Origin: Rhodobacter capsulatus SB 1003
GTDB lineage: Bacteria; Pseudomonadota; Alphaproteobacteria; Rhodobacterales; Rhodobacteraceae
NCBI RefSeq assembly: GCF_000021865.1
Contig: NC_014034.1
Location: forward strand, 1,140,001-1,172,000
DNA length: 32,000 nucleotides
Direction: 5' to 3'
How positions within the stretch are numbered: position 1 is the stretch's first letter; each line of letters opens with the position of its first letter. The notes beneath the pieces are model-generated. The model worked only from the letters and a program-made list of their open reading frames with translations. It did not search any database and was not told the origin of the DNA. Below are positions 1 to 32,000 of this stretch, piece after piece. The position numbers were made by a program, and so were the translations under genes.

Positions 1-70
1 CAGGACCGCGCCGAGGCCGTCCGGGCCGGGGGCCGGGGGCGACAAGGCCCCGGAGCCGGCGCGCCGGACC

Positions 71-562
71 TCAGGCATCGTCGAGTTCATAAAGGAACTC
101 GCCCAGAAGCGCGGCGTAATGCTGCCGGACGGCGGCAATGCGCGCCTGCAATTCGAGCGCCTGACCGTAAAGCTCTGCCGCCGACAGCCCGGCCCCGCCC
201 AGCTTCGCCTGCGGACGCACATCCTGCGCCGGATCGAAGGCTTCGAATTGCGAAATCGCCTCGTCCAGCGTGTCGGCCTGCCAGGCGCGGAACACGTCGC
301 GCTCGTCCACCGAGGAGAAGAAGGTCTTGATCGCCGTCACGAACCCGCCATCGGCGGTGCGGAACAGGTTGATCTCGTACCAGTAGGGCAGATCGGGCGT
401 GAAGCTCATCGCCATGCCCAGTTCCGCGCCGCGGAATTGCAGCGGGCGCGCACCGACGCGGCGCAGGCTGTAATCCAGCATCGAGGGATCTCCATACGGG
501 GCGGTTTCCTCGTAAGCCTGTTGGGGAGCCGCGAATTGCTTGCTTTCCGTCATATAGGCCAT
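71..562 (-). CDS. hypothetical protein, 163 aa; last gene of the pyp operon
   Basis: ATG at 562-560 with GGAGG (rc of 567-571) 4 nt upstream. It starts 16 nt after the stop of the upstream ORF. The sequence looks like a real globular protein, whereas the overlapping + strand ORF (119..1054) is Arg/Pro/Gly-rich antisense junk. No family recognised. Confidence 0.6.
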   Translation of the reverse strand: MAYMTESKQFAAPQQAYEETAPYGDPSMLDYSLRRVGARPLQFRGAELGMAMSFTPDLPYWYEINLFRTADGGFVTAIKTFFSSVDERDVFRAWQADTLDEAISQFEAFDPAQDVRPQAKLGGAGLSAAELYGQALELQARIAAVRQHYAALLGEFLYELDDA

Positions 563-578
563 GATGCCTCCAAGTCTG

Positions 579-1238
579 TCACTGTTGAACCGTGCCCCGC
601 AGATGCGACATCAGCCGCCGCGGCGCTTGGCCGAAGAAGGTTTCCATTGCCCCCCGCTCGGCCTCGCTTGGCGTCAGGCCAACCGGATCGAGCAGCAGGA
701 CCAGAGGATCGAGCCCCGCCAGCAGCCGGGGCAGTTGCGCCAGATCCGTCACCCGCCGCGCCAGATGCATCGGACGGGCGGCCGCGACCCCCTCGATCTC
801 GCGCTGGGCCGCGAGGACAAGGCTGTCGTCGGCGCTCAGATAAAGCGCCAGGTGCTGGCGGACCGTCACCGGGCAGTCTGCCAGCTGCAAATCGGCCGCG
901 TCCGTCTCTTCGAGCAAGGCGGCGCCCAGAAACACGAGCGGGCGCGCGCCGTCCCGACGCAGGCGGATCCGTTCGCGCAGCGCCAAAGGGCAGGTGTCGG
1001 TGTCCCCGGCGTCGGGGGGCGGCGCCGTCACCGGCCCTTGCGCCTGCGGCCTGAGTTCCGGTTCCGGCAGAAGCGGGGCCCCCTGCCGGACCGGCGCCGC
1101 AGCGGCCCTTTCGGGCGGGCGGGCCGGCGTCGGCAGCCTGTCGGATCCCCCGGCCGGGTCCCGCCCCCGACCCGCGCGCCGCAGCTGCAGCAGCGCGGGC
1201 GAGATCGAGACGGAGATGTCGGGCCGGGGTGCGGCCAC
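579..1238 (-). CDS. hypothetical protein, up to 219 aa (GTG start; true start uncertain); shares a conserved core with the 163-aa ORF
   Basis: The frame has high third-position G+C (17/20 and 18/20 in two hand-checked stretches). GTG at 1238-1236 lies 3 nt after the pyp stop (1244-1242). The N-terminal third is Pro/Ala/Arg-rich and the C-terminal part looks globular. The opposite-strand ORF 561..1643 is Arg-rich junk. Confidence 0.5.
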   Translation of the reverse strand: MAAPRPDISVSISPALLQLRRAGRGRDPAGGSDRLPTPARPPERAAAAPVRQGAPLLPEPELRPQAQGPVTAPPPDAGDTDTCPLALRERIRLRRDGARPLVFLGAALLEETDAADLQLADCPVTVRQHLALYLSADDSLVLAAQREIEGVAAARPMHLARRVTDLAQLPRLLAGLDPLVLLLDPVGLTPSEAERGAMETFFGQAPRRLMSHLRGTVQQ

Positions 1239-1241
1239 GGC

Positions 1242-1616
1242 TCAGGCCCGCTTCACGAAGAGCCAGCAGAACTGGCCGTCGGGTTGGGACTTGAGGTGGA
1301 TCTTCACCGCCACTTCGGCGCCCTTGTAATTGAACTTGTAGTCCAGCATCACATTGGCCTGGCCGGTGCGGTTGAATTTCAGGAATTCCCCGTGGAACCG
1401 CTTGCCCTTGGCGCAGGGCGCGATCTCGTTGAAGAAATCGCGGCCGATCACCGTCGAGGGATCGCGGCCCGCGATCAGCCCCTCGGCCTTGTTGTATTTG
1501 GCGATCCGCCCCATGCGGTCGAGAAGCACGGCGCCGAACGGCAGGCTTTCCGCACGCGCGGGCTCGCGCGCCAGGATGTTGTCGATGTCGTTCGTCCCGA
1601 ACGGAATGATTTCCAT
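1242..1616 (-). CDS. pyp: photoactive yellow protein (PAS-fold p-coumaric-acid photoreceptor), 124 aa
   Basis: MEIIPFGTNDIDNIL...YNKAEGLIAGRDP...FFNEIAPCAKG...WLFVKRA aligns along its full length with Halorhodospira PYP as I remember it. Chromophore Cys (APC), Tyr42, Glu46 and Arg52 equivalents are present. ATG at 1616-1614 with GAGGAA upstream. The longer track ORF (to 1811) is an artefactual N-terminal extension. Confidence 0.95.
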   Translation of the reverse strand: MEIIPFGTNDIDNILAREPARAESLPFGAVLLDRMGRIAKYNKAEGLIAGRDPSTVIGRDFFNEIAPCAKGKRFHGEFLKFNRTGQANVMLDYKFNYKGAEVAVKIHLKSQPDGQFCWLFVKRA

Positions 1617-1639
1617 GTTCTTTCCTCGCGCAGGTTGAA

Positions 1640-2068
1640 TTAGTGGCCGCTGGTGTCGACGCCGTTCTCGTTGTCGAGAAAGCTGTCGTTGCGGGTCATG
1701 GACATGTCGTGCACCCGGGTGACGGGATTGCCGTCGAACGTGGCGCAGTGCTTGGCGCGGCCCTCGGGGGCAACCCAGCGGTAGTCGGTCCGGCCCATCG
1801 TCACCACGCATTGCGGGATGATTTCGAACCGTTCCTTGGCGTCGTATTTGACCGAGTCGATCTCGATCTCCGAGGCTTCGCCGAATTCGACGAGCGCCTG
1901 CAGTTCATCGATCTTCGAGTCGACCTCGCGTCTGGCGACGATCCCCACCATCTCGGCGGCCGCCGCCATGACCCATTCCGGGAAGTCGCCCGTCACCCGC
2001 AGGTTCAGGGTGTCGCTACGGAAGGTGTAGCGCCCGTTATCGGTCATCAGCTGTCCAACAATATCCAT
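1640..2068 (-). CDS. hypothetical acidic protein, 142 aa; first gene of the pyp operon
   Basis: ATG at 2068-2066 (MDIVGQLMTDNGRYTF...) with GGAGAGGAG upstream. The TAA stop at 1642-1640 lies 23 nt before the pyp ATG. No family recognised. An alternative start at Met38 is possible. Confidence 0.6.
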   Translation of the reverse strand: MDIVGQLMTDNGRYTFRSDTLNLRVTGDFPEWVMAAAAEMVGIVARREVDSKIDELQALVEFGEASEIEIDSVKYDAKERFEIIPQCVVTMGRTDYRWVAPEGRAKHCATFDGNPVTRVHDMSMTRNDSFLDNENGVDTSGH

Positions 2069-2162
2069 CCGTAGCTCACTCCTCTCCAACTTGCAGGCCC
2101 GCCCTTCGAGGCGACCCAGTCGAACTTGCGGAAAAAGGTGGGCCCAAGGCTTGAACAAATCG

Positions 2163-2186
2163 CTAAAACGCGCGAGCCTGTTTTAG
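2163..2186. promoter_or_regulatory. AT-rich inverted repeat CTAAAAC-N10-GTTTTAG in the divergent promoter region upstream of the pyp operon
   Basis: Arms 2163-2169 and 2180-2186 are exact reverse complements. They lie in the 138-bp gap between the 142-aa ORF (-) and a small + strand ORF. Confidence 0.25.
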
Positions 2187-2206
2187 GCAAATCGAGGAAA
2201 TGGAAA

Positions 2207-2374
2207 ATGGCGGGTTACTCCTGGCAACCCCTCATCAGGCTGACGGTCGTGCCGGACGGGGCGGCGGAGCTGATTTATGTCTTCTCTGATCGCGCGCGCG
2301 CGAGCGAGATGGTCCGTTACCTGTCGGATTTCTTTCCCGGGGCGCAAATGCGGATTTCCGAAACTTTCAACTGA
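2207..2374 (+). CDS. possible small protein, 55 aa
   Basis: ATG at 2207 with AGGAA about 9 nt upstream. It is followed by hairpins and a T-run at 2392-2438. Short, with no recognisable family, so weak. Confidence 0.3.
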   Translation: MAGYSWQPLIRLTVVPDGAAELIYVFSDRARASEMVRYLSDFFPGAQMRISETFN

Positions 2375-2391
2375 CGGTTGATGAAAGATGA

Positions 2392-2438
2392 CTTTCCGGG
2401 GTGTTTTCCCCCGGGAAAAGCCGTTTACGGCTATTTTA
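2392..2438 (+). terminator. tandem hairpins followed by ATTTTA; candidate rho-independent terminator
   Basis: An imperfect stem (ccgggg...ccccgg) is followed by AGCCG-TTTA-CGGCT (2419-2432) and then ATTTTA. Confidence 0.3.
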
Positions 2439-2490
2439 CGGCGCTCGCGTCTACTCGCCTGATGAGTGCAGACAGCCCCCAGGCCGAATC

Positions 2491-2943
2491 ATGAGCAAGA
2501 AATCCCGCGCAACCGGCCCTGCAAGGTCCCCCGGTGTCGCAGCTCCGAAGCGCAAGGCGCAGCCCGAGGCGCGGGCCGCGGCCGCGCCTGCCGAGGTGCT
2601 GTGCGCGCTGTGCTGGGATCGCACCGATCCCGCGGCCGGACAGATCCTGCTGTGCCGGGACGCGGCCGGAGGCTTTGCCGGATCGGTCGTCCTGCCCGGG
2701 ATGCAGGCGATGCAGCGCCGTGCCGAGGATCTGGCGACGCTGATCTGCTGGCTTGAAGCGCTGCAGGCCCCCGCCCGTCCGCCGGGCGTCGAGGCGGGCT
2801 GCTCCGCCGAGTGTCTGGCCGAGGATCGGCTGGAGGATCTTCTGCTTCTCGCGGCCAATCGGGCGCTGCAGGACAAGTTTGACCAGTTGCGGGGCGAGGC
2901 GCTTGCGCTCTGGAGCGACATCGAAGGGAAGGATTGCCGATGA
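2491..2943 (+). CDS. hypothetical protein, 150 aa
   Basis: ATG at 2491 (MSKKSRATGPAR...). The stop overlaps the next ORF start in an ATGA (2940-2943). No family recognised. Confidence 0.5.
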   Translation: MSKKSRATGPARSPGVAAPKRKAQPEARAAAAPAEVLCALCWDRTDPAAGQILLCRDAAGGFAGSVVLPGMQAMQRRAEDLATLICWLEALQAPARPPGVEAGCSAECLAEDRLEDLLLLAANRALQDKFDQLRGEALALWSDIEGKDCR

Positions 2944-3875
2944 CCGAGGGGTTCACCGCCTATCGCGCGCGCGCCGCATTCGTGCGCGGGGCGGCGCGCG
3001 ATCATTTGCGCCAGCTGCGCATGGAGCGCATTGCGGCCCGGGAGGCGGCGCGTGCGCCAGAAAGCGGGACCGAGAGCGGGACAGAGCCCGCCCCCGAGCC
3101 CGCAGAGGAGGCCGTCCTTCTCCCCGCGCCGGAGATCGAGGCCGCCGGGACGCCCGCGCCGGAGCCCGCCGTCGCAACTGCCCCGGAGACCGCCGTCGCA
3201 GCGGCCCCGGAGCCGCCCGCACCCGAACCCGCGGCCCTTCCGCCGCCGGCGCAGGCCCGGCCCGGGGTGCCGCTCTCGCCGGGCATGCGCCGGATGCTGC
3301 AGGCGCGCGCCCGGGCGGCGGAGACGGCCGAAGATCCGGTCGCCGAGGCGCCGATGGCGGAGATCCCGGCTGCGGATTGCGTGACGGCGGAGCCCGCGGC
3401 GACGGAATGCCCGGTCGCGCCGGAACGTCCCGCCCTTGCGGCTTTGGAGGGGGCGACCGGGGCGGAAGACCCGTGTTGCGCCGCGCCGGAGCCGCCGTCC
3501 GAGCCCGAGGTCGGCGCGGCCGAAGACGTTGCCCTGCCGGAGGCGCCGATGCCGGACCCGGAGCTCGCCGCCGATGCCGCCGCGGTCCCAAGTGCCGCGG
3601 ATCCCGCGGCGGAGATTTCCGGCGCGCCGTCCGAGACGCACACGCCCTGCGCGAGTGCGGCAGAGGGCGCCGCGGAGGATCGCAGATCGGATCTCGCACG
3701 TCTGCCCGGGGCGGGTCCGGGGCTGATCTGGATGCTGAAGGAATGCGACATCCACCGGCTGGAAGACCTTGCCGCCGCGGATTGCGCCGAATTGACGGCG
3801 CGGATGGGGCTGGCGGGACGGATTCTGGATCTGGGCGGCTGGATCGCTTTCGCGCGCGCGGCCGATCGGCATTAA
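2940..3875 (+). CDS. Pro/Ala/Glu-rich low-complexity protein with a C-terminal helix-hairpin-helix-like module, about 311 aa
   Basis: ATGA start/stop overlap with the upstream ORF. It has a long (A/E/P)n tract (ESGTESGTEPAPEPAEE..., APEPAVATAPETAVAAAPEPPAPEPA). The C-terminus, DLARLPGAGPGLIWMLKECDIHRLEDLAAADCAELTARMGLAGRI, resembles the HhH tail seen on some alphaproteobacterial NuoE/L21-type proteins (from memory). Confidence 0.55.
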   Translation: MTEGFTAYRARAAFVRGAARDHLRQLRMERIAAREAARAPESGTESGTEPAPEPAEEAVLLPAPEIEAAGTPAPEPAVATAPETAVAAAPEPPAPEPAALPPPAQARPGVPLSPGMRRMLQARARAAETAEDPVAEAPMAEIPAADCVTAEPAATECPVAPERPALAALEGATGAEDPCCAAPEPPSEPEVGAAEDVALPEAPMPDPELAADAAAVPSAADPAAEISGAPSETHTPCASAAEGAAEDRRSDLARLPGAGPGLIWMLKECDIHRLEDLAAADCAELTARMGLAGRILDLGGWIAFARAADRH

Positions 3876-3929
3876 CCCTGCGTTAGCCATGTTGCCGCTA
3901 TGCTCGATGCAACCATCGGGAGAAAGCGG

Positions 3930-5525
3930 ATGACCCTGCAGTCACAGACGGCCAAGGACTGCCTCGCGCTGGACGGGGCGCTGACACTTGTCCAATGCGA
4001 GGCCATCGCGACACATCGCAGCCGGATTTCGGTGACCCCCGCGCTGCGCGAGCGCTGCGCGCGGGCCCATGCCCGGCTTGAGCACGCCATCGCCGAGCAG
4101 CGCCACATTTACGGCATCACCACCGGCTTCGGCCCGCTGGCGAACCGTCTGATCGGGGCCGATCAGGGGGCGGAGCTGCAGCAGAACCTGATCTATCATC
4201 TGGCCACCGGCGTCGGGCCGAAACTGAGCTGGGCCGAGGCGCGGGCGTTGATGCTGGCGCGGCTCAACTCGATCCTGCAAGGCGCGTCGGGGGCCTCGCC
4301 GGAGACGATCGACCGGATCGTTGCGGTGCTCAATGCGGGGTTTGCCCCCGAGGTTCCGGCGCAGGGAACGGTGGGCGCCTCGGGCGATCTGACCCCGCTT
4401 GCGCATATGGTGCTGGCGCTGCAGGGACGGGGGCGGATGATCGACCCCTCGGGCCGCGTGCAGGAGGCCGGGGCGGTGATGGATCGGCTCTGCGGCGGTC
4501 CGCTGACGCTGGCGGCCCGTGACGGGCTGGCGCTGGTGAATGGCACCTCGGCGATGACCGCGATTGCGGCCCTGACCGGGGTCGAGGCGGCGCGGGCGAT
4601 CGACGCCGCGCTTCGGCACAGCGCGGTCCTGATGGAGGTCTTGTCCGGTCATGCCGAAGCCTGGCATCCGGCTTTCGCAGAGCTGCGCCCGCATCCGGGG
4701 CAGCTGCGGGCGACCGAGCGGCTGGCGCAGGCGCTGGATGGGGCGGGGCGGGTCTGTCGGACCCTGACCGCGGCGCGGCGGCTGACCGCCGCGGATCTGC
4801 GGCCCGAAGATCATCCGGCGCAGGATGCCTACAGTCTGCGCGTGGTGCCGCAACTGGTCGGCGCGGTCTGGGACACGCTGGACTGGCACGATCGTGTCGT
4901 CACCTGCGAGCTCAATTCCGTCACCGACAATCCGATCTTTCCCGAGGGCTGCGCGGTGCCCGCCCTGCACGGCGGCAATTTCATGGGCGTGCATGTCGCC
5001 CTTGCCTCCGATGCGCTGAACGCGGCGCTGGTGACGCTGGCGGGCCTGGTCGAGCGTCAGATCGCCCGGCTGACCGACGAAAAGCTGAACAAGGGCCTGC
5101 CCGCCTTCCTGCACGGGGGGCAGGCGGGGCTGCAATCGGGCTTCATGGGGGCGCAGGTCACGGCGACGGCGCTTCTGGCGGAAATGCGGGCGAATGCCAC
5201 GCCGGTTTCGGTGCAGTCGCTGTCGACCAATGGCGCCAATCAGGATGTGGTCTCGATGGGAACGATTGCCGCGCGGAGGGCGCGGGCGCAGCTGCTGCCC
5301 CTGTCGCAGATCCAGGCGATCCTGGCGCTTGCCCTTGCCCAGGCGATGGATCTGCTTGACGACCCCGAGGGGCAGGCCGGATGGTCGCTTACGGCGCGGG
5401 ATCTGCGGGACCGGATCCGGGCGGTCTCGCCCGGGCTTCGCGCCGACAGACCGCTTGCCGGGCATATCGAAGCGGTGGCACAGGGTCTGCGTCATCCCTC
5501 CGCCGCCGCCGATCCCCCGGCATGA
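3930..5525 (+). CDS. tal: tyrosine ammonia-lyase (MIO-dependent aromatic amino-acid lyase), 531 aa
   Basis: Full-length HAL/PAL/TAL family. It carries the MIO-forming Ala-Ser-Gly triad (GTVGASGDLTPLAHM) and the His-Leu selectivity pair in LIYHLATG, which is typical of Tyr-specific enzymes. ATG at 3930 with GGGAGAA upstream. Context next to pyp. Confidence 0.95.
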   Translation: MTLQSQTAKDCLALDGALTLVQCEAIATHRSRISVTPALRERCARAHARLEHAIAEQRHIYGITTGFGPLANRLIGADQGAELQQNLIYHLATGVGPKLSWAEARALMLARLNSILQGASGASPETIDRIVAVLNAGFAPEVPAQGTVGASGDLTPLAHMVLALQGRGRMIDPSGRVQEAGAVMDRLCGGPLTLAARDGLALVNGTSAMTAIAALTGVEAARAIDAALRHSAVLMEVLSGHAEAWHPAFAELRPHPGQLRATERLAQALDGAGRVCRTLTAARRLTAADLRPEDHPAQDAYSLRVVPQLVGAVWDTLDWHDRVVTCELNSVTDNPIFPEGCAVPALHGGNFMGVHVALASDALNAALVTLAGLVERQIARLTDEKLNKGLPAFLHGGQAGLQSGFMGAQVTATALLAEMRANATPVSVQSLSTNGANQDVVSMGTIAARRARAQLLPLSQIQAILALALAQAMDLLDDPEGQAGWSLTARDLRDRIRAVSPGLRADRPLAGHIEAVAQGLRHPSAAADPPA

Positions 5526-5534
5526 CGATCCGGA

Positions 5535-5747
5535 TCAGGGGGTCTGCGGATCGACCGTAAGCCCGATGGCCTCGGCATATTTCAGCCAGGTTTCGACCGA
5601 CGCGACGACGGCACGCAGTTCGATCGCCAGCAGTTCGATCCCGACAAGGGAAATCCGGACGAAGGCATCGACAACGATGCCCTTGTCGAGAACACGGTCG
5701 ATGACTTCGGCGATGCTGGCCGAAGCAAGGCTCTTTTCGATGGCCAT
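5535..5747 (-). CDS. gvpA: gas vesicle structural protein GvpA, 70 aa
   Basis: [63 protein letters not shown] is the canonical GvpA signature. ATG at 5747-5745 with GGAGAG upstream. Confidence 0.95.
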
Positions 5748-5885
5748 AGGGCTCTCCTCAGGTTGTGAAACGGGCATTCTGTCTGCCCCAAACTACTTTA
5801 GGATGAAGGGCTTAAACCGCCGTAAATCCGCGAATAACCGAAGTGCCCAATCATGTTTAACTGCAAGCATGGTTCGCGAATGGAT

Positions 5886-5918
5886 AATCAAAAAGGCCGC
5901 GGGAAATTGCGCGGCCTT
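5886..5918 (-). terminator. rho-independent terminator of the chemoreceptor gene
   Basis: 9-bp stem AAGGCCGCG (5893-5901) / CGCGGCCTT (5910-5918) with an 8-nt loop. On the minus strand it is followed by TTTTTGATT. It lies 39 nt downstream of the stop at 5957. Confidence 0.6.
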
Positions 5919-5956
5919 CGGAGAGAAAATATATCGGGGCGGACTGGGTTTAACCC

Positions 5957-7696
5957 TCAGCCGGTGTGCCGCCATTCCGCCGCGGAGGGATTTTCGTCCC
6001 GCCTGTTCCGGCTTGATTTCCATTCCACCGTTTCGGATGTGGCTTCGTCCAGATGGAATAGAGACATCTTGTTCATCAAGGTGTCGGATTTTTCCAGCAA
6101 TCCTGCCGCGACAACCTGATTTTCCTGCGCCATCTGCCGGTTGTCCCGGGTCAGGCGGTCCATGGCCCCCATCTGCCCGGCCAGTTCCTGCATCGCCACC
6201 GATTGCGCCGCGCATTGCGTGGTGATCCGGCCCATCTGCTCGTGCAATTCCTGCACCGCCGTCTCGACATGGCCGATGGCCTTGCCCGAATCCGTCACCC
6301 GATCGCTGGCCACCTGAATGCTTTTCTCGATCCCGCTGACAAGGCCGGTGATTTCCGTGGCGGCATCGGCGGTCTTGGTCGCAAGCGAGCGCACCTCGTT
6401 CGCGACGATGGTGAAGCCCCGGCCCGCCTCTCCGGCACGGGCGGCCTCGACGGCGGCGTTGAAGCCCAGGATGCGCGATTGCAGGGCGATCGAGTTGATC
6501 AGGCTGGTGAAGCGATGGATCTGGCCGCTGACGGTGCGAATCGCCTCCATCGCGTCCTTGACCGAGCCGACGGCCTGGCCGCTTTCGGTGACCCGCTGCA
6601 GGCTCATTTCGGCGACATGGTTGCCCGCGCTGGCGGTCTTGGCCGTGGTTTCGATCTTGCGCGCGGTCGCGTCGATCGTCTGCAGGGTCTGCGACAGCGT
6701 GTGGCTTTGTTCGTCCGAGCGGCCCTGCAGCACCTCGGCCGAGGCCGCCACCTGGCCCGAGATCTGGCTCACCTCCTGCGCTTCGGCGGAAATCGCCGTC
6801 ACGAGGCTCTTCAGCCCCGCGACCATCTGGTTGAAGTCTTCGCGCAGCGGTTCCAGCTCGATGTTGAACGGATCCTCGATCCGGGCTTCCAGCTCGCCCT
6901 GTTTCATCAGCGCGATCGCCCGGGACAGGGCGTTCAGCGCGGTTTTGCGTTCGGTCACGTCGGTGGCATAAAGCACGATCCGGTCGACGCAGCCCGCCGC
7001 ATCCATCACCGGATCGAGCGAGCCCTGAATGAAGATGTCGCGCCCGGATTTCGACCGCAGCTGCAATTCCCCGACAAAGGGCAGACCGGCATCGCGGTCG
7101 GACCAGAATTCGGCATAATCCGCATCGCTCAGGATCGCGTCATCCTGCAGCCGGCGCGCGTCTTCGCAGACGAGTTCGCTCGGGTCGTAGCCCAGTGCAT
7201 TGCAGAAAACAGCGTTGGCGGAGAGGATCATGCCCCCGGCCATGAATTCCGCGGTCAGCTGCGTGTTCTCGATCGCGGCAAGCCGGGTGCGGATGTCGAA
7301 TTCCCGCCGCTGCGCATGGCTGACGTCAAGGGCGGTGATCGTCACGCCGCGGAACGTCCCGGCGTCGCAGCGGGTCGGGGTCAGGGCGGCCTTCAGCCAG
7401 AAGTTGCGCCCGTTCGGCAGACGTATTTCAAAACGCTGGGAAAATCCCTCGCCCTCCGAAAGGCCCTGCAAACGGGATTCGGCCTCAAGCGCGAAATCGC
7501 AGTGCGGGCCGATCAGGTCCAGGAATTTTTGGCCGATGATTTCCGCCGCGTCGATCGACCATTCTTCAAGCGCATGATCCGAACAGAAATCCACGATCCC
7601 CTCTGCATTCAAATGCAGCACGAGGACGGAGGCCATGACGGAACCGATGAGACCATCGGGAAGCGGGGGCTGCGTCTGAATATCGGTCTCGGTCAT
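5957..7696 (-). CDS. soluble methyl-accepting chemotaxis protein with two N-terminal PAS domains, 579 aa
   Basis: The C-terminal half carries the highly conserved MCP signalling hairpin (SLINSIALQSRILGFNAAVEAARAGEAGRGFTIVANEVRSLA). The N-terminal half has two PAS-like repeats and no hydrophobic transmembrane segments. ATG at 7696-7694 (MTETDIQ). Confidence 0.9.
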   Translation of the reverse strand: MTETDIQTQPPLPDGLIGSVMASVLVLHLNAEGIVDFCSDHALEEWSIDAAEIIGQKFLDLIGPHCDFALEAESRLQGLSEGEGFSQRFEIRLPNGRNFWLKAALTPTRCDAGTFRGVTITALDVSHAQRREFDIRTRLAAIENTQLTAEFMAGGMILSANAVFCNALGYDPSELVCEDARRLQDDAILSDADYAEFWSDRDAGLPFVGELQLRSKSGRDIFIQGSLDPVMDAAGCVDRIVLYATDVTERKTALNALSRAIALMKQGELEARIEDPFNIELEPLREDFNQMVAGLKSLVTAISAEAQEVSQISGQVAASAEVLQGRSDEQSHTLSQTLQTIDATARKIETTAKTASAGNHVAEMSLQRVTESGQAVGSVKDAMEAIRTVSGQIHRFTSLINSIALQSRILGFNAAVEAARAGEAGRGFTIVANEVRSLATKTADAATEITGLVSGIEKSIQVASDRVTDSGKAIGHVETAVQELHEQMGRITTQCAAQSVAMQELAGQMGAMDRLTRDNRQMAQENQVVAAGLLEKSDTLMNKMSLFHLDEATSETVEWKSSRNRRDENPSAAEWRHTG

Positions 7697-7840
7697 GCGG
7701 GATACCCTTGAATCACAGCGCAAAGGGTGCGCCCGCGGGGTAAAGGTGCCGTTAAGCGGAAACAGTTTGTGCCGACAGCGTTCACGAAATCTTATCTGCG
7801 CGCTTTTAAAACCGAGACAGGTTCAGCGCAGGAGAGTGGC

Positions 7841-8539
7841 ATGCACGACGGCACGACCGATCCGCAATTTGCGACGACATCGCAGGAAATGACGGCCGGG
7901 ACGGAAACTGCGGTTTCTGCGGAGCCCGCCGCGCCGGAGGAGGATTGGCAGCACAGCCAGATCTCGGTGATCTGGAAGGGTGTCGAAACGGTGATGCGCC
8001 ACATGATCGGGCTGCTCGACAAGATCGACGCCGGGGTCGAGGGGCTGCGCGGCGTCGGCACGGAGCATGTCGGACGCGCGCTTGAGGACAATGCGCTGGC
8101 GGTGGACCGGATGCGCAAGCAGCTGCGCGAAGGCATCGCCCGGCTGGATCAGCAGCTGGTGGTGTTCTCGGCGCAAGGCCTTGCGCAGCAACAGGATCTG
8201 CGACGGCAGATGCGTGCGCTCGAAGCTCAGGTCGCGACGCTTGCGGCGACGCAGAAAGCGGCCGCGCCGGGTGCGCCCCCGGCCTGGGTCGAGGATCTGC
8301 TGACGCGGATCGAGGAGCGTCTGGCGACGCGGACGGCCGCGGCATCGCAGGAGCGGATCGCCGATCTGGAGCTGCAGGTGGCGGCCTTGCAGCGGCAGCT
8401 GTCCGAGGCGGCAAGACGCGATGTGGCGCCGCTGGGCGGGGCCGCGCAGGAGATCCGGCTGCTGCTGGCGGAGTTGATCGCCATCCAGGAACGCGACCAG
8501 AAAGAGGGCCGCGGCGGCGCGGCGCAACACGTCGCCTGA
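7841..8539 (+). CDS. hypothetical coiled-coil protein, 232 aa
   Basis: ATG at 7841 with AGGAGA upstream. Heptad-like Gln/Leu/Ala/Arg-rich sequence. Divergent from the chemoreceptor gene. Confidence 0.55.
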   Translation: MHDGTTDPQFATTSQEMTAGTETAVSAEPAAPEEDWQHSQISVIWKGVETVMRHMIGLLDKIDAGVEGLRGVGTEHVGRALEDNALAVDRMRKQLREGIARLDQQLVVFSAQGLAQQQDLRRQMRALEAQVATLAATQKAAAPGAPPAWVEDLLTRIEERLATRTAAASQERIADLELQVAALQRQLSEAARRDVAPLGGAAQEIRLLLAELIAIQERDQKEGRGGAAQHVA

Positions 8540-8667
8540 CGCCCGGGCAAGAGATCGCCCCGGGGTCGGCGGAAGCGGGGGGCGTCACGCGCGCCGGTCC
8601 GCCGCCTTGACCGGCGCAGGATCCGGCCCATATCGAAACCGCACCCCCTGCGAAAATGAGGTCCGGC

Positions 8668-9015
8668 ATGACGGCCCATGTGACGGTATGGTTCGACGGC
8701 GCCTGTCCGCTTTGCCAGCGCGAGATCGCGCTGATGCGCAGGCTTGACCGGCGCGGGGCGATCCGCTTCGTCGATCTTCGCCTCCCCGATGCCACTTGCC
8801 CGATCGACCGCGCCGCGCTGCTTGCCCGGTTTCATGCGGAGGAGAACGGCCGGCTGCTTTCGGGCGCGGCGGCCTTCGGGGCGATGTGGCGGGCCATCCC
8901 GCTTTTGCGCCCGTTCGGGCTTCTGGCGGGCTGGCCGCCCCTTGCTCCGGCCTTCGAGGTTGCCTATCGCCGCTTCCTGCATCTGCGCCCCCGCCTGCAA
9001 AAGCTGTTCCGCTAG
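8668..9015 (+). CDS. thiol-disulfide oxidoreductase, DCC family (DUF393)
   Basis: N-terminal VWFDGACPLCQREI CxxC motif and a size typical of the DCC family. The start could be 8656 or 8668. Confidence 0.75.
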   Translation: MTAHVTVWFDGACPLCQREIALMRRLDRRGAIRFVDLRLPDATCPIDRAALLARFHAEENGRLLSGAAAFGAMWRAIPLLRPFGLLAGWPPLAPAFEVAYRRFLHLRPRLQKLFR

Positions 9016-9089
9016 CTTGCGGCGGCGGCCCGGCTTTCGTCGCGCCCGAGGATGTCGTATGCAGGCAAAAAAACGCGTCAGGACAGATC

Positions 9090-9368
9090 ATGCGACTTCA
9101 TCTTGCAGCCCTTCTTGCCCTGCTGATCGCCACCGCCTGTGCGCCCGGGAACGGCGCCGTGGTCAAAGGTGCGGGGCCGGACGATCTTTTGAAGCTGCGC
9201 GCGGGGCCGGGCCTTGATCACAAGATCATCCTGGGCCTGCCCGACGGAACGCGCCTGACGCGGGGTGCCTGTGTGACCAAGGCAGGAAAAGTCTGGTGCC
9301 GGGTTTCGCTCACCGACAGGCCCGAGGTCTCGGGCTATGTTTCGGCGGAGTATCTGGCGCATCGCTGA
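9090..9368 (+). CDS. small SH3-domain lipoprotein, 92 aa
   Basis: Signal peptide with lipobox (LLALLIATAC). The bacterial SH3-like core is LKLRAGPGLDHKIILGLPDGTRL...WCRVSL...GYVSAEYL. ATG at 9090 with AGGA upstream. Confidence 0.7.
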   Translation: MRLHLAALLALLIATACAPGNGAVVKGAGPDDLLKLRAGPGLDHKIILGLPDGTRLTRGACVTKAGKVWCRVSLTDRPEVSGYVSAEYLAHR

Positions 9369-9610
9369 GGGCGCATCCGGCCCGCAACCGCAAGGCCCGT
9401 CCCCGGAGGCCGCCCGCAGCCCCGGGCGGGCCTGCCCCGGTTCCGTTCCGCTCTGCCTGCGACTCGCCACGCGCCGCCTCTGCGCGGGGGGACCGGCGGG
9501 CAGGTCACGGGAATAACGCTGCGAACGGTCCGTTTGGATCGCAGTTTCCTTTTCCCGCCATTCTCCTGCGCGGTCTGAGCCGTCAATCGGCAAACTCGAA
9601 GGAGAGACAT

Positions 9611-9865
9611 ATGGACGTCTTTGCAAAGCATGCGGTTTCGCTCGAAAGCCCCGCCGTCCGGCATTACGAGATCACGCCCAGCGATAGCACCGATCTGGCG
9701 CGGCGGCCGCGGGCGCTGCGGGTTCAGACCGGGGGGACGCTTGTGCTGCGCGACGAGACCGGCATCACCGTGACCTATACCGTCTTCGCCGGGGAAATCC
9801 TGCCGGTGCGTCCGGTGCGCGTGCTGGCGACCGGGACGACGGCGACTGCGGTGGGGTGGGAATGA
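9611..9865 (+). CDS. ghsA: gene-transfer-agent head-spike base protein (Rcc01079-type), 84 aa
   Basis: MDVFAKHAVSLESPAVRHYEITPSDSTDL...VFAGEILPVRPVRVLATGTTA matches my memory of the small spike-base family paired with the RcGTA head-spike fibre. Strong RBS (AAGGAGAGACAT-ATG). The stop overlaps the next start in an ATGA. Confidence 0.7.
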   Translation: MDVFAKHAVSLESPAVRHYEITPSDSTDLARRPRALRVQTGGTLVLRDETGITVTYTVFAGEILPVRPVRVLATGTTATAVGWE

Positions 9866-10839
9866 TCGCGCTTGGTCTTGGCCTCGGGCTTGCCGCCAAT
9901 GGCGGTCCGGCCCTCCGGCGATATGCCGTGAATGGTGTCGCCCCCGTCGCGGTGCTTGATTTCGAACGGCATTTCCTGTCGCATCCGCTTGCCCTGACAC
10001 GGGCCACGAGTGCGACCTATGCCGATGCGCTGCGGGCCGTTCAGACGGCCCCCGCCGATACGCCCCGCTATGATTACAGCACCGGTAAGCGGGCGCTGCT
10101 GCTTGAGGCATCCGCGACCAACCTGCTGCCCAACAGCGCGCAGTTCGAGGCCGCCTCCTGGGGCAAAACCCGGGCCAGCGTGCTGGCAAATGCCGCGCTG
10201 GCCCCGAATGGCACGATGACGGCCGACAAGCTTGTCGAAGATACCAGCAACAACAGCCATTTCGTCGCCCGCACCGGGACGCAGATCGCGGCGGGGACCT
10301 CCGTGACCGCCTCGATCTTCGTCAAGGCGGCCGAGCGTCGGTGGTTTGCCCTGGTGACCGCCGACAGCGCGAATGCCTTCCGCACCACCTATTTCGACCT
10401 GCAGACGGGGACGCTCGGGGTGGTGTCGCAGGGCGCGGCGGGGCATGTGGCGCAGATCGTGGCGGCGGGGAATGGCTGGTATCGCTGCAGCGTGACGCAG
10501 ACGCAGGCGGCGAGCGGCAATTTCAACTTTTACCCGAGCGTTGCCAGTGCGAATGGCGCGACCTCTTACCCGGGGGATGGCGCCTCGGGGCTTTATCTTT
10601 GGGGCGCGCAGCTGGAGGCCGGCGCCGCGGTCAGTTCGGTCATTCCGACCGAGGCCGCGGCGGTGACCCGGGCGGCGGATCTGGCCAGCGTGGCGGTGGC
10701 GGCGGGAAGCTATGATCTCCGCCGGGTCGATGCCGCGGGAACGGCCGTCACCAAGGGGGTCGCGCATCCGGGCGGGGCGCTGACGATCGGCGCCGGAAGC
10801 CTCTACCTGCTCAGCCTTTTTCCGGCCGGGGCGCTCTGA
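9862..10839 (+). CDS. ghsB: gene-transfer-agent / phage head-spike fibre protein (Rcc01080-type), 325 aa
   Basis: ATGA overlap at 9862-9865. The conserved fibre-domain pattern is TNLLPNSAQFEAASWGKTRASVLANAALAPNGTMTADKLVED...GWYRCSV...LYLWGAQLE, typical of phage/GTA carbohydrate-binding spike fibres. Confidence 0.7.
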   Translation: MIALGLGLGLAANGGPALRRYAVNGVAPVAVLDFERHFLSHPLALTRATSATYADALRAVQTAPADTPRYDYSTGKRALLLEASATNLLPNSAQFEAASWGKTRASVLANAALAPNGTMTADKLVEDTSNNSHFVARTGTQIAAGTSVTASIFVKAAERRWFALVTADSANAFRTTYFDLQTGTLGVVSQGAAGHVAQIVAAGNGWYRCSVTQTQAASGNFNFYPSVASANGATSYPGDGASGLYLWGAQLEAGAAVSSVIPTEAAAVTRAADLASVAVAAGSYDLRRVDAAGTAVTKGVAHPGGALTIGAGSLYLLSLFPAGAL

Positions 10840-10850
10840 CCGGATCGAGC

Positions 10851-10871
10851 GGGGCGTTGCGCAAACGCCCC
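10851..10871 (+). terminator. hairpin 12 nt after the ghsB stop; candidate terminator with a weak U-tract
   Basis: GGGGCGTT (10851-10858) / AACGCCCC (10864-10871) with a 5-nt loop, followed by CTTGCGGTTC. A second hairpin (GGGCCCGG...CCGGGCCC) lies at about 10940-10965. Confidence 0.45.
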
Positions 10872-11254
10872 TTGCGGTTCTGGCAGAGCGACCGGCTGGC
10901 CGCGGCGGGAGGCCCCGGCGCGCGGGTGTCTTGCACAGCAGGGCCCGGTCGCAAGGCCGGGCCCTGCGGCGGATCCGTCATGGATGCTGCCTTGTTTTGC
11001 CGGGGCACAAGTGCTAAATGGCGAGTGAATTGATTCCGCTCGCCTTCTGGCTGTATCGGGGCGTGGGCGGGGTTTCTCTTGCCCCGGTTTCGGCGTTTGC
11101 GAGCACTTTGGTATATCCTTCTCGGATCGGCTGAAAATTATGCATGTGGTGGGAATTTGATGTCCATTTCGGAACAATCGGCGCTGCACGCCCCTTGCCG
11201 CGGGCCTGAAGACACCCCCGTTCCGGGTGAGGGCGCTTCCGGCAGGGTGTCCGG

Positions 11255-12436
11255 ATGAAAGTGGTTCTGGTCTGCAACACCGACGGCGCGCTTGCCAATT
11301 TCCGCGCCCCCCTGATCCGTGCGCTGGTGGCGGCGGGGCATGAGGTCGTCACGATCAGCGGATCGGGCGGCTATATCGACACTTTGCGGGCGATGGGGGC
11401 GCGGCCGATCGTCGTCGAATTTTCCCGCCACTCCGCCGCGCCGCTGCGCAATCTTGGCCTGCTGCGCGATCTGCTGCGGCTCTTGCGGCAGGAACGCCCC
11501 GATGTGGTGCACTGCTTCACCCACAAGGCGGTGATCTTTGGCAGCCTGGCCGCGCGTCTGGCCGGGGGTTCGAAGATCGTGGCGACCGTCACCGGGCTTG
11601 GAACGCTTTTCGTGCGCGGCGATGCGAAGACACGGCTGCTGAAGACCCTGCTGGTCTGGCAGTATCGGCTGTTGCTGCGGCCCGATCAGCCGGTGCTGTT
11701 TCAGAACCCCGACGATCTGCAAGAGATGGTGTCGCTGCGCGCCGTCCGCCGGAAACAGGCGGTTCTGACCTATGGCTCGGGGATCGATCTGGCGGAATAT
11801 GCGCTGCCGGACGCGCGATCCGTGGCCGAGGCCCGGCAGCAACTGGCGCAAGAGACCGGCCAGGACATGTCGAACCGGATCATCGCCTTGTTTCCGGCGC
11901 GCGGCGTTCCGGAAAAGGGGTTCAAGGAATTCTATGCGGCGGCCCGGACCCTGTCGGAACGCTTCCCCGGTCGCTTCGCCTTCGTCCATATCGGGTTGAT
12001 CGACACCGAGGCCTCCGGCGCGCTGAGTGCCGAGGAGGTCAGGGCCAATGCGCTTGCGCAGGGGGTCCATTACCTTGGCTACAAGATCAACGCCCGCGAC
12101 TACATGACCGCCGCGGATGTCGTCGTGCTGCCGTCCTACTACCGCGAGGGCGTCCCGAGATCGCTGATCGAGGCGCTGGCGCTGGGGAAATGCCTGGTCA
12201 CCACCGACATGCCCGGCTGCCGGGAAACGCTGATCGACGGCTGGAACGGGTTTTTGTGCGGCACGCGCGATGCCGCCTCGGTTGTTTCGGCGCTGGAACG
12301 GATCGACGCGGATTTCAGAGAGACGGCGCGGCCACGGTCCCGCCAATTGTGCGAAGACCGGTTCGACGTGCGCCGGTTGAACGCCCTGACCTTCGGGCTT
12401 TACGGCCTGCCCGCGCCCGAAGCGGCGCAGGGCTGA
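11255..12436 (+). CDS. glycosyltransferase family 4 (GT-B), capsule locus gene 1
   Basis: N-terminal MKVVLVCNTDGALANFRAPLIRALVAAGHEV...VVHCFTHKAVIFGSLAA and C-terminal VVVLPSYYREGVPRSLIEALALGKCLVTTDMPGCRE (E-x7-E region) are typical of GT4 enzymes. Confidence 0.85.
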   Translation: MKVVLVCNTDGALANFRAPLIRALVAAGHEVVTISGSGGYIDTLRAMGARPIVVEFSRHSAAPLRNLGLLRDLLRLLRQERPDVVHCFTHKAVIFGSLAARLAGGSKIVATVTGLGTLFVRGDAKTRLLKTLLVWQYRLLLRPDQPVLFQNPDDLQEMVSLRAVRRKQAVLTYGSGIDLAEYALPDARSVAEARQQLAQETGQDMSNRIIALFPARGVPEKGFKEFYAAARTLSERFPGRFAFVHIGLIDTEASGALSAEEVRANALAQGVHYLGYKINARDYMTAADVVVLPSYYREGVPRSLIEALALGKCLVTTDMPGCRETLIDGWNGFLCGTRDAASVVSALERIDADFRETARPRSRQLCEDRFDVRRLNALTFGLYGLPAPEAAQG

Positions 12437-12446
12437 GGGGGCGGGC

Positions 12447-13640
12447 ATGGGCACATCCGGCAGCAGATCGACGCGGCGCTTGCGGCTGGCGATCATCGGA
12501 TCGGTCGGGGTTCCCGGTCGCTATGGCGGTTTCGAGACGCTGGTGGAAAATCTTGCCACCCTTGCGCCGGGCCTGGCGCCGGACATGGAGCTGACGATCT
12601 ATTGCAGCGCACGCGCCTATCCGCAGCGCGCGGCCAGTTTCCACGGCGCGAAGCTGCGCTATCTGCCGCTGAACGCCAATGGCGCGCAAAGCATTCCCTA
12701 TGACATCCTGTCCCTGGCCTGGGCGGTCTTGTCGCGCGTCGATGTGGTGCTGGTGCTCGGGGTTTCGGGGGCGGTGGCAATTCCGCTGTTTCGCCGTCTT
12801 GGCGGGGCCAGGATCGTGACCAATGTCGATGGCATCGAATGGAAGCGCGAAAAATGGCGCGGTCTTTCGCGCTGGATCCTGCGGCTTTCGGAACGGCTGG
12901 CGGCCCGGCATTCGCATGCGGTGATTGCCGACAACGACCATATCGCGGCGCATATCCGCGAAAGCTACGGGGTGGACTGCGAAACCATCGCCTATGGCGG
13001 CGATCATGCGCTGGCGCCCGAAGCCGATCCCGCCCGTCTTGCGGATTTGCCCGCGGGCTATGCGCTGTCGATTTGCCGGATCGAGCCGGAAAACAATGTC
13101 CGCATGATCCTCGAAGCCTTTGCGCAAAGGCCGGGGGTGCCGCTGGTGCTGATCGGCAATTGGGCGGCCAGCGATTATGGGCGCGCGCTGCGCGACAGGT
13201 TCGGAACTCTGCGGCATCTTTTCTTGCTGGATCCGATTTATGATCTGGGCCAGCTCAAGGCGATCAGAGAGCAGGCGCGGTTTTACGTGCATGGCCATTC
13301 CGCGGGCGGCACCAATCCCTCGCTGGTCGAGGCCATGCAGTTTCACGAAGACATCCTGGCCTTCGACTGCGGTTTCAACCGGGCGACGACGGAAAATGGC
13401 GCGTTGTTTTTCCAGAACTGCGATGACCTTGGGGCCTTGATCGATGCGCTGCGCGCGGGAACCCGCGGCTGCGGCGCGGGGGCGATGAAGGAAATTGCCG
13501 ATCGGCGATATGCCTGGTCCGTCGTGGCACAGCAGTATTTCCGGCTGGTGCGCCGTATGTGGGACGAAAAGCGGGCCGGGATCACCTCGGGTCCCCAAAA
13601 AGGATACCCGCGTCGCGCCGACGGGATCGAAAAGGAATGA
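12447..13640 (+). CDS. glycosyltransferase with DUF1972-type N-terminus (rhamnosyl/glycosyl transferase-like)
   Basis: [23 protein letters not shown]...[12 protein letters not shown]... is the DUF1972 signature, followed by a GT-B C-terminal half. It starts 10 nt after the previous stop. Confidence 0.8.
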
Positions 13641-14701
13641 CCGTGCCGCATCAGGAGAATGCGCCTTTGACGGATCCGAAAACCGGGGCCGGCCGCAGGA
13701 TTTTGCTGACCGGGACCGCCGGTTTCATCGGCTTTCACCTGGCCCGGCAGCTTCTGGCCGAGGGCTGGCGGGTGCAGGGCTATGACGGGATGACGGATTA
13801 TTACGATGTCGCGCTCAAGCATGACCGGCATGCGATCTTGCGCGCGCATCCGAATTTCACCGCGACCGAGGCGATGCTGGAAGATCAGCCCCGCTTCGAT
13901 GCCGTGGCCGACGCCTTCCGCCCCGAGGTGATCGTGCATCTGGCCGCCCAGGCCGGGGTCCGCTACAGCCTGGAAAATCCGCGCGCCTATCTCGACAGCA
14001 ACGTGATCGGCACCTTCTCCGTGATCGAGGCGGCGCGGCGGCTGCAGGTGAAACATCTGCTGATCGCCTCGACCTCCTCGGTTTACGGCGCCAACCCGAA
14101 GATGCCCTTTGCCGAGACCGACAAGGCCGACACCCAGCTGACGATCTATGCGGCGACGAAAAAGGCCAATGAAAGCATGGCCCATGCCTATGCGCATCTG
14201 TGGAACCTGCCGGTGACGATGTTCCGCTTCTTCACCGTTTACGGGCCCTGGGGGCGGCCGGATCTGGCGCTTTACAAATTCGTCGATGCGATCCTCGATG
14301 ACCGGCCGATCGACATTTACAACCACGGCGAGATGTATCGCGACTTCACCTATATCGACGACCTCGTGCGCGGGATCCGGCTTCTGATCGATGCGGTGCC
14401 GGTGCGGCCCGAGGATGGTATCGTGCCCGCGGGCGACAGCCTGTCGCCGGTGGCGCCGTTCCGCATCGTCAATATCGGCAATTCCGACAAGGTGCGGCTG
14501 CTGGATTTCGTCGAGGCGATCGAGGCCTGTCTGGGCAAGACGGCGCTCCGCAATTACCTGCCGATGCAAAAGGGTGATGTGCCCGCGACCTTTGCCGATG
14601 CGACGCTGCTGCACAGCCTGACCGGCTACCGGCCGCAGACTGATTTCCGCGAGGGCATCGCCCGGTTCGTCGACTGGTATCGCGGGTATTACAAGAAATG
14701 A
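13637..14701 (+). CDS. NAD-dependent nucleotide-sugar epimerase, UDP-glucuronate 4-epimerase-like (SDR)
   Basis: GTAGFIGFH Rossmann motif, catalytic YAATK, and [12 protein letters not shown], which is characteristic of the UDP-GlcA 4-epimerase group. ATGA overlap with the upstream gene at 13637-13640. Confidence 0.9.
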
Positions 14702-14893
14702 CCGGGCGGCGGGCAGATCCTGCGGCCTTCTTGAAGGGCGGGAACCGCGCGGAAGGCCGCAAGCATCCGCGCGGCCTCGCCGCCGAAACGGGTCCGGGGC
14801 GGTGATGCCCGCGGCGGGGGGGCCTCTCGGCGCGCGAAGGGCGGGGCAGGGCGGGTCCGTGCCCGCGCCAGACTATACGGGGGATGAGGGATC

Positions 14894-16090
14894 GTGTCCG
14901 GTTCTGCGGCGCTTTTGAAGATCGTGCGATTTGGAATGATCCGGGTGGTCCCGGGTCTGTTCAACTTTGCGCTGATCCCCTGGCTGCTGGTCACGCTTGG
15001 TCCGGCCGCCTACGGGGTCTATTCGACCTGGCTTGGCTATGCGGCGCTGGTGGCCAATACGGTGGCCGCGATCGTGACGCAGCCGATGTTCCGCTACCTG
15101 CCGCATCGCCCCGAGGAGCGCGAGCTGTTCACCGGCTTCGCCCTGGTGGCGGCGCTTGCGGCCGCGGCGCTGAGCGGCGGGATCTTCCTGCATCTTGGCG
15201 TTTCGACGAGCTTTGCCCTTGGTTTTGCGGCCTTTTCCTTTGGCACGGTGCTTGGCTCCTCGGTCGGCGTCGATTTCGTCCTGAGCCAGCGGGTGATGCG
15301 TCTGGCCAGCTTCGAGGCGCTGCGCATCCTGTCGATCCTGGTCGTGCTGGCGCTGCCGCTGCTGCGCGGGCTGCCGCTGCGGACCGAGGATGTCGTCCTT
15401 GGCCTTGCGGTGTCGAACCTGCTGCCGATCCTGCTGCTGGCGGGGCGGCCCCGGCTGGCGCTGCCCTCACGCGAGTGGCTTGTCCGGACCCTGTCTTATG
15501 GCGCGAAATCGGCGGCCTGGCTCATGATGGCGGGGCTGCCGATGGTCAGCGCCAAGACGATCCTGATGCAGGCCATGCCCGAACATGCCTTTGGCGCCTA
15601 TACCGCGGTGGCGGACCTGACCTATCGCGGCTTCGCGCTGGCCAATGCGGCGCTGATGATGTGGGCCTTTCCGCTGCTGTCGGCGCAATTCGACGCGGGC
15701 GAGGTGGCCGAGACCCGGCGCACCCTGCGGTTCACGCTGCTGGTCTATACCGGTCTGGGCGCAACGGCGGTGGCGGTGCTTCTGGGCGGGATCAACCTGT
15801 TTCGGATTGACGCGGCGGCGCTGCCCGGCGGGATGATCGGGGTGGCGCTGATCACGCTGGCCAGTTTCGGCTGGCACGGCATGTCGATCGCGCACAAGCC
15901 CTTCGAGATGACGCAGCGGACAACGCAGATGGCGGCGCTGATGGCGCTGGGGGTGGCGGGCTTTTACGCAAGCACCTTCGGGCTGATCCGGCTGGCCGGG
16001 TTCGAGGCGTTTTACGTGGTGATCCTGAGCCTGATCGCCGTCGCCCTTGTCTATGGCGGCATCGGGCTGAGCCAGAAACTGGAGCGGTAG
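14894..16090 (+). CDS. polysaccharide flippase-like polytopic membrane protein (Wzx/MOP-type)
   Basis: Multi-spanning hydrophobic protein whose N-terminus is typical of polysaccharide biosynthesis flippases. Position next to the polymerase gene. GTG start at 14894; an ATG at 14936 is also possible. Confidence 0.7.
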   Translation: MSGSAALLKIVRFGMIRVVPGLFNFALIPWLLVTLGPAAYGVYSTWLGYAALVANTVAAIVTQPMFRYLPHRPEERELFTGFALVAALAAAALSGGIFLHLGVSTSFALGFAAFSFGTVLGSSVGVDFVLSQRVMRLASFEALRILSILVVLALPLLRGLPLRTEDVVLGLAVSNLLPILLLAGRPRLALPSREWLVRTLSYGAKSAAWLMMAGLPMVSAKTILMQAMPEHAFGAYTAVADLTYRGFALANAALMMWAFPLLSAQFDAGEVAETRRTLRFTLLVYTGLGATAVAVLLGGINLFRIDAAALPGGMIGVALITLASFGWHGMSIAHKPFEMTQRTTQMAALMALGVAGFYASTFGLIRLAGFEAFYVVILSLIAVALVYGGIGLSQKLER

Positions 16091-16093
16091 AGA

Positions 16094-17359
16094 ATGCATG
16101 AGGTTTCTCGGGATTTTATCTCCGAATGTTCCCGCCGCCCCCAAGTGCGAACAAATCCGATCGAGTTGTGTCTCTGGCTTGGCTTGTCGACGCTGACGGT
16201 TATCCTGCCGAATGCGTTGAAGGAAATTGCCGTGATGTTTCTGCTGCTTACGGCAGCATATTATGTATTCTGGAAGCGTTATCCCATTAATTTCAGATTG
16301 CTTGCGATATGGCTTGCGATCGCCGGAACGTCATTGCTTTATATCCTTGTCGGAATGGCTAGGGGAGCGCCCCTTGAGGCCGGAAGTCAAGTTCTGATTA
16401 TCTACATACTGAGTCCTCTGCTTTGGATTATTTCCTTGAATGGTGCGCTCGCCACCTTCGGGTTGGCTCGTATTGTTGTTTTTTTGCTTTTTTTGACCTC
16501 CGTGGCAATCGCGTCTCAGGCTTTTTATTACTGGGCTTTTCCTTCGGGGCGGTTTTCAGCTATTCTGACCTATATGGCCGGAGTGCCAAACCTTGATTTT
16601 TCAAACAATCAAGTCGCAGCCGTCATGTTTGTTTTTGGCTCAATGACTTTTCTTTACGCGGGACTTTTCGCCTCTCCAGATGTCTTGAAGCTGAAGTCAG
16701 TCAGACTGGTTTTGATCGTCGCTTCTTTTGTTTCGGCCGTCACATCTGGTCGAAGCGCAGTGATCCTTGCGGTGGGAATCGGAGCGTTCATATATTTTGT
16801 GTCCTCAATTGGCCTTTCGTTTCGTGTGTCGCGTTCGTTGTTTTTCGGCATTGTTGCGATCATCCTTGGCCCCATGGTCGGTGGATATTTTCTTTCTGAA
16901 CTCTATGGCATTGATATTTTCGTTTCCGTGAATGAATTGATCGAGAAAATAACCTCCGGCGGGGGTGCGGGAAGGCAAGATTATCTGCCAAGTCTTATTA
17001 GTGGTGCCGCTGACTATTATTTTTTTGGTGCTGGTCACGGAATTGGGGTCGAGTTTACAGTAAGCGAAAAATACCCCTGGAGATATGAAGTCGTTGGTGC
17101 CGCCACCCTGTTGAGAGTTGGTCTTGCCGGAACGATCATCTATTGTCTTCCGTTTATTTTTGCGCTGTGGGCTGCTGTGCAAAAGGCGCGGCGGCGCGGT
17201 CTCGATAAATACGAGAAATACATGCTGGGCGGCTTGATCTCCTCGTTGTTCGTCATGAATACGAACCCCTATGTCGAGGCTGTTGTGTTCCAGTGGATGT
17301 TTGTTTTGCCGTGCACCTATTTTATCAACTGCGCCAAGACGGGTCAAAAAATACCATGA
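16094..17359 (+). CDS. O-antigen/capsule polymerase-like membrane protein (Wzy / O-antigen ligase family), 421 aa
   Basis: About 10 or more hydrophobic segments with a larger loop region, Phe/Ile/Leu-rich, and low GC as is typical of wzy genes. It starts 3 nt after the flippase stop. Its stop overlaps the next start in an ATGA. Confidence 0.7.
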   Translation: MHEVSRDFISECSRRPQVRTNPIELCLWLGLSTLTVILPNALKEIAVMFLLLTAAYYVFWKRYPINFRLLAIWLAIAGTSLLYILVGMARGAPLEAGSQVLIIYILSPLLWIISLNGALATFGLARIVVFLLFLTSVAIASQAFYYWAFPSGRFSAILTYMAGVPNLDFSNNQVAAVMFVFGSMTFLYAGLFASPDVLKLKSVRLVLIVASFVSAVTSGRSAVILAVGIGAFIYFVSSIGLSFRVSRSLFFGIVAIILGPMVGGYFLSELYGIDIFVSVNELIEKITSGGGAGRQDYLPSLISGAADYYFFGAGHGIGVEFTVSEKYPWRYEVVGAATLLRVGLAGTIIYCLPFIFALWAAVQKARRRGLDKYEKYMLGGLISSLFVMNTNPYVEAVVFQWMFVLPCTYFINCAKTGQKIP

Positions 17360-19368
17360 AAACCGATATCGTCATCGTCAACTGGAACTCCGGCGCGCAG
17401 CTGCAGGCCTGCATCGAGAGCATCCGGGCCCATGGCGCGGGCCGGGTCGGGCGCTGCATCGTCGTCGACAACGGCTCGCAGGACGGTTCCACCGATTTTC
17501 TGGCCGGGGCGGAGGATGTGGATCTGTTGGAAACCGGGCAGAACCTCGGGTTTGGCAAGGCCTGCAATCTGGGCGCCGCGCGGGGGCAAAGCCCCTTCGT
17601 GCTGTTTCTCAATCCCGATGCCTGGCTGCAACCGGGGTCGCTCTCGGTTCCGCTCGACTTCATGGCGCGGCCGGAAAACGACCGGGTGGGGATCGTCGGC
17701 ATCGCGCTGACCGATGCCGATGGCACGGTGCAGCGCAGTTGCGCGCGGTTTCCGACGCCGCCCGGTCTGGTGGCCACAAGCCTTGGCCTGAAGCGGCTTT
17801 TCCCGGCGCTGGGCACGCATATGCATGACTGGGATCACGCCACAAGCCGCGAGGTTCCGCATGTGATCGGCGCCTTCTATCTGATCCGGCGGCCGCTGTT
17901 TGAACAGCTGCAGGGCTTCGACGAGCGGTTCTTCGTCTATCTTGAGGATCTGGATCTCTCGCTGCGGGCGCGGCAGGCCGGGTATCGGTCATATTTCCTG
18001 ACCGAGGCGCAGGCTTGTCACGCGGGCGGCGGCGTCTCGGCGCAGGTCAAGGCGCATCGGCTGTTCTATTCGCTGCGCAGTCGGGTGCAATATGCGTTCA
18101 AGCATTTCTCGGCGCCGGGGGCCTGGGCGGTGGCGGCGGCAACGCTGGGCATCGAACCCGTGACGCGGCTGGGCCTGCTGCTGGCCAAGCGCCGCTTTGA
18201 CGAGATCGGCGATCTGGGGCGGGGCTATGCCATGCTGTGGGGCTGGGCGCTGCGCGCGCCCTTCGGGGCCGGACAGCGCGGCGCCGCCACGGCGCTGCGG
18301 GTCACGATCCTGTCGCGCTACAGCCGGATGGGCGCGTCAAGCCGGTTGCGCACGATGCAATACCTTCCCCATCTGGAACGCGCCGGGGTCGAGGTGACGC
18401 TGGCGCCCTTCTTCGACGATGCCTATCTGCGCGCGCTTTACGCCGGAAAGCGGGACAAGGGCGGTCTGGGCCGTTTCCTCTGGCGCAGGCTGGCGCATTG
18501 CGGCGCGGCGCGGCGGGCGGATGTGATCTGGGTCGAGAAAGAGGCGCTGCCGTGGTTCCCCTGGCCGCTGGAGCGGCTGTTTCTGCCGCGCGGCGTGCCG
18601 GTGATCAGCGATCACGACGACGCGGTCTTTCACCGCTACGATCAGCACCGCAACCCGCTGGTGCGGCGTCTTCTGGGGCGCAAGATCGACGGGGTGATGG
18701 CGCATTCGGCGCTGGTGACGGCGGGCAACCGCTATCTGGCCGAACGGGCGGCGGCGGCGGGGGCGGCGCGCATCGAGATCGTGCCGACCGTCGTCGATCT
18801 GGATCACTACCGGGTTCCGGCGCCGAAGCCGCCGGGCAGCCGGCTGGTGATCGGCTGGATCGGCACGCCGGGCACCTGGGCCAAATACATGGAGCCGATG
18901 CGCCCGCTTCTGGCCGCGCTTGCGCAGCAGCATGATGCGACGATCCTGGCGGTCGGCGCGGGCGAGCCGCCGGGGGCGCAGGGGTGTTTCGATTTCAGGG
19001 CCTGGAGCGAAGACACCGAGGCGGAGCTGATCTGCCAGATGGACATCGGCCTGATGCCCCTGCCCGACACGCCGTGGGAGCGGGGGAAATGCGGCTACAA
19101 GCTCATTCAATACATGGCCTGCGGGCTGCCGGTGGTCGCCTCGCCGGTGGGGGTGAACCGCGACCTCGTTAGCCCGGGCGAAAACGGCTTTCTGGCCACG
19201 ACCGAGGCGGAATGGCGCGCGGCCCTTGACCGGCTTGCCGCCGATCCCGGGCTGCGCCGCCGCATGGGGGCGGCCGGGCGGCAGAAGGTCGAGCAGGGCT
19301 ACAGCCTTCAGGTCTGGGGGCCGCGTCTGGTGGAGATGATCCGCGAGACTGCCGGGCAGCGCCGGTGA
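17356..19368 (+). CDS. bifunctional glycosyltransferase, N-terminal GT2 fused to C-terminal GT4-like GT-B domain, 670 aa
   Basis: The N-terminus (IVIVNWNSGAQL...VVDNGSQDGS...FLNPDA...YLEDLDLSLR) is a GT2 rhamnosyltransferase-like domain with DxD and ED motifs. The C-terminus (ILSRYSRMGASSRLR...GYKLIQYMACGLPVVASPVGVNRDLV) is a GT-B domain. ATGA overlap at 17356-17359. Confidence 0.85.
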   Translation: MKTDIVIVNWNSGAQLQACIESIRAHGAGRVGRCIVVDNGSQDGSTDFLAGAEDVDLLETGQNLGFGKACNLGAARGQSPFVLFLNPDAWLQPGSLSVPLDFMARPENDRVGIVGIALTDADGTVQRSCARFPTPPGLVATSLGLKRLFPALGTHMHDWDHATSREVPHVIGAFYLIRRPLFEQLQGFDERFFVYLEDLDLSLRARQAGYRSYFLTEAQACHAGGGVSAQVKAHRLFYSLRSRVQYAFKHFSAPGAWAVAAATLGIEPVTRLGLLLAKRRFDEIGDLGRGYAMLWGWALRAPFGAGQRGAATALRVTILSRYSRMGASSRLRTMQYLPHLERAGVEVTLAPFFDDAYLRALYAGKRDKGGLGRFLWRRLAHCGAARRADVIWVEKEALPWFPWPLERLFLPRGVPVISDHDDAVFHRYDQHRNPLVRRLLGRKIDGVMAHSALVTAGNRYLAERAAAAGAARIEIVPTVVDLDHYRVPAPKPPGSRLVIGWIGTPGTWAKYMEPMRPLLAALAQQHDATILAVGAGEPPGAQGCFDFRAWSEDTEAELICQMDIGLMPLPDTPWERGKCGYKLIQYMACGLPVVASPVGVNRDLVSPGENGFLATTEAEWRAALDRLAADPGLRRRMGAAGRQKVEQGYSLQVWGPRLVEMIRETAGQRR

Positions 19369-19427
19369 CCTGACCGCCCGGCCGGGCGTGCCCGGGGCAA
19401 GCCGCGGCCCCGCCCGATGGGGGAGGG

Positions 19428-20348
19428 TCAGCCGTCGCAGAGCTTCAGGAAGTCCGACACCGTGGCAAGGCAGAGATCCTTTTCCTCGACATGCGGCATG
19501 TGCGAGGAGTGCTCGAACAGCACCCAGCGGACATCCGGGATGTTTTCGACCAGCGGCTTCGTCACCAGCGGCGTCGCCTCGTCGTATCTGCCCGAGATCA
19601 CCAGGGCGGGCACGTTGATCAGCGGCAGGCGGTCTTCGATCGTCCAATCCTTCATCGTGCCGATGACGTGGAATTCCGTGGGCCCGTTCATCGCGTTGTA
19701 GACGGTGCTGTCGCGCTCCATCAGCGCGAAGGTGCGCGTCACCTCGGGCGGCCAGGGATCAAGGCGGCAGACATGGCGCAGGTAAAACACGCGCGAGGCC
19801 GCCAGATAGTCGGGATCGCTCAGCGTTCCGGCGCGTTCGTGGCGCAAGAGCGTGTCCTGCACCTCGGGCGGCAATTCGGCGCGCAGCCGGTTCGCCTCGG
19901 CCACCCAGGTCGGCATCGAGGCCAGCGAATTGGCGAAGATGATCGCCTTGAGCCCCTTCGGGCGGCGCACCGCATGTTCGCCGCCCAGCATGCCGCCCCA
20001 GGACTGGCCAAGCAGGGCGTAGCGATCGGCGATGCCGAGATGGGCGAGAAGGTTGTCGAGTTCGGCCAGGAACAGCTTCACCGTCCAGAACGCGGGGCCC
20101 TTTTCGGGCAGATGCGTCGAGTTGCCGTTGCCAAGCTGGTCGTAATGGATCACCGCGCGGCCATCGAGCGCGGTGATGCCCTTGAAACTGTCAACGTAAT
20201 CATGCGTGCAGCCCGGCCCGCCATGCGCGATCACAAGCGGCAGCTTGCCATTCGTCAGATCGCCGGTGACGCGATACCACGTCTGCCAGGCGCCGAAGGC
20301 GGCCTTGCCTTCGCGCGTCGGAATGTCCGTCCCGTCCGGTCCTTGCAT
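19428..20348 (-). CDS. pip: proline iminopeptidase (alpha/beta hydrolase, S33 family), 306 aa
   Basis: HGGPG oxyanion motif, nucleophile elbow GQSWGG, and C-terminal His ([10 protein letters not shown]). ATG at 20348-20346 with GGAGGA upstream. The track ORF extension to 20591 is an artefact. Confidence 0.9.
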
Positions 20349-20425
20349 CTCATCCTCCCGTGCTGCCCGGTCAAGCCTAGCGAAGGCCTGCGCCCCGGGG
20401 CAGCTATCAAGAATGAGAGGAGGTC

Positions 20426-21211
20426 TCAGATCAGGCCGCGCCGGACCGCCTCGGCCACCGCATGGCTGCGGTTGCGCGCGCCAAGCTTGCGCACCGCCGC
20501 GTTCAGATGCATCACCACCGTCGGCACCGAGCGTTCGATCAGCCGCGAGGTTTCCTTGGCGGACCGGCCCTGTGCGGCATGATCGAGACATTCGCGTTCC
20601 CGCGCGCTCAGCGCCGGGGTCCGGGGCTGGGGCTGGGGCGGTGCGGGATCGGCGGGCGCGGGGGCGCCGATGTCGTTCTGGAACGCCTGCGCCATCAGCG
20701 CGAAGCCCGGCAGAACCTGCGCCGCAACGGCCGCAAAGGCCCGGCCGGGCCCGTTCCAGAGCCCGTTCACCGTGACATAGCCGCCGCCGGGCAGGTGGAT
20801 CGGCACGGTGATGCCATTGACGAAGCCGCTTGCCGAGATGAATTCGACCACCGGGCGGGAATTGCGGGTCAGGAAGCTGGCGCTCAGATCGCCCGCCTCG
20901 GCGTCATAGCTCCAGACGAAGGGCGCGACCGAATTCACCGCCACCGCCTGCACCGGATCGACATGGGCATAGCCGCGGCCGCACCAGTAGTCGATCATCC
21001 CCGGATCAAGGTTGCGCACCATCATCACCGCGGGCGCCGTCACCGTGCCATCGGTTTCCCGATGCCGGGGGGTGTAATCGTAGATCAGCGCCGAGGCGCC
21101 AAAGCCGCGGGCGATCTCGAAGAAGCGGTCCACCTCCCGCCCGAGCCCGGAAGCCCCGGCGGCCTCCGGGCCGGGACGGGGTGTCGCGTGATGCGCGGCA
21201 GATGATGCCAT
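20426..21211 (-). CDS. LuxR-family transcription regulator (autoinducer-binding-like N-domain plus C-terminal HTH), no luxI in the window
   Basis: C-terminal [52 protein letters not shown] is the LuxR/GerE HTH. The N-terminal region has W...Y...DP...PFVW features of the autoinducer-binding fold with atypical spacing. ATG at 21211-21209 with GGAGGAAG upstream. Confidence 0.85.
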
Positions 21212-21233
21212 GTGCTTCCTCCCCAGCGGCCCA

Positions 21234-21249
21234 CTATCAATCTTGATAG
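21234..21249. promoter_or_regulatory. perfect 7-2-7 palindrome CTATCAA-TC-TTGATAG; candidate LuxR-type operator (lux-box-like)
   Basis: Exact inverted repeat centred about 30 nt upstream of the LuxR-family start codon. The 9-mer TCTTGATAG recurs (reverse strand, 20404-20412) in the short gap between the regulator's stop and the pip start. Confidence 0.4.
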
Positions 21250-21490
21250 GTTACGCAGGACGGGACCTTGCCACAATATCGGCCGATGGGAAGGCACCGA
21301 TGCGCCCGAAATCAGAGAAACGATGCCGAGGCGTGAAGAAAAGCCCGAAAATCGAGCAATCTGCCGCTGCGACCCGCCCCGTTTTGCGGCGGGTCTGGCA
21401 CAGTGGCACCGCGAGACTCGATTCGACTTCCCGTTCTGCCGCGCCGGGGCGCCCGCCCCGGACATCCGGAAATCCAGCAAGGAGTAGACC

Positions 21491-23173
21491 ATGATCCCCA
21501 AGCTTCCCCCCGCAAGGACGGCACGCCGGGCCGGACCCGTTGCGATGCTCGCGCTTCTGGCGGCGCTGGGCCCGACGCTGGCGCAGGCCGAGGACGCGCA
21601 TCGCGGCGGCACGCTGCGGCTGGTCTCGGTGTCCTCGCAGGGCACCCTTGACCCGCATATCAACTACACCTCGCAGTTCTGGCAGCTTTACGCCTTCCTT
21701 TATGACGGGCTCGTGGGCTTCAAGAAGGTGGGCGGCACCGACAGCAAGGACATCGTGCCCGATCTGGCCGCGGCGATGCCGGTGATCTCGAACGACGGCA
21801 AGACCTATACCTTTACCCTGCGCAAGGGGATCAAATTCGCCGATGGTTCCGACATGACGGCGACGGATGTGGTGGCCTCGTTCCAGCGCATCTTCAAGGT
21901 GCTGGGTCCGACCGCGGGCACGTTCTACAACGGCATCGTCGGCGCCGAGGCCTGCCTGGCCGATCCGGCGAGTTGCACGCTTGCGGGCGGCGTGATCGGC
22001 GACGAGGCGGCGGGCACGGTGACGATCAACCTGACGGCGGCCGATCCGGAACTGCTCTTCAAGCTGTCCGTGCCGCATGCCGCGATCCTGCCCTCGGAAA
22101 CCCCGGCCAAGGACAATGGCAACACCCCCATTCCGGGCACCGGCGCCTATGTGGTGAAAAGCTACGACGCCAACAATTCCATGGTGATCGTGCGCAACCC
22201 GGCCTTCAAGGAATGGAGCAAGGACGCGCAGCCCGACGGCTATGTCGATCAGATCGTCTACACCTTCGGCGGCACCGAAGAGGCCGCCGTGAACGCGATC
22301 CTGAACGGGCAGGCCGACTGGATGTTCGACACGCCGCCCGCCGATCGTCTGGCCGAACTCTCCACCTCGGCCCCCGGGCAGATCCATCTCTCGCCGCTTT
22401 CGGCCTGGTGGTATGCGCCGATGAACGTCAACCTGCCGCCCTTCGACAATCTGAAGGCGCGTCAGGCGCTGAACTATGCCATCGACCGTGACGCGCTGGT
22501 GTCGGTCTTTGGCGGCCCGGCGCTGGCCAAGCCCGTCTGTCAGGTGCTGCCGCCGGAATTCCCCGGCCACGAGGATCAGTGTCTTTACACCCTGGATCCC
22601 GGCACCGAATGGACCGCGCCGGACATGGACAAGGCGCTGCAGCTGGTCGAGGAAAGCGGCACCAAGGGGCAAAAGGTCACCGTGGTGACCGAGGACAACG
22701 CCGCCTCGCGCGGGATCGGCACCTATCTGCAATCGGTGCTGTCGGATCTGGGCTACGAGGCCGCGGTGCAGACGATCTCGGGCGATATCCAGTTCACCTA
22801 TATCCAGAACACCAACAACAAGGTGCAGCTCTCGATCAGCCAATGGTATGCCGATTATCCGGCCGCCTCGAACTTCCTCAACGTGCTTTTCGGCTGTGAC
22901 TCCTTCCATCCCGGCACCGATGCCTCGATCAACATTTCGGGCCTGTGCGACAAGGATATCGACGCGCAGATGAAGGCGGCGATTGCGCTTGGCGCCACCG
23001 ATCCGGTCGCGGCCGACAAGGACTGGGCCAAGATCGACCGCGCGGTGATGGAACAATCGCCCGCGCTGCCGCTTTTCACGCCGCAACAGGTGGACCTGCT
23101 CAGCACGCGGGTGGGCAATTACCAGTTCTCCAGCCTGCACCACTGGCTGATCGCGAATGCCTGGGTGCAATGA
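21491..23173 (+). CDS. ABC transporter substrate-binding protein, family 5 (peptide/nickel, DppA/OppA-like)
   Basis: Signal peptide ending AQA-ED. It has family-5 SBP motifs (GGTLRL..., TYTFTLRKGIKFADGS, ALNYAIDRDALV). AGGAG RBS before the ATG at 21491. Confidence 0.9.
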   Translation: MIPKLPPARTARRAGPVAMLALLAALGPTLAQAEDAHRGGTLRLVSVSSQGTLDPHINYTSQFWQLYAFLYDGLVGFKKVGGTDSKDIVPDLAAAMPVISNDGKTYTFTLRKGIKFADGSDMTATDVVASFQRIFKVLGPTAGTFYNGIVGAEACLADPASCTLAGGVIGDEAAGTVTINLTAADPELLFKLSVPHAAILPSETPAKDNGNTPIPGTGAYVVKSYDANNSMVIVRNPAFKEWSKDAQPDGYVDQIVYTFGGTEEAAVNAILNGQADWMFDTPPADRLAELSTSAPGQIHLSPLSAWWYAPMNVNLPPFDNLKARQALNYAIDRDALVSVFGGPALAKPVCQVLPPEFPGHEDQCLYTLDPGTEWTAPDMDKALQLVEESGTKGQKVTVVTEDNAASRGIGTYLQSVLSDLGYEAAVQTISGDIQFTYIQNTNNKVQLSISQWYADYPAASNFLNVLFGCDSFHPGTDASINISGLCDKDIDAQMKAAIALGATDPVAADKDWAKIDRAVMEQSPALPLFTPQQVDLLSTRVGNYQFSSLHHWLIANAWVQ

Positions 23174-24234
23174 CACGTGAAGACGGCGACGCCCCGGACA
23201 TGACACCCGATCTTATCCCCCCGTCCCCGGCCGCATCGGCCGGGGGCGATCTGCCGCCGCCCGCGGGCCCCTGGCGGCGCGCGCTGACCGGCCTTGCCGC
23301 AAGCCCCACCGCGGTGCTTTCGGGGCTGGGCATCCTGCTGATCGTTCTCGCAATGGCGCTTGCGCCGGTCTATGCGAAATATGTCGCCAAGACCGATCCG
23401 TTCCGCTCGGGGCTGAGTGCGAAGATCCTGATCGACGGCAAGCGCTCGCCGGTGATGGTGCGCTCGACCGAGGGGCTGGGCCTGGGCGTCACGCCGATCG
23501 GCCCGACCTGGGGGCCGCAATATTTCCTGGGCGCCGATGCGCAGGGCCGCGACGTGGCGGCGCGGTTTCTCTATGGCGGGCAGAATTCGCTGTTCATCGC
23601 CGGGGCCGCGACGCTTCTGTGCCTTGTCTGCGCGGCGCTTGTCGGCATTGTGGCGGGCTATGCCGGGGGCGTCGTGGACACGGTGCTGTCGAACCTGATC
23701 GACATGATCTGGGCCTTTCCGGTCTATCTTCTGGCGATCTCGCTGTCGATCGTGATGCTGGGAAAGACCTTTGATTTCGGGCCGATCCACCTGTCCTCAT
23801 CTAGCCTGATCGTGCCGATCGTGATCATCGGGCTGGTCTATGTGCCCTATGTCGCAAGGCCGGTCCGCGGCCGGGTGATCGCCATCACCAACAGCGAATT
23901 CGTGCTGGCGGCGCGCGGCCTTGGCATCCGGCCCTCGCGCATCCTGTGGCGTCACATCCTGCCCAATGTCGCCACCACGCTGATCGTCTTTGCGCCGATG
24001 CTGATGGCGCTCAACATCGTCACCGAAAGCGCGCTGTCGTTCCTGTCGGTCGGCGTGCAGGCGCCCAATGCCAGCTGGGGCACGATCCTGCAGGACGGGC
24101 AGGCGCTGCTTTATTCCCGCCCCGTCGTCTCGATGGCGCCGGGGCTGGCGATCATGGTGACGGTGATGCTGCTCAACCTGTTCGGGGATGTGCTGCGCGA
24201 CATCCTTGATCCGAAATCCGTGCGGGGGCGCTGA
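23170..24234 (+). CDS. ABC peptide transporter permease (DppC/OppC-like)
   Basis: ATGA overlap with the SBP stop. The EAA-type loop is SEFVLAARGLGIRPSRILWRHILPN. Polytopic membrane protein. Confidence 0.85.
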   Translation: MTREDGDAPDMTPDLIPPSPAASAGGDLPPPAGPWRRALTGLAASPTAVLSGLGILLIVLAMALAPVYAKYVAKTDPFRSGLSAKILIDGKRSPVMVRSTEGLGLGVTPIGPTWGPQYFLGADAQGRDVAARFLYGGQNSLFIAGAATLLCLVCAALVGIVAGYAGGVVDTVLSNLIDMIWAFPVYLLAISLSIVMLGKTFDFGPIHLSSSSLIVPIVIIGLVYVPYVARPVRGRVIAITNSEFVLAARGLGIRPSRILWRHILPNVATTLIVFAPMLMALNIVTESALSFLSVGVQAPNASWGTILQDGQALLYSRPVVSMAPGLAIMVTVMLLNLFGDVLRDILDPKSVRGR

Positions 24235-25205
24235 TGCTGGCGGCAGTTCTGGCGCGGCTTGCGCGGATGGCGGTGGTGATGCTGGGGATCAGCATCCTGA
24301 CCTTCCTGATCTTTTTCGCCACCCCCGGCGCCGATCCGGCCGCGCGGATCGCCGGGCGCAATGCCGCGCCCGAAACGGTGATCGCGGTGCGGCACGACTT
24401 CGGCCTCGATCGGCCGATCTGGGTGCAATACGGGGTGATGATGCGCAAGATGTTCATCACCGGCGATTTGACGTCGTTCGTCAACCGCGGCGAAAAGATC
24501 GTGCCCGCGCTGCGCGCCGCCGCGCCGGTGACGCTGTCGCTGGTGGCAGGCGCCGCCGTGCTCTGGATGGTGCTGGGCGCGGTCACCGGCATCCTTGCCG
24601 CGGCGACCAAGGACCGGTGGCCCGACAAGATCCTGATGGGCGTCTCGATGATGGCCGTGGCCATGCCGGTCTTCTGGGTCGGCGAGATGGTCAACCTGAT
24701 CACCCAGAGCCGGTTTCACGACACCTGGGCCTTTTCCTGGGTGCCGCCGCTCGGCTACGTGCCCTTCACCGAAAGCCCCTTGCGCTGGGCCTTGGCGCTG
24801 GTCTTTCCCTGGCTGACGCTCGCCTTCCTTTACATCGGGCTTTACGGGCGGATGCTGCGCACGGGCATTCTTGAAACCTATCAGGAAGATTACATCCGCA
24901 CCGCCCGCGCCAAGGGGCTGACGGCGCGGCGGGTGCTGCTCAAACACGCCACCCGCAGCGCGATCATTCCCGTCGTCATCATGTTCGGCATGGATTTCGG
25001 CGTGCTGGTCGGCGGGGCGGCGGTGCTGACCGAAGTCGTCTTCGGTCTCAACGGCGTGGGGCGGCTGACCTATCAGGCGCTCAAGGCGCTGGATCTGCCG
25101 ATGATCATGGCCTCGGTGCTTTATGCCTCCTTCTTCGTGGTGCTGGCCAATGCCGTCGTCGACCTTCTGTGCATTCTGATTGATCCGAGGATGCGGCGCA
25201 AATGA
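24234..25205 (+). CDS. ABC peptide transporter permease (DppB/OppB-like)
   Basis: The N-terminus (LARLARMAVVMLGISILTFLIFFATPGADP) and the loop YIRTARAKGLTARRVLLKHATR are typical of DppB. 1-nt stop/start overlap (TGATG). Confidence 0.9.
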   Translation: MLAAVLARLARMAVVMLGISILTFLIFFATPGADPAARIAGRNAAPETVIAVRHDFGLDRPIWVQYGVMMRKMFITGDLTSFVNRGEKIVPALRAAAPVTLSLVAGAAVLWMVLGAVTGILAAATKDRWPDKILMGVSMMAVAMPVFWVGEMVNLITQSRFHDTWAFSWVPPLGYVPFTESPLRWALALVFPWLTLAFLYIGLYGRMLRTGILETYQEDYIRTARAKGLTARRVLLKHATRSAIIPVVIMFGMDFGVLVGGAAVLTEVVFGLNGVGRLTYQALKALDLPMIMASVLYASFFVVLANAVVDLLCILIDPRMRRK

Positions 25206-27031
25206 CCGATCTTTCCCCCGCCGCGCCGATCCTGAGCGTGCGCGATCTGCGCGTCTCCTTTGCGGGCGCGCGCAAAAGCTGGACCCGGGTGGTCAACGGC
25301 CTGTCGCTCGATGTGGCGGCGGGGGAAACCGTGGCGCTTGTGGGCGAATCCGGCTCGGGCAAAAGCGTCACCTCGCTGGCGCTGATGCGTCTGCTCGATC
25401 CGGCGACCAGCCGCATCGAGGGGCGGATCACCCTTGACGGCCACGAGGTGCTTGCCCTGTCCGAGGCCGAGATGGTGGCGAAGATCCGCGGCCAGCGCGC
25501 CGCGATGATCTTTCAGGAGCCGATGACCAGCCTGCACCCGATCTACACCGTCGGCGATCAGCTGATCGAGGCGCTGACCTGCCACCGGCCGATGCCGCTT
25601 GCGCAGGCGCGCAAGGCGGCGGTGGCGCTGATGGAGCGGGTGCGCATCCCCGATGCGGCGCGCAGGCTCGGCGATTATCCGCATGCCTTTTCGGGCGGAA
25701 TGCGGCAGCGGGTGATGATTGCGATGGCGCTGGCCTCGCGGCCGAAACTGCTGATCGCCGATGAGCCGACGACCGCGCTCGATGTCACGGTGCAGGGCGA
25801 AATCCTGTCGCTTCTCAAGGAGTTGCAGGCCGAATTCGGGATGGCGATGCTGTTTGTCACGCATGACATGGGGGTGGTGGCGGAAATGGCCGATCGCACC
25901 GTGGTGATGCTGCGCGGCGACGTGGTCGAGGACGGCCCGACCGAACAGGTGTTCCGCGCCCCGCGCCAGCCCTATACCCGCGCGCTTCTGGCCTCGGTTC
26001 CGGCGCTCGGTTCGATGGCGGGCGAGCCGGTGCCGCTGCGCTTTCCGGTGATCGACACGGCCACGGGCCAGGTCACGCCGGGCAGGCCGCTGACGCGCCA
26101 GCCCGACCTCACGGCGCCGCTGCTTCAGGTGCGCGGTCTGGTGACGCGGTTCGATGTGCGCGGCGGGCTGTTGCGGCGCAGGGTGGCCCGCGTGCATGCG
26201 GTGGAAAACCTGTCCTTCGCGATCCATCCGGCCGAAACGCTGGCGCTGGTGGGCGAATCCGGTTGCGGGAAATCGACCACCGGCCGGGCGATCATCCGGC
26301 TGGCGGCCGGGCAGTCCACGGGCTCGGTGCGGCTGGGCGAGACCGAGCTTTTCGCGCTCGATCCCGGGCGGTTGCGGCTGCAGCGGCGCGAGATCCAGAT
26401 GATCCCGCAAGATCCGCTGGCCAGTCTCAATCCGCGCATGACGATCGGCGAGGCGCTGGTCGAGCCGTTCCTCGAACACTGCATGGGCAGCGCCGCCGAG
26501 GCCCGCGCCAAGGCCGCGCGGCTGATGGGGCAGGTGGGGCTGGATCCGGCGATGCTGGAACGCTTCCCGCATGAATTTTCCGGCGGGCAGCGGCAGCGGC
26601 TCTGCATTGCCCGCGCGCTGATGCTCGACCCGAAGGTGATCATCGCCGATGAATCGGTCTCGGCGCTGGATGTCTCGGTCAAGGCGCAGGTGGTCAATCT
26701 GCTGCTCGACATTCAGGAACGCACCGGCATCGCCTTTCTGTTCATCTCGCATGATATCGCGGTGGTGGAACGGATCAGCCACCGCATCGCGGTGATGTAT
26801 CAGGGCGAGATCGTCGAAATCGGGCCGCGCGCGGCGGTGATGGAAAACCCGCTGCATCCCTATACGCGTCGGCTGATCGACGCGGTGGCGATCCCCGATC
26901 CGGCGCGTCGCCATCTGCGCCGCAGCCAGCCGCCGTCGGAACTGATGAACCCGATCCGTGATCTGGGCTTCGTGCCACCGAAACGGCGCTATCGCGAGGC
27001 CTCGCCCGGCCATTTCGTGCGCGAGGATTGA
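25202..27031 (+). CDS. fused double ATP-binding-cassette ATPase (DppD-DppF fusion), 609 aa
   Basis: Two Walker A motifs (GESGSGKS, GESGCGKS), two signature motifs (FSGGMRQR, FSGGQRQR) and two Walker B motifs (LLIADEPTTALD, VIIADESVSALD). ATGA overlap at 25202-25205. Confidence 0.9.
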   Translation: MTDLSPAAPILSVRDLRVSFAGARKSWTRVVNGLSLDVAAGETVALVGESGSGKSVTSLALMRLLDPATSRIEGRITLDGHEVLALSEAEMVAKIRGQRAAMIFQEPMTSLHPIYTVGDQLIEALTCHRPMPLAQARKAAVALMERVRIPDAARRLGDYPHAFSGGMRQRVMIAMALASRPKLLIADEPTTALDVTVQGEILSLLKELQAEFGMAMLFVTHDMGVVAEMADRTVVMLRGDVVEDGPTEQVFRAPRQPYTRALLASVPALGSMAGEPVPLRFPVIDTATGQVTPGRPLTRQPDLTAPLLQVRGLVTRFDVRGGLLRRRVARVHAVENLSFAIHPAETLALVGESGCGKSTTGRAIIRLAAGQSTGSVRLGETELFALDPGRLRLQRREIQMIPQDPLASLNPRMTIGEALVEPFLEHCMGSAAEARAKAARLMGQVGLDPAMLERFPHEFSGGQRQRLCIARALMLDPKVIIADESVSALDVSVKAQVVNLLLDIQERTGIAFLFISHDIAVVERISHRIAVMYQGEIVEIGPRAAVMENPLHPYTRRLIDAVAIPDPARRHLRRSQPPSELMNPIRDLGFVPPKRRYREASPGHFVRED

Positions 27032-27074
27032 GCCTTTCCGCGCGCACCATCCCCTTCAAACTTCAGAGGTTGTC

Positions 27075-28550
27075 ATGCCTGTCACCGTTTCCCGCTCCAC
27101 CGGCCCGATGCCCGATACCCGCGTCGTCATCCTGCCGCTGACCGCCGCGCTCGCCCTTGGCCCGCGGGCCGCGGCGCTGGAGGCGGCCTCAAAGGGCGCG
27201 ATCCGCCGCGCGCTGGACGCGGCGCGGTTCAAGGCGGCCGAGGGGGCCTGCCTTGATATTCTGGCGCCGCAGCGGCTGGCCTCTGCGCGCATCATCGTTC
27301 TGGGCCTTGGCGCCCCCGAGGCGCTGACCCCCCTTGCGGCGACCCGGGCGGGGGTGGCCCTTGCGCGCCATCTTGAAGCCCTGGGCGAAGAGGCCGCGAC
27401 GCTGGTGCAGGATGGCGACGGCCCCGAGGCGGCCGAGCTTCTTGCCGCGCTCGTCCACGGGGTGCGGCTGGGCAATTATCGCGCGCCCCTGATGGGCCGC
27501 GCCGATCGGCCCTTCACGCTGCAGCTGGCCCTTGCCACCGATCTTGAGGCCGATGCCGCGCTCGCCCGGATGGAGGCGCTGGCCGAGGGGGTGACGCTGG
27601 CCCGCGATCTGGTAAACTTTCCGGCCAGCCACCTGCATCCCGACAATTTCGCCGATCATCTTGGCCCGCTTGCCGCCGCCGGGATCGCGATCGAGGTGAT
27701 GGACGCCGACGAATTGGCGCGTCTGGGGATGAATGCGGTTCTGGCCGTCGGCATGGGCTCGGCGCGCAAGCCGCGGGTGATCACCCTCCGCTATCGCCCC
27801 GAGGGCAGCCCCGAAGCGCCCGTCGCGCTGGTCGGCAAGGGGATCTGTTTCGACGCGGGCGGGCTGTGCATCAAGTCCGGGCCGCAGATGTTCGGCATGC
27901 GCGCCGACATGAGCGGGGCCGCGGCCGTGATCGGCGCGATGCTGGCGCTGGCGCGGCAGGGCAGCCGCGAACATGTCGTGGGGGTTCTGGGCATCGCCGA
28001 AAACCTGCTCTCGGGCAGTTCCTACAAGCCCGGCGACATCGTCACCACGCTCTCGGGCAAGACGGTCGAAGTCTATGACACCGATTGCGAGGGCCGGATG
28101 GTTCTGGCCGACATCCTTTATCTTGCGGCCAGCCGTCATAAACCGCGGGTGATCGTCGATCTGGCGACGCTGACCTATTCGGTGATGCAGGGGCTGGGCC
28201 ATGTCTTTGCCGGGCTGTTCGCCACCGATGATGACCTTGCGGCAGAGCTTCTGGCGGCGGGGGAAAGCGTGGGCGAGCGGTTCTGGCGGCTGCCGCTCGA
28301 TCCGGCCTATGAGGTGGAGTTGCGCACGCCCTTGGCCGATCTGCGCCAGCATGCCGCCGATCTGCACGATGGCGACGCGCCCCATGCCGCGGCCTTCCTG
28401 CGCCAGTTCACCTGCGGCTGTCGCTGGGCGCATCTTGACATCGCGGGCAAGGAACTGGCCGAGAAAGACCTGCCGCTCGCCCGTCGCGGCGGCACCGGCT
28501 TCGGGGTTCGTCTGCTTGAAGAGTGGATCACCGAGGTCGCGCAGGCGTAA
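27075..28550 (+). CDS. pepA: leucyl aminopeptidase, M17 family
   Basis: VGKGICFDAGGLCIK, MRADMSGAA and DTDCEGRM correspond to the conserved M17 metal and catalytic motifs. ATG at 27075 with AGAGG upstream. Confidence 0.9.
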   Translation: MPVTVSRSTGPMPDTRVVILPLTAALALGPRAAALEAASKGAIRRALDAARFKAAEGACLDILAPQRLASARIIVLGLGAPEALTPLAATRAGVALARHLEALGEEAATLVQDGDGPEAAELLAALVHGVRLGNYRAPLMGRADRPFTLQLALATDLEADAALARMEALAEGVTLARDLVNFPASHLHPDNFADHLGPLAAAGIAIEVMDADELARLGMNAVLAVGMGSARKPRVITLRYRPEGSPEAPVALVGKGICFDAGGLCIKSGPQMFGMRADMSGAAAVIGAMLALARQGSREHVVGVLGIAENLLSGSSYKPGDIVTTLSGKTVEVYDTDCEGRMVLADILYLAASRHKPRVIVDLATLTYSVMQGLGHVFAGLFATDDDLAAELLAAGESVGERFWRLPLDPAYEVELRTPLADLRQHAADLHDGDAPHAAAFLRQFTCGCRWAHLDIAGKELAEKDLPLARRGGTGFGVRLLEEWITEVAQA

Positions 28551-28557
28551 AGCGCGC

Positions 28558-28585
28558 GTGCCCGGCTGCGTCGCAAGCCGGGCAC
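28558..28585. terminator. 9-bp-stem hairpin between convergent pepA and the PNPOx-family gene; candidate bidirectional terminator without a clear U-tract
   Basis: GTGCCCGGC (28558-28566) / GCCGGGCAC (28577-28585) with a 10-nt loop. Confidence 0.45.
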
Positions 28586-28607
28586 GAAAGACCAATCGGC
28601 AACAGGC

Positions 28608-29261
28608 TCAGCCGATCCGCGGCTTGCGGGCGTGATCGGGCACGGAAACGCCCGGCAGGTTGCGCGGATCGGGGATCGGCGCGCCGATCTGCAGCGACAC
28701 CGGCACCACCCCGGCCCAGATCGGCAGGGCGTAATCTTCCGGCTCGTCATTCGGCCCGCCGCTGCGCAGCTTGGCCGAGCCTTCCGTGATCGGCAGGCCA
28801 AGCACCATCGTGCCCTTCAGATCCTGCGGATGATCGGGGCGCAGCCCCTCGTAGCGGCCGGGGAAAAGATGGTTCACGAAAGCCGCAAGCCGGGCCAGTT
28901 TCTCGGCCGGATCCTCGACCACGAAGGCGGTGCCAAACAGCGTCACCGAGCGCGAATTGACCGTGTGATGAAAGCCCGAGCGCGCCAGAACGAAGCCGTC
29001 AAGGATCGAAACCGAGAGACAGACTTCGGTTCCCTTGCCCGCCCGCAGCGCGCGGCTGGCCGAGGAACCGTGCCAGTAGACATGATCGCCCTCGCGCCAT
29101 TGCAGCGTGGGCGTCACATAGGGTTTGCCCTCCATCACATAGCCCACCGAACACAGCGGCTGGGCATCCAGAATGGCGTCGATGGTGGCGCGGTCATGGG
29201 CGCCGCGCTCGTGCAGGCGGCGCAGGCGGCTGCGTTCGGTGACGGCAAGGCTCTCGCTCAT
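28608..29261 (-). CDS. pyridoxamine 5'-phosphate oxidase-family FMN-binding protein, 217 aa
   Basis: MSESLAVTERSRLRRLHERGAHDRATIDAILDAQPLCSVGYV.EGKPYVTPTLQWREGDHVYWHGS is the typical N-terminus of the PNPOx-like split-barrel family. ATG at 29261-29259 with AGGAGA upstream. The rest of the 675-aa track ORF is an antisense artefact over the MocR gene. Confidence 0.8.
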   Translation of the reverse strand: MSESLAVTERSRLRRLHERGAHDRATIDAILDAQPLCSVGYVMEGKPYVTPTLQWREGDHVYWHGSSASRALRAGKGTEVCLSVSILDGFVLARSGFHHTVNSRSVTLFGTAFVVEDPAEKLARLAAFVNHLFPGRYEGLRPDHPQDLKGTMVLGLPITEGSAKLRSGGPNDEPEDYALPIWAGVVPVSLQIGAPIPDPRNLPGVSVPDHARKPRIG

Positions 29262-29318
29262 CGGGGTCTCCTGAATCCGTTGCTGTTGCAGGCCTAGCGC
29301 GATAGTGGATATGGGAAC

Positions 29319-30752
29319 ATGGCCAATCCGGATAAAAAAGACCGATCCACTTTCGAGGCCGCGCTGTTCGGCCTGACGCTTGCCCGCGGGGCCGGGCCGT
29401 TGCATCTGCAGCTGACCGAGGCCCTGCGGGCGCTGATCCTGCGCGGCGGCGCGGCCGGGCGGCGGCTGCCTTCCAGCCGGGCGCTGGCGGGCGAGCTGTC
29501 GGTGTCGCGGCTCACCGTCACCACCGCTTATGACCAGCTGATCGCCGAGGGCTATCTGCAGACGCGTCCGGGCGCGGGCACTTTCGTGGCCGGGGATCTG
29601 CCGCATCTGGCCCCGCCGCCGCCGGGCGTGCCGCCGCTGACGCGTCACACCGCGCCGGTCCTGCCCTTCCTGCCCGGTCTGCCCGATCAGCGGCTGTTTC
29701 CGCACCGGCTCTGGGCGCGGCATCTTGAACGGGCCTGGCGCGCGCCCGAGGCCGGGTTGCTGGACCGGGCCGATCCTTTCGGCTGGTATCCGCTGCGCGC
29801 CTCGATCGCCGATCATCTGGCGGTCTGGCGGGGCCTTGCCTGTACGCCCGAGCAGGTGGTGATCACCTCCGGCGCGCGCGACGTGACCGAGATCCTGTGC
29901 CATGCGCTGTTGCCGCCGGGCGCTGCGGTGGCGACGGAGGACCCCGGCTGGCCGGTGCAGCAGGCGCTTCTGGGCGATCTCGGGGCGCGGCCGCTTCCGC
30001 TGCGCATCGGCGCCGAAGGGCTTGACCCGGCAGCGATTCCGCAGGGCACGCAGGCGGTGATCGTCACCCCCTCGCGGCAGTATCCGACCGGGGTGGCGAT
30101 GGCGCTGCCGCAGCGTCTTGCGCTGCTGGGCTGGGCGCGCGCGACGGGCGGGCTGATCGTCGAGGATGATTACGACGGCGAATTTCGCTATCGCGGCCAG
30201 CCGCTGCCCAGCCTTGCCGGGCTCGACGGTCTGCGCGCGACGCTTTATTCCGGCTCGTTCTCGAAGCTGCTGAGCCCGGGGCTTCGGATCGGCTATCTGG
30301 TGGTGCCCGAAGCGCTTGCGGGCCGGGTGCGGCGCTATCTGGCGCGGGGTGGGCTGCGGGTCTCGCTGCTGCCGCAACCGGCGCTTGCGGCCTTCATGGC
30401 GAGCGGCGAATTTGCCACCCATCTGCGGCGGATGCGCCGCGTTTATGCGGCACGGCAGGCGGTGCTGATCGATGCCTTGCAGCCGGTGGCCGGGCTGCTG
30501 GAGCTGCGCCCGGATGCCTCCGGCATGCATCTGGTGGCGCCGCTTGCGGCCGCGCTGCGCGCCCGCGCCTCCGATGCGGAGATCGTCCTGCGCGGCGCCG
30601 ATCGCGGGCTGACGCTGAAGGCGCTGTCGGCCCATGCGCAGCTGCCCGCGCCGCCGCAGGGCCTTGTGCTGGGCTACACCGCCTTTGACGAGGCGCAGAT
30701 CCGCGCCGCCGCCGCGCGGCTGTGCGATCTGCTGCGCGAGATCGCCGCCTGA
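29319..30752 (+). CDS. MocR/PdxR-type regulator (GntR winged-helix fused to a fold-type-I aminotransferase-like domain)
   Basis: The GntR HTH is LPSSRALAGELSVSRLTVTTAYDQLIAEGYLQTRPGAGTFV. A long aminotransferase-like domain follows, with the YSGSFSKLLSPGLRIGY PLP-lysine motif. Divergent from a PNPOx-family gene, the classic MocR arrangement. Confidence 0.9.
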   Translation: MANPDKKDRSTFEAALFGLTLARGAGPLHLQLTEALRALILRGGAAGRRLPSSRALAGELSVSRLTVTTAYDQLIAEGYLQTRPGAGTFVAGDLPHLAPPPPGVPPLTRHTAPVLPFLPGLPDQRLFPHRLWARHLERAWRAPEAGLLDRADPFGWYPLRASIADHLAVWRGLACTPEQVVITSGARDVTEILCHALLPPGAAVATEDPGWPVQQALLGDLGARPLPLRIGAEGLDPAAIPQGTQAVIVTPSRQYPTGVAMALPQRLALLGWARATGGLIVEDDYDGEFRYRGQPLPSLAGLDGLRATLYSGSFSKLLSPGLRIGYLVVPEALAGRVRRYLARGGLRVSLLPQPALAAFMASGEFATHLRRMRRVYAARQAVLIDALQPVAGLLELRPDASGMHLVAPLAAALRARASDAEIVLRGADRGLTLKALSAHAQLPAPPQGLVLGYTAFDEAQIRAAAARLCDLLREIAA

Positions 30753-30758
30753 GGCGAC

Positions 30759-32000
30759 TCAGACGGGGCGCGGCACCAGCGGCGGGGCAAGATCGGCGGG
30801 CAGGGGGCTGGTATAGGGCGTGCGCGCCAGACGGCGGGCATGTTCGGCCTGCGCCGCGGCCAGCAGCTCGGTATCGGTCCAAAGCCGCTCGGCCAGAAGC
30901 GCCATCGCGCTTGCCGCATGCGTCATGCCCTTGTGCGCCGCCGCCGATTTGCCCTGCGCGGTCAGCTGCCAGCTGTGCCCCGGCGTGCCGATCGCATGGC
31001 AGGCCACCAGAACTTCGGTCGTGGGCACCGCCCAGGTCACATCCGAGACATCGGTCGAGCCGATCATCTTGTCCCCGCCCGGCTTGAGCGGCACGATCCA
31101 GTCGCAGAGCGGCGCCGCGGTGGGCTCCTGCGCCACGGCGCGCCAGGGCGCTTCAAGGTCGGTCGGGCTCAGCGTCGCGCGGATCGCCTCGGCATAGGCG
31201 CGGTCGGCGGCATCAAAGGGCACGCCGCCCAGATCCTCCAGCACCTGCTGCATGGCGCGGTCCATCACCTCGTTCACCAGGTTGTTCGACACCGCCGAGA
31301 TCACCTGAAAATCAACCGCCGTGCCCGTCATCAGCGCCGCGCCGCGGGCCACGTCCTTCACCCGCTCGACCAGCGCCAGCATGTCCGAAAGCTCCAGCGC
31401 CCGGATCGAATAGCGCACCCTGGCGCGGGCCTGCACCACATTCGGCGCGGTGCCGCCCGCGTCCATATAGGCGTAGTGGATGCGGGCGCCGTTCACCATA
31501 TGCTCGCGCAGGTAGTTCACGCCGACCGACATCAGCTCGACCGCATCCAGCGCCGAGCGCCCCAGATGCGGCGTCGCGGCGGCATGGCTGGCGCGGCCGG
31601 TGAAGCTGAAATCCATCCGCGTGTTGGCAAGGCTTTCGGGGTCATCGACCCGGGTCATGCCGTCGGGGTGCCAGGTGATCGCGGCATCGACCCCCGCAAA
31701 GGCGCCGTCGCGCACCATGAAGGCTTTCGCGGCGCCGCCCTCCTCGGCGGGGCAGCCGTAATAGCGCACCCGGCCCGGCGTGCCGGTGGCGGCCAGCCAG
31801 TCCTTCAGCGCGCAGGCCGCCAGAAGCGAGGCCGCGCCCAGAAGGTTATGGCCGCAGCCATGGCCATTGCCGCCCTCGACCACCGGCTGCGGCTCGGCGA
31901 TGCCCGCGACCTGGCTCAGCCCGGGCAGGGCGTCATATTCGCCAAGGATCGCGATCACCGGCCCGCCGTCGCCCGCTTCGCCCATCACCGCGGTCGGAAT
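30759..32000 (-). CDS. M20-family amidohydrolase, aminobenzoyl-glutamate utilisation protein B-like (5' end runs off the window)
   Basis: GEYDALPGLSQ...GHGCGHNLLGAASL...YYGCPAEEGGAAKAFMVRDG is the AbgB-like M20 pattern. The frame stays open to position 32000, and the family is usually about 480 aa, so the N-terminus lies outside the window. Confidence 0.85.
   Translation of the reverse strand: MPTAVMGEAGDGGPVIAILGEYDALPGLSQVAGIAEPQPVVEGGNGHGCGHNLLGAASLLAACALKDWLAATGTPGRVRYYGCPAEEGGAAKAFMVRDGAFAGVDAAITWHPDGMTRVDDPESLANTRMDFSFTGRASHAAATPHLGRSALDAVELMSVGVNYLREHMVNGARIHYAYMDAGGTAPNVVQARARVRYSIRALELSDMLALVERVKDVARGAALMTGTAVDFQVISAVSNNLVNEVMDRAMQQVLEDLGGVPFDAADRAYAEAIRATLSPTDLEAPWRAVAQEPTAAPLCDWIVPLKPGGDKMIGSTDVSDVTWAVPTTEVLVACHAIGTPGHSWQLTAQGKSAAAHKGMTHAASAMALLAERLWTDTELLAAAQAEHARRLARTPYTSPLPADLAPPLVPRPV

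What the first reader, a model, noticed from the sequence alone, without database searches (positions are those of the whole stretch)
71..2068. pyp is embedded in a tightly packed four-gene operon with three proteins of no recognisable family
Seen in sequence:
- The minus-strand order is orf142, then 23 nt, pyp, then 3 nt, orf219, then 16 nt, orf163.
- orf142, pyp and orf163 have Shine-Dalgarno sequences. There is no room for internal promoters or terminators.

Established knowledge: no physiological signalling partner of a stand-alone PYP has been firmly identified in any organism.

Inference: proteins obligatorily co-transcribed, and probably translationally coupled, with the photoreceptor are prime candidates for its downstream partners or for chromophore loading. 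None of the three resembles a kinase, GGDEF/EAL protein, STAS protein, Gvp protein or CoA ligase as far as I can tell by eye.
Basis: partly seen in the sequence, partly recalled or inferred. Interest (0 to 1): 0.75.

Follow-up and report, generated by a model that had tools for sequence, protein, structure and literature searches.

The report
PYP embedded in gas-vesicle accessory genes
The blue-light sensor PYP of Rhodobacter capsulatus sits in a conserved operon with one unknown protein found only beside pyp and two paralogous unknown proteins that belong to gas-vesicle gene clusters, which gives concrete candidates for PYP's long-sought signalling partners and points to buoyancy as the output.

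Summary
The coordinates, gaps and Shine-Dalgarno sites are correct, but the operon is cut by the window edge. A fifth gene, the p-coumaroyl-CoA ligase pcl, starts at 90/78(-), overlaps the orf163 stop and runs off the left end.

None of the three ORFs matches Pfam, NCBIfam, PADLOC or PDB sequences, and the two that were modelled (orf142, orf163) have no significant Foldseek match. They are still not three unrelated orphans.

- **orf142** is a small alphaproteobacterial family. pyp lies immediately downstream in 66 of 68 species-level loci.
- **orf219 and orf163** are paralogues of each other and of the divergent gene orf150. This unnamed "PAR" family has at least 357 representatives at 50% identity.
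- **In other lineages** three PAR genes, then gvpA, then an orf311-like gene form a unit inside gas-vesicle clusters. That unit occurs with pyp inserted, with no pyp at all, or beside an output-less bacteriophytochrome.

My best reading is that PAR proteins are non-enzymatic gas-vesicle accessory or regulatory proteins, and that PYP, with pcl and orf142, makes them respond to light. The comparative evidence is strong. The mechanism is inferred, not shown.

The parts
1..90 (-). 5' end of pcl, the p-coumaroyl-CoA ligase (421 aa in full genomes) and fifth gene of the operon. It starts at ATG 90 (or ATG 78), overlaps the orf163 stop codon and runs off the window.
   Evidence: Translation of 90..1 gives MNSTMPEVRRAGSGALSPPAPGPDGLGAVL. 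In L001-L006 the gene called at the corresponding position (10473-11738, starting 20 nt before the orf163 stop) is 421 aa and hits PF00501 AMP-binding and PF13193. The script translated L001:10473-11738 and printed the same 30 N-terminal residues.
71..562 (-). orf163, called 'orfC' here: a PAR-family protein and the paralogue always retained next to pcl. It has a disordered N-terminus, a five-stranded beta-sheet with one helix, and a long C-terminal helix.
   Evidence: 20 homologue clusters by word search and 357 representatives by exhaustive HMMER. AlphaFold2 pLDDT 83.8. No Pfam, NCBIfam or PDB-sequence hit. Present in about 64 of 65 orf142-anchored loci.
579..1238 (-). orf219, called 'orfB' here: a fast-evolving PAR-family paralogue with a Pro/Ala/Arg-rich N-terminal half. 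It has a GTG start 3 nt after the pyp stop.
   Evidence: Positional homologues of 113-198 aa in L007, L008, L009, L011 and L012; absent in L013. hhalign against the orf163 family gives E = 1.6e-5. The N-terminal motif 'IS..L..LRR' is conserved in four lineages, which supports this start. An orfB-type gene is present in about 40-51 of about 65-70 loci.
1242..1616 (-). pyp, photoactive yellow protein (124 aa).
   Evidence: TIGR02373 at E = 6.4e-60, above its cut-off. PAS fold by Pfam. Cys69 is conserved.
1640..2068 (-). orf142: an uncharacterised family strictly linked to pyp. It has an invariant Cys87 in a 'PQC' motif, an 'EWV..AAAE' helix and a conserved C-terminal tail (HDMSLTRNDSFL) modelled with low confidence.
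   Evidence: 46 homologue clusters at 41-64% identity. pyp lies directly downstream in 66 of 68 loci. AlphaFold2 pLDDT 83.7. No significant Foldseek match in PDB or BFVD. Unrelated to the PAR family.
2069..2206 (.). 138-bp divergent control region between orf142 and orf55. It contains a perfect 7-bp inverted repeat, CTAAAAC-N10-GTTTTAG, at 2163..2186.
   Evidence: the repeat finder I6. The repeat is not conserved outside R. capsulatus. No sigma-70 consensus promoter was found.
2207..2374 (+). orf55: a conserved small protein and first gene of the divergent unit. An upstream TTG at 2126 would give 82 aa.
   Evidence: tblastn and phmmer hits in L007, L009 and L011 and in L011, L014, L017, L018, L020, L023, L029, L031 and L036. 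Called as 55 aa or 78-82 aa in R. capsulatus genomes.
2491..2943 (+). orf150: the third PAR-family paralogue. The R. capsulatus copy has lost the RRxGxxPLxFxG motif.
   Evidence: Alignment A7. hhalign against the orf163 family gives 95% probability, E = 3.5e-8, over 137 columns. Present upstream of orf142 in 36 of 70 loci.
2940..3875 (+). orf311: a basic N-terminal helix, an acidic Pro/Ala/Glu-rich linker and a conserved C-terminal domain of about 65 aa that looks like a helix-hairpin-helix. Its ATG overlaps the orf150 stop (ATGA).
   Evidence: Alignment A8. Sub-threshold HHH_5, IMS_HHH_1 and DUF4332 hits in four homologues. Weak similarity to NusA AR2. An orf311-like gene follows gvpA in L084, L085, L087-L089, L094, L095, L098, L100 and L105.
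3930..5525 (+). tal, tyrosine ammonia-lyase, which supplies p-coumarate. It is the last gene of the divergent unit.
   Evidence: PF00221 at E = 2.6e-146. Called as 531 aa in L001-L006.
5535..5747 (-). gvpA, the major gas-vesicle protein (70 aa), convergent with tal.
   Evidence: PF00741 at E = 2.3e-16. In other lineages gvpA directly follows the PAR triad.
5957..7696 (-). PAS-PAS-HAMP methyl-accepting chemotaxis protein upstream of gvpA. It recurs as a neighbour of the module in other lineages.
   Evidence: MCPsignal, PAS_9, PAS_4 and HAMP hits. MCP, with or without CheW, lies next to the module in L009-L011, L018, L019, L065-L067, L087, L089, L100 and L107.

Best explanation
The locus is a light-input module attached to gas-vesicle genes.

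Shown:
- The transcription unit on the minus strand is orf142-pyp-orf219-orf163-pcl. The gvp cluster lies just beyond the window. A divergent unit, orf55-orf150-orf311-tal, faces gvpA.
- orf219, orf163 and orf150 are paralogues of one unnamed family, called PAR here. Elsewhere this family forms a 'three PAR genes - gvpA - orf311-like gene' unit inside gas-vesicle clusters.
- pyp is found inserted into or next to that unit in different gene orders. Other copies of the unit have no pyp, and one locus pairs a PAR gene with an output-less bacteriophytochrome.
- orf142 occurs only immediately upstream of pyp.

Inferred:
- PAR proteins are non-enzymatic binding or scaffold proteins. They probably form hetero-oligomers and act on gvpA, either on its expression (possibly by binding nucleic acid) or on assembly of the protein.
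- Holo-PYP is made in place from TAL-derived p-coumarate activated by pcl. It binds a PAR protein, most likely orfC (orf163), in a light-dependent way.
- orf142 is a lineage-specific PYP partner or adaptor, possibly acting through its conserved flexible C-terminal tail.
- The physiological output would be control of buoyancy by blue/UV-A light.
For: - The fifth gene pcl and the adjacent gvp cluster are seen in complete genomes.
- The order orf142-pyp-(orfB)-orfC-pcl is conserved in 7 lineages from protein look-ups and in 70 species-level loci. pyp follows orf142 in 66 of 68 loci.
- gvp genes are present in 55 of 70 loci, and gvpN starts less than 1.2 kb after pcl on the same strand in 32.
- Gene gaps are short or overlapping across about 70 loci.
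- Paralogy is supported by hhalign: E = 1.6e-5, 3.5e-8 and 2e-5.
- PAR triad + gvpA + orf311-like units occur without pyp (L084, L094, L095, L102, L105) and with pyp inserted (L085, L087-L090, L099, L100).
- In L105 a PAR gene sits in an operon with a PAS2-GAF-PHY bacteriophytochrome that has no output domain.
- Modules containing PAR, pyp and pcl occur with no gvp in view (L013/L030, L015, L016, L033, L035, L041, L107). This ties PAR proteins to PYP itself and not only to gvp.
- Across the PAR superfamily only two Gly and one Trp are near-invariant, which argues against catalysis.
- The orfC model is confident. Its only structural echo is a beta4-alpha unit like the PUR repeat, which binds nucleic acid.
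- The literature places gvp genes under CtrA, RegA and FnrL control in Rhodobacter and Cereibacter, and had already noted the linkage of pyp and gvp.
Against: - There is no experimental or structural evidence for any PYP-PAR or PYP-orf142 contact. AlphaFold-Multimer could not be run.
- The PUR-like match is weak (E = 0.03, about 62 residues), and a beta-meander plus helix is a common arrangement.
- PAR triads exist with no photoreceptor within about 8 kb (L095), so PYP is dispensable for whatever they do.
- Some pyp modules have no gvp genes within 10 kb.
- From my own recollection, not checked here, gas vesicles have not been reported in laboratory-grown R. capsulatus.
- One-to-one orthology between orf150/orf219/orf163 and triad positions 1-3 could not be resolved.
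- Co-transcription is inferred from spacing only.
Confidence: 0.5

Rival explanations
1. The PAR proteins (orf219, orf163, orf150) and orf311 are purely gas-vesicle structural or assembly factors. On this reading pyp, pcl and orf142 are only co-located or co-regulated with the gvp regulon, and PYP signals to something else.
For: PAR triad + gvpA + orf311-like units occur in gvp clusters that lack pyp and pcl. gvp genes are present in 55 of 70 module loci. The triad always lies immediately upstream of gvpA in the non-Rhodobacterales clusters.
Against: PAR genes stay with pyp and pcl where no gvp gene is in view (L013/L030, L015, L016, L033, L035, L041, L107). pyp sits between PAR genes, not beside the cluster, in two different arrangements. 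A PAR gene also pairs with an output-less bacteriophytochrome. There is no homology to any Gvp family.
Confidence: 0.2
2. The unknown ORFs are chromophore-maturation accessories. orf163 would work with pcl, and orf142 would use its invariant Cys87 as an acyl carrier or transferase to load p-coumarate onto apo-PYP Cys69.
For: The orfC-pcl junction is the tightest in the operon: median gap 5 nt, 40% overlapping, and 8-20 nt of overlap in this window. Cys87 is invariant in 44 orf142 homologues. orf142, orfC and pcl are the three genes that always accompany pyp in the minimal module.
Against: PAR triads occur without pyp or pcl. The PAR superfamily has no invariant polar or catalytic residues. pyp+pcl loci of the L085, L087-L090 and L107 type have no orf142. 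According to the literature summarised in PMC12826048, TAL and pCL have demonstrated activities and the resulting p-coumaroyl-CoA reacts with apo-PYP directly. From my own knowledge of Kyndt et al. 2003, co-expressing TAL and pCL is enough to make holo-PYP in E. coli.
Confidence: 0.12
3. PYP signals to the neighbouring PAS-MCP/CheW chemotaxis proteins to give phototaxis, with orf142 and the PAR proteins acting as adaptors. Gas vesicles would then be a parallel motility trait in the same genomic island.
For: A PAS-MCP lies next to gvpA in this window. MCP, with or without CheW, lies between pcl and gvpN or next to the module in L009-L011, L018, L019, L065-L067, L087, L089, L100 and L107. PMC9664959 proposes PYP-to-chemoreceptor signalling in other PYP clades.
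Against: An MCP is present in only about a quarter of the loci, whereas gvp genes are in about 80%. The MCP is split in some R. capsulatus strains while the module stays intact. These MCPs carry their own PAS sensor domains.
Confidence: 0.1
4. One or more of the ORFs, especially the low-complexity N-terminal half of orf219, is a high-GC artefact and not a gene.
For: The genome is 66.5% GC and full of spurious long ORFs. The word-based search with orf219 found only R. capsulatus hits. In some strains it is called shorter, at 150 or 112 aa.
Against: In-frame GC3 is 0.84. Positional homologues with a shared core and a shared N-terminal motif exist in at least five lineages. There is profile-level homology to orf163 and orf150. 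orf142 and orf163 have dozens to hundreds of homologues.
Confidence: 0.03

Closest known systems
Halorhodospira halophila pyp-pcl-tal operon (PYP with its chromophore-biosynthesis genes)
   Same: pyp is co-transcribed with a p-coumaroyl-CoA ligase, and a tyrosine ammonia-lyase is nearby (PMC12826048).
   Different: Here one conserved gene of unknown function precedes pyp (orf142) and two lie between pyp and pcl (orf219, orf163). tal sits in a divergent unit with three more conserved unknown genes. The whole region is joined to a gas-vesicle cluster.
The pyp-gvp linkage already described for R. capsulatus SB1003 and Loktanella sp. SE-62 (Kyndt et al. 2004, as cited in PMC3646047)
   Same: It is the same locus and the same idea that PYP may control gas vesicles.
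   Different: In the literature I could read, the flanking ORFs are not analysed. The two large PYP surveys either list them as 'hypothetical' or do not mention them. Kyndt 2004 and the Kort papers could not be read, so they may name these ORFs.
Stand-alone photoreceptors that act through dedicated non-enzymatic partner proteins (BLUF PixD-PixE, AppA-PpsR); cited from my own knowledge
   Same: A small sensor with no output domain is encoded next to small partner proteins that carry the output.
   Different: There is no homology. The partner here is an unnamed beta-sheet plus helix family, the proposed target is gas vesicles, and no interaction has been demonstrated.
Regulators encoded inside gvp clusters (haloarchaeal GvpD/GvpE, Serratia GvrA/B/C); cited from my own knowledge
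   Same: These are non-structural genes inside gas-vesicle clusters, positioned to control gvpA.
   Different: There is no sequence or domain similarity: no AAA, bZIP-like, sigma-54-activator or response-regulator domains were found.
PUR-alpha repeat / Whirly-like beta4-alpha fold (B. burgdorferi Pur-alpha, PDB 3nm7)
   Same: It is the best structural match of the orf163 model: Foldseek probability 0.98, target-normalised TM-score 0.54, rmsd 3.3 A over about 62 residues.
   Different: E = 0.03. There is no sequence similarity, only the sheet and first helix are covered, and nucleic-acid binding has not been tested.
NCBIfam TIGR04342 'EXLDI protein' (uncharacterised)
   Same: Recurrent weak matches to the N-terminal hairpin region in 4 of 67 PAR members and in the fourth PAR gene of L105.
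   Different: The scores are 16-17 bits against a cut-off of 32, the window proteins themselves do not match, and the function of that family is also unknown.

Membership tests
Photoactive yellow protein (TIGR02373), for the gene at 1242..1616 | Full-length match above the curated cut-off, and the chromophore-binding Cys69 with Tyr42, Glu46 and Arg52 | tested here: met
   200.7 bits against a cut-off of 143, E = 6.4e-60. C69, Y42, E46 and R52 align with H. halophila PYP, and position 50 is Ala.
4-coumarate-CoA ligase / AMP-binding enzymes, for the fifth gene | PF00501 AMP-binding domain plus the PF13193 C-terminal domain | tested here: met
   Precomputed Pfam hits on the 421-aa product in L001-L006. 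Only its first 30 codons lie in the window. Substrate specificity was not tested.
Known gas-vesicle protein families (GvpA/J/M PF00741, GvpF/L PF06386, GvpG PF05120, GvpK PF05121, GvpO PF05800, GvpN AAA_5, GvpH HSP20), for orf142, orf219 and orf163 | A profile match to any Gvp family | tested here: not met
   No Pfam or NCBIfam hits for the window proteins, for 67 PAR members or for 44 orf142 members in Pfam. Neighbouring true gvp genes are detected by the same libraries.
Canonical signalling output domains (histidine kinase, GGDEF/EAL, STAS, response regulator, MCP), for orf142, orf219 and orf163 | A Pfam or NCBIfam domain match | tested here: not met
   No hits. The only one is a far-sub-threshold Rv3143 response-regulator hit for orf142 at 15.5 bits against a cut-off of 200.
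PUR-alpha / Whirly-like nucleic-acid-binding fold, for orf163 | A significant structural superposition of a beta-beta-beta-beta-alpha repeat, and nucleic-acid binding | tested here: inconclusive
   Foldseek probability 0.98 but E = 0.03, TM-score 0.54 on a 75-residue target. No match by sequence profile. Binding cannot be tested with these tools.
EXLDI protein (TIGR04342), for the PAR family | A score above the curated cut-off of 32 bits | tested here: not met
   The best scores are 16-17 bits, in a minority of distant members. The window proteins have no hit.
Helix-hairpin-helix domains (HHH_5, DUF4332, NusA AR2), for the orf311 C-terminus | A profile match above threshold | tested here: inconclusive
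   Consistent but sub-threshold hits in four homologues (E = 0.005-0.2) and to NusA AR2 (E = 0.4-0.8). The window copy has no hit at E < 0.01.
Anti-phage defence systems (PADLOC) | A match to any defence-protein model | tested here: not met
   No hits for any of the six unknown proteins.

The most novel reading that the evidence does not exclude
PAR proteins would be a new family of photoreceptor-coupled output adaptors. They would bind stand-alone light sensors, both PYP and output-less bacteriophytochromes. They would act directly on GvpA or on nascent gas vesicles, or on gvpA mRNA or DNA. That would give bacteria post-transcriptional, light-gated control of buoyancy. orf142 would be the first dedicated PYP-binding partner. 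This would answer the question, open for about 30 years, of how a single-domain PYP signals.
Probability: 0.25. Interest if true: 0.85.

Novelty: new variant of a known kind. Interest (0 to 1): 0.68.

Why it matters
PYP is a textbook model photoreceptor, yet the signalling chain downstream of it is still unknown; the 2025 survey (PMC12826048) calls this 'an important gap in knowledge'. Two large surveys, in 2022 and 2025, looked for partners among annotated domains and passed over the 'hypothetical' neighbours.

This analysis supplies the following:
- a protein family (orf142) that is found essentially only next to pyp;
- a sizable unnamed paralogous family (PAR) that links three things: gvpA, PYP and an output-less bacteriophytochrome;
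- a defined candidate output, gas vesicles, in organisms that can be manipulated genetically (R. capsulatus, and C. sphaeroides strains that make gas vesicles).

It also identifies a conserved, previously unnamed component of proteobacterial gas-vesicle clusters: three PAR genes, then gvpA, then an orf311-like (HhH-like) gene. That is relevant to engineering gas vesicles as acoustic reporters, including possible optical control.

Tried and rejected
- **Family libraries.** Pfam, NCBIfam and PADLOC scans of the window proteins and of whole family alignments gave nothing above threshold.
- **PDB sequence profiles.** Searches with the orf142, orf163-family, PAR-superfamily and orf311 profiles gave nothing significant.
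- **Foldseek.** Nothing with E <= 0.001 for orf163 against PDB, or for orf142 against PDB and BFVD.
- **orf219 word search.** It was swamped by low-complexity words and found only R. capsulatus proteins. I recovered homologues by position instead.
- **The search for related loci** could not derive a search pattern from the broad PAR alignments A9 and A10. A five-sequence subfamily alignment worked.
- **orf142 as a diverged PAR paralogue** is rejected: hhalign probability 0.2%.
- **The palindrome CTAAAAC-N10-GTTTTAG as a conserved operator** is rejected beyond R. capsulatus.
- **CtrA and FNR sites upstream of orf142.** CtrA-like sites are enriched in some lineages but absent here, and the background used was biased towards coding DNA. 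FNR sites are not enriched.
- **One-to-one orthology** of orf150, orf219 and orf163 with triad positions 1-3 is unresolved.
- **Papers.** Kyndt 2004 and Kort 1996 are not held in the library. A search for 'EXLDI' found nothing relevant.


Full report
**Observation.** The window is Rhodobacter capsulatus DNA. orf163 is identical to proteins in six NCBI assemblies, and a contig named R. capsulatus SP108 matches orf142 at 99%. On the minus strand I confirm orf142 (2068..1640), a 23-nt gap, pyp (1616..1242), a 3-nt gap, orf219 (GTG, 1238..579), a 16-nt gap and orf163 (562..71). Shine-Dalgarno-like sequences precede orf142, pyp and orf163. pyp is a true PYP: TIGR02373 at E = 6e-60, with Cys69 present. 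In-frame GC3 of 0.78-0.84 and conserved homologues show that the ORFs are genes. Terminator-like hairpins are no more frequent than in shuffled sequence.

**The operon is cut by the window edge.** In complete genomes a 421-aa AMP-binding CoA ligase (pcl) starts 20 nt before the orf163 stop. A gas-vesicle cluster (gvpK ... gvpN) follows, convergent with it. The pcl start codon lies inside the window, at ATG 90 or ATG 78 on the minus strand. The unit is therefore at least orf142-pyp-orf219-orf163-pcl.

On the other side of a 138-bp divergent region lie orf55, orf150, orf311 and tal on the plus strand. They face gvpA (5535..5747, minus) and a PAS-MCP.

**Curated libraries find nothing.** orf142, orf219 and orf163 have no hit above threshold in Pfam, NCBIfam, PADLOC or PDB sequences. 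This also holds when 67 and 44 family members are scanned one by one. AlphaFold2 models are confident, with pLDDT about 84. orf142 has no significant Foldseek match in PDB or BFVD. The best match for orf163 is a weak beta4-alpha resemblance to the PUR repeat of B. burgdorferi Pur-alpha: probability 0.98, E = 0.03, TM-score 0.54 over about 62 residues.

**Two of the three ORFs are paralogues.** orf219 and orf163 share a core, the motif LRRxGxRPLxFxG followed by a beta-sheet and a helix (hhalign E = 1.6e-5). Both are homologous to the orf150-like proteins encoded across the divergent promoter (E = 3.5e-8 over 137 columns, and 2e-5). I call this family PAR. An exhaustive HMMER search with the orf163 profile finds 357 representatives at 50% identity, 136 of them at E <= 1e-10. 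The ten diverse representatives whose clusters I looked up are all unnamed hypotheticals. Across the superfamily only two glycines and one tryptophan are near-invariant, which argues for a binding or scaffold role and against catalysis. orf142 is unrelated to PAR.

**orf142 is strictly linked to pyp.** Its family has 46 clusters, all hypothetical. A scan of one genome per GTDB species returned 70 loci, all Alphaproteobacteria. Most are Rhodobacterales, with some Hyphomicrobiales, Caulobacterales and Parvularculaceae. HMM annotation of six-frame ORFs shows pyp directly downstream in 66 of the 68 loci with room. The two exceptions (L031, L083) are deletion scars that run from orf142 into an MCP fragment. 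An orfC-type PAR gene and pcl follow in about 64 of 65 loci, and a second PAR gene (orfB) in roughly 40-51. gvp genes are in 55 of 70 loci, and in 32 gvpN starts within 1.2 kb of the end of pcl on the same strand. Packing is tight everywhere: median gaps are 28, 19, 12 and 5 nt, and 35-40% of the orfB-orfC and orfC-pcl junctions overlap.

**The PAR family reaches beyond PYP.** I looked up contexts for distant representatives and ran a metagenome scan. These show a recurrent unit of three PAR genes, then gvpA, then an orf311-like gene, inside gas-vesicle clusters. The unit appears in several forms:
- with no pyp, pcl or orf142 in view (L084, L094, L095, L102, L105, plus several short contigs);
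- with pyp inserted after the first PAR gene and pcl divergent (L085, L087-L090, L099);
- with pyp-pcl-MCP upstream (L100).

In L105 a fourth PAR gene sits in an operon with a PAS2-GAF-PHY bacteriophytochrome that lacks an output domain, next to heme oxygenase and a bilin reductase.

Conversely, PAR + pyp + pcl modules occur with no gvp gene in view. These are the minimal orf142-pyp-orfC-pcl loci such as L013/L030, L015 (Cereibacter johrii), L016, L033, L035 and L041, and also L107, which reads PAR-pcl-PAR-pyp-TAL-MCP. PAR genes thus keep company both with gvpA and with stand-alone photoreceptors.

**Other conserved neighbours.** orf311 has a conserved basic N-terminal helix, an acidic low-complexity linker and a C-terminal domain that looks like a helix-hairpin-helix, but only at sub-threshold scores. 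orf55 is a conserved small protein.

**Interpretation.** Shown:
- gene order, spacing and paralogy;
- the co-occurrence statistics;
- absence from curated families.

Inferred:
- the PAR proteins are non-enzymatic accessory or regulatory components acting on gvpA expression or assembly;
- PYP, supplied with chromophore by tal and pcl, makes them light-responsive;
- orf142 is a lineage-specific PYP partner.

I put this at about 0.5. The rivals are a purely structural gas-vesicle role with no PYP contact (0.2), chromophore-maturation accessories (0.12), adaptors towards the neighbouring MCP/CheW system (0.1) and spurious ORFs (0.03).

The maturation idea is weakened in three ways. PAR triads occur without pyp or pcl. 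The superfamily has no catalytic-type conservation. Published work, as summarised in PMC12826048, reports that TAL and pCL have the required activities and that the resulting p-coumaroyl-CoA reacts with apo-PYP.

**Literature.** The proximity of pyp to the gvp cluster in R. capsulatus and in a Loktanella strain has been noted, citing Kyndt 2004 (PMC3646047). gvp genes belong to the CtrA, RegA and FnrL regulons in Rhodobacter and Cereibacter. The two large PYP surveys catalogue annotated neighbours (pCL, TAL, GGDEF/EAL, kinases, MCP). One draws the hypothetical neighbours in white without analysing them, and the other never uses the word 'hypothetical' (PMC9664959, PMC12826048). I could not read Kyndt 2004 or the Kort papers, so earlier naming of these ORFs cannot be excluded.

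**Verdict.** The finding is a new variant of a known kind, a stand-alone photoreceptor with dedicated partner genes, built from two protein families that I found described in no curated library or accessible paper. It makes the PYP-partner question directly testable. Interest is 0.68.

Noticed in passing
window 2163-2186: A perfect 7-bp inverted repeat, CTAAAAC-N10-GTTTTAG, lies in the 138-bp divergent region between orf142 and orf55. It is a candidate operator, but it is conserved only in R. capsulatus (5 of 77 fuzzy hits against about 1% background).
   Followed up: yes
L032, L034, L040, L043, L045, L050 and others, 100-230 nt upstream of orf142: CtrA-like TTAA-N7-TTAA sites (up to 1 mismatch) occur in 20 of 76 upstream regions against 2.6% of background windows. 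That fits the published CtrA control of gvp genes. There is no such site in the R. capsulatus window, and the background was mostly coding DNA.
   Followed up: partly
L105:11379-16791 (minus strand): An operon-like run of bacteriophytochrome (605 aa), STAS protein, heme oxygenase, output-less bacteriophytochrome (507 aa), a 110-aa coiled-coil protein, a PAR-family protein (181 aa) and a bilin reductase lies next to a PAR triad, gvpA and a gvp cluster. It looks like a phytochrome counterpart of the PYP module.
   Followed up: partly
L084:2956-5889, L085:1712-3646, L105:4794-7907: A large ORF of 644-1037 aa with no Pfam hit sits between gvpK and the PAR triad in the non-Rhodobacterales gvp clusters. 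It may be another unnamed component of these clusters.
   Followed up: no
window 5957-7696 (-) and L001/L003: The PAS-PAS-HAMP-MCP upstream of gvpA is intact here (579 aa) but split into two ORFs in some R. capsulatus assemblies (381+184 aa, 434+95 aa). orf219 is also called shorter in two strains (150 and 112 aa). This could be strain-level decay or assembly error.
   Followed up: no
L031:9977-12438 and L083: These two loci keep orf311-like, orf150-like and orf142 genes (L031 also has orf55), but orf142 runs directly into an MCP signalling-domain fragment, followed in L031 by a CheW-like gene. This looks like a deletion of pyp through pcl and the front of the MCP.
   Followed up: partly
window 20426-21250 (-): A LuxR-family regulator with an autoinducer-binding domain lies about 18 kb from the pyp module. 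Quorum sensing feeds into CtrA in related species, so it could be relevant, but it was not examined.
   Followed up: no
window 11231-19368 (+): A polysaccharide-biosynthesis cluster: GT4 glycosyltransferases, a DUF1972 glycosyltransferase, an NAD-dependent epimerase/dehydratase and a 719-aa GT2-GT1 fusion. It is followed by an Opp-type ABC transporter, an M17 aminopeptidase and a GntR-aminotransferase regulator. These are ordinary neighbours.
   Followed up: no
PAR family members P0195 and L105:11379-11924: There are recurrent sub-threshold matches (16-17 bits, cut-off 32) between the PAR N-terminal hairpin region and NCBIfam TIGR04342 'EXLDI protein', another uncharacterised family. They may be distantly related.
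   Followed up: partly
P0077 (350 aa), P0082 (300 aa): Two representatives of the PAR family are about double length and have two matched stretches. They may be tandem fusions of two paralogues, which would fit hetero-oligomerisation.
   Followed up: no
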